Assembly (NCBI GenBank): GCA_023512255.1 | Contig: JAILZY010000003.1 | Span: forward strand, 29,400-93,399 | Source: a bacterium | GTDB taxonomy: Bacteria > SZUA-182 > DTGQ01 | Length of the DNA stretch: 64,000 nt | Direction: 5' to 3' | Shown here: piece after piece, positions 1 through 64,000 of the stretch | Numbering within the stretch: position 1 is the first letter of the stretch | Layout: the number at the start of each line of letters is the position of its first letter | Translations under genes and position numbers: made by a program | Notes under the pieces: generated by a model | Told to the model about the DNA's origin: nothing | The model's input: only the letters and a program-made list of their open reading frames with translations | The model's database searches: none

Positions 1-375
1 CGGATTCTGAAACTGGCCAAAAGCACCGCTGATCGCTACCATAAGAGCGCCCGCCAGCGCATAAATACCTTGAAATTGGATCTACAAATCTATGCCACTA
101 CTCTATTTAGTGTAATCATAATTTGCAGCACTCTAATCTATTATGCGGAACGTAACACCCCCGGCACCCCTTTTACCAGCATACCTGCGGCCATGTGGTG
201 GTGTGTGGTTACCATCACTACGGTCGGCTATGGGGATATGTATCCCGCTACCCTAGGGGGGAAACTCATCGCGGCCGCAGCTATGATCATGGGACTTGCT
301 CTTTTTGGCATCCTCATGAATGTCATCGGAAAGGCCATGATGACCTCTCTTTTTGGAACCCCAAAGCTTGATTGA
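1..375 (+). CDS. Voltage-gated-type potassium channel, C-terminal part (5' end outside window)
   Basis: The frame is open from base 1; the listed TTG at 70 is internal. It has the K+ selectivity-filter signature TTVGYGD, a pore helix and inner helix, and an S4-S5-like RILKLAKS segment. The stop is TGA at 373-375. Confidence 0.8.
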   Translation, partial: RILKLAKSTADRYHKSARQRINTLKLDLQIYATTLFSVIIICSTLIYYAERNTPGTPFTSIPAAMWWCVVTITTVGYGDMYPATLGGKLIAAAAMIMGLALFGILMNVIGKAMMTSLFGTPKLD

Positions 376-506
376 ACCCCAAAGCTTGATTGAGCGAGTG
401 CCGCACTGCTATATTATTTGAGAGCTGGACAGTTAAAATAAAATCTATTTGATCTTTTCCCCCCTTTGTATTACACTCATCCATATGTTGGGGTAAGGTC
501 AGGCAT

Positions 507-810
507 GGCTATATTATAAGCATACACTCTTATAATCTATGATTATAAGAGTTCTATCTTATAATATTTCTATCTTATATAGCTTATATAGCCTGACGAT
601 GGTAAGGGAATAGAAAGCTGGGAATTCTATGCAGTTATAGCGGGTGATGCGGCTCTATTATAAGTATACACTCTTATAATCTATGATTATAAGAGTTCTA
701 TCTTATAATCATAGATTACTTATATAATCATAGATTATCTATAATCATAGCTTATATAGCCCGGCGATAGAGGGGAATGGAAAGCCGGAAACTGTATGCA
801 GTTATAACAG
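507..810 (+). repeat. Tandem direct duplication (~145-160 bp units, 507-650 and 651-810) of the satD promoter/5' region, each carrying the perfect palindrome ctcttataatc-tat-gattataagag
   Basis: The two units are near-identical. Each has 11-bp inverted-repeat arms, at 526-550 and 671-695. Copy 2 runs into the satD start codon. Copy 1 ends in a decayed N-terminus ...YAVIAGDAALL*. Confidence 0.8.
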
Positions 811-1454
811 GTGATATAGTAAGATCGACCAGGTTTACACCGGATCAGCGGGATGGGGTGTTGTCAACCTTAAAGGCCGCTTTTGAGACTGTGAAAGATA
901 CCCTATCCGGTGCTCTGTGTACGCCCTTCTCGATTTATCGGGGAGATAGCTTTCAGGGAGTATTGGATAGACCAGAGCTTGCCCTGCGGGCAGTGCTCAT
1001 CATTCGGGCAAGTCTTGGATGCGGTTTTCTGGCTGCGCATCGCCGGCTGAGGCTCGATGCCCGGATGGCAGTAGGCATTGGAGAAGTTGATTTTCTTCCC
1101 AAGGGTTCAAGCTCCGAAGGGGACGGGGAGGCTTTTCGGCTCTCAGGGCCTGCCCTTGATAATATGGATAGGATGAGAGGGGGGCAGCGGCTGGCGATTC
1201 GAACACGGTGGCCGGAGGTTAATGCCGAATTTGATGCCGAGTGTGCCTTGCTGGATGCTCTGATCAGCAAATGGTCTGTGGGGCAGGCGCAGGTCATTAT
1301 GGCCCAGGTCAGGAATCTGACTCAAGGTGCGGCTGCCCGCGAGCTTGGTATTTCTCAGCCCGCGGTCCAACAGCGTCTGAAGCATGCTGGCGGTTGGGCA
1401 GTGGCTGAGTTCTGTCGTCGCTATGAGGAGGTTATCAGCCGACTTAAGGGGTAA
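777..1454 (+). CDS. satD: SatD-family protein: N-terminal class-III nucleotidyl-cyclase-like domain fused to a C-terminal sigma-70 region-4-type HTH
   Basis: The N-terminus YAVITGDIVRSTRF resembles the cyclase motif (a)LFaDIVGFT, and RGDSFQ resembles the second metal-Asp motif IGDAYM. The C-terminus VRNLTQGAAARELGISQPAVQQRLKHA is an ECF-sigma-like HTH. The satD/satE gene pair is known from the Streptococcus sat (ffh) locus. Confidence 0.6.
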   Translation: MESRKLYAVITGDIVRSTRFTPDQRDGVLSTLKAAFETVKDTLSGALCTPFSIYRGDSFQGVLDRPELALRAVLIIRASLGCGFLAAHRRLRLDARMAVGIGEVDFLPKGSSSEGDGEAFRLSGPALDNMDRMRGGQRLAIRTRWPEVNAEFDAECALLDALISKWSVGQAQVIMAQVRNLTQGAAARELGISQPAVQQRLKHAGGWAVAEFCRRYEEVISRLKG

Positions 1455-1456
1455 GG

Positions 1457-1535
1457 TTATTAAAAGTTTTAGGAAAGGGGTTTTAAGGGGAAAACCCTTA
1501 CTCGATAAGGGTTTTCTCCCTCGACTTGATTATGA
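1457..1535 (+). repeat. Family-3 repeat element copy A (ttaaaagttttaggaaagggg...aaggggaaaaccctta...taagggttttctccc), hairpin-forming
   Basis: About 75 % identical to 23808-23890. It contains the imperfect hairpin gggaaaaccctta/taagggttttctccc. It may also act as a weak terminator after satD. Confidence 0.6.
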
Positions 1536-1556
1536 AGGAATGGGGAAGTTTTTATT

Positions 1557-2315
1557 ATGCTGCCACAAGGTAGTGAGGTAGTATTTTTTCGCCTTATCAT
1601 GGCCCATCTTGTGGCTGACTTTCTCCTCCAGAGGGAGTGCTGGGTACGTCAGCGGTTTCAAAAAAAATGGGCTTCCCCCTGGCTTTATGCCCACGGGGCT
1701 ACAGCGTCTGCCTTAGCCTATCTTTTAGCAGGATACTGGAGGGTCTTCTGGCTGCCGATAGGCATCTTCGTCTCTCACGTTCTGCTGGATGGTTTAAAAG
1801 CCCAGCAAGAGGGAGGAGATAACAACTGTCGGGCTTTCCTCCTTGATCAGACGGGGCATCTTCTAACTATCTTAATCTTTTGGATGCTGTTGACAAAAGT
1901 CCACCTGGCTCATCTTTGGGCCATTATTTTCTCTCTATGCTCTAGCAGGACATTTTGGATTTTGGCCCTGTGCTACTTTTTGGCCCTTTGGCCAGCGGGG
2001 TTTTGGATCGGGAAAATTACCCATCCTTGGCGAAAGCAGATCGAGGAGTCAGCCTCACAGGGGCTGGCCAAGGCAGGGCTTTGGATCGGCTGTCTGGAGA
2101 GGGTATTGATACTGACCTTTGTACTTTTGAACCAATTTGGGGCTATAGGGTTTCTGATTGCCGCCAAGTCTATCTTTCGTTTCAATGAAATCAGCCTCCC
2201 TGAGCGGAGGAAGGAGGCAGAGTATATCCTGATTGGAACCATGATCAGCTTTGCTATTGCCATTGGGCTGGGGATCCTGGCCCGCTTGAGCTTGCATTAT
2301 CCTCTCCTACAGTAG
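1557..2315 (+). CDS. satE: Polytopic membrane protein, SatE/DUF3307-like, partner of SatD
   Basis: Multiple hydrophobic helices sit immediately downstream of satD. An alternative start is MAHLVADFLLQ at 1599. Confidence 0.5.
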   Translation: MLPQGSEVVFFRLIMAHLVADFLLQRECWVRQRFQKKWASPWLYAHGATASALAYLLAGYWRVFWLPIGIFVSHVLLDGLKAQQEGGDNNCRAFLLDQTGHLLTILIFWMLLTKVHLAHLWAIIFSLCSSRTFWILALCYFLALWPAGFWIGKITHPWRKQIEESASQGLAKAGLWIGCLERVLILTFVLLNQFGAIGFLIAAKSIFRFNEISLPERRKEAEYILIGTMISFAIAIGLGILARLSLHYPLLQ

Positions 2316-2326
2316 TTAGTATGGTC

Positions 2327-2448
2327 GCTCTTATTTATTAGCTACCATTGAGAGACATAACCCTAATAAAGAGCTAAGCCCTTTCGAGGGTTTATGGTTA
2401 TTCTGATATAGGGTTTATGGTGTCTGATATATAAGAGCGAGTATGGTT
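2327..2448 (+). repeat. Family-2 MITE-like repeat copy 1 (~120 bp, terminal inverted repeats tcgctcttat.../...ataagagcga)
   Basis: More than 90 % identical to 40075-40195. It has an internal hairpin gccctttcgagggt and an internal direct repeat gggtttatggt..tctgatat. Confidence 0.75.
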
Positions 2449-2491
2449 AGGGTAGGATGGCATTTATTTTCTTAAGGAGACAGACAGCTCG

Positions 2492-3124
2492 ATGATTTAC
2501 GATCTTACCATGCCCCTTTTCCCAGGCCAGGTAGTGTGGCCAAACGATCCTGAAATTGAAATCGCTCCCTTTTCCTCTATCTCCTCAGGAGATGCGGCCG
2601 ATATCTCGCTGCTTCGGTTTGGAACTCATACTGGCACCCACATTGATGCTCCAAGTCACGTTCTGGCAGGAGGAGGTGGGGTTGATCAGATTCAGCCGGA
2701 AAAACTCATTGGCCCAGCTCAGGTTCTAGATCTTACCTTTGCTCAAGAAAAGCAGATTCTTCCCACGACTATCCGGCAAGCAGGGTTTTGTCGCCTCATC
2801 CCCCGACTGCTCTTAAAGACGAAAAACTCACAATTTGCCGAGGATCAAAGATTTCATCAAGACTACATCGCCCTAAGCATTGAGGCTGCCGCCTGGCTCA
2901 TTAAGGAAGAGGTTTTTCTGATTGGGATTGACTATCTCTCCATTGAGCCCTTTGACAATGCTGACTATACCATCCACCGAATGCTGCTATCGCAGCAGGT
3001 AGTGGTAGTTGAAGGCCTGAACTTGAGGGGTGTACCAGCGGGGATTTATGAGCTTTTCTGTGCACCTTTGAAAATTGTTCAGGCTGATGGTGCCCCAGCC
3101 AGGGTTTTTCTCAGAAGCTTATAA
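2492..3124 (+). CDS. Cyclase-family protein (arylformamidase/kynurenine formamidase-like, PF04199)
   Basis: Carries the GTHIDAPSH motif and is 210 aa long, typical of the family. Confidence 0.8.
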   Translation: MIYDLTMPLFPGQVVWPNDPEIEIAPFSSISSGDAADISLLRFGTHTGTHIDAPSHVLAGGGGVDQIQPEKLIGPAQVLDLTFAQEKQILPTTIRQAGFCRLIPRLLLKTKNSQFAEDQRFHQDYIALSIEAAAWLIKEEVFLIGIDYLSIEPFDNADYTIHRMLLSQQVVVVEGLNLRGVPAGIYELFCAPLKIVQADGAPARVFLRSL

Positions 3125-4153
3125 TTGTAATTGCCTTTGAATAGCCTCGATCACTGCCTGGTGTATCTTTCCGTTAGAGGCCGCAATGCCCTGATTAGCA
3201 GAAAGCTCTTTGCCTCTTCCGAAGTCAAGGCGCTGGCCATGGATATCAGATACCACGCCTCCTGCCTCTTCCACAATTAGGGAGCCGGCTGCATGGTCCC
3301 AGATTTTCTCCCGATAGCCGCTAGATTCAGGTGAAGGAAGCCGCAGATATAGATCCGCCTCTCCCCTGGCCAGCAAACTGTATTTGGTCTGGCCATCCAT
3401 GCGGATAGGGGAAAGTGAGTTTTCAAAGCCTTGGAGAATCCTCTGCTGGGTTTGGTGGTCAGTATGGCTAGGTTCGAAGCTTTCAACTAAGCGGACCTGC
3501 CGCGGATCGCTGATCGAAGAGACCCGAAGAGGAAGGCTCTGCCTGCGGTCAAGACTGATCAGATAGGCACCTTCTCCTGCTACAGCCACAGAGAGGCTGC
3601 CCGCCTCAGGGTTATCCATCGGGCAAGAGGCCACAGGTGAGTGAAAAGAAAGGTTTGGACAGGCTAAAAGGCCAAGCTGCACTTTATGCTCAACGATGAG
3701 GGCCAGAGCAATAGCATACTGATCGAGGCGCAAAAACCCCTTAGTTCCATCAATAGGATCAAGTGTCCAGAAGCGGCCATCGGGCTGTCCAGATCCCAAG
3801 TCGATCCAATCGCATACGGCTTGTCTGCCAACCTTTCTCCCCAAGGTCTGCTCCACAGAATTCACGGTCAGCTCTAGCAGCGGCTGATTTTCTGGGCGAA
3901 TTAAGAGAGATGAGTTTTCTTCAGCTACAATGGGATCGTTCGGGAAGGCATCATTGAGGATACGGCAGATGATCGCCTGGGCGCCATAGTCGGCCACGGT
4001 AGCCGGACTGCGGTCAGTTTTCTCCACTATCCCCTTTTTCCGAGAGCCGAGCATCTCTTTTTGTACTCGATGACACAAAAATGCTGCCTTAATCAGGGCT
4101 TCAAGACCAACATTCTTTTCCTCTTCAAAGCATCCTCTATTTTTTTTCACCAA
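3119..4153 (-). CDS. 3'(2'),5'-bisphosphate nucleotidase, HAL2/SAL1-type (inositol monophosphatase superfamily)
   Basis: SPATVADYGAQAII aligns with yeast Hal2 SPVTTGDYAAQTII. It also has the WTLDPIDGTKGF metal-binding motif. Confidence 0.8.
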   Translation of the reverse strand: MVKKNRGCFEEEKNVGLEALIKAAFLCHRVQKEMLGSRKKGIVEKTDRSPATVADYGAQAIICRILNDAFPNDPIVAEENSSLLIRPENQPLLELTVNSVEQTLGRKVGRQAVCDWIDLGSGQPDGRFWTLDPIDGTKGFLRLDQYAIALALIVEHKVQLGLLACPNLSFHSPVASCPMDNPEAGSLSVAVAGEGAYLISLDRRQSLPLRVSSISDPRQVRLVESFEPSHTDHQTQQRILQGFENSLSPIRMDGQTKYSLLARGEADLYLRLPSPESSGYREKIWDHAAGSLIVEEAGGVVSDIHGQRLDFGRGKELSANQGIAASNGKIHQAVIEAIQRQLQL

Positions 4154-4224
4154 TCAATCTCCTCATTCGCTCCGGGATAATCTATAAGAGATAGGACCTC
4201 TTCGCCAAGATAAATAATAAACTC

Positions 4225-4800
4225 TTACTTATTATGATAAATAATACTCTGGAGGGATCTTTTGGGCACATGGTGTACAGACTCATTATCCCGCCAATAT
4301 CGTATATCCCCATCTTCACCTACTTCCTCAAGGCGAATCTGCTCGGCTGGTTTACCCAAGGCTAAAACCAGCAAAATCTTGTATCGCTCAGGGATAGAGA
4401 GAGCATCTCGCAATCCTTCCCGCTGAATGGAGCCGATTATGCATCCCCCAAGCCCCCTCTCCGTAGCCCCAAGCATGATGCTCATACTGGCAATGCCAGC
4501 ATCGAGATCAAAAGAGGTAGCCAGATTCGTGTCTCCCAGAATAATGATATAAGCTGATGGGCGCTCGCCTTCAGCCGGGCCTGGCCACTCCTTCAGATAA
4601 CCTGCCCAGGCCAGGTAAGGAAATATTTGGCTGTTTTCCCCTGGCTCCCAGGAGAGGTAAAATTTCAGCGGCTGGAGATTAGCTGCCGAAGGAGAGAGCC
4701 TGGCCAGATCAACCAGCTCTTCCAACTCCTTTTGGCTAATCTGAAAGCTTTGATCAAATCGCCTCACACTGCGGTTTTTGATGATCAGCTCCCGTAGCAT
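4225..4800 (-). CDS. Nitroreductase-family protein
   Basis: Carries the SPSAANLQPLKF motif of the NAD(P)H nitroreductase fold; 191 aa. Confidence 0.8.
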   Translation of the reverse strand: MLRELIIKNRSVRRFDQSFQISQKELEELVDLARLSPSAANLQPLKFYLSWEPGENSQIFPYLAWAGYLKEWPGPAEGERPSAYIIILGDTNLATSFDLDAGIASMSIMLGATERGLGGCIIGSIQREGLRDALSIPERYKILLVLALGKPAEQIRLEEVGEDGDIRYWRDNESVHHVPKRSLQSIIYHNK

Positions 4801-5082
4801 AAATTTTCCTTCCTTATCTCTTCATCTTATCTTTATGTCTCACATTATCTTTCCAAAATAAACTTTATGGAAAGCCAAATAAACCTAAGGGGAAAATTTC
4901 ACCCTCAGGTCAGGATCATTAACCATAACCCCCATCCATTATAACCCTATCCATTTCCTTTACTTCCCTATTGTATACCAATCCCTCCTCTTCTTGGAAG
5001 CCCTTTTCTACCCAGAAAGCTCTTTTTCTATCAAAAATCTTCTCAGGCTCATTTTTCAGGGTCAGCTAAGTTAATAATCAAT

Positions 5083-5598
5083 TTAAGCTGTCTTCTTATT
5101 GAGAGAGTTTGAGAGTACCCGCCACCTTTGCCCAATTTTCAACCCCTGCAAAATGCCTCGATGCAGTTGCCGATAGATGGTCTCTTTGGATACCTGACAA
5201 ATTCTGGCCGCCTCCTCAATGGTTAAAAAATCCTGATCAGGCTGGCTGCTATCGAGCATCTCAAGAGAGGCGACCATCTTCAAAGGCTGATCAAGCCCCC
5301 GGATTTCTACCACAAACCGCTGCTTGCCGGCGGCTTGCCGCAGACCTGCCTTCTCACCAAAAAGTGAGGCCACAGAAAGCTGCCCTTTATGGGCGAGCGA
5401 TGAATCCGCATCGGGCAAAGAGATATGGAAGTATCTTTCCAGGTTCGATAATAGAGGATGGGCCATCCTTGATGGAGTGGGCTGATCTGGTTTTGACGGA
5501 GCAAGGTCTGATTGTGCGGTATGTACATGATCAGATTTTATGGAAAAGAGGGGCTTTTGCTGTTCCCAGCGTCTTCTGGCAATACTGATCTTCTCCAT
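5083..5598 (-). CDS. DNA-binding protein with C-terminal excisionase/MerR-type HTH
   Basis: The C-terminus LTIEEAARICQVSKETIYRQLHRGILQGLKIGQRWRV matches the excisionase-family HTH. The antisense ORF 5109-5588 was rejected. Confidence 0.55.
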   Translation of the reverse strand: MEKISIARRRWEQQKPLFSIKSDHVHTAQSDLAPSKPDQPTPSRMAHPLLSNLERYFHISLPDADSSLAHKGQLSVASLFGEKAGLRQAAGKQRFVVEIRGLDQPLKMVASLEMLDSSQPDQDFLTIEEAARICQVSKETIYRQLHRGILQGLKIGQRWRVLSNSLNKKTA

Positions 5599-5760
5599 GT
5601 GGTCATCTCCTTATGCTGAAAGCTCAAAACGATGGAGTTAAATAAAAAGGCCGCTTGTGGTGAGAAAGTATAGCAATAGAGATGCCACTGGGGAGAGCAA
5701 AAAGAGGATCACACTCTCATGATCCACGAAAAGTGGATGAAAAACAAATAATTATCAGCC

Positions 5761-5787
5761 AAAAAAGAAAGCCACAGCTGGCTTTCT
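5761..5787 (-). terminator. Rho-independent terminator (minus strand): stem agaaagcca/tggctttct followed by a T-run
   Basis: Perfect 9-bp stem with a 4-nt loop, followed on the minus strand by TTTCTTTTTT. Confidence 0.55.
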
Positions 5788-6263
5788 CATCTTCAGAATA
5801 ATTTCATTTTTGTCAACCCTGATTTCATTTTTGACCTCCAGCCAGAAAATGAATTACCATTCTGTAACCACTTCAAAACCTCCCCGCTAAACCCCTGAAA
5901 AAATTTATCAGGCCTTTTATTCTCTCCATCGAATAGCCAGCAGAAGACGACACCCCCGTGTAATTGCAAAAGCAATGCCACCTTGGATGCCTTCCATCCC
6001 CTTACTGGCCACTGCATTGAAAAATAAAGCCTTTAAACCAGAAGCTAAGCTTGCGGCCAACCAACCCTATCCTCTGAGCTTAGATTACAACTCTGTAATC
6101 AGATGACAGAAACGGCTTACGGTTTTGTTAGCCAAGCAAGCCGCTAGAGCCCGCTTGGTATCAAAATAGAGGGACTCACCAGAGAGGATTAGCCCACCAT
6201 CAAAAAAAGGGAGAGCGGGGATGAAGTTTAGTGGCTTCTCTTCTAGTAGTGGGTTTCTCTATA

Positions 6264-6316
6264 TTAAAAAAAGAGGCAGTGAGAGGGGCTAGCGTCCCTT
6301 TTTCTCACCGCCTCTT
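6264..6316 (-). terminator. Rho-independent terminator of the 6351-8450 gene
   Basis: Stem gaggcggtgaga/tctcactgcctc (13 bp, 1 mismatch) followed by TTTTTTT on the minus strand, directly downstream of the gene stop. Confidence 0.7.
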
Positions 6317-6350
6317 TTGCGGTCAGCTCTTTTGGTATATTACCAGACAG

Positions 6351-8450
6351 CTATTTGCGGAAAAATCCCGGTCGAATCGAATTGATGAAGCATTCGTACC
6401 AGTGGTCAGCCTCTTTCTTGGAAGATGGAGGAGCTGTCGTGGTTGTTGTTGGCTGGGTCATTGCGGCTACCTCCTCTTCGGTTGCGGTAAACCAGCTACT
6501 CGTGTGCTTGGCAGATACCCTGGCAAACAGGAGGTTATTCCGGTATACGAGCTCGATGCGCTCGCCATGGGCCGTATTAGGAATAAATAGCTCGGGTGCT
6601 TTTCCGATCCGCTGGAAATAGATACCGTATCGCTTGGGGGCATTGGGGCCAGGCGCCTCATAGTCTGGCGAGGCCGGATTTTGCGACTGCTCGGTTATCA
6701 GCCGATTAGCGTAGATGTCATCGAGCGCCTTATCTTGGTCCTCCTGAGAAAGAGAATTGAATGTGGGATATGTATCTTGCAGGTATTTTTGAAGCCCTTT
6801 GTGCAAAGGAATCTCGATCACGATCGGACCGGCTGAAGCCCTTACATCTTCAGAAGGATCATACTCAAACGATTTTCCAGTTTCGTCAGTGAAATTGATA
6901 CTGACAATCGTGATATCGGATTTGTCCTGAAGCGGCTTGAGTTCAACCGCAAGATTAAAGCGGGTTGCAGCCAGCTTATTCGGATCAACATAGTTCTCCT
7001 GCGTACCCTTAAGATAGTTAAGGCTAATTTCGCTGGTATTAACCTCGGCTGATAGTTCACGAGAGGTAGTAGTATCAACGTAGAAGTTTCCATTGATCGT
7101 CATTGAGCCTACCGATTTGATTTCATTTCCGGTAAAGCTGTTGGTAATCTGGGCAATGCTTGCCTTGGTTACATCTACCGTTCCAGAGGTGGGTACATCC
7201 ACTTCTACCGTCGTCTTGAATTCATCGACATCATTAGGTTTATCGGTCGTGGTTTTAAAGGAAATGGTGTAGCGGGTATTACCTCCATTGGCCTCCCTTT
7301 TGACATAATATGATTCAGGATCAATAGTCATAAAAATATGCTTAATAGAGGGGCCAAACGATGTGTCAGTCTTAAATTGCGGTTGGTCGATAAAACCAGG
7401 GTAGTTGACTGAATTAGAATCGGCTGGAAACTCTACCCTCTGGCCGGTAGGAGTTGTCCCATCGCCTGGTTTGAAAAAGTGTAATATCATCTTGGTACTT
7501 TGGGGCCAATCCCCTATCTGACCATTCCAGTTTCTGTAGGCAAAGCGAAGCTCAAGTTTTTTGCTTGAGTTAATTTTTCGCACCAGCGCAATTCGCGACT
7601 TCATCTTGGTTACATTGATGGAATACTCAGCACCATCAGCTTGGTTAGCTGCTATATCAAGTTTCTTTAACTCACTCCGGTAACCATCGCTCTCCACTAC
7701 TGCCCAGTAAGTCTTGCCCGGCGGCAGATCGAACTCAGTACCATTAAGGTCAGTCATCGGGCCTATCTTGCGCTCCATCGTCCGGTCTGCATTCCATAGC
7801 CTGATGATATATGAACTTTCATCCCATGGTAAGGTGCTGTCACCAGAGCTAATAACAGGCTTAATCTTCACCTTACATAACTGCTCAACAAAATTGATCT
7901 TGACCGGAGTCGGACTCAATTCCTGAAGTAGGTTTTGCCCGACAAAGCCCTCGATAGTAACAAAAGTAACTCTCCCGGCTGCTACCTTACTGCCAGGCCC
8001 TTTATTGATGGTAAAGGGGAGGGTAAGGAAGCTCTCTCCGCTGGGCGTCCAAGTCTCAAGGTCATCGGAGCTATTCATTCCGACACAGGCACTGATCATG
8101 GCCATATTGGCTGGCCCTTCTTCACCGTCCTGCCTAATCAGTGGGTTTATGGCTACAAATAGTTTGTCGCTTGAGGCAATAGAGTTTGAATCAAGGTTAC
8201 CCAAAATCAAGTAATTCGGATCATAAGATATCTGGAGTGTAAAATGCTGAACCCCACTAGAAGGGGAAAACAGCAGGGGGATCTGAACCGTGGAATCAGA
8301 CGTTTTTACCTCCATTGACGGATTCTTACTGAGCAGGCAGTAGGTTGTCACTGCCTGACCAGGACTATAAGCCAACTGCAACATAAGACCTAAAATCACT
8401 GGTATCAGCCAAAATCTTAATTTAGCCAAGGATACATCCTCCTCTCTCAT
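6351..8450 (-). CDS. Large secreted hypothetical protein (699 aa, signal peptide, Thr-rich linker)
   Basis: A long ORF with an N-terminal hydrophobic signal, LIPVILGLMLQLAYS. No recognised catalytic motif. Confidence 0.7.
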   Translation of the reverse strand: MREEDVSLAKLRFWLIPVILGLMLQLAYSPGQAVTTYCLLSKNPSMEVKTSDSTVQIPLLFSPSSGVQHFTLQISYDPNYLILGNLDSNSIASSDKLFVAINPLIRQDGEEGPANMAMISACVGMNSSDDLETWTPSGESFLTLPFTINKGPGSKVAAGRVTFVTIEGFVGQNLLQELSPTPVKINFVEQLCKVKIKPVISSGDSTLPWDESSYIIRLWNADRTMERKIGPMTDLNGTEFDLPPGKTYWAVVESDGYRSELKKLDIAANQADGAEYSINVTKMKSRIALVRKINSSKKLELRFAYRNWNGQIGDWPQSTKMILHFFKPGDGTTPTGQRVEFPADSNSVNYPGFIDQPQFKTDTSFGPSIKHIFMTIDPESYYVKREANGGNTRYTISFKTTTDKPNDVDEFKTTVEVDVPTSGTVDVTKASIAQITNSFTGNEIKSVGSMTINGNFYVDTTTSRELSAEVNTSEISLNYLKGTQENYVDPNKLAATRFNLAVELKPLQDKSDITIVSINFTDETGKSFEYDPSEDVRASAGPIVIEIPLHKGLQKYLQDTYPTFNSLSQEDQDKALDDIYANRLITEQSQNPASPDYEAPGPNAPKRYGIYFQRIGKAPELFIPNTAHGERIELVYRNNLLFARVSAKHTSSWFTATEEEVAAMTQPTTTTTAPPSSKKEADHWYECFINSIRPGFFRK

Positions 8451-8548
8451 ATTTCATATCTTACAGCAAGTTGCAGGATTTCATATTGTAATCATTGTCA
8501 TGCCAGATTTTTATTTGAAGAATATTCATGTGCCCTAACTTACCTGGA

Positions 8549-10099
8549 TTAGTCTAGCAAATCTAACACCGTATTTATTGATACACGATCAGCAACAGAA
8601 TCAGCTAAAATGGCCAGAATGTCATGTTCATTAATTTCATCCTCACCACCATCGCGGGAGCGGTCAGCGGCAATGAGCTGAGGGCCAAGCAGAGTTCCCT
8701 TACCTACACATGCCTTGAGGACCTGCAGGGCATTGTAAGCGGTAATATTTCCCAACTTGGTTACATCACCCTCTTTACAGCTAAAATATAGGGCACAAAT
8801 CGCCTCACTGTTTCGATCAACCCGTGGAGTTGCATATTCGCCGCTGACGGTAAAACCAATCCGGTCCACGAAGACCTCGTACTGATCAGGCACTTTGGCC
8901 ATCATGGATTTAATCAGGTAGTTCAGACCCCAATAGGTGCCTTTGTAAAAATCGCGCCTTTTCCAAGTAGTCTGGAAATTATAGGCCATAGCCTTGATGC
9001 CGTAGCATTGATCCTGGAGGCTGATACCATTCCAAGGAGTTAGGCGTCCATCCACAGTCTCTCCTCCCCAATAGAAGGAGCCGCACATCGGATCGACCTT
9101 GGTGGCTGTAAACTGCAAGCCCTTTAAATAGGCTAAGCCTTTCCTGAGAGCAGGTTTATTCTGGTAAGCATAGAACCGCTTGAGTACCTCAACTGCCTTG
9201 GCCTGTCCAGCGGTCCGAACATAGGAGCGGCCATTGTTTTGTAAATAATAAAACCCGCCTGCGGCATCTTGAAACTCGCAGATTTTAGCCATCAAAGCAT
9301 CGGCCCAGGTACCCATATTCGGATCCTGCAGCCCAGCCTCCTTCCCATACAATTTGGCCGCCTCAACCCAACTGGCCATCTGCCAAATCTTGAGCTGCCG
9401 AAGGCCAGAATCGCTAGCCTCGTAAAGGTCGGATACCGCATCTGCCGTCGGATATTGTTTAACAAACTCTTTAAGACCTGAAAGCCCTGCCTCATAGTAT
9501 GGCCGACTCAGCCTAGTTTCATCTACTGCTTTAGACAAGGCATAGAGGAAAACAATATCTGTTGAAACCAACTTGTTGGGATCTTGAGCCAGCAGCGCAT
9601 CTCCTGCTGCCCGAGCCGCGTTGAGCAGACGGGAATTTGGGCGGCTGATCTTCAGCTTGCCACCCTCCCGATGCCCAGTACTGCTCATGTCCCAGGCGGC
9701 CAAAAGCGCCAGGCCGACGATTCCATAGTTGTTGGGCACCAATTCATTTGGGCCTTCGGTCGAATCGCTCAAATCTCTCGGCCACCCATGATCGCTCCTC
9801 TGAATATCAACGAGCCTGCTAGATACATTACTCACGATCTCAGATATATCCACCATTGTGTGAAAGCGTGCTCCTGGCTGAATAGGAACGGCATATAGTT
9901 TTTTTGCTCTATTAGAACTTTCTCTTGCTCCACTGCCAATCGGCTGCAGATCAATCAAAGCTGCCTGTTGAGAGGTATTGTAGGCTCTCACCTCAGCAAT
10001 GATATTCGGCTCAGCGGCTGATGAGGCTCTCGGAGCAGTTCCTAAAAACAGCGCCATTACAGCAAGTAATAAAAGGATTCGAAGCCATCTACTTTCCAC
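8549..10099 (-). CDS. Secreted hypothetical protein (516 aa), possible alpha/alpha-toroid fold, C-terminal dockerin/EF-hand-like acidic segment
   Basis: Signal peptide MALFLGTAPRASSAAEP. The C-terminus is DGGEDEINEHDILAILADSV. Confidence 0.65.
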   Translation of the reverse strand: MESRWLRILLLLAVMALFLGTAPRASSAAEPNIIAEVRAYNTSQQAALIDLQPIGSGARESSNRAKKLYAVPIQPGARFHTMVDISEIVSNVSSRLVDIQRSDHGWPRDLSDSTEGPNELVPNNYGIVGLALLAAWDMSSTGHREGGKLKISRPNSRLLNAARAAGDALLAQDPNKLVSTDIVFLYALSKAVDETRLSRPYYEAGLSGLKEFVKQYPTADAVSDLYEASDSGLRQLKIWQMASWVEAAKLYGKEAGLQDPNMGTWADALMAKICEFQDAAGGFYYLQNNGRSYVRTAGQAKAVEVLKRFYAYQNKPALRKGLAYLKGLQFTATKVDPMCGSFYWGGETVDGRLTPWNGISLQDQCYGIKAMAYNFQTTWKRRDFYKGTYWGLNYLIKSMMAKVPDQYEVFVDRIGFTVSGEYATPRVDRNSEAICALYFSCKEGDVTKLGNITAYNALQVLKACVGKGTLLGPQLIAADRSRDGGEDEINEHDILAILADSVADRVSINTVLDLLD

Positions 10100-10445
10100 G
10101 TATTCTTCCTCCTCTCAGCAATTTAAAATTTTCTGGATAAATATAAGCCATTGTTGGGTAATGCCATTGTTGGGTAATATAGATTGCATAATAAATATAA
10201 TCGCAGAATAAATATGCATGATAAAAGATATTTCTTACTGTAATAAAAAACTTTCAGGTGATAGGTTTAAAATATGGTTTCCTTGCCTAAACTTTCTCGA
10301 TTGTGTAGTTTAAGAGATTTTGGCCACTCTTTTTGATAAGCTGAAACCACAGAGGATAAAATAAAGAATGGAGATGAAAAAGATTGCTGAAAAACTTGAA
10401 ACGATTCTGCTCTAATCCCCCCAAGCTCCCACATCTTCTATAATC

Positions 10446-11063
10446 TCACCAATAGGGGCTTGCTGAGGCCCATGATGATTGCTGGGCATATTCAGATTTC
10501 CAGGGCAAGCTGGGAATATAGGGGCCGCCCTGATACGGCAAGATACCACCTGGGGCATTCTGAGGAGGATTTATTCCAAGCAGACCAAAAACCAAAAACC
10601 GATCTTCCTTCTCAAGCACCCTTGCTCTGCTGGCCACTACTTGCTGCGAAGGTGCTGGAGCAGAAGTAGAATTCAAGGCAATGACCTCACCTCGGCTCAA
10701 TTTGTAGGTTCTGTCGCCTGAAACCGCCTCCACCGCTCCGCTCAGGCATCTGAATTTTCGATCAATTTCAGACTCATAGGCCAGCTCATCACCCTGATCA
10801 AGAATCAATTGGGTATCCTCCACTTCGACCACCGATGTCCCTTCCAAAGAGATGACCCTGGTCTGAGGAGTGAGAAGAAGTTCTTTTTCCCCACCTTCAC
10901 AGAAAATTCTCTCTCCATCAGGATTGATTAAAAGCAGCTTTCCTGTGTTTATCCGCACCACAGCTTTGATCTGTCCCTCAGCCGCAAGAGCAGTGGAAGA
11001 TAAAAGCGCGGCTGCAAATAACATCACTAACACTCTACCTACTCTTTCCTTTCGCTTTTTCAT
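10446..11063 (-). CDS. Secreted hypothetical protein (205 aa)
   Basis: Signal peptide VLVMLFAAALLSSTALAAEG. The ORF is conserved in length; no known motif. Confidence 0.55.
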   Translation of the reverse strand: MKKRKERVGRVLVMLFAAALLSSTALAAEGQIKAVVRINTGKLLLINPDGERIFCEGGEKELLLTPQTRVISLEGTSVVEVEDTQLILDQGDELAYESEIDRKFRCLSGAVEAVSGDRTYKLSRGEVIALNSTSAPAPSQQVVASRARVLEKEDRFLVFGLLGINPPQNAPGGILPYQGGPYIPSLPWKSEYAQQSSWASASPYW

Positions 11064-11747
11064 GGTTCCCCCTTAAATGTAAATATAATATAATTTTTAG
11101 ATTGATAAACAATGTGATACGCTTTTTCTCTCTCTATCTCACGGCTCACTCTGAAAAAAGGTTTTCTACCCTTCTTGCCCCTTTTATCAATAATATTCCA
11201 ATTCACCGCCATTGAATTTATACTCTTTATACATCCAGTTGTCAATAACTATCTTCTACTTGATATATTATTTGAATTCTCTTCTTGTACTTTCACCCCA
11301 CTCTCTTGGCTGTCAATCCTCATTTGATCAGGAAGAGCTGTCTGCTTATTTCTCTGACCTTCACCTCCTAGATAATGGACGTCATACTGCTTTTTGATTT
11401 GATTAACAGGTCAAAGAAGTAAATTTTTTGAGGAAAGTGTTTCTCGGAAAAATTTGCCAAACCTAGATCTTTTATCGGAGCAAAAGGTTAGTTTCATCGT
11501 GCATATACTTTTTCATTGCTTATGCTCAGGATGACCAAAAGTTAATAAGTTTCAATATTTCAATCAGTTACAAAAAATGAAAAAGTATAGAATCGTGGAA
11601 GTAAGGCTTTAAAAAAGCCTAATCGCTATATAACCAACCATAATGATTTATAACCTTCTAGCCAAATAATTATTTAACTTGTCTATCGCTACCTCATTAT
11701 GTCAAATTATAAACCTTTATGGTCAGGTACTTATCCAGCGCCCTTAC

Positions 11748-12428
11748 TCAGTCGCCAAAATAGCGGTCTGCCTGCTCGGTGATCTGATTCAGCCGAGCTT
11801 CCAGGAGCTTGCGCTTTTCTTCGATGGCCAGACGATCCTCATCTGCACCAACCCATATCGGATCACCGAAGATAAATACCCCTCTAGCAAAGGGATAGGG
11901 AATGAAAAACCGGTCCCAGGTTGATAAAAATTTTCCTCGGCACGCACTGAAAGCCACCGGCACAAGGGGACAGCCGCTCAGGCGGGCCAGGAGGATGGCT
12001 CCGCTTTTGGCCTGCTGCCGTGGTCCCCTCGGTCCATCGGGAGCAATAGCCGCCTGAGAGCCTCTCTTTAGCTCTCTGGCAAGCTCCCGCAGGGCAGCTA
12101 CCCCGTGCTGGCTGCTTGATCCCCGGACCGAATAATAGCCAAAATAGCGGATAATCCGACTGATCAGCTCTCCATCTCCATGCTGGCTGATCATCACTAC
12201 TGCCCTTCGGCCAAGGCAGACCAGGGGCATCATCAGCAGCCGTCCATGCCAGAAGACATAGATGACTGCACCTCCCCTAGACCATAAATCATCGACCTTT
12301 TCCCTTCCGATCCACACCTTGCGCAGCGTCAGCCCTAAAACCCTAATCAGCCAAGCCCCAAGCCAGGGAAAAAGCTCAAGATTGAGCAGCCTTTTTTTCC
12401 ATTTTTTCCGAATCGTCTTCCAGCTCAC
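11748..12428 (-). CDS. DUF374/lysophospholipid-acyltransferase-like protein (lipid A operon member)
   Basis: Carries the VFWHGRLLMMP and IAPDGPRGPR motifs. It is translationally coupled (4-nt overlap) to lpxB. Confidence 0.7.
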   Translation of the reverse strand: MSWKTIRKKWKKRLLNLELFPWLGAWLIRVLGLTLRKVWIGREKVDDLWSRGGAVIYVFWHGRLLMMPLVCLGRRAVVMISQHGDGELISRIIRYFGYYSVRGSSSQHGVAALRELARELKRGSQAAIAPDGPRGPRQQAKSGAILLARLSGCPLVPVAFSACRGKFLSTWDRFFIPYPFARGVFIFGDPIWVGADEDRLAIEEKRKLLEARLNQITEQADRYFGD

Positions 12429-13774
12429 CGCTCAAGCATCTCCATAACCACCTCAGCGGCCCGAGCAGCGCTTCCCGGCTCACCCAGTCGGTCCCTGATC
12501 TTTCGCAGCTCCCGGCGCATGTGCTCACGCCGCTTTTGATCCTGCAAAATCTCCATAGCCAGAGAGGCGATTTTGTCTGCGTTAGCCTGATATTGAATCA
12601 ACTCAGGAACGATTTTCTTCTCAGCCACCAGGTTGACCAGCCCGATATAAGGGACCCGAATCAGCATTCTCCCCAGGATATAGCTTAGCAGGGAGAGCCT
12701 ATAGACCAGAATCATTGGGGTATTTAAAAGAGCGGTCTCCAGGGTAGCTGTGCCTGAGCTGACCAGGGCCAGATCAGCTACCCGGAGAATATCGTAGGTG
12801 CAGCTCTCTCGGCAGTGAATGGTAACTGATGGATATCGACGAAGATAGGGCTCGACTACAGAGGGTTTGATCGTGGAAGCTAGGGCCAGCAGAAACTGAA
12901 GATCAGGTTTTTGCCTGATGAGCTTTTCGGCTGCTCCCAGCAGTTGAGGTAAAATCCGTGAGATCTCACTTTTTCGACTGCCCGGCAAAAGGGCAATGAT
13001 CGGCCTTTTCGGATCAACGCCCAGACGGCGGCAAATCTCTTCCCGCATACTCGCAGACTCTGCCGGCTGTCTGCGGCTGTCTGACTGAGGCGACTCAGCC
13101 GACTGTGGCTCTTTTGGCTCTGCTCCTCTCCCTGGGGCTAACGCCAAGGGGTAGGGATTAATGCTCTCCATGCTAGGCTCTATCTCTCTTGGCTCTATCT
13201 CTCTCCCTGGGGCTATCTCTCCCCCGATCACATCCATCAGCGGATGGCCGATGAACCGCACATCCAGGCCGCATCCCTGGTATAGTGGAAGCTCAAAGGG
13301 AAAGATCACCAGCAGGGTATCCACAGTGCGAGCAATGGTCTTTATCCGCCATCTTCGCCAGGCCCACACCTGCGGACTTATATAGTAGAGCACCTTGATA
13401 TGCTCACGTCTAGCCACCTTAGCCAGACGGAGATTGAAATCAGGATAGTCGATCAGAATCAAAAGATCAGGCCGCTTGGTTCGAATGAATTGACACAGAG
13501 AGCGAAAGGTCTGCCGGATGGCCCGCCAATGGAGCATAACCTCGCCAATGCCAACCACAGCCAGATCATCAATGCGGCGGAGCAGCCGCACTCCCACCTC
13601 CTGCATCCTGCTGCCGCCGATGCCAAAAAGCTGCGCTGCCGGGAGCCGCTCCAGGATCTGCCTGGCCAGATTGGCCGCGTGCAAGTCACCGGAAGCCTCA
13701 CCGGCTACCATGAGAATCACTGCTGACGATGAGGTAGAACGCTCTTCTATAGCCACTCCTCCAGGCTTTGGCAA
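12425..13774 (-). CDS. lpxB: Lipid-A-disaccharide synthase LpxB, with a ~70-aa low-complexity insertion
   Basis: The N-terminal motif [15 protein letters not shown] is the LpxB signature. The insertion contains [10 protein letters not shown], encoded by tandem ctctatctctc repeats around 13150-13230. An alternative start is at 13711. Confidence 0.85.
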
Positions 13775-14856
13775 ACGTAAGCAATCTGCTCTAAGGTCAT
13801 ATCGGGAAAGATAGGAAGCGAGAGCACTTGCTGGCTAGCGGCAAGACTTTCAGGCAGATCCTCATCAGCATAGTTTAAGCCGCGATACACTTGCTGTTTG
13901 TGCACCGGAATCGGGTAGTGGACCGCAGTGGCTATCCCCTTGGCCCTCAGCGCCTCCTGGATTTCTGACCGGCGGCCCCTAACTCTGACGGTATATTGAT
14001 TATAGACATGAAGGGCAAAATCTGCCTTATAGGGCGTGACTGCCTTGCCAGCCAGCCGCTGATTATATTCAGCGGCCTTTTCGATCCGCAACCTACGGTT
14101 TTGATCAACCTCGGCCAGCTTTACCCGCAGGATAGCCGCCTGCAATTCATCCAACCGACTGTTGAACCCAAGCCTTACATGCACATATTTTTGCTCACTA
14201 CCGTGGTCACGAAGCTGCCGCACTCTGGCCGCAACCTCTTCATCATTGGTCAAAACCATGCCGCCGTCTCCATAGCCGCCGAGATTCTTACTCGGGAAAA
14301 AGCTTAAGGCTCCTGCATCCCCTAAGGAGCCAACCTTTTTCCCCTTATATTCCGCACCAAAGGCCTGGGCACAATCCTCAATAACCTTCAGACCAAACTC
14401 TCTGGCTAGATCCAAAATTGGGTCCATATCCGCAGGCTGTCCATAGAGGTGGACAGGAAGAATCGCTTTGGTCTTTTTTGAAATCTTGGCCCGAATCTGT
14501 CCAGGATCAAGATTGTAGGTCCTAGGATCAATATCCACAAACACCGGTACCGCCCCAAGGTGAGAGATAGCCTCAGCCGTGGCTATAAAGGTAAAAGGCG
14601 TGGTAATGACCTCATCTTCCTGCCCTACTCCTACAGCCATAAGAGCCAGCCGCAGGGCATCGGTTCCCGAAGCTACTCCGATGGCGTATCGGGTATTAAT
14701 ATAGGCGGCAATTTCCGCTTCCAAAGCTTCCACATTAGGCCCTAGAATAAAGCGGCCCGATTCCAAAACCCGCTCGATAGCCTTTTGAATCGGCTCTCTT
14801 AACCTGCGGTATTCTGCAACCAAGTCAACCATTGGTACAAACATAATCCACTCCAT
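13747..14856 (-). CDS. DegT/DnrJ/EryC1/StrS-family PLP-dependent sugar aminotransferase
   Basis: The N-terminal region, with the [12 protein letters not shown] segment, is typical of the DegT family. 369 aa. Confidence 0.85.
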
Positions 14857-14894
14857 TTATAATCAGGTATAATCAGGTTATCATAAGATAAGCT

Positions 14895-15920
14895 TCATGG
14901 CAAAGCAGATTTGGCCATTTTAGCTTTTAAGTCAATGATTCTGCGGCTAGCCTGATCAATGGCTGATCTTATTTCCTCATCCTGCCAATATCCATCCATC
15001 AGCGCCTCCCAGACCTGAATCTGCCGATCCGGCTCATGGCAAACCAGCAGGATATCTACTCCCGCCCTGACCGCGGCCAGGGCAGTCTCCTTAGGGGTAA
15101 AGTGATTAGTGATGGCTCCCATAGTCAAATCATCTGTGATCACTAGCCCCTGAAAACCGATTGTCTGCCGCAGCAGCCCTCGGATAATCTTTGGCGAGAG
15201 CGTGGCTGGATACTCTGAATCAAGCTGGGTATACTTGATGTGAGCCGTCATAATGATTGAAAGCCCTGCCTCTTGTATGCCCCTGACAAAGGGGATAAGC
15301 TCCCGCTGCCTAAGTGTCTCCAGAGGGCAATCAGAGACAGGGAGCTCATGGTGTGAATCCACGCTGACATCGCCATGGCCGGGAAAATGCTTGCCGCAGG
15401 CCAGCACTCCGCCAGCATGAAATCCGGCGATCAGCCGCTCACCAAGAGCAGCTACGGCCTGGGCTTCAGTGCCGAGGCAGCGCCGAGCCAAAAGGGTATT
15501 TTGGGGATTAGACAGCACGTCCAGAACCGGAGCTAGGTTGACCGTCAGGCCAAGGTTAGCCAACTCGCAAGCCAAGCCGTATCCAAACTGAAAAGCCTCT
15601 TTCAGACCGCGATTTGCCAGCAGCACAGGATCAGGGTATTGCTCAACCAGCCAAGGTATCCGCGACACCTTGCCTCCTTCCTGATCAATAGCCATTAGAA
15701 TCGGAAATTCACTTCCCACCTGCCGGTTCCACTCCTGCACATCCCGGCACAACTGCCTGACCTGATCCGGCTCGACGATATTGGCTGCAAATAGAATCAG
15801 GCCACCGACTTTCTGCTCCCTGATCATCCTGCGGACAGAATCATTCAGTTCGGTCCCCGAAAACCCAAACATGAGCATCTGGCCGACTTTTTTTTGAAGC
15901 TCATCTCTACTGGAGGGCAT
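14895..15920 (-). CDS. nagZ: Beta-N-acetylhexosaminidase NagZ (GH3 N-terminal domain)
   Basis: Has the GH3 catalytic region KHFPGHGDVSVDSH. 341 aa. Confidence 0.85.
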   Translation of the reverse strand: MPSSRDELQKKVGQMLMFGFSGTELNDSVRRMIREQKVGGLILFAANIVEPDQVRQLCRDVQEWNRQVGSEFPILMAIDQEGGKVSRIPWLVEQYPDPVLLANRGLKEAFQFGYGLACELANLGLTVNLAPVLDVLSNPQNTLLARRCLGTEAQAVAALGERLIAGFHAGGVLACGKHFPGHGDVSVDSHHELPVSDCPLETLRQRELIPFVRGIQEAGLSIIMTAHIKYTQLDSEYPATLSPKIIRGLLRQTIGFQGLVITDDLTMGAITNHFTPKETALAAVRAGVDILLVCHEPDRQIQVWEALMDGYWQDEEIRSAIDQASRRIIDLKAKMAKSALP

Positions 15921-16001
15921 TGGTGCATCCTGAAAAAGATATTTTATTTTAAATAATTTAAATAAATCTAAAAATTTAATTATTAAAATAAATCTAAGAA
16001 T

Positions 16002-16826
16002 CTAATAAATCTTAAGCTTTGGATCTACTGCATCCCGCAAGCCATCACCGATAAAATTGAAGCCAAGAACCATAATCATAATGGCTAGGCCGGGGAAAGC
16101 AGTAAGATGCGGGCTACTGAGCAGCACTGATCTGCCCTCGTTCAGCATGGCTCCCCAACTTGGAGTCGGTGGCTGAACCCCAAGACCGAGAAAGCTCAAA
16201 CCTGCTTCAGCCACAATATTGCCAGCCAGACCAAAGGTGGCCTGGACCATGATCGGGCCAAGAACATTGGGCAGGATATGGCCAAAGATGATCCTCATCG
16301 GACCAAGCCCCAGAGCCTTAGCTGCCAAGACGAATTCGGTCTCCCGCAAGGAAAGCACCTGCCCCCTGACCAGCCGGGCATAGCTTGCCCAGCCAATAAG
16401 CCCCAGGGTCAAGATGACATTATTAAGACTTGGCCCCAATACAGCCATAAAGGCAATGGTCAGCAAAATTCCTGGGAAAGCCATCAGAATATCTACCACC
16501 CGCATTATCAGCCCGTCAACCCAGCCCCCATAATAGCCGGCCAGAGAGCCAAGGCTAAACCCGATCAACACAGCTATGGTTACAGTCGAAAATCCCACCC
16601 ATACAGATATCCGGCTACCGTAGATCATCCGGCTGAGAATGTCCCGACCAAGGCTGTCCCGGCCAAGGGGATACCCAGGGCTTGGTTTGGCCAGACGATA
16701 AGACAGATCAATCTGGTTAGGTGGGTGAGGAGCAAAGAGTGGGGCAAAAATAGCCGTAGCCATGATTGCTCCGATAATTATTAGGCCAAAGACCGCCAGC
16801 TTGTTTTTAAATAATCGGGTCAACAC
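16002..16826 (-). CDS. ABC transporter permease, DppC/OppC-type (binding-protein-dependent inner-membrane component)
   Basis: Has the EAA-like loop and a GRDILSRMIYGSRISV N-terminal region. No partner ABC genes are present in the window. Confidence 0.8.
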   Translation of the reverse strand: MLTRLFKNKLAVFGLIIIGAIMATAIFAPLFAPHPPNQIDLSYRLAKPSPGYPLGRDSLGRDILSRMIYGSRISVWVGFSTVTIAVLIGFSLGSLAGYYGGWVDGLIMRVVDILMAFPGILLTIAFMAVLGPSLNNVILTLGLIGWASYARLVRGQVLSLRETEFVLAAKALGLGPMRIIFGHILPNVLGPIMVQATFGLAGNIVAEAGLSFLGLGVQPPTPSWGAMLNEGRSVLLSSPHLTAFPGLAIMIMVLGFNFIGDGLRDAVDPKLKIY

Positions 16827-16848
16827 TGAAATTTTGGCTAAAAAGATT

Positions 16849-18144
16849 CTATTTCGCCAACCGAGCGAATACCGTATGGGCTGCGGCTAAAGTTCGTTCG
16901 ATATCTTCATCTGAATGGGCCAGAGAAACAAAAACCGCTTCAAACTGTGATGGCGGCAGATAGATCCCCTCTTCCAGCATCCCCTGAAAATAGCGGGCAA
17001 ACATCTCCTGATTAGACCGAAGGGCAGAGGCATAGTCGGTAACCTGCTCTTTGGTAAAAAAGAGAGTAAAGATCGAGCCTGCCCGATTCATCGACACCTC
17101 AAGCCCAAAAGCCCTGGCCGAGGCCAGAAGCCCATTAGCCAGCCGCTCTGCTCTTTCCTCAAGTTGCCGGTAAACTTCCGGTGAGGACAGAAGCTTCAAG
17201 GTGGCTAAGCCAGCGGCCATAGCCAGGGGATTCCCGGACAAGGTCCCGGCCTGATAGATCGGCCCCAATGGAGCCAAAAATTGCATGATCTCTTTCTTGC
17301 CGCCAAAGGCACCTACTGGCAAGCCGCCGCCGATGATTTTCCCCAGACAGGTGAGGTCTGGTTTGATATGGTACAGCTCCTGGGCTCCTCCCTGACTCAA
17401 CCTAAAGCCACTTATAACCTCATCAAAGATCAGGACAATATCATGCCTTTCAGTCAACTCCCGCAGGTCTTCAAGAAATCCCTTGCGGGGAAGAATCACG
17501 CCCATGTTTCCAGGCACAGGCTCTACAATGATACAGGCAATATCTCGGCGAAAGTCCTGAAGAACACGGCTTACCTGATCAATATCGTTAAATGGCAAGG
17601 CAATCGTCTGATGAGCCAAACTGGTAGGAATACCACCACTAGTGGGGACCCCCAGGGTTGTCGCTCCCGAGCCAGCCTTAACCAGCAAGCTGTCTACATG
17701 GCCATGATAGCACCCTTCAAACTTGATAATCTTATCACGGCCCTTATATCCTCTGGCCAGGCGAATGGCGCTCATGACCGCCTCGGTTCCAGAGTTAACC
17801 ATCCTGACCTGCTCGATTGATGGAAACCTCTGGCAGATGAGCTGAGCCAGCTCAACTTCCAGGCTGGTCGAAGCCCCAAAGCTCAACCCATTTTCCGCCG
17901 CAGCCTGAATCGCCCGCACCACCTCCGGATGAGCATGCCCCAGGATCATCGGCCCCCAGGAGCCTACATAGTCAATGTATTCATTGCCATCAACATCGTA
18001 AATCTTTGATCCACTAGCCCGGTCGATAAACAGAGGATTTCCCCCTACTGCCTTGAAAGCTCGAACAGGACTATTGACCCCGCCCGGGATGTGCTTCTGG
18101 GCTTTTTCAAACCAATACTTTGATTTTTCTGTAACTTTTCCCAT
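16849..18144 (-). CDS. hemL: Glutamate-1-semialdehyde 2,1-aminomutase HemL
   Basis: Has the [10 protein letters not shown] motif and a PLP-lysine region. The start is set at MGKVTEK; the ORF track extends it to 18180. Confidence 0.9.
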
Positions 18145-18399
18145 AAAGATTCTCCTTCGAGAAGGAGAAGGGAGCAGCAAGCCTTTTATTATTTCCCCTC
18201 TCTTATCTTGTCTTGAGTGATGAAATTATAGGCTATCATATTCATTCTTCTCTCAGCTTGTCAACCTATTTTTTTCGGACTATTTTTTGGCCAAAGTTTT
18301 ATAAGCCAAAATAATATCTTGGCTCAAAGTTTAAAATCTTGCCGGCAAGAGATTTTTTGACAATATCCGATCAAATTGGATATGATTCCACCACTAGTA

Positions 18400-18548
18400 T
18401 AAGGTGGTCTTTTCGCTAACAAAGTGCGCAAGCTGGGGGCGAACACAAGGGCCGCCCCTACAATTAGCTTATCCGCCCCTTCAATTTATAGCGTAATTGA
18501 TCCGCTGCGCACTTGTGTTAAGCACTTGGCGAGAAAACCACTTAAGAA
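18400..18548 (-). repeat. Family-1 repeat element copy A (~130-150 bp, imperfect ~30-bp terminal inverted repeats, conserved core cgtaacacaagttgcgcagcggatcaattacgctat)
   Basis: This is the reverse complement of the copies at 37580-37700 and 46578-46705. It lies about 250 bp upstream of hemL. Confidence 0.8.
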
Positions 18549-18672
18549 AGCTAGCCTGAAGTATGTAGGCAAATGGGCAGCGCGCCTTACTTGAGGCGAG
18601 GCTAGAAGCAACCAAATGTCGAGTTATAAACCTTTATGGTCAGGCATTTAGAAGAATAAAGCGGGGAAGATG

Positions 18673-19500
18673 TCAGCCGTAATACTCTTCTTCAACCCGC
18701 AGAATATATTCTTGAGTCTCTTTTGGCAAGGCCTCTGGACGGCTTTCAAGATTGCCCATGCCCCAGTTGTAGGCAGCCAGGGCAAGCCTCAAATTCCCCT
18801 GATAGCGGTCAAGCAGACGGCGCAGGTAGCATGTCCCCCCCCTGATGTTCTGAACAGGATCGAAGGGATCAGACACTCCAAGCTCAGCCGCAGTAGCTGG
18901 CATAAGCTGCATCAGCCCCTTAGCGCCAGCCGGTGATACGGCCTTTGGGTCCCAATTGCTTTCAACCGCAATAATCGCCCTGACCAGCGCTGGATCAAGG
19001 CCATATTGGTTTGAAAATCTTGTGATAATCCCCTCAAGATCATAACTTCCCATAAGGTAAGGCTTATCCGGATGTTCCTCATCTTTTAGGGGAGATTTCG
19101 AAGTCTCCCATACTTTCCTTGCGGCAGTATTTAATCTTTCCGTCTGTGGTAAGATAGTCAGCTCCCTCTTCTCTTGCCCTAAAGAGGAGATCGGCCACGG
19201 CAAAGATGAAAAGGCTGCCTCTGCTATCGTCGGCAAATACGATTCTCTGCCTTTTGCTCTAGCCAGAATCATCTCCAAAGTCTTTGAGAGAAGCTCGATG
19301 GCCGCAAGCTCTAGCGGCCTATCCCCGCCGGCCTGATCAAGTAGGGAATCCCGAAGGATCGCTCCAAAGTCAGAGCATCCTACCCCTCCTTGCTGCCTTA
19401 ACCATCCCCCCGTTGTCCCTTGCGCGGCCAGATGACCAATGATTGCCCTCGAATTGATCTTGTTTACCATACCCCTGACAACCTCGCAAGACTTACTCAA
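18673..19500 (-). CDS. Lytic transglycosylase (SLT domain) family protein
   Basis: The C-terminal motifs AIIAVESNWDPKAVSPAGAKGLMQLMPATA are SLT-domain catalytic motifs. Confidence 0.85.
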   Translation of the reverse strand: MSKSCEVVRGMVNKINSRAIIGHLAAQGTTGGWLRQQGGVGCSDFGAILRDSLLDQAGGDRPLELAAIELLSKTLEMILARAKGRESYLPTIAEAAFSSLPWPISSLGQEKRELTILPQTERLNTAARKVWETSKSPLKDEEHPDKPYLMGSYDLEGIITRFSNQYGLDPALVRAIIAVESNWDPKAVSPAGAKGLMQLMPATAAELGVSDPFDPVQNIRGGTCYLRRLLDRYQGNLRLALAAYNWGMGNLESRPEALPKETQEYILRVEEEYYG

Positions 19501-19646
19501 AAGCCTCTTGTTTGTGGACCATAATCTTAATCCTAAGATTTTAAAGCTCTTCTCCCTTTTCCCTTCCCTCTTCTCTTACTTCTTTTCACTTTCCTCTTGC
19601 CAAGACAATAAAAACATATCAGCGCTCAAAAATCCTCACTGGTGCT

Positions 19647-20768
19647 TCACCACCCTAGGGAAAGCTGGACCACGTGTCTTCGATCGGCTCTCTGCCCAGC
19701 ATAAGCGCCAACCTCCTCGGCATAATTGGCATAATCGAGCTTGAGTAACCAAAGATTCAACCCCACACCAGCAGTAGCATACCCCTGATATAGCCCAAGC
19801 CGCAAAGCCAATCGCTTCCCAAACCAGGATTCGGCCCCAAGGTGGACCCGACGGAAAAAATCGTCCTCATCTTCATTGACATTATGGGTAATGTCCACAA
19901 GATCGAGCCCGGCCTTCACCGAAATAATCCCCTGCTGGTAACTCAGCCCGGCGCCCAGATTAATCTGCTGCGGTATCTGTCCGGCATCACCAAGCTTAGT
20001 TCCACCGATATTTTGAATGACCAGGGCCAGGCTCGGTTTCAAAAAGCCAGAGAAGGTATAGATAGCCCCAAGGTCAAAACCAAGGCCTGAGCCCTCCCCC
20101 ATGTCATCTTCGATAATCTGGTCGAAATCGTCACTGGCTATCTGGGCAGCGGTGTAAGTCTCCTTAAGCTGCTGCCGCTTGACATACTTGGCGGCCACTC
20201 CTAGCCGCAAGGCATTATCTTGGAGAAAGCCAAAACCTGCCCCGCCGACTCCAGCCACATCAACCAGAACGTCAGCATCAACTTCCGGATACTGAGGGTT
20301 GTTGATCTCAGCACCGACCACTGCCTGCCCTAATACCCCAAACCCAAAATGCTGCTTGACAAAATGGGGAAAAAGGCAAGTCCTGACATGCTGATGCTCG
20401 CCCATATGCTTCCGCAGCAAAGCGGTAACCTCTCCTGTCTGGTCAAAATCCGTATCCTGAATGTCCTGATAAAGATCTTGGCCATTTTCTCCAATCTCAA
20501 TCAGCGGATTCAGCACAGCAAAGCTTGCACCCGGCACCATGTCAAGGCCAGCCGGGTTATAAAATAAGGCATTATGATCGTCGGCTAAAGCTGAAAACGC
20601 ACCGCCCATCCCAAGTGGCCGCACCCCTCGAAAGAGGCTTGGCATCTCCCGCGCCTGGACGAAGACCGCGGCGGCCACCATATACATCATCACCATCAAG
20701 GGAATCATCAAGGTAATCATCAATGATCTAACTTTCACCATACTGAAGCTGCAATCTGCTGTTTTCAT
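19647..20768 (-). CDS. Outer-membrane beta-barrel protein, FadL/PorV-like
   Basis: N-terminal signal peptide. LGMGGAFSALADDHNALFYNPAGL resembles the FadL N-terminal motif. It ends in the C-terminal aromatic ...LSLGW. An alternative start is at 20741. Confidence 0.5.
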   Translation of the reverse strand: MKTADCSFSMVKVRSLMITLMIPLMVMMYMVAAAVFVQAREMPSLFRGVRPLGMGGAFSALADDHNALFYNPAGLDMVPGASFAVLNPLIEIGENGQDLYQDIQDTDFDQTGEVTALLRKHMGEHQHVRTCLFPHFVKQHFGFGVLGQAVVGAEINNPQYPEVDADVLVDVAGVGGAGFGFLQDNALRLGVAAKYVKRQQLKETYTAAQIASDDFDQIIEDDMGEGSGLGFDLGAIYTFSGFLKPSLALVIQNIGGTKLGDAGQIPQQINLGAGLSYQQGIISVKAGLDLVDITHNVNEDEDDFFRRVHLGAESWFGKRLALRLGLYQGYATAGVGLNLWLLKLDYANYAEEVGAYAGQRADRRHVVQLSLGW

Positions 20769-20845
20769 AATATACTTATTCTCCTTGAATAGCTTCTCCG
20801 CAAGCTATCTTACGGGCATCTTCTAATAAAGTCCGTTTCTTTACT

Positions 20846-21715
20846 TTAATAGATATTAGGCCAAATGAGATGGTTGAGATAGTTTGAAAGATCAGTAGAA
20901 TCTACAAAATTATCCCCAGAAAAGCCTATATCTTTCAAAAACTTGCTAAACTCCCGATCTATATCATTCTTGTTGTTATCCCTAACCTCCTCTATGCCTA
21001 TTAAATTCCCTCCACTTAGGGCATTAACTCCATCCTGCACCATCCAAAGGTCATCGTTCAAACCAGGGGGGAGGCTGCTCAGCTCAATTTTATTAATCCC
21101 CTTGGCATCAAGAGCTTGTTTAATCCCATTAGTGGTCAGAGGAATAGGCATAAGGTTATATTCCCGGCCAATAGCCAAAGAAATACTTAAAATAGCATGT
21201 ATGGCCGCATAGATCCCTCTCTGGAGCCGCAAATCATCGCTGCCTGAATAGCTCCTTGCCCGCAAGCGGCTTTGGGTGTTCACACTGCCAGCACCAAGAA
21301 CAAGCAAAGCTTGGGCAACCAGAGAGACTTTATTGTTAAGATCATCTTCGGTTAGCTTTTCCCCAAAAATACCACCAATAATATCAAAGGCATCCACATC
21401 ATGGCCACCTTCATCATTCTTAGCAAACTCATCGAGCAGCTTGAGGGTATCAAATCCAGCCTTTCCAATGTAAGCTGAGGCGAGATAGCGGCGCTCTTGA
21501 TCGGAAAGATTGCTCCTGCCTCCCAAAGTGGCAATAACCGCATCGAAATTTCCCGAATTCAAATCCTGCCTGGCCTGCTCTATCCTAGCCTCCTGGCCGC
21601 TATCGTCAGCTATGCCCTCAAACAGGTTAGTGTCGCCGCACCCTTGCAAGAGAAGCAAGATAGCCAAGATAGATATAAAGAAACTGCCAAATGCTGCCAA
21701 AGGTTTCCTTTTCAT
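20846..21715 (-). CDS. Lipoprotein, hypothetical
   Basis: Lipobox LLLQGC after an N-terminal hydrophobic stretch. Confidence 0.6.
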   Translation of the reverse strand: MKRKPLAAFGSFFISILAILLLLQGCGDTNLFEGIADDSGQEARIEQARQDLNSGNFDAVIATLGGRSNLSDQERRYLASAYIGKAGFDTLKLLDEFAKNDEGGHDVDAFDIIGGIFGEKLTEDDLNNKVSLVAQALLVLGAGSVNTQSRLRARSYSGSDDLRLQRGIYAAIHAILSISLAIGREYNLMPIPLTTNGIKQALDAKGINKIELSSLPPGLNDDLWMVQDGVNALSGGNLIGIEEVRDNNKNDIDREFSKFLKDIGFSGDNFVDSTDLSNYLNHLIWPNIY

Positions 21716-22058
21716 AAACTACCTCCTGGATATATGTACGGGGATATATGTCGCGTACGGATATAATTGTTTAGTGTATGGATATAATTGTGTAGATGTT
21801 GTTTCTGAAATTTAAAAATTAGATTCCATCAGCAAACTGCGCTGCCCCTTTTCTTTTTTTCGACCTTTCACTTCACAAACATCGGGGGTATCTGAGCTAA
21901 GTTTTCCCTGTCCAGAGAATTTCGGCCTTTAACTGTCCAGCCGTTGAGGAAATAAACAAAAGTGCAGTGCAGCCCAAAATTTAACCTTGATTTTAACATA
22001 AAAAATGGAAGATAATCTAGGCAAATCTCATTATCTTAAAAATAATGGAGGCTTGACC

Positions 22059-22532
22059 ATGAAACTATATCTTATCCGACATGCCCAGCCAAAAAGCCAG
22101 GAGGAAGACCCCCGCAGACCTCTCTCCGAATCGGGGCGAGAGAGCATGAGGAGGATTTGCGAACATGTAGCCAGACTGAATCTAGCCATAGCCGAGATCT
22201 GGCACAGTAGCAAAGAGCGAGCCAGAGAAACGGCGCAGATTCTAGCTGAGACACTTGCTCTTGGCCCGCAGAGCTTAAAAGAGCACCCAGGGCTTGGCCC
22301 CAGCGATGAGGTCGGTCCGATCAAAGACTGGCTGGCAGATGAAAATGCTGACCTAGCTCTTGTTGGCCACCTTCCCTTTCTTGGCAAGCTAGCTTCACTC
22401 CTGCTGTGCAGTTCAGAAGAGGCCGACCTGATCAATTTCACTATGGGCAGCATAGTCTGCCTAAGCAGAGATGAACATAACAGGTGGGCTATTGACTGGA
22501 TGATAACTCCAGACATTATCCTAAAGAGATGA
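22059..22532 (+). CDS. sixA: Phosphohistidine phosphatase SixA (histidine phosphatase superfamily)
   Basis: LYLIRHAQ contains the RHG/RHA catalytic His motif. The start is chosen at the M after the ggagg RBS. Confidence 0.8.
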   Translation: MKLYLIRHAQPKSQEEDPRRPLSESGRESMRRICEHVARLNLAIAEIWHSSKERARETAQILAETLALGPQSLKEHPGLGPSDEVGPIKDWLADENADLALVGHLPFLGKLASLLLCSSEEADLINFTMGSIVCLSRDEHNRWAIDWMITPDIILKR

Positions 22533-22553
22533 TTCAGTAGGGATGGCGAGAGT

Positions 22554-22784
22554 ATGAATACCTTAACTCCGATCGGCAGGCTGCTAATCATCAGCGGAAT
22601 CATTCTGGTAATTATAGGCCTCTTGACTATATACGGCTCCAGAATCCCCTTTATTGGCCGACTGCCTGGCGACATCTATATCAAAAGGGACAATTTCACC
22701 TTTTACTTCCCACTAGCCAGCAGCATTGTGGTCAGCATTATTTTGACCCTGATTTTGTTCCTCATCAGTAAATTTACCAGGTAA
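22554..22784 (+). CDS. DUF2905 small membrane protein
   Basis: 76 aa with two TM segments and a GRLPGDIYI motif. Confidence 0.7.
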   Translation: MNTLTPIGRLLIISGIILVIIGLLTIYGSRIPFIGRLPGDIYIKRDNFTFYFPLASSIVVSIILTLILFLISKFTR

Positions 22785-22845
22785 AATTTCACTAGGCAGA
22801 CTGTCCTTCAAGGGAATCCCAAGGGAGGCCTCTCCCCTTAATTCC

Positions 22846-23736
22846 TCATCCGCCATCTGGATTAGCATAACAGTAGAGGCAGTTATGACGGCAGGGTTGA
22901 AGATGATAAGAGCCGATATCGCGGGAGAGTTTGCATCTGCACCCTTGAGCATGGCGCTGCCCGTAGTCAATTTGCAGGCAGAGGCGGCCGCCGAAGAGCT
23001 TTTGGAAAAAGTCATTTGGAATACATGAGCTTGGTCTGATCCGTGAATCTGAAGGGAGAAGGCTCACTAACTCCTCCTCGCAGCAGGTGTAAAGATCAAG
23101 GGAGAGTGCGGCCAGCTTTTTTTCCATCTCAAGAAGAATTTTAATTTGCTCCTCAATTCCCGGATAGATAAACTTAAATCCGGGACGACTGCGAATGCGC
23201 CTTCGAATCTTGCCGTAATCATCCATGAAGCTGGTTATGCATCGTCTAATTCCCAGGCGGCTAAGGGCTTGGGCTATGCGGTCAAAATCCTGAAGATTGT
23301 CGCACACCTTTTCCCCAGGCTCATGCTGATAAAAACAGATAGGGTCAAACCTCCAAGCGATAACCTGAGGGCCAAATTCCCGGCTCAAATCCTGGGCTTG
23401 CCTAAGTCTCTCATCAAGAGGTGGGATGGCTGGCTCAAGAAGCCGATCTTCAGAGTTTATAGTAAACTGAAAAAACAGGTTAAATCCTCGTCTGATCAGC
23501 TCCTGTCCATATCGGGCAGCTAAAAAAGGGCCAAAATTCTTTGACCAAAAGACAATGGTGTGAACCTTGTCAGCAGTGGCTGCTACAGTCATCATCTGCC
23601 CAGAGACCGGATTTGGCACCGTAAAACTTCCCCGTTCAATTCTCTCCATAAACCAATCCATGTAAAAAGCCGGAATATCAGTTCTCCTGGAAGCAGAAAT
23701 GACTATCTTTTCAATCTCATCTTTGAATCCCTTCAT
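22846..23736 (-). CDS. DUF1848-family protein
   Basis: Has an ASRRTDIPAFY N-terminal motif and a C-terminal Cys cluster CRHNCLYCYANP. The start was moved to MKGFKDEI, preceded by a caggag RBS, because the ORF-track start would translate a palindrome. Confidence 0.45.
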   Translation of the reverse strand: MKGFKDEIEKIVISASRRTDIPAFYMDWFMERIERGSFTVPNPVSGQMMTVAATADKVHTIVFWSKNFGPFLAARYGQELIRRGFNLFFQFTINSEDRLLEPAIPPLDERLRQAQDLSREFGPQVIAWRFDPICFYQHEPGEKVCDNLQDFDRIAQALSRLGIRRCITSFMDDYGKIRRRIRSRPGFKFIYPGIEEQIKILLEMEKKLAALSLDLYTCCEEELVSLLPSDSRIRPSSCIPNDFFQKLFGGRLCLQIDYGQRHAQGCRCKLSRDIGSYHLQPCRHNCLYCYANPDGG

Positions 23737-23751
23737 TAAATTAACTCCTGT

Positions 23752-23880
23752 TGGTTGGAAGGAACCCTTTTGAAAAAGGGTTCCTTCCAAACCATCCTCC
23801 TAAAACTTTAATAGCTAGGCTATTAAAGTTTTAGGAAAAGGGTGATAAGGGGAAAACCCTTTTTCAAAAGGGTTTTCCCC
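23752..23880. promoter_or_regulatory. Three consecutive perfect palindromes (17-bp stems) in the divergent intergenic region
   Basis: P1 23752-23788 is ttggaaggaaccctttt-tg-aaaagggttccttccaa. P2 23797-23833 is cctaaaactttaatagc-tag-gctattaaagttttagg. P3 23845-23880 is aaggggaaaaccctttt-tc-aaaagggttttcccctt. Confidence 0.7.
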
Positions 23881-23890
23881 TTATTTTACT
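23808..23890 (+). repeat. Family-3 repeat element copy B
   Basis: Aligns with 1457-1535. Confidence 0.6.
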
Positions 23891-23933
23891 CCTCGCGATT
23901 GACATTTGAAAGGCATTTTCATAGAATCGGCCC

Positions 23934-25694
23934 ATGAAAATCATGCTCATTACCCTTCCTTTTTTTAATCCTGCCGAGCCGCCCGGCCAGCTTGCCTTAC
24001 TCAAGTCGCTGTGGCAGCAGGAGCAGCCAGAATGTACGGTCATAGCCTTTGATGCCAATATTGATTTTCTAAACTATGTCCTGCGCGGCGACTATCTCAG
24101 GGAGCGGCTGGCTGCCTTCACCGCCACAAAGCCGTCTGCCCGCCAGCTAACACGGGCCAGGCGGGCCTGCTTGCAAATTGAGCGGGCTCAGGCCGCACTC
24201 GGCTCAGCCGAAGGATATCGCTCACTCGGTCGCTATCTTGCCTTTGTTAACTGCCTGAACGATGCCCTAAGGCTAGTGTTTGCTACGCATCCTGAGCTGG
24301 CAATCTCGTTGACTAACTTCCGGCTGCTTCCCTTTGCGGCAGTGGATCTAGCCAATAACCTGCGCTTTGCTAGCCAAAGCCCCTACCCTCCCTTTGATGA
24401 CTGGTGCGCCGGCCAACTTTTCCCCAAGATCGAGCAGCATCGGCCTGAGATCATAGCCTTCTCCCTGACCTATCTCTCCCAGCTCTTTCCCACGCTCTTG
24501 GTAGCGGCAAGGCTCAAAGCCCGCTTTCCCAAAATTGTGCGAATCATTGGCGGCGGACTGATCAACTGCTACCGTAGCCGGCCACGGCAGAGCCTGGCAC
24601 TGCTTGGCGCACTCTTTGACTGGATTATCTTTGGCCGGGCAAAAGAGCTCGGCTCTGCTATTCCCTGGTCTTGGCTCCTTAGACCGCAAAAAACCGCGGC
24701 CAAAATGAACCCTTTTCTTGAAACCTCAGACCTTATGCCCGATCTTCCTGCCCCTGACTATGGAGATTTTGATTTATCCAGCTATTTTTCTCCGCTTCCT
24801 ACTCTGCCCTATGCCACCAGTCTTGGTTGCTACTGGAGCCGGTGCGCCTTCTGCCCTGATGCGGGTCGAAGCCCCCATATCAGCGGCAGCAGGGAGCTTG
24901 CCCGCAACCTGAAAAAAACCCTGCTCAGCCACCCAGGAGCGCTTTTTCACTTCACTGATCCGGCTGTTCCGCCGACCAATATGGAAATTATCGCTGATGT
25001 TTTTGCCGGGCAAGGTGCGTCCTATTATTCCTTTGTCCGCTTTGAGAGCTGCTTTGAGGATGCTGCACTCGTCAGGCGACTTTCCTCCTCAGGATGCAGG
25101 ATGCTACAATTTGGCTTAGAAAGCGCCTCAGAGCGGCTGCTATCCTTGAGCCAAAAAGGGATCGATCTTAGACGAGCTGAGAGGATTCTGGCGCTTTCAG
25201 CTCAAGAAAAAATCCTAAACTATGTCTACCTTCTCTTTGGCCTGCCTTCGGAAACCGAACAGGACCGAAACCAAAGTCTCGAATTTATTATCAGAAATCA
25301 TCACACTGTTCATTTCATAAACCCCAGCCTGATGAATTTACCAATCGGAAGCCCTATGGAAAGAGAGCCAGAGCGGTTTTTCATTGACTGGACCTATGAA
25401 TTAGCCACTGAATTAGCCACGGCCAGCGGCAGCAGTGGTCTGGCCGATGAAGATGATGGGGAAGATCAGGGAGGAAAATCGCAGGCTGGCCCTAATCAGG
25501 AGGCTGAAAGAGCAGGCTCCCCCTTTAGCCTGTATAAGGGGTTTATCTCTCAAGGAGAAAATACCCGAGTATCGGCCCGGCGTTTTCTTGAGAAGGTGTT
25601 TTTCCCTCATCCCCTGGTGGCTTCAATCATGAGGCATGATCCGCCCTTCTTTCGGGCAGCTCATGCTCTTTTCTTTGGTCCCTTAAAGTGGTAA
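23934..25694 (+). CDS. B12-binding-domain radical SAM protein
   Basis: Has an N-terminal B12-binding-like domain, the Cys motif CYWSRCAFCPD and the radical-SAM elp3 signature LLFGLPSETEQD. 586 aa. Confidence 0.7.
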   Translation: MKIMLITLPFFNPAEPPGQLALLKSLWQQEQPECTVIAFDANIDFLNYVLRGDYLRERLAAFTATKPSARQLTRARRACLQIERAQAALGSAEGYRSLGRYLAFVNCLNDALRLVFATHPELAISLTNFRLLPFAAVDLANNLRFASQSPYPPFDDWCAGQLFPKIEQHRPEIIAFSLTYLSQLFPTLLVAARLKARFPKIVRIIGGGLINCYRSRPRQSLALLGALFDWIIFGRAKELGSAIPWSWLLRPQKTAAKMNPFLETSDLMPDLPAPDYGDFDLSSYFSPLPTLPYATSLGCYWSRCAFCPDAGRSPHISGSRELARNLKKTLLSHPGALFHFTDPAVPPTNMEIIADVFAGQGASYYSFVRFESCFEDAALVRRLSSSGCRMLQFGLESASERLLSLSQKGIDLRRAERILALSAQEKILNYVYLLFGLPSETEQDRNQSLEFIIRNHHTVHFINPSLMNLPIGSPMEREPERFFIDWTYELATELATASGSSGLADEDDGEDQGGKSQAGPNQEAERAGSPFSLYKGFISQGENTRVSARRFLEKVFFPHPLVASIMRHDPPFFRAAHALFFGPLKW

Positions 25695-25704
25695 AAAGGG
25701 GAGG

Positions 25705-27126
25705 CTAAGCGTATCCTGTTGCTCCTCCATACTGCTTCAGGAGTGCGTACAGTCGTGAGCGAGACAGGCCAGAGAGGCGGCAGGCGGCTTTGATATCGCC
25801 TCCTGAAAGCGCCATTAAATTGTTAAGATAGTGGCGCTCGGCTTCAGCCAGGGCTGCTGCCCGAAACTCTCCCAGAGTGGGGAATTCTTCTGATGAGAGG
25901 CTTATTGTACCCTTTGCTTGCTGCTCGCTGGGGTTAGCTCTCTGGCTGAGTGAGGCTCTGGCTACATAGACTCGAATATAGGTTGGCAGGTGTTTAGGGA
26001 ACAGAACCCGATCATGACCTGCTGCGGCTAGGGCTCGCTCTATCGTATTCACCAGTTCTCTGACGTTTCCAGGCCAGGGATAGAGAGCCAGGACATCGAA
26101 AAATTCTGGTGAGCATTCCTTTTTAGGCAGCTCATAGCGGCTGCAAAGTCTGTCAAGGTGATACCTGGCTAGCTCTTTTATATCCTCCCTTCGCTCTCTG
26201 AGAGCTGGAAGCTCAATGATGAACGAGCGAAGCCGAAACAAAAGGTCCTTCCGAAATTGCCCATCCTGGGCCATTCGATCAAGATCTCGGTTGGTGGCGG
26301 CCACAAGTCTGAAATCGGTCGGGATTTCCTCTCTGCTGCCCAGGGGACGAACAAGGCGTTCCTGGAGAACCCGCAGGAAAGTTTTCTGAATAGGTAGCGG
26401 GAGCTCACCCACCTCATCAAGGAAAAGGGTGCCTCCATCAGCCTGCTTGATCAACCCTTCCTTGGTGTGGTCTGCTCCAGTGAAGGCTCCCTTCACATAT
26501 CCAAACAGTACACTTTCCACCAGGGTTTCGGGAAGAGCGGTGCAATCGACAACCACAAAATTGTTCTGCGCCCGCCTGCTGTTTTCGTGGATGGCCCGGG
26601 CAAAGAGCTCCTTGCCAGTGCCGGTCTCACCAGTAATTAAAACACTGGCTTCACTGTTTGCTGCTTGGGCCAGAAGATCAAAACAGGCTCTCATGGCTGG
26701 GCTGTCCCCGATAATGCCTTCTCGTTTCAAAGCTACAGCCGGTTTTGCGGCTTTCTTCTCTTGCCGATACTGGAGAGCACGAACAAGTGGGACAGCCATC
26801 GCCTTGATCGAAGATGGCTTCTCAAGGTAATCCCAGGCACCATATTTAATGGCCAGCTCAGCGCCATCAGGGTCCCCAGCTCCAGTAATAATAATAACCT
26901 CAGGAGAGGAGGCGGTCGCCCGAAGTTTTGGCAGGATGTCCAGCCCGTTTCCATCCGGCATCTGAACATCGAGAAAGGCGACATCAAATGCTTCCGATAC
27001 AGCCTTTTTCAATCCATCCTCGAGAGTATGAGCACAGACAACCTCAACCTCTCCCCTTCGCTTTACCATACAGGAGAGCATCTTACACATACTCTGATCA
27101 TCATCAATAATCAGCACCTTAGCCAT
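25705..27126 (-). CDS. Sigma-54-dependent response regulator (NtrC/Fis family)
   Basis: Has a receiver domain, the AAA+ Walker A GETGTGKELFARAIH, the GAFTGA-like loop FTGADHT and a C-terminal Fis HTH. The start is chosen at MAKVLIIDDD. Confidence 0.85.
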   Translation of the reverse strand: MAKVLIIDDDQSMCKMLSCMVKRRGEVEVVCAHTLEDGLKKAVSEAFDVAFLDVQMPDGNGLDILPKLRATASSPEVIIITGAGDPDGAELAIKYGAWDYLEKPSSIKAMAVPLVRALQYRQEKKAAKPAVALKREGIIGDSPAMRACFDLLAQAANSEASVLITGETGTGKELFARAIHENSRRAQNNFVVVDCTALPETLVESVLFGYVKGAFTGADHTKEGLIKQADGGTLFLDEVGELPLPIQKTFLRVLQERLVRPLGSREEIPTDFRLVAATNRDLDRMAQDGQFRKDLLFRLRSFIIELPALRERREDIKELARYHLDRLCSRYELPKKECSPEFFDVLALYPWPGNVRELVNTIERALAAAGHDRVLFPKHLPTYIRVYVARASLSQRANPSEQQAKGTISLSSEEFPTLGEFRAAALAEAERHYLNNLMALSGGDIKAACRLSGLSRSRLYALLKQYGGATGYA

Positions 27127-27145
27127 AGCGACGCGGTTTCCTTTT

Positions 27146-28715
27146 TCATCCCCGTGCCGGTGCCGATAATACACTCCTGACCGTCTGAGCCATCTGCGGC
27201 AAATCAATCGGCTTGAAGAGTAGATCCTTGATCCCAAGGTCCTTGATCCTCTCCGGCGTGGCCTCCTCATGGAATCCGGTGCACAGGATGATCGGGATAT
27301 CAGGTCGCATGGTCATCAGCTCCCTGGCTAGGTCCGTGCCGCTTATGTCTGGCATTACCTGGTCAACAATCACCAGATCAAATCCCTGAGGCTGGGCCCG
27401 AAAGGCTTCCAAAGCCTCAAGACCACTCGTTTTCAAAAAAACCTTATAGCCAAGATAAGCCAGCATCTTTTGCTCAACATAAGCCACAGATTCCTCATCA
27501 TCAATTAAAAGAATGCTCTCCTCTTGCCCCCGTGGAAGAGAGGCCAACGGATTGACTTTTGGGAGCTCCCCAGGGCCTTTCCCGGCTGCCCTCTCAGGAC
27601 ATCGCTTGCTTCTTCTGTTGAGCATATCCTTAGCTTGACGAGTAGCCTTTAGAATCTCAAATAGGTGAGGCAAAGCTGGATTGTTCTTGGGTATTTCCTC
27701 TACTGCCAGCTCTGTATAGCCCATAATGAAGGCTAGGATATTATTAAGATCATGGATAAGAGTTTCAGACAGAGAAGGATAAGGCACCTTCTCTAATTCC
27801 CTGATTTGCTCTAAATCGAACTTCTCCTTGATATCTGAAATCATTCGTTTTCCCACACCATGTCTCCTTCCGTTGATCCGCTTGCGCCATTTCAATCCAC
27901 CAACCGATGATTTCCTTTGGTCTGCCATCGCTATCTCTCATCAATCCAAGCACATTGTGCACCAGGCGATAGGTGCCATCTCTATGTTGAAACCTGTAGC
28001 CAAGGGTATGGTATTCCTGCTCCATCAGGTGGGACATGACCTCAAAGACACGAGGGGCATCCTGGGGATGGAGATGATTAATCCAAAACTTGGGATCATC
28101 CAAAAATTCCTCTGGTTCAAAGCCGAAAAGGGTCTTTACCTTCTAGCTGACAAAGGTCAGAGAATAATCAGCCTGAGGCTGGCAGGCATAAATGACCACC
28201 TGTTGGGTAATTAGGGCAGGCGGCCATCGCCGACTCTCTGCCTCTTTATAATTCACTACTTGGCATTCATTGCTGATGTCAGTAAGAAAGGCATAGTAAT
28301 ACTGGATATGTCCTTCAAAGTCACAGACCGGATGAACGAGCATCTCTACCACTACTTTCGATCCGTCCTGACGGATATACTCTATCCCGTAAAGCTGTGG
28401 CTGCCCGCCGATAAGAGGTAGATATTCCCCTGCTTCAGCTTCTGTTTTCTGGGCCAGCAAAGGCATAAGATTCATGCTCCAGTCCATGCTTCGCAATTCC
28501 TCTTCGCCGAAGCCCAGTAGCTGGCAGCATGAGCGGTTAAAAGCGATGATTCGTCCATCAAGATAGCCTGCCCAAAAGGGCTGTGAGGTACGCCGACAGA
28601 TATCAGCCAAAAGGCGCAGCCGCTCCTGCTCTTCATTCTCAGACTCGACATACCCCATTCTTATCCACTCTTTTTCAGCCCGCGACGCGGCTATTTCACG
28701 GTTCATAAAATTCAC
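27146..28715 (-). pseudogene. Disrupted sensor gene: PAS-PAS-HisKA(H-box)-receiver, interrupted by one in-frame TAG and one frameshift
   Basis: Three ORFs are involved. ORFs 28143-28715 and 27765-28103 are in the same frame, separated only by an amber codon at 28143-28145. ORF 27146-27928 overlaps the second in a different frame. The HisKA H-box is LIHDLNNIL. No HATPase_c domain is present. Confidence 0.5.
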
Positions 28716-29022
28716 CTGCCTTAAAATTCATCAGCCTTAGATTTTTTGTTTTCCAAGTGACGAAAATACAAAAACATAATCAAAGAAGAGTGCATAAACC
28801 TGATGTTCATTGATGACTCATTATCATTATCGGCATAGCAGGCTGTTGAATTTGGGCTATCCGAAAGGGGGCGGACTCGGCGCGGCGATTTGTCATGCCT
28901 CCACAGGGGGACGTTCGCTTAGCACTCACGGCGGATTGGCCAGGAGATTGGCTTAAGTTCATGCCTAAAGGGGGTATTCGGTAGGACAGATTACTACTAC
29001 TAACCCCTGCGCTGGGTTAGGC

Positions 29023-30228
29023 TCATGCCCTCAGGGTGGCTGAGATTGTCGTGTAGAGCTCTTCCAATTCAAAGGGTTTGCAGAGTATGGCAGACACTCC
29101 AAGGCTACTTAGCAACCCCTGATTTGAGTCTGCTGCTGCGCCGCTCATGACTATTTTCCTTGGCCTGGCCGATTCAGGGAGGGTGGAATTGATCATCTCA
29201 AGGAGCCCCTCTCCCGGCATATCCTGTAACTTGAGATCAAGAAGTATCAGATCGTAATTTTTTTTCCGAATCATCCGAAGCCCATCACTCCCCGCTCCCA
29301 CAGCATCTACCTCGGCCCCTTGCAGCTTAAGGGCTTTTTTGATTATCTGTCTGATACTTGGCTCATCATCAATAATTAAAATTCTCCTCCCCTGCAAACG
29401 AAAGGTCTTGGTAGAGGTCGATAAAGGTGGCAGATCGTCCTCCGGGCAGCAGCCATTATCATGGGCTGAGACTGCATTGAGAGGCAGAAAGATAGTAAAG
29501 GTCGTCCCTTCGCCTGGCTGGCTTGATACTTTGATCGATCCACCATGATCCTCTATGATCCTCTTAGCCATGGCCAAACCAAGACCACTGCCACCTAATA
29601 TCCCCCCCGCCGCCTCAGCGCTCTGCTGCGCCTTGGTGGTAAAGAAGGGGGAAAAGATTCTGGCTTGATTCTCGATCGGGATTCCACAGCCAGTATCGGA
29701 TACCTTTACCAGGGCAAAACCTGCCTCTTGACCAGTTTCGATGCTAAGGACCTTCCTCGCTGTTTTGGCCATAGCTTGTTGAGCATTTAGATAAAGGTTT
29801 AAGAGAACCTGGCTGATCTGATCTGGATCAAGGAGGAGAGAAACTGTAGGCTGATGGTGAATAACCCAAAGCTTGATCCCCACCCTCTTGAGCTGCGGAG
29901 AAACTATCTGTAGGCTTTCCTGAACCAGGGGAGACAATTCAGTGAGCACCTTTTTCGCCTTCGGGGGGCTGTTGTCTGGATGTAAAAGCTGTCGGGCCAA
30001 AGAGGCAAGGTTTTGGCTGAGGCTGCGGATGGTTTTAAGCTCTTTTTCAAGCTCAAGGGAAAGCTTTCGCTCAAAGAATATGAACTCTATGTGTCCAGAG
30101 AGGATCGCGGCCAGATTATTCAATTCATGAGCCACCTCCCGCGCCCGCTGCTCCATAGCCGAGAGCTGACCAGGCGCGGGGTAGCTTGCCTGGTCATCGA
30201 GAATATTTTTCACCCTCTGCCCTCCCAT
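29023..30228 (-). CDS. Hybrid sensor histidine kinase (HisKA + HATPase_c + C-terminal receiver)
   Basis: H-box AHELNNLAAIL. The G2 box is GSGLGLAMAKRIIEDHGGSI. The receiver is RRILIIDDEPSIRQI...LLDLKLQDMPG. Confidence 0.85.
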   Translation of the reverse strand: MGGQRVKNILDDQASYPAPGQLSAMEQRAREVAHELNNLAAILSGHIEFIFFERKLSLELEKELKTIRSLSQNLASLARQLLHPDNSPPKAKKVLTELSPLVQESLQIVSPQLKRVGIKLWVIHHQPTVSLLLDPDQISQVLLNLYLNAQQAMAKTARKVLSIETGQEAGFALVKVSDTGCGIPIENQARIFSPFFTTKAQQSAEAAGGILGGSGLGLAMAKRIIEDHGGSIKVSSQPGEGTTFTIFLPLNAVSAHDNGCCPEDDLPPLSTSTKTFRLQGRRILIIDDEPSIRQIIKKALKLQGAEVDAVGAGSDGLRMIRKKNYDLILLDLKLQDMPGEGLLEMINSTLPESARPRKIVMSGAAADSNQGLLSSLGVSAILCKPFELEELYTTISATLRA

Positions 30229-30269
30229 ATTATCATCAGGATCATCACTCCTGGCTACGACGCCGTCAA

Positions 30270-30495
30270 AAGCTCAACCCCTCTGCTCGCTCGCGCGGGG
30301 GCTTTTTATCTCTCGACCCATTCAACCCCTCCCTGAACGCCCTCTGCTCGCTCGCGCGGGGGCTTTTTACGAACCACGAATGAACACTAATTCACACAAG
30401 CTCAACCCCCTGCTCGCCCGCTGCGCGGGGCGTAGGTTTTAGCAGGTCAAGCTGGCATATGGCGCTCAACCCCTCTGCTCGCTCGCGCGGGGCTT
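30270..30495 (+). repeat. CRISPR-like mini-array: 4 degenerate direct repeats (~29-30 bp, consensus gctcaacccctctgctcgctcgcgcgggg) at a 60-68 bp period, no cas genes
   Basis: Repeat cores are at 30279-30308 and 30339-30368 (identical 30-mers), 30399-30430 (variant) and 30464-30492. The spacers are unique and 22-38 bp long. Confidence 0.45.
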
Positions 30496-30523
30496 GTGGT
30501 AATGCACACCCCAAAGTGGCCAG

Positions 30524-30970
30524 CTACCTGCTTTTTTCCCTCGAATATAGGCCGATCAGCTCGGCTGTGGCCAAGGTATTTTTCTGTATCTCCTTCTGAA
30601 AGTTCATCCTATTGATGTCTTTAAGCTCCTTGGCCTTTAGGGCGTAAAGGGTAAAGAAGTAACGGTGGGTACCTGAGGGTGGGCAGGGACCTCCGTAGCT
30701 TCTCCTGCCAAAGTCATTGGCAACCTCCTTTGCTCCCGGGGGCAGTGGCCCGCCTTCAGGAATTTCAGAAACATTCTTGGGAATATCGTATACTAGCCAG
30801 TGGATGAAATTCCCTCCCGGCGCATCTGGATCGGTCAAGGAAAGCGCAAAACTTGCGGTTTCTGCCGGTGCGTCAGACCAGGATAGGTGTGGAGAAATAT
30901 TTGGGCCATCACAGGTATAGGTGGCAGGTATCCTCTGCTGATGTTGAAAGCTCTTGCTAAGCAATTTCAT
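30524..30970 (-). CDS. YbhB/YbcL-family PEBP (Raf-kinase-inhibitor-like) protein
   Basis: Has the PEBP motifs DPDAPGG...HWLVYDIP and GTHRYFFTLYALK. An internal start after an aggaga RBS is preferred over the extended ORF-track start. Confidence 0.8.
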   Translation of the reverse strand: MKLLSKSFQHQQRIPATYTCDGPNISPHLSWSDAPAETASFALSLTDPDAPGGNFIHWLVYDIPKNVSEIPEGGPLPPGAKEVANDFGRRSYGGPCPPSGTHRYFFTLYALKAKELKDINRMNFQKEIQKNTLATAELIGLYSREKSR

Positions 30971-31052
30971 GGTATTCTCCTTGCCATCAATAACCACATC
31001 ACGGCTTTTATGGTAAATGAGAAAAAGACATATAAACTTATCGTCTAAAGAG

Positions 31053-33818
31053 TCAATTTTTACTGCATAGCATCTTCTGGCAATGCCAAGATGTGCCATC
31101 CCATCTGGCAGTATAGAGAATCCAGTCATCGGCGCTGTCTACTCTTCCGTCTTGATCCTGAGCCCAAACCACCAAAGGTTTTCGATCCACGGTATAGGTA
31201 AGCACAGGGGATTCAGCCCAAGCAGCCCTGGAAATGATTCTGGGTGAAGACCACTGGCTGCCATTCCACAGTGAGCCGAAGACACAGAAGCCCTTGCCTG
31301 AGCGGTTGATCCACACAGCCGCTATCTCACCATTAGGACCTGCGGCCAGAGCAACCTCCTCATTAATGCCGGAAAGTTCAGCCACAGGAGCAGGTTCTGT
31401 CCACTCTCCCTCTATCCGCTGAGAATACAAAAGATTCGATTTACTCAAGGCCTGAGCAATCTCTTCAACTGAAGAGCGCTCATAATCAAGGCCGTCATTT
31501 GAGGAACTTGACCAGACAGCCATAGGGTTTCCAAAACTGTCAAAGACCAGGGCCGGATGGTGATGGAATTCAACCTCACGGGTTATCTCAACTGGGGTCA
31601 GCCAGCCAGCCTCAGCATTATAGGTGGCGGCATAAATTTTACTGCCAAGGCTTGAGGCAGCTAATGCTTTGGCCCAGACGACCATGACCTCTCCCGACTG
31701 GCTCCTGGCCAAAGCAGGAAGCCCATCATTGTAGATATCAGATGAGATATCCCCTAGCACGCTTTTCCCTTCATACACAGCACCACATCCTACCAGAGGC
31801 TCCTTGACCAGCTCAAGCATCTCATCTACCATAGTCTTCCCATCAGCCATGATCTGAGTTATGGTCTTGGTCAGACTATCTTTCCTCGATTGCACTGCCA
31901 AGGATTTGGGAGACAGGTTTGTTCTTTTTAAATTTTTAAAGTATGAAGAATTAGGATCAGCCCACCATCTGCTGCCTCTTGGGTAGTGCTGCCGTCGGGC
32001 TGTCCGACTTCCACCAGGCGAGGCATTTGGATCTTGCCATCTGCCGCTCAGCTCTTCCAGGGTATAAGACTTATTGAATCTTCCCACCAGGCCAGCCCAA
32101 TCTCTGCCAAATCTGACTGCTCCGCTCAGACTAAGACTTGGTATCCAGTCAACCGAGTAACCTTGAGCCGAAAAGCTATGGTTTATTGAGTAGCTGCCTG
32201 CCAGAAGAATAAACCCTTGAAATCTATCCTCCAAAGCATTGAAAACCTCTTGCGGCCCCAGGCCGACGACAAACTGGGTTACAGACTCCCGAGGCTTCTC
32301 AAGGCTCTTTGGCCTTCTGATATAGTTATAGGCTATACCTGCTGCCCCGGCTATGCCTACCCTGACGGTAGCAAGCCTGTCCCCACAGACAATCAAAGGG
32401 TGAGGGTGAGAGAGGCAAAGAAAGGTATCACTTCCACCCCAGGCAGCGATCGTCTGCTGAACCTCCCCCAAAGAAGCATGATCAGTGCTTATGGCCGCCT
32501 GATTGGAGGAAAAGAGGTTAAAACCCAAAGAAAGATGAGGGCCTAAAGTTAGTTCAGCCGTCAACTCACCAAGAGCATGGGGAGTCAAAATAGGCGAAGG
32601 ATCACGAGGAGTAAGACCCAAATCGCCGCAAAGAAAACTCGATACTTTCACATCAACGCTATTTCCCAAAACAGGGATAGCTGGCGGCAGATTGATGGTG
32701 AAGCTACTCAGAGCGATTTCCACACATCCCAAAGGGGCATAAGGGGAAATAGGCCCGACGAGATCAAGGGGATCTTCGGCCATCTGCCCTACCCAATTTG
32801 AGGGTGGCTCATCCAAAGCTGCCTCATCAGCTTTGGATCGGGCATCTTCAGACCGAGGAGCGGCCTTGCCCACGCGGTGGGCATCGACAGCTTCGGTCAA
32901 ATGGGAGCCCTGAGGAGGAGCCTGCTCACGGCTGGCTGAGGCTTGCGCCAAAACCAGAAGGTGATTTTCGGCGACCTGGCGGGCTGCCGCAGCCTGAGCC
33001 CCAGTAGCTGATGCTGCTTCTAAGACCGGCAGTCGGCCTGATAAAGGGGCTATCGCCTGTCCCCTATCTCCATCTCCATTCAGAGGCAGACTGCTGCCCG
33101 AGCCAATTACCTGATAGTAGAGGTCGGCATCATCCTCAAAAGATGCCCGCTGGAGCCAGAGCACAAGAGGATGGCCGCCTTGGTCTGTGGTCAGAGCGAT
33201 GCCGTAGTCATCATGGCTATCGCTGGTCAAATCTTGTGGCCTGCTCCAGCTTATCCCCCCATCCTCAGTAAGAGTGCCTTCTGAGCTGATGATTTTTTTA
33301 GGAGCAGTAAGGGATTCCCAGGCACAAAAAAGACTCGCTGATCTCTTTTGATCAGCCGATGTGTTCTGGTCCGCAGACTCACTCCCCTTCATGGACTGCA
33401 ACAGGCAGAGCAAAATCGGGCGATTTCCCCCATCCCCTGGTATTTTCCCGCTCCTGGCCCACTTTCCCTGCCGGTTGATTGCCCAAAAGAGTTCATTACC
33501 ATGCTCCCAAACCAAATATATATTGCCTTGGCCATCATTGGCCAGCGAGGGGTTATGATCTGGTACCTTATTCTGCCTTTCACCTGAGAGGCTCTTTTTT
33601 CTGAGATTTGAAACAGGTGCGGATAGCCGAAAAATCTCTTTTGTCTTTTTACCGCAAGATTCTCCTTCGCTAAATTCTGCCCCACCGCTTGCTCCTGTTC
33701 GCCCTAAGGCCCTTCTTCTTCCCCCTATTGCCTTGGCTGGAGTTGGCCGGCTTAAGAGCATGGTAAGGGCTAAGATAATGAAAATAAAACTTTTTCTCTT
33801 CAGGTTGTTAAGACACAT
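31053..33818 (-). CDS. Large secreted hypothetical protein (921 aa) with repeated ...AVW...W.G..WS.P beta-propeller/BNR-like units
   Basis: Has a signal peptide and repeated motifs: LVLWLQ, AVWSSSSNDG and AAVWINRSGKG...WNGSQWSSP. Confidence 0.6.
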   Translation of the reverse strand: MCLNNLKRKSFIFIILALTMLLSRPTPAKAIGGRRRALGRTGASGGAEFSEGESCGKKTKEIFRLSAPVSNLRKKSLSGERQNKVPDHNPSLANDGQGNIYLVWEHGNELFWAINRQGKWARSGKIPGDGGNRPILLCLLQSMKGSESADQNTSADQKRSASLFCAWESLTAPKKIISSEGTLTEDGGISWSRPQDLTSDSHDDYGIALTTDQGGHPLVLWLQRASFEDDADLYYQVIGSGSSLPLNGDGDRGQAIAPLSGRLPVLEAASATGAQAAAARQVAENHLLVLAQASASREQAPPQGSHLTEAVDAHRVGKAAPRSEDARSKADEAALDEPPSNWVGQMAEDPLDLVGPISPYAPLGCVEIALSSFTINLPPAIPVLGNSVDVKVSSFLCGDLGLTPRDPSPILTPHALGELTAELTLGPHLSLGFNLFSSNQAAISTDHASLGEVQQTIAAWGGSDTFLCLSHPHPLIVCGDRLATVRVGIAGAAGIAYNYIRRPKSLEKPRESVTQFVVGLGPQEVFNALEDRFQGFILLAGSYSINHSFSAQGYSVDWIPSLSLSGAVRFGRDWAGLVGRFNKSYTLEELSGRWQDPNASPGGSRTARRQHYPRGSRWWADPNSSYFKNLKRTNLSPKSLAVQSRKDSLTKTITQIMADGKTMVDEMLELVKEPLVGCGAVYEGKSVLGDISSDIYNDGLPALARSQSGEVMVVWAKALAASSLGSKIYAATYNAEAGWLTPVEITREVEFHHHPALVFDSFGNPMAVWSSSSNDGLDYERSSVEEIAQALSKSNLLYSQRIEGEWTEPAPVAELSGINEEVALAAGPNGEIAAVWINRSGKGFCVFGSLWNGSQWSSPRIISRAAWAESPVLTYTVDRKPLVVWAQDQDGRVDSADDWILYTARWDGTSWHCQKMLCSKN

Positions 33819-34134
33819 GGTGAGGTTCTCCTGGGTAACCTTGTTTTTCGATATCTTTTGTATCTTGTATTTTATCTTTTATATGTTTTTATCCATTCTT
33901 TCCTGTTAACCTCTTCAAAATCGGCTCTTTTTAACACAAGTTATTACCACTTAAGCCACGATAATTACACAATTATTAGTCTAAAAAAACTCTATTTTTA
34001 CCTTTTATTTTTCCGCCTTGACTGAAGCCTGCCCTTCATGTTATCTTGACCCTGTGAGTGTAAGGTTATTTTTTTCATCAACATTGAAACACTCTCAAAT
34101 TAACATTACCTATCCGGTAATGGGAGAATTAATA

Positions 34135-34626
34135 ATGGACATGGACAATGATGATCTACGGCTCCAGCTCAATGAACTCAAGAAGCATACCTTCTACGAA
34201 TTACTCAATCTAGCTGGCAGGGTCTATATTCTGGTCAAATATTCCGAAGGGGTGATTATAGGTACCAGGGGCTTTCTCCCCGAGGAGAAAGAACACGGCC
34301 TGGTTCTGGTCTTGAATACCAAGATGAATTTCACCTGGGACGAGGAGGGGATTTCAGTCAAGCTGGTCTTTGGAGAGACCCCGCACAAGTGTTTTATTCC
34401 AGCTGATAATATCCTGGCTATCTATTCCCCTGAATTGAACTCACAGCTCATCATAGGGCCACAGCAGGCCGCAGAAGCCAATACTGCTTCGCTCAAGAGC
34501 CAAGGGAGAGCCTCAAAAAGGGGAGCCAAAGGGGCCGACAAGGTGAGACTAGAGCCTTCATGTGATGGGGAGGACAACAGGAAAAACAAGGTTGTCCGAG
34601 TTGATTTTCAGAAGAAGAAAAAATAA
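34135..34626 (+). CDS. sspB: ClpXP adaptor SspB-like protein
   Basis: Aligns with E. coli SspB: TFYELLNLAG...ILAIYSPE versus AFYEWLLDNQ...VLAIYAREN. It has a basic C-terminal tail. The start is at the MDMD codon after a gggaga RBS. Confidence 0.55.
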   Translation: MDMDNDDLRLQLNELKKHTFYELLNLAGRVYILVKYSEGVIIGTRGFLPEEKEHGLVLVLNTKMNFTWDEEGISVKLVFGETPHKCFIPADNILAIYSPELNSQLIIGPQQAAEANTASLKSQGRASKRGAKGADKVRLEPSCDGEDNRKNKVVRVDFQKKKK

Positions 34627-35350
34627 CCTTATCCGCAAAACCGGCCAGGCGATTGCTGATTTTCATCTAATTCAAAGCGGTGATAACATCCTGCTCGCCC
34701 TCTCAGGAGGGAAAGACAGTCTGGCCCTGCTTGAAATCTTGCTTTATCTTCAAAGAAAGGCTCCGGTTAAATTTTCCTTAACTGCCTGTACCATTGATGA
34801 AGGCTTTGGAGGCTTTCAAACCGAGCGGATCGCTGATCATTGCCGTCAAAGAAAAGTACCCTTTATCCTGAGGAAGGGAAAAATCCTGGATATCCTCCAG
34901 GAAAAGAATCTCTCTGGCCCTCATTTTTGTTCCCTGTGCGCCAGGCTGCGCCGGGGAACCCTCTATACTCTTGCCCGAGAGCAGGGATTTAACAAAATCG
35001 CCCTGGCTCACCATGCGGATGACTTTATCGAAACGCTCCTGCTCGATCTCTTCTATGCAGGATCATTCTGGAAGATGCCGGTTAGTCTGGCCTCCGAACG
35101 CCGGAAAGAGGTGGTTATTCGGCCTCTGGTCTATGTCTATGAGGAGGAGATTGAGCGCTTTTGCCAAGATCAAGACCTTGTTCCCATTCCTCACCCCTGT
35201 CCCTTTACTGAGGGAGGTTTTTCCCACCGAAGCCGAATTAAGCAGTGGCTGAAAGAGTTGTCCAAGACCAATTCGGCGATCAAGGGGAACCTGCTGAGCG
35301 CAGTTATCAGGGGGCAAAAGACCGAAGCTTGTGCCAAGCAGCAGTTTTAA
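34562..35350 (+). CDS. ttcA: tRNA 2-thiocytidine(32) synthetase TtcA (PP-loop ATPase)
   Basis: PP-loop SGGKDS and the Cys motif CSLCARLRRG. The listed start overlaps sspB by 65 nt; the true start is uncertain. Confidence 0.8.
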   Translation: MMGRTTGKTRLSELIFRRRKNNLIRKTGQAIADFHLIQSGDNILLALSGGKDSLALLEILLYLQRKAPVKFSLTACTIDEGFGGFQTERIADHCRQRKVPFILRKGKILDILQEKNLSGPHFCSLCARLRRGTLYTLAREQGFNKIALAHHADDFIETLLLDLFYAGSFWKMPVSLASERRKEVVIRPLVYVYEEEIERFCQDQDLVPIPHPCPFTEGGFSHRSRIKQWLKELSKTNSAIKGNLLSAVIRGQKTEACAKQQF

Positions 35351-35863
35351 ACCCACCCCTAAGTCTAGGGACGGCCCTTTGTGGTCGCCAAAATTGCGCT
35401 ATTTTTTAGCAAAAAACCATTTAGCATGATATCTAATAAATGATCGAATATATATAAAAATGTATATAAAAAGAGATGAAATGTATATAATATAGGTATA
35501 TAATATAGGTGAGGACATGAGTAAAAGCTCAAACATTGGGTATATAACATAAGGTAATAAAAAAGTTTTCCAGGTAGTCAAAAAATAAATTCGTGCCGAT
35601 TCATTCTCTTGAGAGATAGCTTGAAGGATAAGTAAGTAATAAGTAAGTAAGATGTTTACTGACGGGAGAGAAAAAGAGGTATGGCAACATACCCAGTGGT
35701 TAACCACCGAACCAGATAAATCTTGCACCGTGGCTTTTGAGCAGCAGACTCAAGGAAGAGCAGTAGACTCAAGGAAGATGGGGGTAAACGGGCGAGATCA
35801 ACGATTCTCAAGGGATAATAAACTTATTTTTCCCCTTGAGATGTTTAAAGAGGAGAGATAAAA

Positions 35864-36073
35864 ATGAAGAGATTTACATGGTTCGATTGGCTAGCTTTAA
35901 CCCTGCTCATTATCGGCGCCCTTAACTGGGGACTGGTAGGGTTCTTTAATTATAATCTGGTGAGCGCTATCTTTGGTCCTGCGTTGTCAAGGATAATTTA
36001 TGCGATCGTTGGACTGACTGGATTGTACGCCATTATCAGCGGACTTTCACGTATGGCTCGCAAAGAACCGTAA
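35864..36073 (+). CDS. DUF378 small membrane protein
   Basis: IGALNWGLVGFF motif and a strong aagaggagag RBS. Confidence 0.75.
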   Translation: MKRFTWFDWLALTLLIIGALNWGLVGFFNYNLVSAIFGPALSRIIYAIVGLTGLYAIISGLSRMARKEP

Positions 36074-36114
36074 GCTATCTTACTACCTTAACACCAAAAG
36101 CTAGTCTCTCTTAT

Positions 36115-36160
36115 GAAGAGGCTGGATGTGGGGATAAATTCCCTCACATCCAGCCTCTTT
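36115..36160 (+). terminator. Hairpin downstream of the DUF378 gene
   Basis: gaagaggctggatgtgggg-ataaatt-ccctcacatccagcctcttt, followed by a weak T-run. Confidence 0.4.
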
Positions 36161-37579
36161 ACTCCTCTCGAATTCTCCTTATATCAAAAGATACCTTCCT
36201 TGGCTAAAGCAAGCTAAGAGTTTATCTTAGGCTGATAATTTCTTGCCCCCTATAAACGACGGTTTTTGGAATAACTCTTCTAATCTTAAAGTGAGCACTC
36301 ATTACAGAGGGTATCTTCATCCGCGACTTGACAAAAGGGGCAGGATTGGTAAAAGTTATAGTTAATACTGTGGTCATTTTCTACCGTTCCTGCTAACACT
36401 AGCGGCTCTATCTTGCTGACTTTTAACATTGTGTCTAACATTGTGTAAAGATTATTCTCTTCCCTCTCCGTATAGGTATTCTTCTCTTCACTCCCTAATG
36501 GATATGCCTGGCCCATTATACTATACTCTCCCTTGGCCTATACTGTGCTATTTCTAAGGATACTCTCTCTTAATCTATTTTTCTTGCTTTTAACCATACA
36601 ACTCACTCCCCATATAATGCGGGTGCTGGTATCGAGTCGCTGGATTCCCCCCTCTCACTCACTTCCCGCAATACGGGTTGTGAAACTCTCCGCAAAGAAA
36701 ACTTTTATTAATCCATAGGCTACTCACCCCCTGCCATTAGTTTCTTGCCAAAAGGCGCTCTTACGGTATTGACAGAGAAACACTCTTCAAGCCTAAATAG
36801 AGAAAGCTTCCACTATAGCGGTAGGGATACTGTTGCCTTCTTTAGAGCTTCCAGGAAACCTAAGATTAATCAACAGGTTTTGTGGAAACTATTAATAGCT
36901 GTACTGGATGAATAGAGTATCAGCCAAAGAATAACAGAGCTGAAAAATGACAACTGGCAGGAACAATTCGCTATCCCCCCTATTTTATTCCCCTTTTTTA
37001 CTCCCCCTATCTGGCGGCATTCTTTATATAATGCAATAATCGTGCCTCGCTCATAACTTGCTCTCTATTTAAGAGATTGTCGTTGTAATATAGGCAATTA
37101 TTTAATAGTTACAATTTTTCACCATTACTATATTATTAATTAGACAATGAAATAGTTTTCATATTTATGATTTATAACATATTGTTAACTCAGAGTATTA
37201 TATCATTTTACAGATATCTTATCGGTTATGAAATTTTTTTCCTATTCAGCTATCAGCCTTTTCTTATCTTCAACGCTTAAGCAGGGGCAGCTTTTTTAAG
37301 GCCTTTCATTTTCTCTTCTGAAGCTGTCCTATATATGACGAAGGGTTTTAAATAAATTTATCATTTCATCTTTTCTGGGATTTATCTGGTTTTTCCCTTA
37401 AAAATTTTAGACGGACATTCTATCGCCTGCCTTACACCGATTACCCATTTTTGTCCTATGCACTTCGTATTTCGATGACAGGTCCGCTATGGTCGTCTAT
37501 TCCTTTATTGCTGCCAGAAATACCTTGGCCATAAACTCTGGGCTGAAACTGTTCTTTCATCTTCATCCCTCCTTACCTT

Positions 37580-37700
37580 AGTGGTCCTCTCGCTAAGTAC
37601 GTAACACAATTGCACAGCGGATCAATTACGCTATCAACTGTAGGGGCGGCTCTAAGGGCCGCCCAAATTGCGCACTTTGTTAGCGAAAGAACCACTTAGG
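37580..37700 (+). repeat. Family-1 repeat element copy B
   Basis: Shares the core cgtaacacaattgcacagcggatcaattacgctatcaactgtagg and the flanking arms gtggtcctctcgctaag / cgcactttgttagcgaaagaaccac. Confidence 0.8.
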
Positions 37701-37921
37701 ATCGTTCTGGTATGCCTGGGATGAATCTTGACACTGGTCCGAAAATCCTGTCTATATGCTCTTCTTTTTTATTTGTCTCGATCCTAGCAGTAGTGCCTGA
37801 TAATTGGCAGACGCTATATAAGGTCACTATACCCGTAGTAAAATGTCAGCGAGTAGTTTAATAATAATAAAAACAAATTGTTATCGAGCTATTCTTTTGT
37901 ATATTTTCCTTCTATCAATCC

Positions 37922-37937
37922 TGGCACACCCCTTGCA
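37922..37937 (+). promoter_or_regulatory. Sigma-54 (-24/-12) promoter TGGCAC-N5-TTGCA upstream of glnK-amtB
   Basis: Exact match to the consensus GG-N10-GC spacing, about 100 bp upstream of the glnK ATG. A sigma-54 activator is encoded in the window. Confidence 0.7.
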
Positions 37938-37986
37938 TCAAAATATAGTAAAAAAGAAAGAAATGTTTTCTTTCTTAAGTTATTAA

Positions 37987-38379
<393 letters not shown>

Positions 38380-38399
38380 CTAATATAAAGGGAAGAACA

Positions 38400-39938
38400 A
38401 TGAAAAGGCAAAAACTTATAGCTTATTTCTTTCTGGCATTCTTTTTCCTATGTATATCAATATGCACCTCAGGTAAGGTTCTGGCTGCCAGCGATCCGGT
38501 CGGAACAGCGACAGGTAAGGCGGCTGACCTTGGAGTTGATGCCGGTACCCTGACGATAGGGAAACTGGCTGATTTTGTTGGCCATAATACGATCTCCATC
38601 AATTTCATGTGGTTGCTGCTGACCGGCTTTTTAGTCATGTTTATGCAGGCCGGATTCGCCTTGGTAGAGACCGGCTTCTGCCGGGCCAAGAGTGCGGCTG
38701 AAACCATGATGATGAATTTTATTGTCTATGCCATTGGTATGACTGGCTATTGGATCTGCGGCTATGCACTGCAAATGGGAGGCGTCGGAGGTTTTGCCTC
38801 GTTAGGCGGAGGAGCTGCCCTGAGCAAGGAGATCACCATCACCCTGTTTGGGAAACCTTTTGGTCTCTTTGGTGGAACGGGCTTTTTTCTAGCAGGAGCA
38901 TCCTATGACGTAGCCATATTTGCCATGTTCCTCTTCCAGATGGTATTTATGGATACAGCTGCGACCATTCCCACCGGAGCTATGGCTGAGAGATGGAAGT
39001 TCTCGAACTTTTGCATATTCGGACTATTCATGTCCATGCTGATCTATCCCCTTTACGGCAACTGGGTCTGGGGCGGAGGATGGCTAGCAAAACTGGGAGA
39101 AAACTTCGGCCTTGGGCACGGTATGGTAGACTTTGCCGGCTCTTCGGTTGTTCATTGCGTGGGAGGTACAGCTGCACTTGCCGGAGCTATAGTCCTGGGG
39201 CCCAGGGTTGGGAAATATAATAAAGATGGGACTCCCAATGCCATACCGGGACACGATATCCCAATGGCCATTCTAGGGACCTTCATCCTGGCCTTCGGCT
39301 GGTTCGGATTCAACCCAGGCAGCACTCTGGCTGGTGTGGACCTGCGGCTGGCAGTGGTAGCGGTCAATACCATGCTAGCTTCAGCAGCCGGAGCCCTCAG
39401 CGCCATGCTTTACATGTGGTATACCACCGGCAAACCCGATCCTAGCATGTCCGCCAACGGCATGCTGGCCGGCCTAGTGGCCATCACCGCCCCCTGCGCC
39501 TTTGTCAACAGCATCTCTGCCTTTATCATCGGCGCCATAGCTGGAGTGCTGGTCATCTGGAGCGTATACTTCGTGGAGCGAGTCCTTAAGGTGGATGACC
39601 CGGTAGGAGCGGTTTCAGTACACGGAGTCAATGGAATCTGGGGATGCCTGGCTTTGGGAATCTTTGCCGACGGCAAATATGGTGCAGGTTGGAATGGTGT
39701 GGAAGGGACCGTACGGGGTCTTCTCTATGGCGATGCCTCACAATTTATAGCCCAGTTGATTGGCTGCCTGGTCTGTTTTACTTTTGTCTTCGTCAGTTTC
39801 TATGCATTCTTCAAGATCAGCGACCTTCTAGTCGGAATCAGAGTAAGCAAAGAGACGGAAATCGAAGGGCTGGACATCCCTGAAGTTGGAGCCCTTGCCT
39901 ATCCTGATTTTCAAACAATAGTATCTTCTGAATTATAA
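38400..39938 (+). CDS. amtB: Ammonium transporter Amt
   Basis: Amt signature DFAGSSVVHCVGG and the DTAATIPTGAMAERWKF motif, with multiple TM segments. Confidence 0.9.
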   Translation: MKRQKLIAYFFLAFFFLCISICTSGKVLAASDPVGTATGKAADLGVDAGTLTIGKLADFVGHNTISINFMWLLLTGFLVMFMQAGFALVETGFCRAKSAAETMMMNFIVYAIGMTGYWICGYALQMGGVGGFASLGGGAALSKEITITLFGKPFGLFGGTGFFLAGASYDVAIFAMFLFQMVFMDTAATIPTGAMAERWKFSNFCIFGLFMSMLIYPLYGNWVWGGGWLAKLGENFGLGHGMVDFAGSSVVHCVGGTAALAGAIVLGPRVGKYNKDGTPNAIPGHDIPMAILGTFILAFGWFGFNPGSTLAGVDLRLAVVAVNTMLASAAGALSAMLYMWYTTGKPDPSMSANGMLAGLVAITAPCAFVNSISAFIIGAIAGVLVIWSVYFVERVLKVDDPVGAVSVHGVNGIWGCLALGIFADGKYGAGWNGVEGTVRGLLYGDASQFIAQLIGCLVCFTFVFVSFYAFFKISDLLVGIRVSKETEIEGLDIPEVGALAYPDFQTIVSSEL

Positions 39939-40074
39939 TATTGATATACTATAATTTTACACTTTCCGTCATTCCTGCGCAAGTGCAGAATCCACAAGAC
40001 CTTGATATTATCGGATTATCGCTTTCGTGGGAATGACGGGGGTGGTTAATACAAAATTTCAATATCTTAAAACA

Positions 40075-40195
40075 TTTCGCTCTTATTTATTGGCTACCAT
40101 TGAAATACATAACCCTAATAAGAGCTAAGCCCCTTCGAGGGTTTATGGTTGTTCTGATATAGGGTTTATGGTGTCTGATATATAAGAGCGATTCA
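40075..40195 (+). repeat. Family-2 MITE-like repeat copy 2
   Basis: Near-identical to 2327-2448. Confidence 0.75.
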
Positions 40196-40219
40196 TATTT
40201 ATCCGGGTAAGTTCATAAT

Positions 40220-41494
40220 TTGAATGAGCAATTTCCCCTAGCTATGAACCCTCGCTTGACCACAGAGGAGCAGATCATTCTTCAGTATGCTGTTCCTCAT
40301 AATCTGGATAAAGATCCATTTCTCAGCCTGGCTAGGAAAGCACCTGAGAGGTGGAATAAGGTTAACTGGGATCAGGTGCTAGAGCTAGCCCTTTCCCACG
40401 ATGTTTTCCCAGCGGTTTATCAGCATCTAGAAAAGAGTGGCTGGGAGCAGATACCTGATGAGTCAGTGGCTAAATTTCGTAGGCAGTGGGGCCAACATCT
40501 GGCCCGAAATATTATTCTCTCCGATGAGCTGAATCGGATTTTGGGGCTTTTTGATAGAGAGGGCATCAAGGCGATCCCTCTGAAAGGCGTTCTTTTGGCA
40601 GGATTATTCTATCCTGAGATATCCTTGCGATCTTTTAGCGATCTGGATATTTGGGTTAGAGCAGCGGATATCAGCAGGGCAGGGCAGATCCTTCAGCAGA
40701 GCGGCTATCGAGAATGGTTTCACCTCAATGGAGGTGGTCCAATAGAAAATGTTTGCGATCTTTTATTCTATCGGCCTCTACCTTCAGGTCCTAGGATAAG
40801 TGTTGAACTTCACCACGGTTTGCTAAAAACGAGGGATTATCCAGCTATTCCTGAAGAGAAGTGGTGGCATCAGGCTCAGGAGGTATGGGTTAGCGGACAG
40901 CATTATTTTTCCCTTGCTCCGGCGGATATGCTCATGTATCTAACCATAAAGATCCATGATTCAGCCTATTGTTATCTAAAACAATTTATTGACTTACATC
41001 AGCTTCTGATCTTCTGGGGTCATAAGCTGGATTGGGAATATATCTTTCAGACAGCTCAAAAGGCAAGAATCCTGAATAATCTTTTTTTTGTTCTTTTCAC
41101 TCTGGAACATCTGTTTGGTCCCACTGATAGTTTCCCAGCACTGTATCGGCAGGTTAAACCTCCGATGGGTAGTTGGCGCATCCATATTTTAGAACATATT
41201 CTTAATCGGCAAACGATTATCCGCGGCCGCTATGGTCGCGATCTTAGAAAAGGGTTCTGCTTGCTTCTGAACGATCGGCTGGCTGACTCAATCACCTCCA
41301 CCCTGAGAGTTTTTTTCCCATCAACCAGAGCAATCTGTGCCCGCTATCTTATCATGCCTCACTCCAAAAGGTTTTATCTCTACTATGGCTTAAATCCCCT
41401 ATTAATTATTTACTGGCTGCTACGAGGTTTAGTGGTCAAATCAAGGGATGGAGACGGACTTGGAGCGCTCCTTGGGCCATGGAATCAAAAATAA
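40220..41494 (+). CDS. Uncharacterised nucleotidyltransferase (NTP_transf_5/PF14907-like)
   Basis: Has the GS-x-DhD-type motif LRSFSDLDIWV. 424 aa. Confidence 0.55.
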   Translation: MNEQFPLAMNPRLTTEEQIILQYAVPHNLDKDPFLSLARKAPERWNKVNWDQVLELALSHDVFPAVYQHLEKSGWEQIPDESVAKFRRQWGQHLARNIILSDELNRILGLFDREGIKAIPLKGVLLAGLFYPEISLRSFSDLDIWVRAADISRAGQILQQSGYREWFHLNGGGPIENVCDLLFYRPLPSGPRISVELHHGLLKTRDYPAIPEEKWWHQAQEVWVSGQHYFSLAPADMLMYLTIKIHDSAYCYLKQFIDLHQLLIFWGHKLDWEYIFQTAQKARILNNLFFVLFTLEHLFGPTDSFPALYRQVKPPMGSWRIHILEHILNRQTIIRGRYGRDLRKGFCLLLNDRLADSITSTLRVFFPSTRAICARYLIMPHSKRFYLYYGLNPLLIIYWLLRGLVVKSRDGDGLGALLGPWNQK

Positions 41495-41714
41495 CTCCTC
41501 AAGGTATTCCCTTTTAACCAATCTCTTAGATATTCCCCACATCCTTGATATTCTCTGCATCCTCCTTTTTAAGGAGTTTTTAGAATTCCCGCCTGACCAC
41601 TAAACCATAAACAAAATCTTCCCTCCTTCCTAAAAAGCTTCTTGCTGCTCGATTAGCTTTCTCGATCAGCTTTAAAGCGTCTATCTCCCCCCTAACACAA
41701 AATTTTCCCTTCCC

Positions 41715-42716
41715 CTATAGAGCCTTTTCCCGGAAGCTATGGAGCGATTTCATATAATTAGCTCGCTCGAAAGCAGCCGGATCTTCCACTGATTTTTGAC
41801 TCATACTTCCCTTTAACTGACCGATAGAAATATATTCTTTCTTCTCCATCCAGGCTTCTATACCCCGTAGAATAGTGCTAAGGTGCGCTATTCCATTGCG
41901 CAGGAGTGCTGAGCAGAGCATAGCTACATCAGCGCCTGCCATCAGCGCCTTTATGGCATCTTCCGCCGTATGGATGCCGCTGGTAATAGCTAGACTGCAT
42001 GAGATTCGGCTATAAAGAATAGCTACCCACCGCAGAGGAAGCCGCAGGTCATCGGAAGTGCTCAAGGTTATCTGTGGCACTACCTCAAGATTTTCAAGAT
42101 CAAAATCTGGCTGGTAAAAGCGGTTGAAGAGCACCAAGCCGTCTGCACCAGCCTCAACCAGGGCTTTGGCCATGGCTGCCGTTGAGCTGAAGTAAGGGTT
42201 TAATTTCATGGCTAGCGGAATCCTGACCCTCTGTTTCATGGCTCGCAGAAGATCAAGATAGAGGGCCTCGACTCTAGTTCCCGACAAGTTTGGGTTGGTT
42301 GGCAGGTAGTAGGCATTAAGCTCCAGAGCATCGGCCCCGGCCTCCTCGATTTGTTCGGCAATCTTGAGCCACCCGCCGACAGTAACTCCGTTTAGGCTAG
42401 CTATAATCGGAATGTCTACTGACTCTTTGGCCTTGCGGATATGCTTTAGGTATTCTTCCGGCCCAAGGTGATACTCCTTGGGTTCGGGAAAGTAGGAGAG
42501 CGCTTCGGGGAACCATTCGTAGTGATAGCTCGTGTAATAGTTTAGCTCTAAGGTCTCATGGGTTAGCTGCTCCTCAAAGAGTGAGGGGAGAACAATGGCT
42601 GAGGCTCCGGCATCTTCTAAGGCTTTGATTTTGTCGATTTCCTCCCCCAGGGGGGAAGAGGAGGGAACCAGGGGATTTTTTAGACATAATCCTAAATAAG
42701 TGGTTGATAGATCCAT
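41715..42716 (-). CDS. Dihydroorotate-dehydrogenase-like TIM-barrel flavoprotein (PFOR-associated)
   Basis: DHOD/DPD family FMN-barrel motifs. It sits immediately downstream of nifJ/por. Confidence 0.7.
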
Positions 42717-42788
42717 GGTTTTTAAAATCCTCGATTATTCATAAATTATCTTGATTATTCATAAATTATTCATACTCTCTGCTCTTTA

Positions 42789-45700
42789 TTAATGTGGTGG
42801 ATATTCAAGTTTGGCCAGCTGCTCGTAAATATGGAAGCGGCAGTTTACATCCCTCTGAGCTAGCTCAAGGAGCCGTCTGGCCTCATCAGGTTTAGTTTTG
42901 GTCAGCATCTTATATCGATTTTCCAGATAGGCGTACTCTTCCAGGGGAATCTGGGGCGGTTTGGAATCAAGGATGAGGGGATTTAGTCCCTCCTTGAGGC
43001 GATCCGGGTTAAAGCGAAACAGATTCCAGTAGCCACTGTTCACGGCTGCCTTCTGGTTAGTCAGGGCCAGGCTGGTATTGATTCCCTGACCAATACAGTG
43101 GCAGTATGCGATTATCATAGAGGGGCCGTCATACTGCTCAGCCTCGACCAGTGCCTTGACGGTTTGCTGATCATCAGCCCCAAAGGCCACCTTGGCTACG
43201 TAGACGTAGCCATAGGACATAGCCATCATAGCCAGATCCTTTTTGGGCAGATACTTCCCGCCGGCAGCGAACTTAGCCACAGCAGCCCTTGGGGTTGCTT
43301 TGGACATCTGGCCGCCAGTATTGGAATAGACCTCGGTATCAAGGACCAGGAGATTGACATTCCGCTTGGCGGCAAGGACATGGTCCAGGCCATCGAAATC
43401 AATATCATAGGCCCAGCCATCTCCGCCCACGATCCAGACGACCTTTTTGACCAGATAGTCAGCTAGACTCTCCAGATGCCTGACTTCAGGCGATTGGAGC
43501 AGTTTCAATTTCTCCCTGAGCACCTTGACCCGCTCCCTTTGATCAGCAATTTCCCGCTCATTGTTTTGAGGCGCCTCCAAGATAGCCGAAGCCAGCCTGT
43601 CGCCTACCTTTCCGGCTAGCCGTTGCAATAAGGCTCTGGCCTGCTGAGTGTGCTTGTCAATAGCCAGACGCAGGCCAAAACCAAACTCAGCATTATCTTC
43701 AAACAGGGGATTGTTCCAGGCCGGCCCTCTGCCTTCACTGTTCTTGGTCCAGGGCGTGGTTGGCAGATTCCCACCATAGATGGATGAGCAGCCTGTGGCA
43801 TTGCCGATAACTGCTCGATCACCAAACAATTGGCTAATTAGCCGCAAGTACTGGGTTTCCCCGCAGCCGGCACAGGCCCCTGAGTATTCAAAGAGTGGCT
43901 GGAGGAATTGGACTCCCTTCACGGTGCTGATGTTGATTCTGGTTCTATCCGGGTCAGGGATGCTCAGGAAAAATTCATAATTTTTCGCCTCTTCCTCCCG
44001 CCGTGGGAGCTGGGGATAAAGGTTAATGGCCCGCAGCCTGGTTTCTTTTTTATTTTTGGCAGGACAGGCCTGAACGCACAGACCGCAGCCAGTGCAATCT
44101 TCTGGGGCCACCTGGACGGTGAATTTCATACCTGCGAAATCCTTCCCCTTATAATCTGCTGACTTGAAGCCCTTCGGTGCTCCGGCCAGGTATTGAGGAT
44201 CATAAACCTTAGTTCGAATGGTAGCATGGGGGCAGACAAAAGAGCAGCAGTTACATTGAATGCAGACCTCAGGATCCCAGACCGGAATCTGTAGGGCGAT
44301 GTTTCGCTTCTCGTATTGACTGGTGCCAGAAGGGTAGGTTCCATCAGCAGGCATGGCACTGACTGGAAGCTCATCTCCCCGGCCAGCTATTATTTTAGCC
44401 ACTACTCGGCGCACAAATTCGGGAGCCTCCTTCGGGATCAAGGGCTTTTTCTTCATGCCCTGGGCAGAGCTTTCTTGAGGAGTGGTGCTCTCGGCGGCTT
44501 CGGCCTCTGCTGTCTCCTCCTCAGCTAGGATTGGCGGTCGGTCGAAGGTAGCGGTAACTTTATCCGGTATTGGCACTTGGTAGAGATTGGCCAGGGCATG
44601 ATCTACTGCTTTGAAATTCATCTGGACAATCTCTTCACCCTTTTTCCCATAGCTTTCCCAAATCGCCTCCTTGATTTTGGCTATAGCCTCATCCCTGGGG
44701 AGAACACCGGAGATAGCGAAAAAGCAGGTTTGCATAATGGTATTGATCCTAACCCCTAATTGGCATTCCTTGGCTACCTTGAAAGCGTCGATGGTGTAAA
44801 ATTTCATTTTCTTATCGATAAGCTGCTGTTGATCTGAGCGGGGAAGGGTATCCCAGACCTTATCAGGGCCAGCCGGGCTGTTTAGTAGAAAGGTAGCTCC
44901 TTCACTTGCTGCAGACAGCATATCGTAGCGCTCGAGAAATACCGGCTGGTGGCAAGCAATGAAATTGGCCCGCTGAATTAGGTAGGAAGAGTGGATCGGC
45001 TTTTTCCCGAACCGAAGATGGGAAATTGTTACTGAGCCGGCTTTTTTTGAGTCGTAGACAAAATACCCTTGGGCATAGTTGTCGGTTCCCTCACCAATGA
45101 TCTTGATGCTATTTTTATTGGCACTTACCGTGCCATCAGCTCCAAGGCCATAGAAAATGGCTCGGATTGTATCCTCGCTCTCAATGGTAAATGAGGGATC
45201 ATAGTCAATGCTGGTGTGGGTAAGATCATCATTGATGCCGAGGGTAAAATGATTCTTAGGCCGATCTTTTTTCATTTCCTCAAATAGGCCAAGGATCATG
45301 GCCGGAGTGAACTCTTTGGAGCCGATGCCGTATCGTCCGCCAATGATTTTAGGCAGAGAGGAGAAAGGGGCTGTGCCATCAGCTATAGCTTCATAAACTG
45401 CGGCGATCACATCGAGGTAGAGCGGCTCGCCAATGCTGCCCGGCTCCTTGGTTCGATCAAGCACAGCTAAGGTCTTTGTGCTTGCTGGCAGAGCCTTAAT
45501 AAAATGCCTGATAGAGAAAGGGCGATAGAGATGTACCCTAACCAGACCAACCCTCTCTCCCCGATCAACCAGCCAGTCTACGGTTTCCTGAACTACTTCA
45601 GCCCCAGAGCCCATGAGGACGATAATCAGCTCGGCATCGCTCGCACCATGATAGTCAAACAGGTGATAGTGCCTGCCGACCAGGTCAGCGAAGCGGTCCA

Positions 45701-46439
45701 TGGTTTTTTGGACAATATCAGGGCAGGCCAGGTAGTATGGATTGGCGGCCTCGCGGCTTTGAAAATAGACATCAGGGTTTTGGGATGTCCCTCTGATGAA
45801 GGGATTATCCGGTGAAAGTGCTCGGCTTCGGTGGGCTAGAACCAGATCATCATTGATCATGGCAGAGAAGTCATCTCGGCTGAGCTGCTCGATTTTATTT
45901 ATCTCGTGAGAGGTGCGAAAGCCATCGAAAAAGTGCAAAAAAGGCACTCGTGACTCTAGGGTAGCTGCCTGGGCAATTAGGGCAAGGTCCATAGCCTCCT
46001 GAACCGAGCCGGAAGCCAGTAAGGCAAAGCCTGTAGCTCTGGCGGCCATGACATCGCTATGATCGCCAAAAATGGACAGTGCCTGGCAGGCAATGGATCG
46101 GGCGGCAATGTGGAACACGGTCGGGGTTAGTTCTCCAGCAATTTTATACATATTGGGGATCATCAGGAGTAGCCCCTGTGAAGCGGTAAAGGTGGTACTT
46201 AGGGCGCCGGCCTGCAAGGCTCCATGGATAGCTGCCGCGGCTCCTTTCTCGCTTTGCATTTCATTTACTACCGGCACGATTCCCCAGATATTGGTTTGTC
46301 CTGCCTCAGACCATTCATCGGCCAGCTCGGCCATGGGCGATGAGGGAGTTATCGGATAAATCGCGATGATTTCATTCGTTTGATGAGCCACATAGGCCGC
46401 AGCCTCATTGCCATCAATGGTTACCATTCGCCTAGCCAT
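42789..46439 (-). CDS. nifJ: Pyruvate:ferredoxin (flavodoxin) oxidoreductase, single-polypeptide NifJ/PorA type
   Basis: 1216 aa. The N-terminus is MVTIDGNEAAAYVAHQTNEIIAIYPITPSS. It has two 4Fe-4S ferredoxin CxxCxxCxxxCP motifs and the TPP-binding motif GDGW. Confidence 0.95.
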   Translation of the reverse strand: MARRMVTIDGNEAAAYVAHQTNEIIAIYPITPSSPMAELADEWSEAGQTNIWGIVPVVNEMQSEKGAAAAIHGALQAGALSTTFTASQGLLLMIPNMYKIAGELTPTVFHIAARSIACQALSIFGDHSDVMAARATGFALLASGSVQEAMDLALIAQAATLESRVPFLHFFDGFRTSHEINKIEQLSRDDFSAMINDDLVLAHRSRALSPDNPFIRGTSQNPDVYFQSREAANPYYLACPDIVQKTMDRFADLVGRHYHLFDYHGASDAELIIVLMGSGAEVVQETVDWLVDRGERVGLVRVHLYRPFSIRHFIKALPASTKTLAVLDRTKEPGSIGEPLYLDVIAAVYEAIADGTAPFSSLPKIIGGRYGIGSKEFTPAMILGLFEEMKKDRPKNHFTLGINDDLTHTSIDYDPSFTIESEDTIRAIFYGLGADGTVSANKNSIKIIGEGTDNYAQGYFVYDSKKAGSVTISHLRFGKKPIHSSYLIQRANFIACHQPVFLERYDMLSAASEGATFLLNSPAGPDKVWDTLPRSDQQQLIDKKMKFYTIDAFKVAKECQLGVRINTIMQTCFFAISGVLPRDEAIAKIKEAIWESYGKKGEEIVQMNFKAVDHALANLYQVPIPDKVTATFDRPPILAEEETAEAEAAESTTPQESSAQGMKKKPLIPKEAPEFVRRVVAKIIAGRGDELPVSAMPADGTYPSGTSQYEKRNIALQIPVWDPEVCIQCNCCSFVCPHATIRTKVYDPQYLAGAPKGFKSADYKGKDFAGMKFTVQVAPEDCTGCGLCVQACPAKNKKETRLRAINLYPQLPRREEEAKNYEFFLSIPDPDRTRINISTVKGVQFLQPLFEYSGACAGCGETQYLRLISQLFGDRAVIGNATGCSSIYGGNLPTTPWTKNSEGRGPAWNNPLFEDNAEFGFGLRLAIDKHTQQARALLQRLAGKVGDRLASAILEAPQNNEREIADQRERVKVLREKLKLLQSPEVRHLESLADYLVKKVVWIVGGDGWAYDIDFDGLDHVLAAKRNVNLLVLDTEVYSNTGGQMSKATPRAAVAKFAAGGKYLPKKDLAMMAMSYGYVYVAKVAFGADDQQTVKALVEAEQYDGPSMIIAYCHCIGQGINTSLALTNQKAAVNSGYWNLFRFNPDRLKEGLNPLILDSKPPQIPLEEYAYLENRYKMLTKTKPDEARRLLELAQRDVNCRFHIYEQLAKLEYPPH

Positions 46440-46577
46440 ATACTCTTGATCCTCCAGTTTTTTCTCAATAAAAACTATACTTTTGCGGAAAATTTCTAAA
46501 AACTACACTCTTCCGGTAAAATTTCATGGTTTTTCATGAAAATTCATCCCTTCATCCAAAGCCATCGGTTAGCGCTA

Positions 46578-46705
46578 AGCGGTTTTTTCGCCAAGTGCGT
46601 AACACAAGTTGCGCAGCGGATCAATTACGCTATCAATTGTAGCCTGCGGACCTTGTGCCCCGCCGGCGGCTTGCGCTAACTTTGTTAGCGAAAAGACCAC
46701 TCAGT
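46578..46705 (+). repeat. Family-1 repeat element copy C
   Basis: Core gcgtaacacaagttgcgcagcggatcaattacgctatcaattgtag with the terminal arm ttgttagcgaaaagaccac. Confidence 0.8.
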
Positions 46706-47157
46706 TAGCCGCTAGGCTAGCTCTATCCTGCCACCATCAACCAACCGGGGCAAAGTCTCATAGGAACAGCCAGGCCCTTTCCAGCCTGATCGAACCAATC
46801 ATATTGCTCCGTCGCACAGGGTGGATTATGACTATTATTTCGGCTTAAGATGTTAATATACGTGCGCTTGAAATAGTTTAAATTTATTATGCCATCTTCT
46901 TGGTTTTCAGGCGTTGCTCAGGATTGACATATCCTTTAAAATATGATAAAAACATGGCCTAAATATAGGCTTTATCTCTGATTGAGGTTAGTCTGGTAAG
47001 AAATCCTGGCCATAAAACCTCATCGGTCCCGCCTTTTTTGGGGTTATTGCTTTTGCTCAAGATTGGGAATAAGGCGGTAGGATTTGTTAGATAAGCTTTT
47101 TAGCTTTTTGAAATGGGGTATGATAGATAATTGACGGGGGTATGATAGATAATTGAC

Positions 47158-47231
47158 GCGCCCATGGCTCAGTTGGATAGAGCGACGGACTACGGATCCG
47201 TAGGTCGGGGGTTCGAATCCCTCTGGGCGCA
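47158..47231 (+). tRNA. tRNA-Arg (anticodon ACG)
   Basis: Hand-folded cloverleaf: acceptor GCGCCCA/TGGGCGC, anticodon stem ACGGA/TCCGT with loop CTACGGA, T-loop TTCGAAT, discriminator A. CCA is not encoded. Confidence 0.9.
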
Positions 47232-47243
47232 CTTAATAAAAAC

Positions 47244-47286
47244 AAGGGGATTCGGCATAATCAATCCGAATTCCCTTGTTTTTTGT
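47244..47286 (+). terminator. Rho-independent terminator after tRNA-Arg
   Basis: Stem caaggggattcgg/ccgaattcccttg followed by TTTTTTG. Confidence 0.75.
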
Positions 47287-47377
47287 GGGCATGTGTGGCG
47301 GTTTTTAAATTGTCTAAGCCAGTTTTCTCCTCCAGGATTTTCATGGCATTTTGTTAACGAAAAAACCACTAATTTTG

Positions 47378-49084
47378 TCAGGGGATGGAGTATTTTGGAG
47401 GGCAATTTTTGGATTTTGAAAAATTTACCCCCTGATTATCATTGCTCTTTATCCGCTTTCCCTTACGGCCTAACCCGATTACGAGACTTGAATGGCTGTG
47501 GTGCAAAGAGCCAGATTCGAGCTTCTGTGCCATTCTATAATGGGCATCGGCCTCATCGAATCTGCCCTGAGCAGCCAGCAAACACCCGAGATTGTAGTGA
47601 GCCAGGGCCCAATCAGGCTTGATCTTAATGGCCTGCCGATAGTGGGCCTCAGCCTCAGTAAGCTTTTTTTGTTTACTCAGAACAAAGCCAAGGTTGTTAT
47701 GAGCGCATGCATAGTCAGGCTTAATCCTTATCGCCTCGGCATAGTGGATTGCGGCCTCCTGGTATCTTCCCTCAGCAGCCAGAGCTACACCAAGGTTATA
47801 GTGAGCCAGATAGTTATTTGCAGTTACAGCTAGGGCGTGCTCAAAGAGGGTAAGGCTGTTTTTCCAGTACCTTACCTGATGAGCTGTACAGATCATCAGG
47901 TAGAGAATGACAGCCGAGGCGGATGCAGACAGAGTCGCTATTTGATATCGCCTGCACCATTTGGCTGTAAGCTCAAAGGCTGCCCAGACAGCCATGATAA
48001 GCAGCCCGATGCTTGGCACATAGGTATAGCGATCAGCCATGCTTTGCCTTCCTACCTGCACTAGTCCGATAACTGGTAGCAGAGTAATAAGATACCACAG
48101 CCAGCCTACGAGCAGATAGGGTTGCGTTTTGGCCACAGCGACGGCCAGAGCAGACAGCCCAACAATCAGCAGAGCAGATGCAGCCACCTGCCACCACGGC
48201 CAGCTCATCGGATATGGATAAAAAACCGCAAATTGATTTGGCCAAATTAGCTTAACCAGGTAGCGACCATACGATACCAAGGCATTAATCAGCCGCACCT
48301 TCAGAGGAATAGCTTTCAGAGAGGCTACGGCTCCGGCCCGGTGCTGAGCGATGAGGGTTACGAGGCTTACAATTCCTGAAATAGCCAGCAGGGGGAGCTT
48401 TTCCAGAACTAGGCTGATCAGCCCGGCACTTACTCCTGCTTTTGGAAATCGGTTCAGCGGCCAGTGATCGAGCAGCAGCAGAACGAGCGGTAAGCTCACC
48501 AGCATTGGTTTGGCCAAAAGGCCAAGACAAAAGAAGGCAAAAGCTACTAAATACCTTCTTAGCGTAGGAAGCCGGCTGTAGCGAGCCCAGGCCCAGATGG
48601 TCAACATCCCCAAAAAGGTACTAAGAACATCTTTTCGTTCAGCTATCCAGGCCACTGACTCCACACGGAGAGGATGCAGGGCAAATAAGGCAGCCACCAG
48701 GGCGCTTGGCCAGAGCGCGGCGGATATTAGGTGTAGGACCCAAAACAGCAGCAGGGTATTAGCCAGGTGAAACAGAAGGTTGCTCAGGTGATGACCAGCA
48801 GGATTCAACCCGAAGAGCTGACAATCAATCATGTGCGATAGCCAGGTCAGAGGGATATAGTTACCTCCGTGCAGGGTAGTAAAAGCCCACTTGATTCCAT
48901 GACCGGTTAGCCCAGCTTTGATATGATCATTTTCCACCACAAACTGATGGTCATCAAAGTTGACAAAGCCACAGCCGCACACCTTGACAAAAGCAGTCAA
49001 GGTGAGAGAAACGAGAGCTATAGCAATGAGAATCTGCTTGCTAAGCTGCCCAGTTAGGAGAGCTGTCTTGAGATGATGGTTCAT
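47378..49084 (-). CDS. TPR-repeat polytopic membrane protein (TMTC/PMT-like putative glycosyltransferase)
   Basis: The N-terminal membrane domain has the GFVNFDD motif. The C-terminus has at least 4 TPR units (AHYNLG..., AHNNLG...). Confidence 0.55.
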   Translation of the reverse strand: MNHHLKTALLTGQLSKQILIAIALVSLTLTAFVKVCGCGFVNFDDHQFVVENDHIKAGLTGHGIKWAFTTLHGGNYIPLTWLSHMIDCQLFGLNPAGHHLSNLLFHLANTLLLFWVLHLISAALWPSALVAALFALHPLRVESVAWIAERKDVLSTFLGMLTIWAWARYSRLPTLRRYLVAFAFFCLGLLAKPMLVSLPLVLLLLDHWPLNRFPKAGVSAGLISLVLEKLPLLAISGIVSLVTLIAQHRAGAVASLKAIPLKVRLINALVSYGRYLVKLIWPNQFAVFYPYPMSWPWWQVAASALLIVGLSALAVAVAKTQPYLLVGWLWYLITLLPVIGLVQVGRQSMADRYTYVPSIGLLIMAVWAAFELTAKWCRRYQIATLSASASAVILYLMICTAHQVRYWKNSLTLFEHALAVTANNYLAHYNLGVALAAEGRYQEAAIHYAEAIRIKPDYACAHNNLGFVLSKQKKLTEAEAHYRQAIKIKPDWALAHYNLGCLLAAQGRFDEADAHYRMAQKLESGSLHHSHSSLVIGLGRKGKRIKSNDNQGVNFSKSKNCPPKYSIP

Positions 49085-49131
49085 AATGGTTCATAGAAGT
49101 CATAGAAGGCGTGTATTGTCTAAAGGCGTGG

Positions 49132-49911
49132 TCATTTCGATTTAAGTAATTCTGATTCATCGGCAAACATTTGTATAGCTCGGGCCAGGTCCTGGTGCGT
49201 ATCGATATCAACCCAGCGGCGCTGACCGGTCAGAACCGGAGTAAATCGCACTGCATCCTCGGCCAGAAGATCTCGGATCAGGACCTCATAGCGATCAGCG
49301 GTCAGGCCGAGGTTGAAATGGAGGTTGAGACGAGGCATCAGGTGTTGGCGTAAAAAATCAAACGATAATTTATAAGCATTTACAGGTTTATAGACCTTTG
49401 ACAGGTCAAGATTAGGATATTTCTCTGGCTCCCAATCTAAAATCATTTTATCCACTAGTCCGCTATTGTCAAGAGAAACTAGAGGGCTACACATAAGATT
49501 GGGATTCAAGCGATCAACGGCCATAGCATTTTGATGCGGACAGGAGGCAAGGTCAGGCAAAATTCCTTCTTCTAAAAACGTATCTCCTTCAAGTAGCAGA
49601 ATGTCCGAGTAGAAAAAAGCTTGGGCATACCAGAGCGAAGCAAGATTATTGGCATATCCATAGAGGGGATTTTCTAGGAAGGTAACCTGAAGACCCCGAT
49701 AGTGGATGCCGATTCTCTGACGGATGACGTTGCCCAGATAGCCGATCACAATAGCCACATGTTCGATGCCCGAGCGGGAAAGATTCTGCAAGATGTGGTC
49801 GAGAATCGTGGTCTGGGCAATAGGAATTAGACTCTTGGGTATGGTTTGAGTCAAGGGAAGCAGGCGTTTCCCCTGACCCGCGGCTAAAATAACAGCAGTA
49901 TCAACAGGCAT
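49132..49911 (-). CDS. Sugar-phosphate nucleotidyltransferase (NTP_transferase family, LicC/GlmU-N-like)
   Basis: N-terminal signature AVILAAGQGKRL. 259 aa. Confidence 0.8.
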   Translation of the reverse strand: MPVDTAVILAAGQGKRLLPLTQTIPKSLIPIAQTTILDHILQNLSRSGIEHVAIVIGYLGNVIRQRIGIHYRGLQVTFLENPLYGYANNLASLWYAQAFFYSDILLLEGDTFLEEGILPDLASCPHQNAMAVDRLNPNLMCSPLVSLDNSGLVDKMILDWEPEKYPNLDLSKVYKPVNAYKLSFDFLRQHLMPRLNLHFNLGLTADRYEVLIRDLLAEDAVRFTPVLTGQRRWVDIDTHQDLARAIQMFADESELLKSK

Positions 49912-50135
49912 ATTTTTTCCCCTCTCATATTATTTTTATCGTCTCATCCTGGGTTTTCACCAGTTTAAAATGAAGAAAAGGAATAAGTGCAAGGTGAATG
50001 GAAAATAATGGAAAATAGATGGCTTGCGATGAAAAGTTATGATAAAAAAGAGCCGATGAAATGGTTTTCGAGCCAAAAAGAAGCCCAAAAAAAGAGAGTG
50101 GCTGCGGTCAACTTCAAAAATCAATGGAGGAAATA

Positions 50136-51626
50136 ATGAAAAGAAATTATCCACTTCTCTTTATTTTCTGTCTTATTGGAGTCGGCATTTTCTTCTCGTG
50201 CGCAGATTCACAAGCTTTGATGAGGAAAGCCACCCTTTCTGATCTTATCAATAAGGCCGGGCATATCTGCTATGGGCAGGTTGTAGACCTCAAGAGTGAA
50301 TGGGATGAAAACATGACCTCTATCTCTACAATAGTCAGGCTATCAGTTTTTGAGAGGCTGAAGGGCTCCGCGGCTTCTGGCTCCCTCAGCTTCAAGGTAG
50401 AGGGAGGAGTTGTGGGAGAAATTGGCCAAAAGAATTCAAACAGTCCGCTCTTTTGGCCTAATGAGCGGGTGATTGTGTTTATTGATCCTCAATATCGGCT
50501 AGTTGATGAGTTTCAAGGTAAGTTTCAGGTACGGGATGGAGTTGTAGTTGAGCGAGGCTTGCTGCTCTCTGCCTTTTTGACAGAGATCAAGGATATTCTC
50601 TGTGGTAAGGGTGAGGGAAACTTCTTCCCTCGGGCTGCAGAGCGACTTTGGCCTGTTGACTCTGCTAGGAGCGATTATTCGATTTCCCCATATCGATGGT
50701 GTCAGGAAAATCCGATGGGAGAAGATTTTTACTTCCATCTCAGGACCACTGAAAACTATCGGGCTGCCTGCCTTGAGGCGGCCTTAACCTGGAATTCAAG
50801 TGGTGCTTGCTTTCAATTTTCCTATGGTGGTCTCACTCAAATCTCAGGGACTGTTTTTGACGGGGTCAATGTCATTTACTGGGATAGCCAATTGCCCGAC
50901 CAAACGCTGGCCCAGACTACTTACTGGTTCAATGCCTCAACCGGATGCATGCTTGAGGTTGACTGTGGGTTCAACGACCGGCTGGCTTGGAGCACTAACG
51001 GAGAGGAATCAGCCTATGATGTTCAGACTTGCATGCTTCACGAATTCGGGCACTATCTTTCCCTAGACCACAGTCAGGACCCCGCGGCTATTATGTATCC
51101 TTATTATTCAGGCATAAAAAGATCTTTGAGCGATGATGATAAGGCCGGAATTATCCGTATGTATGGAAGATGCGAGCCGGGAGAGGAGGAGCCAACCTGG
51201 GAGTATGTCTATCAGTTTTCATTAGTCTCACCTGACAATCTTGCCCTTCTCAGGGAGTATCGGGATCAGGTATTGCGCCGTTATCCGAATGGTAATGAGC
51301 AAATCAAGCGACTTTACTCTCAATCTCATGAATTAATGAGGGTATTGATTTCAAACCCTAGGCTTATTATTCAGGCCCGGCAGCTTATTGAGAAAAATCT
51401 GCCTGAAATCCAAAAAGTGGTCAATCATCAGGAGGCTGTTTTGCAGGACCAGGAGGCAGTCTATGCTTTTTTGGATAGTCTGGCCTCTGCTTCGGGTTCG
51501 GGATCATACATCAGGATGCGGGTTTGGCTCAATGGACTGAAGCGAGAGTTGAGACTGTGCCAGCGCACCGGCGGCAAATTCTACGGCCTGCGGGTCAGGA
51601 GGTTAGGGGCAAGGCACAGGTCTTAG
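50136..51626 (+). CDS. Matrixin-family (M10A) zinc metalloprotease lipoprotein
   Basis: Zinc-binding HEFGHYLSLDHS (HExxHxxGxxH-type) and the Met-turn AIMYP. Lipobox FFSC. The start is at 50136, after a ggagga RBS. Confidence 0.75.
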   Translation: MKRNYPLLFIFCLIGVGIFFSCADSQALMRKATLSDLINKAGHICYGQVVDLKSEWDENMTSISTIVRLSVFERLKGSAASGSLSFKVEGGVVGEIGQKNSNSPLFWPNERVIVFIDPQYRLVDEFQGKFQVRDGVVVERGLLLSAFLTEIKDILCGKGEGNFFPRAAERLWPVDSARSDYSISPYRWCQENPMGEDFYFHLRTTENYRAACLEAALTWNSSGACFQFSYGGLTQISGTVFDGVNVIYWDSQLPDQTLAQTTYWFNASTGCMLEVDCGFNDRLAWSTNGEESAYDVQTCMLHEFGHYLSLDHSQDPAAIMYPYYSGIKRSLSDDDKAGIIRMYGRCEPGEEEPTWEYVYQFSLVSPDNLALLREYRDQVLRRYPNGNEQIKRLYSQSHELMRVLISNPRLIIQARQLIEKNLPEIQKVVNHQEAVLQDQEAVYAFLDSLASASGSGSYIRMRVWLNGLKRELRLCQRTGGKFYGLRVRRLGARHRS

Positions 51627-52219
51627 TTAGGGTCTGTCCGAAATTGACTAACTTATTGACAATATTATGTTAATTAGTATTATTACAGGTAAGAGTTCGT
51701 AACCATTTGAAATAATTATTAATTTTTCATCTATTTCATCCGATTTTTAACGAGTTTCTGTTCACTTATATATATGTGTCTGTTACCTATATATTTGATT
51801 TTGCTCATTATAGGTGTAATCCCAAAAGTCATTTTTTCGGACAGACACTAGTTAGGGGCAAGGCAAAAGCTTTAGAAATAGGGAACTTGCGGCTGCGGTG
51901 GAGTAATAGGGTAGTGGGCAAATATCGGCAAAAAATTTTGATATTTCTCTTTACCTTGGGTTTTGATTTTGATATACTGATTTTTCAAAATAAAAATTCA
52001 GAGAAGATGATGATCTATAGGTCATCGATCAGGCTGGTCAGAACATTGACCGTCTAACCATACTTTTGTCCATATTTTCCATGAAAAAATCCGAAGTATA
52101 TAGTTCGAAATATTTTATGCCAAAATATTTTGTTTTGAATTAATTAAAAATTAATCCAAAAATATTTTAATAAATAGCTGGCAAGTTTTATTATTCAGAA
52201 GGGAAAAGGGGGAAATTTC

Positions 52220-52930
52220 ATGGAATTAAAGAGGGAGTTTTTTCCAAAGGTTAAAAAAACGGTCATGCCGAGACCAGAGGTCAGGCCGCAGACCGATGTC
52301 CTGGGGATATCAGGAACAGTTCGGGCTTCTGAGGCTACTATTTATGGCCCCAACTGGTATCATGATCCCGAACAGGATCTGATTGAAATTTGGGATGCTG
52401 GCCCAGCACTTTGTTTTCGGGATGTTCTGCCGAAAAAGGACAAATACGCCAAGGAAAATCTCTACCTTAAGCTTTCTCTTGCCTACCGGACTACGGAAAA
52501 TGCCTTTGTCAACATCCGCACCTTTTCTGGTAATCATGTTACCCTGCCAAACGCTGTGCATGGGGCTATGTATGAGGATCCATACACCTTTTACTGGGTT
52601 ACCGATGATTGCACTATTAACATTAATTCTATCTATCGCGATGAACGGATATGGATCCAGCGGGTCGATTGGGAATGGGTTAGTCGGGAAATTATTTACG
52701 ATGATGAGCTTTCGTATAAAGACCCCTATCTTTATCGGACTAAGGAAGAGGTGGATGCCCTGTATGTCCCCAAGCCGATCAATGATGATTTGGTCAAGGA
52801 ATTTCTGATAAAGAAGATAAAAGAGGATCATACCTTTGCCAAACGCTGTATGCTCTTGCTCAATGGAGATGCCCTGCTGCAGAATGATCTAGTTACTCTT
52901 TATCAGAATCTTGGCCTTCATTCAGATTGA
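52220..52930 (+). CDS. Hypothetical protein (236 aa)
   Basis: A long ORF in a plausible coding context; no recognised motif. Confidence 0.5.
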   Translation: MELKREFFPKVKKTVMPRPEVRPQTDVLGISGTVRASEATIYGPNWYHDPEQDLIEIWDAGPALCFRDVLPKKDKYAKENLYLKLSLAYRTTENAFVNIRTFSGNHVTLPNAVHGAMYEDPYTFYWVTDDCTININSIYRDERIWIQRVDWEWVSREIIYDDELSYKDPYLYRTKEEVDALYVPKPINDDLVKEFLIKKIKEDHTFAKRCMLLLNGDALLQNDLVTLYQNLGLHSD

Positions 52931-53061
52931 ATCAAAGCTGTTATTCATCCTTATTTCTCAACTCAGGGTCATGGTCAGGTGTGATGTTCAACCCTTAAAT
53001 CTTGCAGGTAGAGAAGAAAACATGAGCTTGTCCTCATCAACAGCAGGGGGGAAAATAGCGG

Positions 53062-54948
53062 ATGGATTCAAGCAAATTGCGGTCTATTCCTGAGCTGGAT
53101 CTTTATCTTTTCAATATAGGAGAACATCGCAGGATCCACAAATTTCTCGGAGCCCATCTGATTGAAGGAGGGGTCCGGTTTGCTGTCTGGGCGCCAAACG
53201 CCCAGCGGGTTTCAGTAGTAGGTAGCTTTAACAATTGGAATATTCACGCTCACCCTATGGAGCGACGAGGCGGCACAGGAGTCTGGGAGTTATTTATTCC
53301 GGGGCTTCATCATGGGATTTTTTATAAGTTTGCCATCCTAAAGCCTGAAGGAAGGTGGGAATTTCGGATAGATCCCTTTGCCCGATTCATACAAAATGAT
53401 GAAAACCGTACCCCGATTTTGACCGAGACCTACTATGAATTTAAGCACCCAAAGGTAATCTTGGCTGATAAGTTCAGCAGTCCCTTGAATATCTTTGAGG
53501 TTCACCCTTTATCTTGGCGGCATAGGGGTGGGCGGCCTCTCAGTTATCTTGAGCTGATTGATGAGCTGGTGCCCTATGTCAAATATATGGAATATACCCA
53601 TGTTGAACTTATGGGGATTTTAGAGCATCCCTATATCCCCTCTTGGGGATATCAGGTGATTGGATTTTATGCTCCCACCTCTCGGATGGGAACTCCTACG
53701 GAATTCAAACAGCTGATCGACGCTTTTCATCAAGCTGGGATTGGGGTGATCTTGGACATCGTCCTGGTTCATTTCCCCAAGGATGCCACCGGTCTTGCCT
53801 TTTACGATAATGATAGTCATCTGTTTGAGAGCCCGATTCCAGAGCGGAAAATGACTGCCTGGGATACTTTCTACTTTGATTTTGGCCGCAATGAGGTTAA
53901 AAGCTTTCTCATTTCCTGCCTTTTCCATTGGATTGAGGAATTTTATATCGATGGCTTTCGGTTCGATGCTGCCGGCCAATTTCATTATTATGAATTTTCT
54001 TCTGATCAGAAATACCGCGAATTTTTACAGCGATATGGAAACTGTCATAATCCAGAAGGGTTTCGGTTCATGCAATCCATGAACTGGGCAGTTAAGGAGG
54101 AGCATCCCGAGACGATTCTCATCGCTGAAGACTCAACCATTGCGAGCGGCGTCACCAGGCCGGTAGAGTATGGCGGTCATGGCTTTGATTATAAGTGGGA
54201 TTTAGGCTGTACCTCACACATGATGAAATATTTCCGCCGCCCTTATAGCCAGAGAAGCACTGTCTACGGAGACCTCACCTATCCCATGCTCTATCATCAT
54301 ACGGAAAATTTTATTCTTCCTCTCGCTCATGATGAAGTTGTTCATATGAAAAGGACCATGGTCAATAAAACAGAGGATCTTAGTGAATTTGAAAAATTTG
54401 CTAATCTCAGGCTACTCTACCTTTTGCAATTTGGCTATCCGCATAAAAAACTTCTGTTTATGGGCCAGGAATTCGGCCAGAAAAATGAATGGAATGAGCA
54501 GCAGCCCCTGTCTTGGGACTCTACCTGGGATCATCTCCACCGATCCATGCAATGGTTTGTCAAGCGGTTGAATGAGGTTTACAAATACATTCCGGCCATG
54601 CACGAAGGTGATAATATTCTGAATGGGTTCGAGTGGATCGAGTGTCAGAATTATCGACAGAATATCCTTGCCTTTATCCGTTATGATAAAAATTATCGTG
54701 ATTTTGTGGTCTATCTGATTAATCTTTCTAAAGAGTATTTTGAAGATTTTCGGCTTGGAGTCCCTTTTGCCGGTAAATACTACAAGGTGATCGACACCGA
54801 TGCTCAGGAGTTTGGAGGAAATGGTCATAACTGGATTAATGAATATGAGGCTGTAAATCAACCAGCCTTCCATCATCAGAATAGCTTTAGTACCAAGCTA
54901 CTTCCTTTGCATGGCATGATCTTTAAGTCTCTGGATGTCTGGCGGTGA
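53062..54948 (+). CDS. glgB: 1,4-alpha-glucan branching enzyme GlgB (GH13)
   Basis: FAVWAPNAQRVSVVGSFNNWN (CBM48) and the GH13 catalytic regions GFRFDAA and IAEDS. Confidence 0.9.
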   Translation: MDSSKLRSIPELDLYLFNIGEHRRIHKFLGAHLIEGGVRFAVWAPNAQRVSVVGSFNNWNIHAHPMERRGGTGVWELFIPGLHHGIFYKFAILKPEGRWEFRIDPFARFIQNDENRTPILTETYYEFKHPKVILADKFSSPLNIFEVHPLSWRHRGGRPLSYLELIDELVPYVKYMEYTHVELMGILEHPYIPSWGYQVIGFYAPTSRMGTPTEFKQLIDAFHQAGIGVILDIVLVHFPKDATGLAFYDNDSHLFESPIPERKMTAWDTFYFDFGRNEVKSFLISCLFHWIEEFYIDGFRFDAAGQFHYYEFSSDQKYREFLQRYGNCHNPEGFRFMQSMNWAVKEEHPETILIAEDSTIASGVTRPVEYGGHGFDYKWDLGCTSHMMKYFRRPYSQRSTVYGDLTYPMLYHHTENFILPLAHDEVVHMKRTMVNKTEDLSEFEKFANLRLLYLLQFGYPHKKLLFMGQEFGQKNEWNEQQPLSWDSTWDHLHRSMQWFVKRLNEVYKYIPAMHEGDNILNGFEWIECQNYRQNILAFIRYDKNYRDFVVYLINLSKEYFEDFRLGVPFAGKYYKVIDTDAQEFGGNGHNWINEYEAVNQPAFHHQNSFSTKLLPLHGMIFKSLDVWR

Positions 54949-55060
54949 ATTCTGCTGTTTTTTGGGAAACAAAAAACCGGAAGGAGAGCTTTTTGTTCAT
55001 CCTTCCGGTTTTTAAGGTGCATCAGAACTGAATCTACATCAGAACTGAATCATAACTGAA

Positions 55061-55771
55061 TCAGACAATGATCGGGACGGGATTGGCCAGTGATAAGCCA
55101 ACGGTACCGGTGTCGACTCTCAGATACAGAGGATCATGAATGGTATAGGTTCCGGTAATAAAGCTTGGAGAGGTGAGGGTACAGCTATAATCCACGGTAT
55201 AGGTAACCAGTTTAGCCAGGTCAAAATACGTGCCGGTCAGGGTGAATCCGGTAGCGCTGTTTAGGCCGGAGACACTGATCGGGACTGGAACAAGCTTGTT
55301 TAGGAGAAGCCCAGCGGTTCCAGATATGGTTAGCGTGCCTGGAGTATAGAGGAGCTGAAAATCAGCCGTCCCGCTGTTTAGGGTAACATAGCTTACCCAG
55401 GTACCGCTCCAGCTTCCAGTGGGGTTTGGCAAAGGAGGAATTATAGTTGTGGTTGTTAGCGGTGCCTGAGCCTGGCGGATCATCTGTCCTGAATCTATGC
55501 CTGGGGCAAGTCCATACAAGCCAGCCAGGCCGTATAAGCCCCCTAGGCCGTATAAGCCGGCCAGACCGCCGTAGAGGCCATATGGACTGAATGCACCACC
55601 ATATAAACCATAGCCTACTACCCCATATCCGTAATATGGGCTTGCTAAGCCAAATCCGCTAATACCTGCAAGCCCCCCACCGTAATACGCCGGGGCATTT
55701 TGGCTAATAGCCATAGACACTGCTAAAAGGAGAAAAAACATAAAAATTACTTTTGCTCTCACGAACCTCAT
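55061..55771 (-). CDS. Secreted Gly/Tyr-rich protein, paralog 1 (GLYG repeats + conserved ~115-aa C-terminal domain)
   Basis: Signal peptide, then a (G)GLYG/YGL low-complexity region, then LPNPTGSWSGTWVSY...SGTAGLLLNKLVPVPISVSGLN. It is homologous to the next gene. The start is at MRFVRAKV, after a gggagg RBS. Confidence 0.65.
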   Translation of the reverse strand: MRFVRAKVIFMFFLLLAVSMAISQNAPAYYGGGLAGISGFGLASPYYGYGVVGYGLYGGAFSPYGLYGGLAGLYGLGGLYGLAGLYGLAPGIDSGQMIRQAQAPLTTTTIIPPLPNPTGSWSGTWVSYVTLNSGTADFQLLYTPGTLTISGTAGLLLNKLVPVPISVSGLNSATGFTLTGTYFDLAKLVTYTVDYSCTLTSPSFITGTYTIHDPLYLRVDTGTVGLSLANPVPIIV

Positions 55772-55939
55772 AGTACATACCTCCCTTTTCCAAAACATCC
55801 CACAAACTAGAAGGAGGAGCAGGGAGCGAGGTTTATCACATCGCTTAAAGCCCCCAACCTTCGCCAAGAAAACAGCAGCTTAGGGTGAATTTATCTTCAC
55901 CTTACCCTTGTTTTAAAAGGGTAGCTTCTGGCCTTAGTC

Positions 55940-56872
55940 TCAGATGACCAGGCTTAAATTAAACTCACCCGCATCACTCTTGAGATATAGGGCATCATGG
56001 ATTAAATACGTTCCGGCGAGAAAAGATGGAGAAACCAAAGTGCAGGCATACTCAGCGTAGTAAGTTACCAGGCTAGTGGGGTCAAGATAGCTGCCGCTTA
56101 GAGTGAAGCCAGTCGCCGTGTTCAATCCAGAGACCGTAATGGGTAACGGTATCAGCTTGTTCAGCAAAAGCCCTGCGGTTCCAGAAACAGTTAGAGTCAA
56201 GGGGTTATAGGTAAGATTGAAATTGGCAATACCCCCTTTTAGGGTAATGTAGCTCAGCCAGGTGCCGCTCCAGGTACCGGTGGGATTTGGCAATGCCGGG
56301 ACAGCGGACACAGAGCTGGTAGAAGTCGAGGTTGTAGGCAGGGTCAGCCCCGAGCTGAGAAGTACTTGGGCTTCTCTGGACAGCGGATTAATACCTTCAC
56401 CTAAACCATATCTACCCAGCAGGCCGCCGTAGAGGCCGCCGTATAGACCACCGTAGAGACCATACAGGCTGCTCCCATAAAGACCATACAACCCGCCATA
56501 TAAGCTACTACCATAGAGGCCGCCATATAAACCATACAATCCGCCATATAGGCCGAGACTGCCGCCATATAGACCTAGCCCACCATACCCACCATACAGG
56601 CCACCGTACCCGCCATACAGGCCACCATACCCGCCATACAGGCCACCATATAGACCGCCGTATAGACCACCATAGAGACCGTACAACCCACCGTACAGCC
56701 CACTGCTGTAGTATACAGTTCCCAGGCTGGATCCGCTGCCTGTGATGCTACCGATGCCATAACCATATAGGCCGCCGCCATAGTAGCCTTGCGCACCTGT
56801 ACCATATAAAGCTAATGATATAACTAATGCCAGAAATACTGCCCAACGTGCTTTCTCTCTCAAAAGCCTCAT
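55940..56872 (-). CDS. Secreted Gly/Tyr-rich protein, paralog 2
   Basis: Long GGLYGGLYGGYGGLYG repeats. The C-terminal domain, LPNPTGTWSGTWLSY...SGTAGLLLNKLIPLPITVSGLN, is about 60 % identical to paralog 1. Confidence 0.65.
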   Translation of the reverse strand: MRLLREKARWAVFLALVISLALYGTGAQGYYGGGLYGYGIGSITGSGSSLGTVYYSSGLYGGLYGLYGGLYGGLYGGLYGGYGGLYGGYGGLYGGYGGLGLYGGSLGLYGGLYGLYGGLYGSSLYGGLYGLYGSSLYGLYGGLYGGLYGGLLGRYGLGEGINPLSREAQVLLSSGLTLPTTSTSTSSVSAVPALPNPTGTWSGTWLSYITLKGGIANFNLTYNPLTLTVSGTAGLLLNKLIPLPITVSGLNTATGFTLSGSYLDPTSLVTYYAEYACTLVSPSFLAGTYLIHDALYLKSDAGEFNLSLVI

Positions 56873-57804
56873 GCCCAAATTACTCCCTTCATTTTTGAAT
56901 ACGAAAAATACGCTCATACTTCAAGTTTCACTTTGAATCTCACAATTTCTCACCGTAATCTTCTCTACAATACGATTTCGCTCTCACCTCCTTCAGGTTT
57001 TTTCAAATGGGGTAATATTGGCCTTGAGCAGATCGCGGATCATAGATTGGTTTTATGGTCAATATACCCACTTCTAGCGGTCATATCCCATTAACCTGAA
57101 AATGATCAAGATGGGGAAACCAGAGGTCAACTAGGTCGAAGAATCAACTAGGTCAAACAAGAATGCAACCCGCGACGATCGGAAGGATTAACCGCAATTT
57201 CATAAATATCATACATTCATACATAATAAGCACATTCATACATAATAAGCAATTCATAAGCAATCACCACCACCAGGGGAAGTAACCAGTAAGTGCCCGA
57301 CCATCAAGGTTTATAACTTGACATAATGACGTAGCCCTGGACAAGTGAAATAATTATCCTGGCCAGGATGTTATAACCATTGATGTTATAACCAGTAATG
57401 GTTGGTCGCTTATGTGGTGTAAAACTTAATAAAAAAATTAAAGACTACGGTTTACCTCTCCCTGCTGATTGATTAAGAGTTTAGCGTTTATCTAAAAAAA
57501 CGACGCTGCAAGGTTAAAAAACCTTACGCTCTCTGTTTGTACTTTTTAGAGAAGGGATGATACAATTATTTAATGTCAGGAGATGATAGTAGGGTGTCAG
57601 GATATGATGATATTATTATATCCTGACATTATGATATAATATTTATTAATATTATAATTATAATATATTGATGTAATAATATCGCTAAATGGTTGATATG
57701 TTCAGAGTAATGTTGTCAACCTGATACCATTAAACTTCGCGGGGGCTGATCGGATGATCCCCAATCAAGCCCCCACTGAAACCCTAAGCTTAAACCCTAA
57801 ACGC

Positions 57805-60800
57805 CTACTTTACGGTTGACTGCTTAACCGATTGCATCGCCGGCTGCACAGTCTGCTGAGCTGGCTGCTGCTGGGCTAGCTGGGCTGGCTGAGCTGGAAC
57901 GGTGCTTGTCTGCTGGGTTGATTGGGCCACTGGCTGTTGCACGGGCTGCTGGGCCGGCTGTTCTAGCTGCTGCTGTCCAGGCTGCTGGATCGCCGGCTGC
58001 ACGGTTTGTTGAGCTGGCTGGGCTGGCTGAGCTGGCTGCTGCGCTTGCTGAGCTGGCTGCTGCGCTGGCTGGGCTGACTGCTGGGTTGATTGCTTTATCG
58101 GAGGATTAATCGGCGACTGCCCTGGCGGCGGAACAGGAGTGCGGGGTGGGGGAAGTACCCGATAGATGTAGTCAGCGCCAAAGAATTTGCAACTTATCCC
58201 CCGGTACTTGAATAAGCCATTCACTTCAAAATAGTCATCAATAGGAACCTCAGTAACCTTAGACCGGTTGAATCTGCAGATAGAGGTGTGCTCTACCCAA
58301 TCGTGGTTAATCTGATCTGCCACCGCTCCATCGGCAACTGCCTCATATATAGTTAGAGCATCATAAGGAGAGGGAAAGTGGATAAAAGCGACAAAAGTAG
58401 TTGCCCCTATTTTTTGAATCTCATCCTTGATCACTAGTTGATCTCCAGTCAGTCTAAGAACTACCTCAAACTGCACCGAGGCTGACCCCACATTGCCGCA
58501 CTCATCCGTGGCAACTACCGTGATTGTATTTTGTCCGACTAGCTCAGCCATATTGAGTGAAATTGGAGGGTGGGGACTAAGATAAATCGGTGCAGCCCCA
58601 TTATTGGAAAGCTTGACCACAACTTCTGGATCGGGGTCACAGTTATCAATCACAGTGTAATCGAGAGCGACTATGTCAGTGGTGAAATATTTCACTGCTA
58701 ACGGCTTGATAGTGACAGATGGACTTTCCTCATCAAGGACAGTTACCTTGAAGCTGCAAGTGGCTGTATTTCCATAACTATCCGTAGCTGTATAGGTTAC
58801 CAGGGTTCCTTGAGCACTGTCTTTGCATTCTGCAGGGAAGAAATCACCAGGCTTATGGGTGCTTTCTACGGTTACCGGACCACAATTGTCGCTAAAGACC
58901 GGTGGGGTCCAGGAAACCTTTGCACCGCATACCCCAGGCTCATTTCTGACGGTTATGTCAGTCGGACACCCGTTGATAATCATAGGCCCTATGGTATCCG
59001 AAACCGTTACTGTGAAACTACACTCTTGCTTATTCCCACAGTCATCTGTAGCTGTGTAGATAACTTTCGTCGTGCCGATGGGGAAAAAATCACCCGGCTC
59101 ATGGTTACTGGTTACGGTTACCGAGCCGCAATTGTCCCTAAAGGTTTGGGGAATCCAGAAAACTTTTGCCCCGCAGGCTTCAGGATCAGCACTTACAGTT
59201 ATATCATCCGGACAGCCGCTGACCATAGGCGCTTCCTTATCGAGCACTATAACTCTGAAGCTACAGCTTGCTTCATTCCCATACTCATCTCTGGCCGTGT
59301 AGGTAACTATGGTTCCTTTGGCCTCACTTTCGCATTCTGCGGGGAAGAAATCACCAGGATTATGGGTGCTGGTTACGGTTACCGGACCGCAATCGCCAAC
59401 AAAGGTTGGTGGGATCCAAAATACCTTTGCCCCGCACTCTCCAGCCTGGTTATTTACCGTGATGTCAGGCGGACAGGGTTCGATCGGCGTAATTAGACCA
59501 ATTCCTCCCCCTTCAACCGTTATATTAAATTCGCAAGGGGCGGCCTCATTGCCAGAGCTATCCTTGGCTGTGTAGATAACTTTAGTTGTTCCAACTGGAA
59601 AGGAGTCCCCAGGGACTACATTCTCCCGCTTTGTGCCGTCAGGATATATAGCAATGCTTGTTACGATTACCTGACAATTGTCCTTAAAGACAGGCGGAGT
59701 CCAGCTTACTGGAGACTCTTTTCCGCATATGCCACTTACATTGATATTACCTGGACAGTCGCTGATAAGTATAGGAGCAATTTTGTCCACCACCGTTACT
59801 GTAGCTGTGCAGGTGCTCTGATTGCCGCTGGTGTCAATGACGGTCAGGGTAACCAGATTGGGGCCAATATTGTCGCAGGTGAAGGTATCTGGGAAGACCT
59901 CCATTTTGGCAATGCCGCAATTGTCGGCTGAGCCATTATCTACATCCTGGGGGTTGATAGAGACCTGGCCGCTGGCATCAAGCTGCACGGTGATGTTCTT
60001 ACACCTGGCCTCAGGGGGAATGGGATCCACTACCGTTACTGTAGCTGTGCAGGTGCTCTGATTGCCGCTGGTATCAGTTACGGTCAGGATAACCAGATTG
60101 GGGCCAATATTGTCGCAGGTGAAGGTATCAGGGAAGACCTCCATTTTGGCAATACCGCAATTATCAGATGAGCCATTATCTACATCCTGGGGGTTGATTA
60201 TAGCCTTGCCGCTGGCATCAAGCTGCACGGTGATATCCTTGGCTATGCACAGGGATAGTTCGCTGTCTTTGACTGTAACAGTAAAGGTACAGCTTATCGG
60301 AATTCCGCAATTATCCACCGCTTCATAGGTAACTTCCGTTGTCCCAACCTCAAAGAAACTGCCAGGGTTATGGGTGCTAGTTACCTTCAGGCTGCAATCA
60401 TCGACAAATTTTGGTGGAGTCCAATCAACCCGCGCTCCACACTTTCCTGGTTCATTATCTTGGGGTGGGATGTTGGTCGGGCAATATTCAATGGATGGGC
60501 CATCGTTTACGATCGGTAGGGTAAAGGTGCACTCGGCGACGATTCCATCTACATCCTGAGCCGTGTAAGTAACTATAGGCCCTGTAGCACCACATTCTAT
60601 GGGAAATAGATCACCAGGCTTATGATTACTAATTACCGTCACCGGACCGCAGACACCAAAGTCTGGCTCAGGCCAGAATACTTGTGCCTTGCACTCTTCA
60701 GTAATCTTATTGATGGTGATATCAGATGGAGTTGGACAGTAGGGCAGGCAGCAGATGCGCCGCTCATCAGCTACGGTCGTGGGCGGAGTCTGATCAGAAG

Positions 60801-62175
60801 TGATGGTGGCGAAGTTGGTGATGTACTCCATTTGGGGAAGAGCAGGGTTTACCAGGACCGTCACTTGAACGCAACGCGGGGGGGACCCGCCCGGCAAATC
60901 GCCGAGATGCCAAGTTACAGTATTAGTTGCAGGATCATAGACTCCGCCATCAGTTGCTGAGATAAAACTTACTTTGCTGGGATCTGGCAAGTTATCGACA
61001 ATTTTTATATTGGTAACGTCAAAGTCTTTTTTCTCCTCACTTCCATAGCAGATCGAATAAGTCATCTCTTCCCCTGCGTTCACACATTCTGACTCAGGAA
61101 TTTTAAGATTAAGTGGATTATAGCTGATATTTCCAATACTCAAAGCGGCTGGATTTCCAATTATACCTGTATTGTGTACTAGAGTGAATGGAATGTCAGG
61201 AGCGGGAGGATTGGCCGGATTCGGATCCCAGATAGTTAAGTCATCACCAGTGCATCCCCCAGTAACATATAGATAGCCTGTAATCTCATCCACTCCAAGA
61301 CCCATACCGCCATGATCCAAGCCGACTTTTCTCATATCCATTATCGTTTCTGATCCAGTGGTTATATCATACTTACTTATTATAGTGAAGCCATCGCGGC
61401 CAAAGAGATTTCTTAATCCAAAGCAACACTCCTCCTTAGCTAAGTCAGGGGCTGTCGTATAGATAATTTTTCTTCTCCTGTCAACTGCAATACCGCAGGG
61501 GACAATACTTGGTTTATAACTTAAGACCTCATTCCAGGTATTGGTGTCAAATCCTTTGACCATTTTGCCTTTGGAATCTGCTACATAGAGCACTCCCTCT
61601 CTCTCATCAAGGGCAATGCCAAACATACCAGAAACTCCAGCCAGAGCTTTGGGATAGCCAGCTCTCAGTCTCATAGCTCGAGCATCCACAATAACATTAT
61701 CAGGATCTTGCGCATTGATATAATTAGGATCCCAGTCATAGACATAAATGTCTGGGGTATTCCTTTTTACAATGTAGACGATATTATTCTTATCATCTAC
61801 ATCAATTCCAGCCAGATTGCGAACCGGCTTGCCAGAGGCGTCAAGCACTACCACCTTTCCCAAGGATCTCATACTAACCGCATTTACCAGTTCGATGGCA
61901 GGATCATTACCCGGTACATTAAATTCATCCGTTATAAACAGGGTGGCTGAATCTGCATCAACTCCCATCCCGGAAGGTTCTTGAACAAATGATAAATTAT
62001 AGGTAGCCTGATAGGTTACTGTTCCATCAGGGTTAATATTCCAAGCATCAAACTGGTTTATATGATGGTTAGCTAACATATACAGTGACTTTGCCGAACC
62101 GGCTGCTGGTATGACTAAAGCAATCAGCAGCACTGCCCAGAGAGAAAAAAATTTTTTTAAGCTACGGTACCTCAT
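57805..62175 (-). CDS. Giant secreted adhesin-like protein (1456 aa): N-terminal beta-propeller-like region, at least 8 HYR/Ig-like repeats, C-terminal Pro/Gln/Ala-rich tail
   Basis: Signal peptide. Repeated ~80-aa units CP.DITV...CGAKV.W.PP.F.DNCG.VTV.S.H.PGDFFP.G.T.V.Y.A.D..GN...C.F.V.V.D are HYR-like. Duplicated ITVQLDASG..INPQDVDNGS.DNCGIAKMEVFPDTFTCDNIGPN units. Tail QPAQQPAQQAQQPAQPAQ. Confidence 0.8.
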   Translation of the reverse strand: MRYRSLKKFFSLWAVLLIALVIPAAGSAKSLYMLANHHINQFDAWNINPDGTVTYQATYNLSFVQEPSGMGVDADSATLFITDEFNVPGNDPAIELVNAVSMRSLGKVVVLDASGKPVRNLAGIDVDDKNNIVYIVKRNTPDIYVYDWDPNYINAQDPDNVIVDARAMRLRAGYPKALAGVSGMFGIALDEREGVLYVADSKGKMVKGFDTNTWNEVLSYKPSIVPCGIAVDRRRKIIYTTAPDLAKEECCFGLRNLFGRDGFTIISKYDITTGSETIMDMRKVGLDHGGMGLGVDEITGYLYVTGGCTGDDLTIWDPNPANPPAPDIPFTLVHNTGIIGNPAALSIGNISYNPLNLKIPESECVNAGEEMTYSICYGSEEKKDFDVTNIKIVDNLPDPSKVSFISATDGGVYDPATNTVTWHLGDLPGGSPPRCVQVTVLVNPALPQMEYITNFATITSDQTPPTTVADERRICCLPYCPTPSDITINKITEECKAQVFWPEPDFGVCGPVTVISNHKPGDLFPIECGATGPIVTYTAQDVDGIVAECTFTLPIVNDGPSIEYCPTNIPPQDNEPGKCGARVDWTPPKFVDDCSLKVTSTHNPGSFFEVGTTEVTYEAVDNCGIPISCTFTVTVKDSELSLCIAKDITVQLDASGKAIINPQDVDNGSSDNCGIAKMEVFPDTFTCDNIGPNLVILTVTDTSGNQSTCTATVTVVDPIPPEARCKNITVQLDASGQVSINPQDVDNGSADNCGIAKMEVFPDTFTCDNIGPNLVTLTVIDTSGNQSTCTATVTVVDKIAPILISDCPGNINVSGICGKESPVSWTPPVFKDNCQVIVTSIAIYPDGTKRENVVPGDSFPVGTTKVIYTAKDSSGNEAAPCEFNITVEGGGIGLITPIEPCPPDITVNNQAGECGAKVFWIPPTFVGDCGPVTVTSTHNPGDFFPAECESEAKGTIVTYTARDEYGNEASCSFRVIVLDKEAPMVSGCPDDITVSADPEACGAKVFWIPQTFRDNCGSVTVTSNHEPGDFFPIGTTKVIYTATDDCGNKQECSFTVTVSDTIGPMIINGCPTDITVRNEPGVCGAKVSWTPPVFSDNCGPVTVESTHKPGDFFPAECKDSAQGTLVTYTATDSYGNTATCSFKVTVLDEESPSVTIKPLAVKYFTTDIVALDYTVIDNCDPDPEVVVKLSNNGAAPIYLSPHPPISLNMAELVGQNTITVVATDECGNVGSASVQFEVVLRLTGDQLVIKDEIQKIGATTFVAFIHFPSPYDALTIYEAVADGAVADQINHDWVEHTSICRFNRSKVTEVPIDDYFEVNGLFKYRGISCKFFGADYIYRVLPPPRTPVPPPGQSPINPPIKQSTQQSAQPAQQPAQQAQQPAQPAQPAQQTVQPAIQQPGQQQLEQPAQQPVQQPVAQSTQQTSTVPAQPAQLAQQQPAQQTVQPAMQSVKQSTVK

Positions 62176-62918
62176 AGATTACATTTCCTCACCTTATAGT
62201 ACATTAGAGTACATTTAGTTTAATTTTCAATCATTTTCCCCCCTGTAAGCTGGTTGACAGATATAATATTTTACTTATCTATCTAGTTAGCAAATTAATT
62301 GAATTTAATTTAAAGCTTACAATTTACTTCACCTCCTTGAAGCCTTCTTCATCATGCCCATTGATTTCACTTATGATCAAGATAAAGATATATGATCAAA
62401 AGACAAGGAGATAAACCAAAGACTTCGGTTGCTCAAAGTTGCAATTGAAGCTATTGTAATTAATAATTTTTTATAATTAAAAAATAATAAGAGATATATA
62501 TAAATTTACCTTGCTACCGGACACATTTTATCTTCCGGTTTTGTATACGCCTGAAAGTGCAGGCATTTCGTGTCATTTTCGCGTGGGCGGGAATCCAGAG
62601 GGTTGCTGCAATTATACATGGATTATCACTTTCGCGGGCATAACGATAAAAAAGTGTCCGGTAGTGAAAAATTTACTTAATTTAATTTTAAATTAATTAA
62701 AATCATTTATCAAGTAAAAAAGATAAAAAATTTATATACAATAATTTTTGAATAAAATATAAAAATAAACAATAAATTAAAATTTTTGAGAAATTTTTTG
62801 ATGGGAAGTTTTTTGATAAGAGCAAAAAGCGTTTGAGCTTCGGGTCTTAGCTTTAGAAGATAGGAATTTTTTAGAAGATGATATGAATTTTTATGATCTT
62901 ATGAGGGGATAAGCTTCT

Positions 62919-64000
62919 TCAAGGGTGAGCGAATCTGGATTTTCGCACTTTTTTCACTACCTCCATTGCCCAGAGCGGGAATGAGGACACAGCCAATACC
63001 AGCACCCAGTCAAAAAGTGCGAGAGGCCGAGTCTTGAATATCGACTGCAAGGATGGTACATACACGGCCGCCATCTGCAGGAGGAAGGAAATTCCAGCGG
63101 CAAGAATCAATTTCCTATTGGTGAAAAATCCGATCTTGAACAGGGATTCGCTCATGTGTCGGCAATTAAAGGAGTGGAAAAGCTGCGAGCAGGCCAGAAC
63201 GATAAAGGCTGCTGTTCTGGCACAGCTTAGGCTTTCTTTTTCGATAAACAGAACAAAGCTGAAAGCAAGCAGACTGCAAGCAGCTATGAAAGAGCCCTGA
63301 AAAATAATTACCCATACCCGGCTCTTGCTGATTATTGCTTCATGGGCAGGACGGGGTGGCCGACTCATGATATTCGGGTCAACAGGATCAACACCCAGCG
63401 CCAGAGCAGGCAGCCCATCAGTTACCAGATTTATCCATAGGATATGTATCGGCAGCAAGGGTACTGGCATTCCGAAAAGTGAGGCCACCAGCATAACCAA
63501 TATCTCGCCCGCATTACAAGAGAGCAGATAGTGAATAAATTTTTTGATGTTATCATAAATGCCTCGCCCCTCTTCAACCGCAGCCACGATGGAAGCAAAA
63601 TTATCATCCGTGATCACCATATCAGAAACCTCTTTGGTGACGTCGGTTCCGGTTATGCCCATGGCTACGCCGATGTCTGCCTCTCTTAAGGCTGGCGCAT
63701 CGTTGACGCCATCGCCAGTCATGGCCACAATATCCCCTTGTTTTCGCCAGGCGCGAACAACCCGAAGCTTATGTTCCGGTGAGACGCGGGCATAGACAGC
63801 GATTTTTTTCACTTTTTGGCAAAGCTCATCCTCGCTCAAAGCATCGAGCTCATCACCGGTTAGGGCGAGTGAATCCTTCTCGAAAAATCCTAACTGCCGG
63901 GCGATGGCCATGGCCGTATTCTTGTGATCGCCAGTAATCATGACCGTTTTAATACCCGCGCTCTTACACTTTTTGATAGCCTCTCGAACCTCTTCCCTTG
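62919..64000 (-). CDS. Cation-transporting P-type ATPase, C-terminal part (N-terminus beyond window end)
   Basis: Hinge motif GDGVNDAPALREADIGVAMG and MITGDHKNTAMAIARQLG. The frame stays open to position 64000, where it reads ...GIKTVMITGD. Confidence 0.85.
   Translation of the reverse strand, partial: REEVREAIKKCKSAGIKTVMITGDHKNTAMAIARQLGFFEKDSLALTGDELDALSEDELCQKVKKIAVYARVSPEHKLRVVRAWRKQGDIVAMTGDGVNDAPALREADIGVAMGITGTDVTKEVSDMVITDDNFASIVAAVEEGRGIYDNIKKFIHYLLSCNAGEILVMLVASLFGMPVPLLPIHILWINLVTDGLPALALGVDPVDPNIMSRPPRPAHEAIISKSRVWVIIFQGSFIAACSLLAFSFVLFIEKESLSCARTAAFIVLACSQLFHSFNCRHMSESLFKIGFFTNRKLILAAGISFLLQMAAVYVPSLQSIFKTRPLALFDWVLVLAVSSFPLWAMEVVKKVRKSRFAHP

Follow-up and report, generated by a model that had tools for sequence, protein, structure and literature searches.

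Within the window, by which we mean the whole 64-kb stretch of bacterial DNA analysed here (64,000 nucleotides), an open reading frame of 225 aa (777-1454) is followed on the same, forward strand by one of 252 aa (1557-2315). An earlier note on this DNA had taken the two for a satD-satE pair and had proposed a Pfam search, in which both genes indeed found their families. The first matched SatD (PF16264; E 6.7e-10, 39.4 bits against a cutoff of 29) with residues 7-205 aligned to profile positions 1-196 of 211, thus essentially over the full length of the profile and above its gathering score, whereas the second, encoding the all-helical polytopic membrane protein that the note had placed after SatD, matched DUF3307 (PF11750; E 2.3e-21), again above the gathering threshold. 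The two genes are directly adjacent, separated by a spacer of ~103 bp (1455-1556) that is operator-free and contains a dispersed hairpin repeat (1463-1514), which recurs at 23825-23876. A second, MITE-like repeat lies close by (2325-2440, recurring at 40077-40191), and the pair stands alone in this genome, after K+ channel genes.

The pair owes its name to satD-satE of the Streptococcus mutans sat operon. It is widespread: satE directly follows satD in 77 of the 78 loci with enough downstream sequence, and 1350 cluster representatives at 50% identity match the SatD palm domain, distributed over many bacterial phyla as well as methanogen and ANME archaea. In Bacteroidales, satDE shows conserved synteny and is preceded by a housekeeping-looking gene. 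In the literature on SatD, SatE and DUF3307 we found no publication on an operator array or a mechanism, and the locus in the window is an ordinary member of this functionally undescribed pair.

The duplicated control region of satD

Upstream of satD, four perfect copies of a 22-bp palindrome, TTATAAG-N8-CTTATAA, are arranged at a strict 29-bp period in two pairs. We refer to these unstranded sites as operators O1 (514-535, spacer CATACACT, a perfect match to the operator of the family), O2 (543-564, spacer AGTTCTAT, 29 bp after O1), O1' (658-679, spacer TATACACT) and O2' (687-708, spacer AGTTCTAT). They are the only perfect sites in the 64 kb, in which five matches with up to two mismatches were counted against 0.33 expected. 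A promoter scan detected no canonical -35/-10 pair at the operators; judged by the geometry seen in relatives, TATAAT at 560-565, formed by the right arm of O2 and one additional T, and TATAAT at 704-709, at O2', are candidate -10 boxes.

The perfect palindrome with 11-bp arms described in the earlier note, CTCTTATAATC-TAT-GATTATAAGAG, does occur once in each copy of the control region (527-551 and 671-695), with no further copy in 64 kb and none expected by chance, but the operator proper is TTATAAG-N8-CTTATAA, and the longer palindrome is the junction between two neighbouring operators, made up of the right arm of the first, the 7-nt linker and the left arm of the second. Since the extended arms are not kept even in L081, one of two strains that are 97% identical (L081, an assembly from ENA, and L082, one from JGI), the long hairpin is lineage-specific. 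Its core, TAATC-N3-GATTA, was rejected as a conserved operator, as among 82 loci it was found only in these two strains, and a dispersed mobile repeat was dismissed likewise, because the palindrome is confined to a single locus in the 64 kb and is unrelated in sequence to the MITE-like repeats at 2325-2440 and 1463-1514. Direct repeats of TAATCATAGATTA, which had been attributed to both copies, turned out to be present in copy 2 only (706-718, 725-737 and, with one mismatch, 742-754), while in copy 1 the motif exists solely as the reverse-complement core of the palindrome. They belong to a forward-strand array of 17-19-nt units, three times TATAATCATAGATTA, at 704-758 (3.1 copies of a 17-nt unit according to TRF), which derives from the operator right arm and linker. 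Among the 82 loci, motifs of the TAATCATAGATTA type occur in L081 and L082 only, and the repeats are a micro-expansion confined to one species-level lineage.

The operators are doubled by a tandem duplication of the entire control unit, as the earlier note had recognised for the promoter and about 12 codons. A forward-strand unit of 144 bp (507-650), comprising the operators, the promoter-like region and the first 13 codons, has its second copy at 651-816, with 127 of 142 positions identical in a global alignment (89%) and a net insertion of 24 nt in copy 2; the identity amounts to 97% between 507-565 and 651-709 (59 nt) and to 84% between 606-648 and 773-815 (43 nt). Through this duplication, satD has two pairs of operators and probably also two promoters. 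The downstream copy (651-776, forward strand) is the active control region of satD, whereas the upstream one, with O1, O2 and its -10-like TATAAT, is older and decaying. At the place of the ATG of satD (777-779) it carries ATA (610-612), and the reading frame (610-663; ATA GAA AGC TGG ... GGT GAT GCG GCT CTA TTA TAA) terminates at a TAA (661-663) inside O1', so that copy 1 is a dead 5' stub. This "b-type" stub is shared with L081 and L082. An assembly artefact could be ruled out, because the copies have diverged and the same array recurs in the two independent assemblies. The number of units is two in the window and at least three in the 97%-identical strains, in which, moreover, a MITE-like element of ~107 bp is inserted between the operators and the start of satD, so that the precise operator-promoter geometry is not strictly kept here. 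An operator before satE is absent in the lineage of the window. Thus, of the earlier reading of the duplication as an autoregulated operator array, the array upstream of satD stands, but the duplication itself is a copy-number-variable, decaying repeat and no conserved design feature. Unlike the operators, it may represent neutral copy-number variation; being a local and strain-variable event, it is of limited general interest. An unrelated 18-bp duplication is located at 356-393.

Conservation of the operator and the SatD recognition helix

That the upstream region is an operator array was supported by comparison of 82 satD loci from bacteria and archaea. Allowing one mismatch, TATAAG-N8-CTTATA occurs 91 times within the 250 bp upstream of the 82 satD genes (4.6/kb), compared to a background of 0.13/kb in the remaining 466 kb, and 88 of the 91 upstream matches have a spacer of exactly 8 nt; many of the matches beyond these 250 bp fall between satD and satE. 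A motif-free test, which counted any AT-rich 7-N8-7 palindrome, led to the same picture: at least one such palindrome is present in the regulatory zones of 73 of the 82 loci, and pairs 28 or 29 bp apart number 65 in 25.7 kb of regulatory zones versus 7 in 460 kb elsewhere. Consecutive sites exactly 29 bp apart, a period corresponding to a non-integral number of helical turns, were found in 55 cases. From Planctomycetota to archaea, the 22-bp motif is kept together with its 8-nt spacer and the 29-bp period, whereas the flanking sequence is not. The conserved positions are before satD and/or directly over the translational start region of satE (ribosome-binding site and start codon), where in Brocadia, Omnitrophus, Methanoperedens and ANME-2 the 8-nt spacer contains the Shine-Dalgarno sequence (GGAG) and the start codon follows immediately on the right arm (CTTATA, then ATG).

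The palindrome is probably the target of SatD, whose C-terminus (residues ~146-225, 1212-1451, forward strand) resembles sigma-70 region 4. The ECF-sigma-like HTH postulated in the earlier note was in this sense recovered, though every HTH match stayed below threshold (Sigma70_r4_2, 17.8 bits against 25.7; TIGR02937, 17 bits against 42.9). Sigma region 2 was not found in SatD by profile search, so the combination of regions 2 and 4 expected of an ECF sigma factor is incomplete. Some SatD relatives carry precomputed Sigma70_r4 matches. In the window, the putative recognition helix reads ISQPAVQQRLK (residues 192-202, 1350-1382, forward strand). Across relatives, helices of the type ...AVxQRLK are paired with the half-site TTATAAG, those of the type ...A(V/I)xKR(L/I) with TTATAAC or TTATAGC (Bacteroidota, Ignavibacteria and others), and AAVHYRVKG with TTTTAAG (Balneolaceae), while a copy on a Vibrio lentus plasmid has three TTAGCC-N6-GGCTAA sites at a 28-bp period. 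Half-site variants hence seem to track changes in the recognition helix, a covariation that is partly confounded with phylogeny.

The palm domain of SatD and the membrane protein SatE

The N-terminal domain of SatD (residues 1-~143, 777-1205, forward strand) had been described as cyclase-like with both metal-binding Asp retained, and our results agree. GDIV (D13) and RGDSF (D57) are both present, and a profile of 52 homologues compared with the PDB found class III cyclases as best matches (3mr7, E 6e-5); in this alignment, D13 and D57 coincide with the metal-binding Asp pair of the cyclase in beta1 and the beta2-beta3 hairpin. The domain thereby falls into the nucleotide-cyclase superfamily, which shares a beta-alpha-beta-beta-alpha-beta palm (class III CHD, GGDEF, Cas10). 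Six positions (D13, D57, Q60, G117, S123 and G124) are invariant among 54 members with 25-45% identity, in at least 90% of which R96 is conserved too. Profile-profile comparison with relatives of 3mr7 (hhalign; probability 29.5%, E 5.7e-4) aligned R96 with the Arg of "YRIGI" and R121 with that of "AARLE", the counterparts of the phosphate-binding Arg of beta4 and the transition-state Arg of helix 4; because of this low probability, residue equivalences beyond the two Asp are tentative. The catalytic residues are accordingly only partly placed as in cyclases: the Asp pair is aligned, but the transition-state Asn (VN.A.R motif) falls on the invariant G117, and the base-specifying Lys (VKTTGD) and the specificity Asp, which fall into a 2-residue gap and a variable loop, respectively, have no counterparts. 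As the canonical active site is incomplete, a cNMP-producing activity of SatD is speculative. Neither is SatD a GGDEF protein, since YRGDSFQ occupies the position of the GG(D/E)EF signature and the Pfam and PDB profile searches gave no GGDEF match. Among long SatD homologues, no fusion of SatD to SatE was found, but C-terminal TPR repeats instead.

As a polytopic membrane protein, SatE carries intramembrane His/Asp motifs. Conserved in its N-terminal DUF3307 region are H17, D21, H46, D78, D97, Q98 and H101, while the C-terminal half (E181, R182, K204, S205, R208, E222) is the most conserved part. No relative of known function and no solved relative of SatE were detected.

A model of satDE control and its relation to known systems

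Taken together, our best model, which we consider reasonably probable on the basis of these sequence comparisons, is that SatD is a nucleotide-responsive autorepressor of satDE. The operon would be controlled by the product of its own first gene, with SatD dimers bound via the C-terminal HTH to the 22-bp palindromes, which follow one another head-to-tail at their 29-bp period. These sites would extend over the core promoter, with their right arm CTTATAAT serving also as -10 box, and many relatives have such sites over the start codon of satE and its ribosome-binding site as well; given this placement, the most likely role of SatD is to repress satD, satE or both. As the two metal Asp and two Arg are kept and the Asn and base-recognition residues are lost, the palm domain may bind Mg-NTP or slowly turn it over, and the nucleotide state could set dimer geometry and DNA affinity, making SatD a one-component switch. 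In the window, the control unit with two operators, candidate -10 box, ribosome-binding site and 13 codons exists twice, the upstream copy being a decaying relic. Expression of satE appears to need tight control, and in the sole functional note found, a Tn-seq study of S. pyogenes, satD was the single "essential accessory" gene (PMC11323703), as is expected of the repressor of a harmful neighbour; the supplements of that paper make no mention of satD or satE.

Alternatively, SatD might be an active nucleotidyl cyclase or nucleotidyltransferase whose second messenger acts on SatE in a Pycsar- or CBASS-like fashion, DNA binding being secondary. Although the invariant metal Asp, the two cyclase-equivalent Arg and the strict pairing with a membrane protein, reminiscent of cyclase-effector operons, would suit such an enzyme, we regard this as unlikely in view of Gly117 at the place of the transition-state Asn, the missing base-specifying residues and the specific, conserved DNA target of the HTH. 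Moreover, neither SatD nor SatE matched any PADLOC model (including those of Pycsar and CBASS) at E up to 1, by which a defence system was rejected; satDE was present in 0 of 50,697 phage records and 5 of 72,556 plasmid records, by which a phage or plasmid origin was rejected as well; and its place behind a housekeeping-looking gene in Bacteroidales points in the same direction.

Gene order and autoregulation also resemble ECF sigma/anti-sigma operons, in which the gene of an autoregulated regulator precedes that of its membrane-bound antagonist, and together with the sub-threshold sigma-70 region 4 and ECF matches and the Sigma70_r4 annotation of some relatives they might suggest that SatD activates transcription and is kept inactive by SatE. 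This is rather improbable, as the operators reach, and at satE cover, the Shine-Dalgarno sequence and start codon, a position typical of repression; the half-sites themselves resemble -10/TATA elements, SatD lacks sigma region 2, and its essentiality in S. pyogenes fits the loss of a repressor better than that of the activator of a non-essential gene. Quite unlikely, finally, is the explanation that the palindromes and duplications at 507-776 have no function and stem from a genome prone to repeats and rich in MITEs, or that they act as RNA hairpins or terminators rather than protein sites. The region is plastic, indeed, as seen from its variable unit number, the MITE-like insertions in L081 and L082 and the 18-bp duplication nearby, and the junction palindrome could fold into a 12-bp RNA hairpin (-15.4 kcal/mol, z -4.3 to -6.3) with a U-rich tail that was flagged as terminator-like. 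Yet the extended arms of this hairpin are not conserved even in L081, whereas the operator motif with its spacing persists from Planctomycetota to archaea in changing surroundings, covaries with the SatD recognition helix and occurs nowhere else in the 64 kb.

The autorepressor model predicts a defined DNA target for the SatD family, TTATAAG-N8-CTTATAA at a 29-bp period, and a regulatory logic in which satE, and often also satD, is repressed. For a family so far anonymous, it thereby opens a series of simple experiments by which function becomes directly testable; positions worth mutating are D13, D57, R96 and R121 in the palm domain and, in the recognition helix, the residue that precedes the conserved Arg. 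If the model is true, SatD would be a compact case of a cyclase-homology domain serving as sensor of a one-component regulator. A far-reaching extension, which we consider doubtful, is that satDE is passed between bacteria and archaea as a self-contained module, in which SatD senses a nucleotide signal, or produces it, and in response derepresses a harmful, intramembrane metal-dependent SatE. Such a module would constitute an unrecognised nucleotide-gated addiction or stress/abortive system, and would explain why satD is essential only in those streptococcal strains that carry it.

With regard to known systems, the pair in the window agrees with the SatD/DUF3307 pair of Pfam in passing both gathering thresholds and in gene order, its SatD being a distant member (39 bits) from an uncultured bacterium that has Brocadiales as nearest named relatives. 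In contrast to the streptococcal pair, which is part of an ffh operon, it stands alone after K+ channel genes. Compared with class III cyclases (3mr7, Ma1120 4wp8, bPAC 5mbg), SatD has Gly for the catalytic Asn, a gap at the substrate-specifying Lys and a variable loop at the specificity Asp, and its domain is ~30 residues shorter and fused to an HTH; from GGDEF diguanylate cyclases it differs in the lack of GG(D/E)EF, I-site and profile match. A further related case is a transcriptional regulator of P. aeruginosa with an ATP-binding domain of the class III cyclase-like type (PDB 6yii). The logic is also reminiscent of type II toxin-antitoxin-like autoregulated repressor modules, which share the regulator-first order, the palindromic operators over the promoter and, in one species (S. 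pyogenes), the essentiality of the regulator only where the module is present. Unlike these, satDE is rare on plasmids and absent from phages, its regulator contains a palm-domain sensor, and the putatively harmful second product, SatE, is a large polytopic membrane protein.

The satD locus and a periodic operator

The satD-satE pair here is an unremarkable example of a family that is catalogued but uncharacterised; what is new and can be tested concerns the family as a whole, namely an operator, the regular period of its sites, the way it covaries with the SatD recognition helix, and a partial active site. In the window, satD (777-1454, + strand, 225 aa; Pfam SatD above threshold, E 6.7e-10) and the co-directional satE (1557-2315, 252 aa; a DUF3307 protein, E 2.3e-21) lie downstream of a K+ channel gene, whose 3' end occupies 70-375, and precede genes for a PF04199 "putative cyclase", an inositol-phosphatase-family protein and a nitroreductase. 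An NCBI MAG protein matches SatE at 100% identity, the closest named relatives are Brocadiales planctomycetes, and satD precedes satE in 77 of the 78 loci with room downstream. PADLOC gave no matches for the pair, no phage copies of satD were found, and plasmid copies numbered only five.

The intergenic region (376-776) is AT-rich, with 34% GC vs 48% for the window. Upstream regions of more distant relatives first revealed a recurring TATAAG...CTTATA. Across 82 loci, a search for TATAAG-N8-CTTATA with at most one mismatch gave 91 matches within 250 bp upstream of satD and 62 in the remaining 466 kb, a 34-fold enrichment; the spacer was 8 nt in 88 of the 91, and many matches beyond these 250 bp lie between satD and satE. 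Furthermore, when AT-rich 7-N8-7 palindromes were sought in the same loci irrespective of motif, they turned up in the regulatory zones of 73, with 65 pairs spaced by 28 or 29 bp in these zones versus 7 in the remaining 460 kb, exact 29-bp spacing being by far the commonest (55 cases). The window holds four perfect sites (514-535, 543-564, 658-679, 687-708) and none elsewhere in its 64 kb. The 11-bp-arm palindrome that the earlier note proposed as operator (527-551, 671-695) was thus mis-defined: it runs from the right arm of one 22-bp site across the 7-nt linker TCTATGA into the left arm of its neighbour, an inverted repeat that two adjacent sites necessarily produce, and its extension to 11 bp is not kept even in the related strain L081.

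Duplication and mobile repeats around satD

The same note had observed that the palindrome-bearing region upstream of satD is duplicated, which we confirm: the upstream copy U1 (507-650) and the downstream copy U2 (651-816) are identical at 127 of 142 aligned positions, U2 having a net 24-nt insertion. Besides two operator sites, each contains a TATAAT, a GAGGGG resembling an RBS, and codons 1-13 through GGTGAT. U1 is a relic, as it has ATA where the ATG should be and its reading frame is closed by TAA 661-663, within the next operator. A triplication of the 17-19-nt TATAATCATAGATTA (704-758) is specific to the window's lineage. In L081 and L082, two independently assembled strains with 97%-identical SatD, at least three units are present and their make-up differs: one stub ("a-type") matches the real 5' end exactly, another ("b-type") resembles U1; the third unit carries a ~107-bp MITE-like insertion, and two small mobile repeats occupy the satD-satE spacer. 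Together these findings show that the array is genuine and of recent origin and that its copy number varies; the duplication is local and unstable.

Other repeats lie nearby. A perfect 18-bp tandem duplication (GAACCCCAAAGCTTGATT twice, 356-393) spanning the K+ channel gene's last codons and stop codon, which leaves the protein unaffected and is missing from L081, is a further sign of slippage upstream of satD. The ~107-bp element (CTATACTTTTGCAC...CTGCAAAAGTGTAGA; L081 4843-4950 and 5813-5918, also in L082) sits inside TAATCATAGATTA repeats upstream of satD as well as in the satD-satE spacer, and has no copy anywhere in the 64-kb window. A ~116-bp MITE-like repeat with terminal inverted repeats TCGCTCTTAT...ATAAGAGCGA and copies 93-97% identical is found downstream of satE in the window (2325-2440; also 40077-40191) and in the spacer of L081 (5680-5812 plus 5919-5930) and L082, where it is broken by another element. 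The window's own spacer is filled by a dispersed 52-nt repeat (1463-1514 and 23825-23876, 83% identity) with a 14-bp hairpin (GGGGAAAACCCTTA..TAAGGGTTTTCTCC). Farther away, three to four copies of a GC-rich, hairpin-plus-T-run, terminator-like element (CCCTCTGCTCGCTCGCGCGGGGGCTTTTTA) lie within 230 bp (30268-30500). Dense internal coding repeats at 55500-60700 are of short Gly/Tyr-rich type (55.5-56.7 and 57.8-58.1 kb) or domain length (240-260 bp; 58.7-60.7 kb); their source is probably minus-strand genes for large, repetitive surface proteins.

A probable partial cyclase site in SatD, and SatE

The cyclase homology earlier assigned to the SatD N-terminus is supported, as the best PDB matches of a 52-sequence SatD profile were class III cyclases (3mr7, E 6.2e-5; Ma1120, about 1e-3), with D13 and D57 aligned to their two metal Asp residues; AF2 gave a confident model (pLDDT 92.9, pTM 0.91). 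An exhaustive phmmer search with residues 1-145 returned 1350 cluster representatives, nearly all of 215-240 aa, and the architecture is therefore uniform. A few family proteins have added C-terminal TPRs; the extension of 200-350 residues in P0259, P0299 and P0372 suggests an extra protein-interaction input in these lineages. Among 54 members (25-45% identity), D13, D57, Q60, G117, S123 and G124 are invariant, and T11, G12, G56, D94, R96, G102, A119 and L127 are conserved at ≥90%. Profile-to-profile comparison with 26 3mr7 relatives (E 5.7e-4, probability 29.5%) places R96 on the YRIGI Arg and pairs AFRLSG with AARLEG, so that R121 would be the transition-state Arg, while the catalytic Asn position falls on invariant G117, the specificity Lys on a gap and the specificity Asp in a variable loop. 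With these Asp and Arg residues aligned and Asn, Lys and Asp missing, the metal-triphosphate half would thus be kept and the ribose/base half lost. Judged from these alignments, the domain likely binds an NTP-metal complex, and canonical cyclase chemistry is doubtful.

SatE is confidently predicted to be all-helical (pLDDT 91.6). Its N-terminal helices may hold an intramembrane metal site, as suggested by conserved H17, D21, H46, D78, D97, Q98 and H101, and the best conserved part is the C-terminal half (E181, R182, K204, S205, R208, E222); no SatE relatives with a solved structure or annotation were found.

Probable repression and the recognition helix

In Bacteroidales and Lentimicrobiaceae, satD directly follows another gene, without an upstream site, and satE has as many as six sites in front of it, spaced with a period of 29 bp. 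In Brocadia, Omnitrophus, Methanoperedens and ANME-2, the satE-proximal site holds the Shine-Dalgarno GGAG within its 8-nt spacer and its right arm CTTATA adjoins the satE ATG; this arrangement is seen in bacteria and archaea alike (loci L013, L018, L020, L026, L036, L042, L046, L006, L012). Because the site covers the Shine-Dalgarno and start codon, and its arms resemble -10 or TATA boxes, this layout argues for operators that would act in repression. We infer that the -10 box is CTTATAAT, the right arm of the preceding site. In S. pyogenes, satD is reported as the sole accessory gene essential in all Tn-seq data sets (PMC11323703, the only informative paper found on SatD/SatE), as would be expected if it repressed a harmful neighbour. 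The window's lineage has no operator site in the satD-satE spacer, the dispersed hairpin repeat lying there instead, and expression of satE is probably driven from the satD promoter or promoters. If so, U1 would be a second repressible promoter, whose transcript would have to cross the operators of U2 and a possible 12-bp hairpin.

Across relatives, half-site variants follow the SatD recognition helix: ISQPAVxQRLK accompanies TTATAAG (Planctomycetota, Methanoperedens/ANME, Cytophagales), ISQPA(V/I)xKR(L/I) accompanies TTATAAC or TTATAGC (Bacteroidales, Lentimicrobiaceae, an Ignavibacteriaceae MAG, others), and ISQAAVHYRVKG accompanies TTTTAAG (Balneolaceae); in Methanogenium, the helix is very different and so are the repeats. 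This covariation, partly confounded by phylogeny, points to SatD itself as the putative binding protein; the autoregulation suggested earlier is supported. On Vibrio lentus plasmid p1 (L084, 2386-2460), a satD of 28% identity has in front of it three TTAGCC-N6-GGCTAA palindromes with a period of 28 bp, which end ~30 nt ahead of its start codon; the design is like that of the window array, whereas the half-site is entirely different.

Follow-up and report, generated by a model that had tools for sequence, protein, structure and literature searches.

Each of three gene neighbourhoods in the 64-kb stretch of DNA analysed here, which we call the window, carries one full copy of the same short element: e1 beside hemL, e2 beside glnK-amtB and e3 beside nifJ/PFOR (Table 1). 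Gene names in the window were confirmed by Pfam, and tRNA-Arg by a match at the Rfam gathering threshold. The copy e1 lies between the stop of an SLT transglycosylase gene and the hemL promoter, a strong sigma70-like TTGACA-18-TATGAT at 18264-18235 that falls outside e1 and is conserved in a sister species that lacks the element. A partial copy of a ~68-nt repeat adjoins e1 just past the SLT gene stop and is kept in close strains. e2 sits 342 nt upstream of glnK, and a sigma54-like box, TGGCAC-N5-TTGCA (~37922-37937), follows 226 nt past the end of e2. The nifJ and tRNA-Arg genes are divergent, and e3 occupies the spacer that separates them, 136 nt ahead of the start of nifJ. An upstream block (TAGCAGTAGTGCCTGATAATTGGCAGAC, 37785-37815) and the sigma54-like box are both conserved in the sister species and both outside e2, an arrangement that would be expected under NtrC/sigma54 control of glnK; homology with the sister species in this upstream region begins at 37763, 63 nt downstream of e2. 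On the minus strand, a small open reading frame of 34-36 codons (37466-37575), with AAGGAGG as a strong ribosome-binding site, has its start only a few bases away from the e2 5′ end; no counterpart was found upstream of sister-species glnK.

Table 1. Positions of genes, element copies and second-family copies (window numbering unless a contig is named).
Feature	Position	Strand	Remarks
hemL	16849-18144	minus	
SLT transglycosylase gene	18673-19500	minus	
glnK	38041-38379		
amtB	38400-39938		
nifJ/PFOR	42789-46439	minus	
tRNA-Arg	47158-47232		
e1	18404-18541	minus	138 nt, inverted repeat to inverted repeat; flanks 5′ cTTAA and 3′ CTTA, a TTA repeat only with a 1-nt offset
e1 5′ inverted repeat	18541-18521	minus	
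e1 core	18520-18479	minus	
e1 additional 21-nt module	18478-18458	minus	single unit, GGGCGGATAAGCTAATTGTAG
e1 GC hairpin	18458-18436	minus	
e1 3′ inverted repeat	18431-18404	minus	
e2	37581-37695	plus	37578-37698 with duplication; original target C-TTA-G
e2 left TTA	37578-37580	plus	
e2 5′ inverted repeat	37581-37601	plus	
e2 core	37602-37643	plus	
e2 GC hairpin	37644-37664	plus	GGGCGGCTCTAAGGGCCGCCC
e2 3′ inverted repeat	37668-37695	plus	
e2 right TTA	37696-37698	plus	
e3	46579-46700	plus	46576-46703 with flanks
e3 left TAA	46576-46578	plus	
e3 5′ inverted repeat	46579-46599	plus	starts GCGG, not GTGG
e3 core	46600-46642	plus	
e3 GC centre	46643-46670	plus	decayed
e3 3′ inverted repeat	46671-46700	plus	
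e3 right TCA	46701-46703	plus	
Degenerate half copy	35359-35423	plus	hairpin and 3′ inverted repeat; ~75% identity to 3′ half of e2
Relic 3′ end	47348-47373	plus	ATTTTGTTAACGAAAAAACCACTAAT; 81% to e2
Second MITE family	2326-2439		~115 nt, ends CGCTCTTAT...ATAAGAGCG
Second MITE family	40078-40190		as above
Second MITE family	L028:8623-8737		as above

Anatomy of the element

The first-pass annotation had described three elements with terminal inverted repeats, a near-identical 45-nt core and a GC-rich centre, all upstream of genes, and had suggested a MITE or a small structured RNA or regulatory element. All three lie where it placed them, and they share one order of parts: 5′ inverted repeat, core, GC-rich hairpin, 3′ inverted repeat. 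Pairwise identity among e1, e2 and e3 is 72-77% over the whole element and 86-93% in the core, so the common core stands while 'near-identical' was loose wording; the 45-mer quoted is the e3 version. The core spans ~43-45 nt (family consensus AGCGGATCAATTACGCTATCAATTGTAG; window-copy form TAACACAAGTGCGCAGCGGATCAATTACGCTATCAATTGTAG). The window contains exactly three instances of an 18-mer from the core, GCGGATCAATTACGCTAT, where 0.01 would be expected, and likewise three of the 26-nt 3′ end (at most two mismatches), where none would be expected.

The terminal inverted repeats are borne out as a 16-bp helix with a 5-bp GTGCG/CGCAC extension (consensus GTGGTTCTTTCGCTAAGTGCG ... GCGCACTTTGTTAGCGAAAGAACCAC; degenerate ends 5′ GTGGTyyTyTCGCyAAGTrCG and 3′ TTGCGCACTTTGTTAGCGAAArrACCAC). 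Across 20 copies the end helices are 83.5-100% paired, compared with 42-54% in slid controls. The GC-rich centre, too, is present, and it forms a hairpin with a stem of 8-10 bp in three palindromic variants: GGGCGGCCC-TTA-GGGCCGCCC, GGGGCGGAC-CTTGT-GTCCGCCCC and a third whose loop is the reverse complement of that of the second. One of these variants is inverted relative to the element ends. An internal module of ~21 nt varies from zero to three units per copy across the family. Copies measure 104-186 nt, with a dimer of 273 nt; they are 10-30% diverged, and the family may therefore be inactive by now. Only mechanical open reading frames (56 and 79 aa), not common to the copies, overlap e1 and e3.

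Three features go beyond the earlier description: a degenerate half copy, a relic 3′ end and the 3-nt flanking repeats considered below. The half copy begins 9 nt past the stop of a PP-loop (TilS-like) gene (34562-35350). The relic is kept in strain L028, where it is interrupted by a copy of the second MITE family. With these, the family amounts to three full and two partial copies in the window.

Target sites and mobilisation

The GTGG...CCAC ends of the element are flanked by 3-nt TNA direct repeats (TTA, TAA or TCA), which are perfect at 12 of the 19 sites identified across the window and related contigs, and carry one mismatch at a further five, so that the check for target-site duplications proposed in the first-pass annotation has a positive outcome. 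TTA lies on both sides of e2, L014, L019, L023 and L026b; TAA flanks L017, L021, L025, L024c and L015b, as well as e3 in the 98%-identical strain L028; and TCA flanks L013. L015b is counted as perfect with its boundary corrected by 1 nt, the uncorrected score being 11 of 19. The middle base of the triplet agrees on the two sides in 17/19, the two exceptions being two versions of one hemL site. An identical but variable triplet, directly repeated on both sides, indicates a target-site duplication rather than an extension of the inverted repeat, which would pair TTA with TAA. C precedes the triplet in 13/19 and G follows it in 12/19, indicating a preferred target of CTNAG. The element has G as its first base and C as its last, so that CTNAG is restored at both junctions whenever a copy inserts, which explains the head-to-tail dimers with one common TNA described below.

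The family thus has the structure of a MITE, in its size, its inverted repeats, its constant target duplication and its dispersed copies. The 3-bp TNA duplication suggests that the element was mobilised in trans by an IS5-family (IS1031-like) DDE transposase; the IS1031 subgroup of IS5 is described as preferring TNA and generating an exclusively 3-bp direct repeat (PMC12016507). In favour of a partner outside IS5, for example of the IS630/Tc1-mariner type that duplicates TA, most copies have TA in their flanks, and the assignment to IS5 is drawn from the duplication. A TA duplication, however, needs a 1-base shift of the boundary between TTA-type and TAA-type copies and cannot explain the TCA/TCA copy L013, whereas TNA with an exclusive 3-bp repeat is the signature described for the IS1031 subgroup (PMC12016507). 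We therefore consider a non-IS5 partner unlikely.

With an IS1031-like enzyme, a transposase supplied in trans would bind both inverted repeats and the element would be inserted into a palindromic C-TNA-G target, of which the central TNA would be duplicated. The CTNAG recreated at both junctions could then receive a further insertion, yielding head-to-tail dimers with a single TNA. The mechanistic detail of note is that ends which rebuild the preferred target would favour such dimers.

When the window and ~0.4 Mb of related contigs were searched for an autonomous partner, no pair of element ends 0.7-2.5 kb apart (at most three mismatches) and no IS-sized repeat came to light. Likewise, Pfam detected no transposase domain in 20 open reading frames of the window, and no transposase gene was found in the ~0.4 Mb of related contigs. 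The partner search yielded only MITE copies and a short variant family with the same ends around a different interior (L024:12249-12352, flanked TAA/TAA), which suggests that one enzyme serves several MITE families.

Distribution and differences between strains

Metagenome contigs were scanned with the degenerate 3′-end pattern, and an nhmmer profile was then run on all retrieved loci. The pattern scan returned 16 stretches, all from four JGI samples, three of which were also shown to carry close strains. By nhmmer the family occupies 19 independent sites on ~15 contigs of one species-level population, several of them with extra diverged or partial copies; the call for further copies in the first-pass annotation is thereby answered, with contigs of strains 96-98% identical to the window. 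These strains come from JGI 3300005573, 3300009503 and 3300027863, two ENA assemblies and Logan runs. The sister species, GCA_040755755.1, is 89% identical in HemL, 86% in NifJ and ~80% in DNA; the next named protein matches are 65-68% identical and scattered over several phyla.

Outside this population, the exact 20-mer core gave two chance matches in Bacteroidota coding sequence when compared with one genome per GTDB species (a set that does not include the source genome and its close relatives), and blastn against plasmids gave a single chance match of 22 nt. The 5′-end pattern matched viral contigs 17 times, with none confirmed by the family profile, and no copy was present in the 91 kb sampled from the sister species. 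Within the collections searched, a single species-level lineage carries the family.

All 19 sites are intergenic. Copies occur in both orientations, upstream of genes, downstream of them and in convergent or divergent spacers, frequently 3-40 nt past a stop codon. The placement upstream of genes reported earlier therefore holds for the three window copies and not for the family, in which many copies lie past stops or between convergent genes.

Close strains differ at two of the window sites. At hemL, where the window has one copy, L004-L009 carry two, of 170 nt and 113 nt, linked through TTA(A); at nifJ, L028 carries e3 and an internally deleted second copy joined by TAA. A third head-to-tail dimer with a common TNA is found in L025. 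The 98% strains thus have 'one and a bit' or two copies at hemL and nifJ against a single copy in the window. This difference could reflect a second insertion or a deletion or recombination between tandem copies, both of which fit; under either route the two loci change on the time scale of strains. The sister species has no element at the orthologous hemL, nifJ and glnK sites, where the spacers are too diverged to give a precise empty site. Among the strains compared, the family gave no clean filled/empty pair, in which one strain would have a single CTNAG where another has a copy; for e2 such a site was sought through AmtB relatives, a comparison that covered the sister species.

The MITE suggested earlier is favoured by the inverted-repeat ends, the TNA duplications and the dispersal over at least 19 intergenic sites, and also by the variation in copy structure between strains and the lack of copies at the orthologous sister-species sites. 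We conclude that the three sequences are very probably copies of one MITE family, that is, of non-coding, non-autonomous DNA transposons of 104-186 bp.

Dispersed repeats of this kind are expected to break short-read assemblies, and two Logan contigs of SRR15214128 behave accordingly. The whole of L003 is 100% identical in DNA to window 37670-40136, and it begins inside e2; L032, which encodes an identical NifJ protein, ends within e3. Short-read contigs of SRR15214128 also break inside copies of the second MITE family.

That second family is marked at 2326 by an 8-bp duplication, AGTATGGT, and has a clean filled/empty pair: the L028 copy is flanked by AACGAAAA, and the window has a single AACGAAAA at 47357-47364. 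At least ten further sites are present in related contigs, one of them nested in a copy of the first family (L025, ~7685-7816). Just past a peptidase M10 gene, the window carries an insertion of ~225 nt (51624-51850) that is missing in L028; it has ends GGGTCTGTCCGAAA... and ...TTTCGGACAGAC, is flanked by a 15-nt direct repeat, GTTAGGGGCAAGGCA, and is probably a third small mobile element. L006 and L007 (12156-12259) hold an insertion of ~105 nt, with ends CTATGCTTTTGCA... and ...TGCAAAAGTGTAG and a duplication of AGATTTA, between permease and glycosyl-hydrolase genes; the window (15989-15995), L004 and L005 have the empty site.

Other repeats in the window are of several kinds. The ~68-nt repeat mentioned above (…TATGTCAAATTATAAACCTTTATGGTCAGGTACTTA…) is present in 2.5 copies, 87-89% identical, at 11666-11733, 57290-57357 (inverted) and 18616-18650. 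CCCTCTGCTCGCTCGCGCGGGGGCTTTTTA occurs three times within 220 nt (30279-30500), a 52-nt repeat containing a hairpin follows two genes (1463-1514 and 23825-23876), and an AT-rich cluster of direct and inverted repeats (500-740) lies upstream of a SatD-like gene at 777. At 55061-56917 and 57805-62175 lie two adjacent genes that contain short tandem codon repeats at the DNA level, and a 1456-aa open reading frame that has internal repeats of ~250 nt. Two strain-level indels stem from tandem duplication and do not involve a mobile element: one of 166 nt in L005, where lpxB meets DUF374 (L005 15747-15912 compared with window 12281-12447), and 48 nt of ACAATTATATCC-type repeats present in the window at 21746-21795 when compared with L004.

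Alternative readings and known systems

The structured-RNA reading, in which a small RNA gene or a cis-regulatory RNA (a leader, stabiliser or terminator) is repeated before hemL, glnK-amtB and nifJ, draws on folding. Each copy folds far better than shuffled sequence (z -2.6 to -8.2, on either strand), most copies retain the GC-rich hairpin, and in a few hairpin pairs both partners have changed between subfamilies (C:G against A:T, 6 against 5 copies). The inverted repeats alone, however, suffice to account for the strong folding. In the 20-copy alignment, pairing over the end helices and hairpin was 83.1% compared with 82.8% in column shuffles (202 of 500 shuffles equalled or exceeded the observed value), and the covariation score was 0.130 compared with 0.133 (286/500), indicating that substitutions are not compensated beyond chance. 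The compensated hairpin variants could have been inherited from distinct master copies, or the palindrome could take part in transposition, and an RNA function is not needed to account for them.

Rfam gave no match to the element at gathering or permissive thresholds; the best scores inside the elements had E values of 1.5-4.9, and only tRNA-Arg reached the gathering threshold. Summed hairpin stability is nearly equal on the two strands (-335 and -314 kcal/mol). G-U pairs number 17 and 12 on the respective strands, and a comparison of G-U with A-C revealed no clear strand bias, giving no sign of selection on one RNA strand. The copies, moreover, lie in mixed orientation relative to adjoining genes, e1, e2 and e3 contain nothing that resembles a promoter or terminator, and the orthologous sister-species sites lack the element. 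Without an Rfam match, covariation beyond shuffles or strand asymmetry of the hairpin, and with both orientations represented and the promoters outside, the structured RNA or regulatory element put forward in the first-pass annotation is not upheld, and we judge an RNA reading to be exceedingly unlikely.

Another possibility is co-option, in which the core or hairpin of the MITE would serve as a binding site for a host regulator or nucleoid protein and so link glnK-amtB, nifJ and hemL. The stretch CAGCGGATCAATTACGCTAT of the core is exact in all three window copies and well conserved family-wide, and the three window copies are all upstream of genes. At the 19 sites, however, the adjoining genes are unrelated, and many copies lie past stop codons or between convergent genes. 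The hemL promoter and the glnK box with its upstream region stand outside the element and persist in the copy-free sister species, and a conserved core would be expected of a subterminal transposase-binding region or of inheritance from a master copy. Co-option linking these genes is accordingly very improbable. The apparent link to the 5′ regions of hemL, glnK-amtB and nifJ arose because only three copies were looked at, and the copies there are best read as tolerated insertions just outside promoters, not as a shared regulatory device.

The core and hairpin are nonetheless at least as conserved as the ends, which a plain 'junk' model does not require. The well-kept core (CAATTAC...ATCAATTGTAG) and GC hairpin may represent functional cargo, either a site for a host factor or nucleoid protein or a DNA hairpin used in an unusual transposition step, although we hold this to be highly doubtful. 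Were it true, the MITE would distribute a working cis element beside genes such as glnK-amtB, nifJ and hemL.

The GC-rich palindrome, the intergenic position often just past stop codons and the whole-element hairpin potential would also suit a REP/REPIN-like palindrome moved by RAYT (HUH), or an IS200/IS605-type palindrome-associated element, in place of a DDE-moved MITE. Elements of the REP/IS200 type, however, insert without target duplication or beside a fixed tetra- or pentanucleotide, whereas here the two flanks repeat a variable TNA; the element is bounded by long inverted repeats (~21 bp) and not by REP units, and the GC hairpin pattern was never found outside the element. Such an origin is extremely improbable. 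An attC-like recombination site was also considered and rejected: GTTAGCG/CGCTAAG does not fit GTTRRRY/RYYYAAC, and the copies are dispersed and not in cassette arrays.

The family is therefore best described as a new MITE family of a familiar kind, which will not surprise a specialist in mobile elements, and it is useful chiefly for annotation and assembly. It and at least two further MITE families of the window explain intergenic breaks in short-read contigs, and annotators should not read the repeat as a shared nitrogen or redox regulatory element.

Correia elements (CREE) of Neisseria, which measure ~100-155 bp, have inverted repeats of ~26 bp, internally deleted variants, an intergenic position and whole-element hairpin potential, duplicate TA and carry an IHF site, with documented promoter and RNase III effects. 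The present family resembles them in size and variant structure and differs in that TA duplication and the IHF, promoter and RNase III features are not seen here; the sequences are unrelated. REP, BIME and REPIN sequences are likewise GC-rich intergenic palindromes, often just downstream of stop codons, but they lack long terminal inverted repeats and target duplication and are moved by RAYT, whereas the hairpin here occurs only inside the element. BrickBuilt, a MITE of Porphyromonas gingivalis, has IS5-family-like ends, an internal minisatellite, ~19 copies and sites filled or empty between strains (PMC4596501). An internal repeat array is shared, as zero to three units of the ~21-nt module in the present family. 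BrickBuilt, by contrast, is far longer, differs in sequence and makes target duplications of variable length and composition, whereas here TNA is uniform, the target is CTNAG and a GC hairpin is present.

In kind, the family also resembles IS1031-type MITEs derived from IS5, which are likewise short, non-coding and intergenic, with inverted repeats, a few tens of copies per genome and the 3-bp TNA repeat described for the IS1031 subgroup (PMC12016507). The ends quoted for IS5-family elements in the literature consulted (GAACCTGTCTAGTATCT; GAGACCTTTGCAAAA) do not match the inverted repeat GTGGTTCTTTCGCTAAG found here, the host belongs to an uncultured lineage, and no IS5 partner with matching ends was found. 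In eukaryotes, inverted repeats of 14-25 bp are found in PIF/Harbinger and Tourist elements, along with a TTA/TAA duplication and an IS5-like transposase (PMC2213677). The 3-bp TTA/TAA duplication is common to both, whereas their G(N)5GTT inverted-repeat motif is absent here and the sequences are unrelated. In maize, the palindromic target favoured by PIF/mPIF contains CTTAG, the same core as the CTNAG of the present family. An IS5-family enzyme of the IS1031 type would be the bacterial counterpart of the PIF/Harbinger-Tourist system, and the work adds a bacterial family, from an uncultured lineage, with the TNA/CTNAG signature of IS5 and PIF/Harbinger.

Follow-up and report, generated by a model that had tools for sequence, protein, structure and literature searches.

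A palindrome cluster between a DUF1848 gene and a radical-SAM gene is probably one copy of a dispersed, REP-like repeat of two head-to-head hairpin modules

The stretch of DNA analysed here (the window, 64,000 nt) contains a 197-bp gap between a DUF1848 gene on the minus strand and a radical-SAM (rSAM) gene on the plus strand. As the initial annotation had stated, three perfect palindromes, P1, P2 and P3, are situated in this gap; their arms comprise 17, 17 and 19 nt. Each folds more stably as single-stranded DNA than its dinucleotide shuffles: -16.9 kcal/mol for P1 (z -5.6), -13.3 kcal/mol for P2 (z -6.3) and -18.4 kcal/mol for P3 (z -6.3). For the whole 141-nt stretch a folding energy of -54.3 kcal/mol was obtained as compared with -17.7 +/- 2.9 kcal/mol for shuffled sequences (z = -12.7), and none of 200 shuffles equalled this value. 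Among the short-spaced inverted repeats with 100% complementarity listed for the 64-kb window, P1 and P3 have the greatest length, and a relaxed hairpin pattern detected exactly three family members in the window, with 0.04 expected from shuffles. The locus is composed as follows.

22846-23736, minus strand: DUF1848 gene, with the probable corrected start ATG at 23734-23736
23745-23749, minus strand: SD sequence AGGAG of the DUF1848 gene, 8 nt upstream of the ATG at 23736
23755-23884, no strand: whole element, a 130-bp head-to-head hetero-doublet of a P1-type module (minus strand) and a P3-type module (plus strand)
23755-23790, minus strand: P1 hairpin of the 'GGAAGG' module, TTGGAAGGAACCCTTTT-GA-AAAAGGGTTCCTTCCAA; 17-nt arms, 100% complementary, 2 nt between them; on the minus strand the 5' arm reads TTGGAAGGAACCC and the apex AACCCTTTTTCAAAAGGGTT
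23792-23801, minus strand: purine tract AGGAGGATGG of the P1 module; reversed, it matches the purine arm GGAAGGAA
23798-23813, minus strand: conserved head TATTAAAGTTTTAGGA of the P1 module, forming the left arm of P2
23799-23835, no strand: P2 palindrome, CCTAAAACTTTAATAGC-TAG-GCTATTAAAGTTTTAGG; arms 23799-23815 and 23819-23835, 17 nt each, around TAG
23814-23820, no strand: doublet junction GCTAGGC, the variable part of the element
23821-23836, plus strand: conserved head TATTAAAGTTTTAGGA of the P3 module
23833-23842, plus strand: purine tract AGGAAAAGGG of the P3 module; mirrors the arm GGGAAAA, 7/7 in the best register
23845-23884, plus strand: P3 hairpin of the 'GGGGAAAA' module, ATAAGGGGAAAACCCTTTT-TC-AAAAGGGTTTTCCCCTTAT; 19-nt arms, 100% complementary, 2 nt between them
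23899-23927, plus strand: putative rSAM promoter, sigma-70-type TTGACA-17-TAGAAT, near-consensus (11/12)

The relationship between P1 and P3 that had been noticed earlier was borne out, as both share a core of 20 nt, P1 being the reverse-complement version. The stems of P1 and P3 differ at four positions (GGAAGGAA versus GGGGAAAA), and each of these differences is compensated on the opposite arm. Alignment of 23755-23817, taken as its reverse complement, with 23817-23884 and 1457-1520 revealed three copies of a single module of about 60 nt in the window. The module starts with a head, (C)TATTAAAGTTTTAGGA, followed by a purine tract of 7-10 nt, a linker of 3-7 nt and the long hairpin. The basal stem of the hairpin has a purine 5' arm and a pyrimidine 3' arm; the near-invariant palindrome AACCCTTTTTCAAAAGGGTT (AACCCTT...AAGGGTT) forms the apex of the hairpin. 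The borders of the element coincide with the feet of both outer hairpins. P2 had been counted as a palindrome in its own right; it consists of the two facing heads and the 7-nt junction between them and is not an independent palindrome. The junction is self-complementary here (GC-TAG-GC), so that the arms of P2 comprise 17 instead of 15 nt.

The third copy in the window is a solitary module, which occupies part of the 102 nt that separate satD (777-1454) from a DUF3307 gene (1557-2315).

1458-1519, plus strand: solitary P3-type module; head TATTAAAAGTTTTAGGA at 1458-1474, tract AGGAAAGGGG at 1471-1480, hairpin at 1487-1519

The open reading frame 777-1454 was assigned to SatD (PF16264, 39.4 bits). 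A 75-bp repeat had been reported downstream of this gene. Its recurrence could be confirmed, with 56 of 72 aligned columns identical between the satD-side copy (1457-1520) and the P3 unit, but its length is about 65 nt. The hairpin at 1487-1519 contains one G-T pair and its loop differs.

With regard to the flanking genes, the earlier proposal that the DUF1848 gene starts at the ATG at 23736 is supported by four observations. The Pfam profile of DUF1848 starts at residue 30 of the long open reading frame, the AGGAG sequence lies 8 nt upstream of this ATG, the protein has 296 aa in public gene calls, and the 18-aa extension that would translate P1 has no counterpart in any DUF1848 orthologue compared. 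The foot of P1 is situated 18 nt upstream of this probable start. The putative rSAM promoter is separated from the element by 14 nt and does not belong to the repeat. The ATG of the rSAM gene at 23934 is located 7 nt past the -10 hexamer; therefore, the predicted rSAM mRNA would be leaderless or nearly so. A weaker promoter-like site on the minus strand (TTCAAA-16-TAAAAT, 23910-23883), found by consensus match only, would as a candidate DUF1848 promoter put P2 and P1 into the DUF1848 leader. A sigma-54 activator gene follows directly downstream of the rSAM gene. An exact look-up of the rSAM protein matched no record.

The doublet is present at the orthologous DUF1848/rSAM site of two strains that are about 97% identical (L174 and L205), and in both of them the sequence of the rSAM promoter is conserved. 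An orthologous copy of the satD module was found as well (L178). Three distant relatives whose DUF1848 protein is 64-72% identical (L123, L125 and L126) lack both the element and the rSAM neighbour, with the downstream synteny being kept. Among the few orthologous stretches of about 97% identity no presence/absence polymorphism of this element was seen; other elements are polymorphic among sequences that are about 97% identical. The HemL protein of the organism is only about 67% identical to that of the nearest named groups.

A scan of metagenomes with an exact pattern comprising the head and the start of the hairpin yielded 79 loci with 105 exact matches. According to a tally from the scan table, about 67 of the 105 matches are situated on 32 contigs (2.64 Mb) of the metagenome Ga0078972. 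Contigs of Ga0078972 and Ga0207433 match the window with 96-97% identity over about 17 kb and therefore serve as a proxy for the source genome; the orthologous DUF1848/rSAM site (L205, L174) and the satD site (L178) are on such contigs. On the proxy contigs the density is about one module per 40 kb. In the fetched loci the relaxed hairpin pattern detected 132 family hairpins, among them 63 of the P3 type and 48 of the P1 type. The search for further copies that had been suggested for this locus thus ended with many copies in unrelated contexts, which is the outcome that had been assigned to a generic REP or MITE.

The non-redundant doublets (n = 29) are 125-143 bp long, with one of 167 bp, and each of them consists of a P1-type and a P3-type module arranged head to head. 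Their ends are uniformly positioned at the feet of the hairpins (TTTGGAAGG... and ...CCCCTT(A)). The junctions comprise 4-27 nt of variable sequence, for example TTAAGA, TCTTAA, GCTATAC, TATA and ACAATAGC. The P1-type module was found exclusively alongside a P3-type partner, and the solitary modules, which belong to the P3 type, contain TATTAAAAG with its four A, as does the copy next to satD. Of the 93 elements examined for their context, 72 lie cleanly between genes, 9 coincide in part with a crude open reading frame call and 12 are located at locus edges; genes near modules include tyrS, clpC and a miaB-like gene. Doublets are situated between divergent (11), convergent (11) and tandem genes (16). 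Solitary modules lie on the same strand as the flanking genes in 16 and on the opposite strand in 13 cases, that is, no strand bias was found. The distribution of target-site duplication lengths equalled that of a shuffled-partner control. One short-read contig of the same organism from Logan ends inside P1, which is expected for a repeat because assemblies break at repeats.

From these data we conclude that the palindrome cluster is probably one copy of a non-coding interspersed repeat of about 130 bp, comparable to REP, BIME and REPIN elements and made up of two head-to-head modules of about 60 nt. The occurrence in all intergenic configurations, the missing strand bias and the missing excess of target-site duplications point to a repeat rather than a locus-specific site. 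Of the three options of the initial annotation only the REP-like one is retained; it fits the doublets dispersed over at least 29 distinct loci in near-identical genomes. It had further been argued that palindromes of this length are selected for. The covariation of the stems described below agrees with this; the selection acts on the repeat family and not on the DUF1848/rSAM locus. In the same way the position between divergent promoters is as described, but with the same doublet at 29 or more loci, also between convergent and tandem genes, this position is incidental. The element at the DUF1848/rSAM locus most probably has no dedicated regulatory role and is a passenger, which is tolerated at a position between a promoter region and a ribosome-binding site. 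It may form an incidental structure in the 5' leader of DUF1848, or separate the divergent transcription units or affect read-through; an effect on the expression of DUF1848 or rSAM is possible.

The module is found beyond this lineage as well. A cross-species scan, in which AAGTTTTAGGA, AACCCTT and AAGGGTT were required and one genome per species was used, resulted in at least 113 loci; about 0.2 chance matches are expected in 596 Gb of uniform composition. The matches listed include many genomes of Ruminococcus, Oscillospiraceae and Eubacteriales, isolates among them, nine loci of Candidatus Magnetomicrobium cryptolimnococcus (Nitrospirota), one Maridesulfovibrio chromosome and one Thermodesulfobacteriota MAG. 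The pattern was also present on eight predicted viral or prophage contigs. Ruminococcus flavefaciens FD-1 carries at least 10 module copies, and in R. flavefaciens the module is found inside a MITE-like element of about 290 bp, whose inverted arms are long and whose flanks resemble TTAA. A distance of about 100 nt separates two inverted modules in Maridesulfovibrio, compared with 4-27 nt in the species of the window. As spacing and embedding vary between taxa, the module appears to act as a reusable building block. The 11-nt head and the 20-nt apex are identical in at least four phyla. When the window and six loci were compared with Rfam, tRNA alone reached the gathering threshold, and at a permissive E-value only sub-threshold matches to generic hairpins were added. 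Module sequence strings gave no relevant match in the literature searched, and a literature search on Ruminococcus MITEs found no paper.

For the analysis of stem covariation 176 distinct modules were used. The six stem positions adjoining the apex are Watson-Crick paired in at least 175 of the 176 modules, positions 1-4 being so by the selection filter and positions 5-6 being unfiltered. At these six positions A-T and G-C replace each other and no other change occurs, and in about 98% of the cases it is the 5' arm that bears the purine. A plain hairpin has no need of such a strict purine/pyrimidine polarity. Upstream of the stem, the purine tract mirrors the purine arm, reading as the same strand reversed and uncomplemented, and covaries with it:

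arm GAGGAA, tract AAAGGAG
arm GAGGGA, tract AAGGGAG
arm GGGGAA, tract AAAGGGG
arm GGGGGA, tract AAGGGGG
arm GAGGGGG, tract GGGGGAG
arm GGAAGG, tract GGAGGATGG
arm GGAAGA, tract GGAAGATGG
arm GGGAGA, tract GGAAGAGGG

At least eight arm types, each with a matching tract, were found across four phyla, and the arm GGAAGG is always accompanied by the tract AGGAGGATGG (47 of 47 family members). Counting G*G:C, A*A:T and T*A:T as allowed triplets of the purine motif, the mean run of allowed triplets is 5.47 as compared with 4.58 +/- 0.09 in tract/arm chimeras, none of 2000 of which reached 5.47; these permutation statistics overstate the independence of the modules, many copies being related by descent. 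The mean length of the perfect mirror arm is 5.87 nt, as compared with 4.5 nt in the chimeras. The mirror relation has a z of 9.7 and the direct-repeat relation a z of 5.0, whereas for the reverse-complement relation between tract and arm no signal was obtained (z = 0.7). In 41 informative modules, in which the arm is not its own mirror, the mirror relation exceeded the direct one in 32 and the reverse was true in 4. The distinction between mirror and direct repeat is weakened because several arm sequences are themselves mirror-symmetric (55 of 96). The three modules of the window have 7/7, 7/8 and 7/8 allowed triplets, the value for the P1 module being 7/8 with T*A:T counted.

On one strand the blocks are arranged in the order reverse-Hoogsteen purine, purine, pyrimidine. 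As defined in PMC4666352, this is the class I order of intrastrand triplexes, the order on the complementary strand being that of class III; on this pattern of blocks it is plausible that the module folds as an intrastrand triplex. The runs of triplets are short (6-8), and in Ruminococcus-type copies most of the linker takes part in stem pairing, so that there is hardly room for a turn. Purine-motif triplexes do not form in RNA (PMC4666352), which together with the missing strand bias points to a structure at the DNA level. Other structures were considered as well. A Watson-Crick pairing in which the 3' arm or downstream sequence is the partner of the tract was rejected, as covarying variants (GGAG/GAGG versus GGGG/GGGG and others) break it. 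A G-quadruplex was rejected, since merely two G-runs are present per strand and the variants with interrupted runs could not form one. A comparison by eye with the respective consensus matched neither an integron attC site nor an IHF site.

How could such a repeat spread? The doublet would be copied as a whole unit in the manner of REPINs and BIME-1 (PMC3116915, PMC3337134), probably by way of a single-stranded DNA intermediate in which each module would fold by itself. The folded shape could then be recognised by some enzyme, with a HUH/RAYT-like protein as the obvious candidate. This shape would be a hairpin whose upstream purine tract lies back in the major groove as a class I purine-motif triple helix, and the invariant apex, the head and the folded tract would be the features for recognition. 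A crude regular expression (HUH...Y..NP) had no match in about 1.6 Mb of fetched DNA, which is part of any genome. A mobilising gene was not found by Pfam among the open reading frames enclosed by element pairs; these encode TyrRS, glutaminyl cyclase, OEP, ClpC-like, MiaB-like and MatE proteins and are housekeeping genes. We tentatively propose, as a possible but doubtful reading of the covariation, that the module is an undescribed cross-phylum repeat block whose triplex-capped hairpin on one strand may signal to a mobilising or processing enzyme. Part of the same tentative reading is that the module was transferred or conserved among the unclassified lineage, Nitrospirota, Thermodesulfobacteriota and Ruminococcus/Oscillospiraceae.

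Several alternatives have to be weighed against these interpretations. The palindromes could be operators, with a dimeric regulator bound to P1/P3 and another one to P2 controlling the divergent DUF1848 and rSAM genes. The element does lie between divergent genes, 14 nt from the rSAM -35 hexamer and 18 nt from the DUF1848 start, with the sigma-54 activator gene just past rSAM, and an apex of 20 nt that is invariant in sequence resembles a protein-binding site. Nevertheless, the same doublet occurs at 29 or more unrelated loci in every intergenic configuration, the module is found beside housekeeping genes (tyrS, clpC, miaB-like) and in other phyla, DUF1848-bearing relatives are devoid of the element, and stem covariation that preserves pairing is a property of a single strand and not of a duplex operator. 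The operator option put forward by the initial annotation is therefore abandoned, a locus-specific operator being very unlikely. It is also rather improbable that the element is kept by a role at the RNA level, either as a stabiliser or terminator of transcript ends or as a 5'-leader structure, like REP hairpins in enteric mRNAs. Hairpins of -17 to -18 kcal/mol would stop 3' exonucleases, P3 is followed by TTATTTTAC, part of which was flagged as terminator-like, many copies in other genomes are situated between convergent genes, T/C-rich runs follow the Magnetomicrobium copies, and transcription from 23910-23883 would place P2 and P1 in a leader. Yet a U-run is absent after P1, P2 and most family copies, no Rfam family was found at threshold, and a third strand of the purine motif, to which the covariation points, does not form in RNA (PMC4666352). 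In addition, the solitary modules are without strand bias (16:13) and the doublets are equally frequent between divergent and convergent genes (11:11). The bidirectional terminator or insulator that had also been suggested is likewise improbable.

If the element were a classical MITE, it would be a deletion derivative of an IS with a DDE transposase and would be mobilised in trans via its terminal inverted repeats. Two modules forming the inverted ends of a 130-bp unit and the R. flavefaciens module within a MITE-like element of about 290 bp are in line with this idea. However, in the lineage of the window no target-site duplication was found, the ends are the feet of hairpins and not TIR tips of the transposase type, and solitary modules are common. 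No autonomous IS with ends matching the module was found among the open reading frames enclosed by element pairs. The sole transposase between modules belongs to a degenerate DDE_5 IS (locus L149), which has unrelated TIRs of its own and is an insertion into a doublet junction. We regard the MITE explanation as unlikely. A more serious objection concerns the triplex itself: the mirror relation of tract and arm could be a by-product of low purine complexity and shared descent, and the element would then be an ordinary REP-like hairpin repeat that forms no triplex. There is a nearly even chance that this is the case. The chimeric controls already reach runs of 4.6, the direct-repeat relation too exceeds its control (z = 5), 55 of 96 arms are their own mirror, and the copies in one genome are not independent. 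Arguments against a by-product are the greater strength of the mirror relation as compared with the direct one (z = 9.7 versus 5.0, and 32:4 in the informative modules), the eight or more arm types with a matching tract over four phyla, and the strict purine/pyrimidine polarity of the stem, which a plain hairpin does not explain.

For the annotation of this locus the gain is that a false regulatory lead is removed and that the DUF1848 start is corrected. As a local feature the element is ordinary; the family is moderately surprising on account of its conservation across phyla and its triplex-type covariation. Should the triplex be real, the modules would provide a natural, abundant and evolutionarily tested system for the recognition of non-B DNA by enzymes in bacteria, a question left by the work on BoxC/PIT, and they would point to a mobilising activity. 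If the proposal is true, this would be the first repeat family with a spread tied to a DNA triple helix.

The element shares features with several known systems. Like the MITEs Correia, ERIC, RUP and Nezha it is small, non-coding, bounded by inverted repeats, present in many copies, intergenic and capable of forming long hairpins. It differs from them in that the element of this lineage has neither a target duplication nor a matching IS, nor was there a match in Rfam. Recognition of the subterminal hairpins of IS200/IS605 elements takes place on single-stranded DNA, with base triples contributing to it. These hairpins and those of the PATE derivatives resemble the modules in having conserved flanking nucleotides and in the lack of a target duplication. 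In IS200/IS605, however, the hairpins of both ends are on the same strand, whereas the modules described here are inverted, and tnpA/tnpB are nowhere near the element.

The E. coli repeat known as BoxC, PIT or TM_ECO is abundant, interspersed and of triplex class II (Hoyne et al. 2000; Holder et al. 2015, PMC4666352). It adopts a triplex in vitro, and unstable loci are marked by it. As in the module, one strand carries a purine block, its pyrimidine complement and a mirror purine block, giving this strand the potential for a purine-motif triplex and the complement that for a pyrimidine-motif triplex. There is no sequence similarity between this repeat and the module. TM_ECO belongs to class II (Y-R-RH), its blocks comprising 9 nt and its loops 3-6 nt, whereas the module has a class I order (RH-R-Y) with 6-8 triplets. 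The loops of the PIT/BoxC class comprise at most 6-10 nt; in the module the RH-R linker has 3-7 nt and the gap between R and Y is the invariant hairpin extension of 20-26 nt. Triplex finders designed for short loops would miss the module because its R-Y 'loop' is this hairpin extension.

BIMEs comprise Y and Z unit types, and the two units of a doublet are of distinct sequence types. The doublet of this element likewise pairs two unit types, P1-type and P3-type. The REP-type features found here are a palindromic unit of 36-40 nt, dispersed extragenic copies, the inverted doublet and the two unit types. Just as the BIME-1/REP doublets of E. coli and the REPINs of Pseudomonas, the modules are short dispersed extragenic hairpin units present in tens to hundreds of copies (Bertels & Rainey 2011, PMC3116915; PMC3337134). 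Further similarities to BIME-1 and REPINs are that two inverted units recur as a doublet around a short, variable spacer, that singlets are present and that a target-site duplication is lacking. In contrast to REPs and REPINs, the module is devoid of GTAG, and no RAYT gene was found with the crude regular expression in the about 1.6 Mb. The conserved flank is instead TATTAAAGTTTTAGGA, 10-17 nt away from the stem, the conserved heads face inward and not outward, and a purine tract that mirrors the stem is added. Finally, REP families are normally specific for a species or genus, whereas this module is conserved across phyla.

The gap between satD and the DUF3307 gene, the usual partner of satD (window positions 1454-1557), is filled nearly completely by a solitary module, a single copy of the ~60-nt unit consisting of a conserved head, a purine tract, a linker and a hairpin. 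Consequently, this module is probably cotranscribed within an operon. Its stem contains only one mismatch, a G-T, which on the mRNA strand would become a G-U pair.

A second small mobile element was identified in the same neighborhood. Compared with window positions 1454-1461, the near-identical contig L178 contains a clean extra insert of 243 bp (L178:1119-1363). Its termini, CGCTCTTA.../...TAAGAGCG, are inverted, and 7 bp (GGTTATT) are duplicated. The insert directly adjoins the solitary module on its 5' side. Conversely, a related copy with the ends TCGCTCTTAT/ATAAGAGCGA and GTATGG flanking either side is situated downstream of the DUF3307 gene in the window (about 2330-2436) and is absent from L178. 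This element is a true MITE, polymorphic among strains of 97% identity, and is unrelated to the module family.

The module copies themselves vary. In about 25 copies from metagenome loci (e.g., L203, L164, L172, L153, L167, L187, L181, and L184) the hairpin's 3' arm, frequently together with a few flanking bases, is tandemly duplicated just beyond the hairpin foot (e.g., GGGTTTTCCCCTTACTCAAAAGGGTTTTCCCC); the copies in the window do not carry this duplication. It could have been left behind by the copying mechanism or by slippage where the hairpin lies. At locus L149 a degenerate insertion sequence of the DDE_5 family (L149:9320-10980; ends CTAAAGTTTCGCAG/CTGCGAAACTTTAG; transposase frameshifted) has landed in the A+T-rich junction of a doublet, i.e., two inverted modules head to head, the halves of which are now about 1.5 kb apart.

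Two other repeats were observed inside the window. The intergenic stretch 30290-30462 is composed of short, repeated G+C-rich units (...AAAAAGCCCCCGCGCGAGCGAGCAGAGGG...). Its counterpart in the orthologous contigs L174 and L205 is not the same in content, nor in length (171 nt in the window vs 103 nt). An additional repeat of about 60 nt (...GCGTAATTGATCCGCTGCGCA..TTGTGTTA.GCACTTGGCGA...) is present in three copies with 86-93% identity:

18488-18550, inverted relative to the other two copies
37577-37631, second copy
46576-46630, third copy

The plus-strand neighbor of the window doublet is a RiPP-maturase-like, TIGR03975-related radical-SAM gene:

23899-23936, plus strand, promoter and start region of the radical-SAM gene

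The promoter matches the consensus at 11 of 12 positions. Since the ATG follows the -10 hexamer at a distance of only 7 nt and a Shine-Dalgarno sequence is absent, the mRNA is probably leaderless.

The module is also found in other bacteria. In Ruminococcus flavefaciens FD-1 (L011, L065, L090, and other loci) it is contained in an element of about 290 bp with TTAA-looking flanks. The central segment of this element, about 35 nt between GGGCGC and GCGCCC, occurs in both orientations among the copies, suggesting inversion between the long arms. In Ca. Magnetomicrobium cryptolimnococcus (L019, L053, L078, and L049) the module is followed by a pure C/T tract of 60-100 nt with simple repeats of the CTTTTTT type, another homopurine/homopyrimidine feature adjoining the module hairpin.

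Follow-up and report, generated by a model that had tools for sequence, protein, structure and literature searches.

A GC-rich interspaced direct repeat between a PEBP gene and a hybrid-kinase operon, probably of a non-CRISPR type

Results

An array of four direct repeats fills an intergenic gap

The stretch of DNA analysed here (64 kb, called the window below) carries ordinary chromosomal genes, such as those for PFOR, glnB/amtB, lpxB, aminotransferases and two-component regulators. Within it, a 295-bp intergenic gap (30229-30523) between a PEBP gene and a hybrid histidine kinase gene, both on the minus strand, is filled by four direct copies (30270-30496) of a GC-rich element of 31-36 nt (about 33 nt), all in one orientation. 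On the transcribed strand the PEBP gene, with its stop codon at 30524, is the upstream neighbour of the array and the kinase gene is the downstream one. The kinase gene is followed by genes for PAS, receiver and sigma-54-activator proteins, making an operon with several regulators. The features of the locus are listed below, with the copies named W1 to W4 and the spacers S1 to S3 from the kinase side.

29023-30228, minus strand: hybrid histidine kinase/receiver gene (Pfam), downstream neighbour of the array
30241-30269, minus strand: sigma-70-like promoter match TTGACG-17-GATGAT, directly downstream of W1 (a consensus match only)
30270-30305, minus strand: W1, kinase-nearest copy, gene-sense sequence AAAGCCCCCGCGCGAGCGAGCAGAGGGGTTGAGCTT; nhmmer profile E 8.8e-8; exact 22-mer core at 30279
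30280-30308, plus strand (antisense to both genes): terminator-like hairpin followed by CTTTTTAT, with a second copy at 30341-30369 (pattern scan)
30306-30334: S1, spacer of 29 nt, including a partial repeat end TCAACCCCTC
30335-30366, minus strand: W2, sharing an identical 30-mer with W1, GCTCAAC end altered (profile search)
30367-30397: S2, spacer of 31 nt, 39% G+C
30398-30428, minus strand: W3, diverged copy CCCCCTGCTCGCCCGCTGCGCGGGG (profile search)
30429-30463: S3, spacer of 35 nt
30464-30496, minus strand: W4, PEBP-nearest copy, starting 27 nt past the PEBP stop (profile search)
30524-31099, minus strand: PEBP / YbhB-YbcL family gene (Pfam PF01161, E 7.6e-41), 191 aa as called in sister contigs (L018)

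Exact matches to the 22-mer CCCTCTGCTCGCTCGCGCGGGG occur at 30279, 30340 and 30471, in W1, W2 and W4, and a search of the 64 kb allowing up to three mismatches found no others. In 100 dinucleotide-preserving shuffles there was no match at all, which places the array far beyond chance. Thus the four-copy GC-rich repeat proposed in an earlier sequence-only reading of this DNA is confirmed by both the profile search and the shuffles, with some corrections of detail. The 30-mers of W1 and W2 (30279-30308 and 30340-30369) are identical as proposed, though their starts are 61 bp apart rather than 60. Deviant copies do exist, though they had been assigned differently: the end of the 10-bp-insertion type belongs to W2, where it can also be described as CTGAACG in place of GCTCAAC with a partial TCAACCCCTC in the spacer, and the truly diverged copy is W3. 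The fourth copy, said to differ at one base, has the full core with one G fewer and without the T-run. The tail gctttttat/c, reported after two repeats, was seen at W1 and W2 only, which are followed by GCTTTTTAT/C.

When the invariant GCGAGCAG is taken as the anchor, the period of the array is 65, 66 and 61 bp (range 61-66 bp). The repeats have a G+C content of 67-74%, against 47.6% for the whole window, and the identity among whole copies W1-W4 is 61-89%. The spacers are mutually dissimilar, and S1 showed no similarity to the other spacers or to anything elsewhere. Their lengths depend on where the repeat ends are drawn, being 29, 31 and 35 nt with the profile boundaries or 22-38 nt with the ends used in the sequence-only reading, whose description of the spacers as unique also holds. 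No other repeat-spacer array was found in the 64-kb window.

The array differs between closely related strains

A Logan contig from SRR15214128 (L017), 99.95% identical to the window, ends in the array (its positions 1-109), exactly at the internal 30-mer duplication, because this exact duplication of 30 nt equals k-1 for k=31. Six JGI, ENA and Logan assemblies, 99.9-100% identical to one another, yielded a sister lineage, whose contigs include JGI Ga0078972_1001653 and ENA ERZ27247228 k141_708010. The correction of data availability for a hydrothermal-sediment metagenome paper (PMC9599585) cites one of the sister samples. Over 16 kb the sister and the window are collinear, with 96.2-96.8% identity. 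Flank identity is 93-100% per 100-bp bin right up to the array, and the interior of the array is the sole stretch of the 16 kb that does not align.

In the sister, the spacer between the PEBP and kinase genes is 225 bp long and holds three copies, AAGCTCCGCGGGCGAGTAGGGGGGATGAGC, AAGCCACGCGGGCGAGCAGAGAGGGGTAG and AAGCCCTGTGGGCGAGCAGGGGGTTGAGC (L018, L019, L112, L113), with a 62-bp period and 68-76% alike; the two spacers between them bear no relation to the spacers of the window. Across the seven copies (four in the window and three in the sister) 12 core positions are invariant, and the core G.G.GCGAG.AG.G.G is common to both alleles, which have no spacer in common. The consensus is GCGGGCGAGCAG in the sister and GCGCGAGCGAGCAG in the window. 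W1, W2 and W4 share GCGCGAGCGAGCAG with a derived duplication of GCGA, and W3 keeps the sister-type form, its 22 nt GGGCGAGCAGGGGGTTGAGCTT being identical in the kinase-proximal copy (Lc) of the sister. The presence of the GCGA duplication in three window copies together with a sister-type W3 suggests gene conversion or a recent re-duplication in the lineage of the window.

The next intergenic region, between the kinase and PAS genes, is about 96-97% identical between the strains apart from one 26-nt indel, and the neutral divergence between them is therefore about 3%. It follows from this value that the heterogeneity of the repeats predates the split of the strains, or that the copies were never exact, and that the content of the array was replaced rather than mutated.

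Two further observations concern the sister assemblies. The 26-nt indel is a tandem duplication present in the sister only, at about 28885-28890 of the window (about 9320-9350 of L018). Moreover, the independent short-read assemblies L020 (1-62) and L021 (1-77) also end inside the array, where the sister has no internal exact repeat; these breaks may reflect population heterogeneity at the array, or loss of coverage.

Distant relatives keep the gene pair without the repeat

Kinase homologues at 55-66% identity (L022, L024, L107, L030) keep the pairing of the PEBP and kinase genes, and a profile search found the repeat in none of the four. The PEBP-kinase spacer of three relatives is 65-126 bp long and free of the repeat. 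In L030 (3083-3424) the spacer reaches 342 bp by an unrelated insertion, which has an AT-rich stretch and two GC palindromes, ATTCCCGCGAAAGCGGGAAT and ATTCCTGCTTCCGCAGGAAT. The absence of the repeat from the distant relatives and the insertion in L030 therefore point to a recent, lineage-specific acquisition of the repeat in a spacer that tolerates insertions. A possible single ancestral copy in L024 (GGCAAGCAAGGCAGGGTTTTGAGC) was alike by eye, was missed by the profile even at E<100, and was put down to chance.

The kinase start and the genes around the array

The true start of the kinase is probably the GTG at 30213 (396 aa), with GGGAGGG as its likely Shine-Dalgarno sequence. The NCBI call is also the 396-aa protein from this GTG, and the same codon is TTG in the sister strains. 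The gap from W1 to the kinase start is 41 nt for the ATG and 56 nt for the GTG at 30213, and the TTGACG-17-GATGAT site within it is a possible promoter of the kinase operon. The kinase is devoid of the N-terminal PAS domain of about 150 aa present in all homologues at 55-66% identity, and this loss is read as an in-frame internal deletion because the original N-terminal motif M..K.KN is kept. We also considered whether the repeat is what remains of the 5' coding sequence lost by the kinase, and rejected this: tblastn with the PAS-containing N-termini of the homologues found nothing in the spacer, and M..K.KN is kept.

The PAS-domain gene downstream of the kinase (27765-28706, minus strand) has an in-frame stop at codon 188 (TFVS*KVK), which is Gln in the 99.95%-identical contig L017; the stop results either from a nonsense mutation or from an error of assembly or consensus in the MAG. 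A 921-aa protein is encoded at 31053-33818 (minus strand), immediately upstream of the PEBP gene and with a slight overlap. It is conserved in the sister strains and has no Pfam or PADLOC match. In L022, ORFs of similar size (933 and 949 aa), also with no Pfam match, lie upstream of the PEBP gene.

Candidate explanations

It is unlikely that the array serves as operator- or enhancer-like sites at which a protein regulating the kinase/PAS/receiver/sigma-54-activator operon would bind. Each conserved core would be one putative site, and the spacing of about 63 bp, or six helical turns, would place the sites on roughly the same face of the helix. This idea draws on the 12 core positions invariant in all seven copies whose spacers share nothing, on the anchor spacing (65, 66 and 61 bp here; 62 and 62 bp in the sister), and on the array ending directly at a promoter-like site upstream of a multi-regulator operon. 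On the other hand, the phasing tolerance is loose (61-66 bp), gene conversion alone can also yield such conservation of the core, and relatives with the same operon lack the element. To our knowledge, the core is neither palindromic nor similar to the sites of any enhancer-binding protein, which also counts against binding sites. Finally, a sigma-54 promoter or enhancer was rejected, since no sigma-54 promoter match was found in the PEBP-kinase spacer, while a perfect site exists upstream of glnB/amtB in the same window. That site, TGGCACACCCCTTGCA, lies at 37922-37937 (plus strand), with the P-II (glnB/K) and ammonium transporter genes about 100 bp downstream of it.

A cluster of REP/BIME-like or MITE-like mobile elements, dispersed elsewhere in the genome and acting as a stabiliser of mRNA 3' ends or a partial terminator, is distinctly unlikely. 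The resemblance to the REP/BIME elements of proteobacteria lies in the GC-rich units (about 33 nt here, about 35 nt there) clustered between co-directional genes with a copy number that varies between strains; the unit also shows weak terminal complementarity (GCCCC...GGGGT), and by analogy a role in termination or mRNA stability would be plausible. Moreover, the same spacer of another relative took up a different palindromic insertion, so this position tolerates such elements. However, the sequence-only reading had named single copies dispersed in many intergenic regions as a sign of a REP element, and no such copies were seen: an nhmmer profile of all seven copies, run over 162 kb (the 64-kb window and about 100 kb of related loci), found the array only, even at E<100. 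The repeat is not a dispersed REP/MITE-type element within the 162 kb examined. Nor do its copies alternate as BIME units do, all of them being direct; their palindromy is weak and their hairpins are not significant, and no REP-associated (Y1, RAYT-type) transposase was among the Pfam matches of the window. The scan of 185,579 species genomes described below likewise gave nothing beyond chance.

The sequence-only reading had offered two explanations, an orphan CRISPR mini-array or else terminator-like or protein-binding elements. The former did not withstand most of the tests that we ran, and we consider it very unlikely that the array is a relic or satellite mini-array whose cas genes are, or once were, elsewhere in the genome and whose repeats decay while its spacers turn over. 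Several features do recall CRISPR arrays. The repeat is about 33 nt long with a period of 61-66 bp, the spacers are of similar length (29, 31 and 35 nt) and all unique, an exact core of 22-30 nt is common to three of the four window copies, and the spacers are completely replaced between related strains, with sharp boundaries at the outer repeats. Against these, Pfam searches of 48 ORFs covering the 64 kb, with PADLOC for the 10 ORFs having no Pfam match, revealed neither a Cas nor a defence protein. A stop codon and a start codon closely enclose the array, and the gaps on its sides (27 nt from the PEBP stop to W4, 41-56 nt from W1 to the kinase start) leave no room for an AT-rich leader. The remark of the sequence-only reading that neither cas genes nor a leader are evident thus holds for the 64 kb.

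The spacers gave no sign of a foreign origin in the databases searched. When all of the spacer region was compared by blastn with phage (50,697) and plasmid (72,556) records, the kind of comparison proposed earlier, no match was significant, and the only hits were those of E>=0.9 to the GC-rich cores. The 20-mers taken from each spacer gave 0 matches in IMG/VR, in an exact-match scan that is insensitive to mismatched protospacers. Similarly, the ancestral-type 20-mer of the repeat had 0 matches in viral contigs. The exact repeat 22-mer had 0 matches in the JGI metagenome and IMG/VR collections, and 185,579 species genomes, scanned with a degenerate repeat pattern, gave 16 single matches, a count close to chance expectation and all of them in GC-rich genomes with unrelated flanks; the JGI metagenome and species-genome scans used the window-type repeat. 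Thus neither protospacers nor a sibling array with this repeat appeared in any collection searched. The sequence-only reading had named spacers without hits, together with a genome free of cas genes, as an outcome that would refute it; the spacers have no hits in these databases, and cas genes are absent from the 64 kb examined.

The repeats themselves also speak against a CRISPR relic. CRISPR repeats are near-identical and stable between related strains, whereas here the 22-nt core is common to only three of four copies, the repeat sequence itself varies between near-identical strains, the odd repeat (W3) is internal and not terminal, the predicted repeat hairpins are no more stable than shuffled sequence and there are only three spacers. 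The sister repeats are 68-76% alike, beyond what a neutral divergence of about 3% since the split could yield; the degeneracy of the repeats is therefore older and, combined with differing spacers, contradicts a copy-paste mechanism of adaptation. We infer that the array stores no immune memory.

It is highly improbable that the copies are reiterated intrinsic terminators, whether acting in both directions or for an antisense or small RNA of the plus strand. A stretch of 1.2 kb has seven terminator-like sites where 1.3 would be expected, and the array accounts for five of the seven; on the plus strand a 7-bp stem followed by CTTTTTAT/C is present at both W1 and W2, and GCTTTTGA follows W1 on the gene strand. 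However, the good versions are antisense to both neighbours, with no plus-strand gene end nearby, and W3, W4 and all three sister copies are without a T-run. For the hairpin at 30280-30308 an energy of -12 to -14 kcal/mol was predicted, which corresponds to a z of about -1.1 relative to shuffles. Five of the seven copies have a predicted C-run/G-run stem, with z from -1.2 to +1.6 over all copies and both strands, so that the energies favouring a stem stay within 1.2 sd of the shuffles. The hairpins of W1 and W2 rely on G-U pairs, which become C-A mismatches on the gene strand. What resembles a rho-independent terminator is therefore confined to W1 and W2, on a strand where no gene ends and at shuffle-level stability. 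The terminator-like or protein-binding alternative of the sequence-only reading thus gains little: a hairpin with a T-run is present on two copies, but it is antisense, no more stable than shuffles and absent in the sister.

Since the spacers are wholly different between the alleles, a small probability is kept on a CRISPR relic or on some other exchange of cassettes. The latter would be a hypervariable cassette array, independent of Cas or served in trans, with the cores of about 33 nt as recombination or processing sites and the 30-nt segments actively exchanged. It would explain why no spacer is shared at 96.5% flank identity and why independent short-read assemblies of the sister break inside the array, and we regard it as the least probable of these explanations.

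Other candidates were dropped. A classical tandem repeat (VNTR) shows head-to-tail similarity of the whole unit, and Tandem Repeats Finder, even at score 30, made no call at 30270-30496, owing to the unrelated spacers; the copy number is nonetheless polymorphic between strains as in a VNTR (four copies here and three in the sister). The TGTGGGCG of one sister copy resembles the Tn7 end, but it is found in one of seven copies and no transposition genes are nearby. On the gene strand, one canonical G-quadruplex motif, GGGCGTTCAGGGAGGGGTTGAATGGG, extends over W2 and S1; it has no equivalent in the sister allele. In Rfam searches, only tRNA-Arg at 47158 passed the gathering threshold in the window, and the best match in 30100-30650 (E 0.68) was to unrelated families. 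A literature search for the repeat sequences found nothing.

Interpretation and significance

With a probability of about 0.6, we consider the array to be a locus-specific, non-CRISPR interspaced direct repeat, that is a "false CRISPR" of unclassified type, which has been amplified locally and shaped by recombination or conversion between its copies. Degenerate copies of about 33 nt, restricted to this lineage, would have expanded the short spacer between the PEBP gene and the hybrid-kinase operon by local amplification of the element. As the sequence patterns suggest, the copies may have been kept alike by recombination or gene conversion among themselves, and the same process would alter both the copy number and the content of the array. 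Some observations do not favour this explanation. Unique spacers of similar length that are wholly different between strains with about 3.5% flank divergence look like CRISPR turnover and are not predicted by simple local duplication; the gene conversion is deduced from patterns in the sequence; and the hairpins are no better than shuffles, with T-runs that are not conserved in the sister allele.

Mycobacterial MIRU VNTRs are units of 50-100 bp between co-directional genes, in one orientation and with a copy number polymorphic between strains. The array resembles them in its intergenic units, single orientation and strain-polymorphic copy number. On the other hand, MIRU units are alike along their whole length and are found by tandem-repeat finders, whereas only half of each unit is repeated here and Tandem Repeats Finder is silent.

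Isolated arrays of this appearance have been classed as false CRISPRs, many of them of unknown type (Zhang & Ye 2017, PMC5294841). Such repeats, including the STAR elements of Staphylococcus aureus (PMC5294841), are likewise short, GC-rich, direct and intergenic, with non-repeated segments in between; they have no cas genes, are detected on repeat-spacer geometry alone and vary between strains. However, the STAR signature T[GAT]TGTTG[GT]GGCCC[CA] had 0 matches in the window with up to one mismatch, and STAR elements occur many times per genome, whereas the present element was seen at a single locus. Assignment to this class also has to be read with the operational definition of a false CRISPR in mind, which is the absence of spacer diversity (PMC5294841), whereas here two alleles have wholly different spacers.

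If this locally amplified repeat has any role in cis, it would be that of a GC-rich block with a weak tendency to form hairpins, separating the kinase promoter from the point where PEBP transcription ends. The block may act as a partial terminator or insulator, or as a set of protein-binding sites, and neutrality is equally compatible. A cis-acting role is considered possible because of the position between the PEBP end and the TTGACG-17-GATGAT site, and because of the conserved 12-position core at a spacing of about six helical turns; it would be weak at most.

The locus also calls for caution in annotation. Three spacers in a repeat-spacer geometry, with no cas genes, do not by themselves make evidence for CRISPR, and the annotation of a CRISPR array at this locus should be avoided. 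The locus is hypervariable within sharp bounds and lies ahead of a signalling operon, and in the same lineage the kinase is without its former sensor (PAS) domain. Should the copies bind a regulator, or the copy number alter expression, the locus would provide a minor case of regulatory variation driven by repeats, in a bacterium not yet cultivated. If, instead, the cassette array were true, it would imply a spacer-turnover mechanism so far unrecognised, or a mini-CRISPR of a distant or novel effector tuning the adjacent signalling operon.

Other repeats in the window

Two repeats of other kinds were noticed in the window. A pair of 59-nt AT-rich direct repeats (507-565 and 651-709), 97% identical and with TTATAAG-type palindromes, lies upstream of a SatD-family/HTH gene and, judging from its sequence, looks like operator repeats. 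In addition, an exact 22-nt tandem duplication (GGGGTATGATAGATAATTGACG twice) at 47115-47158 ends at the first base of the tRNA-Arg(ACG) gene (47158-47232).
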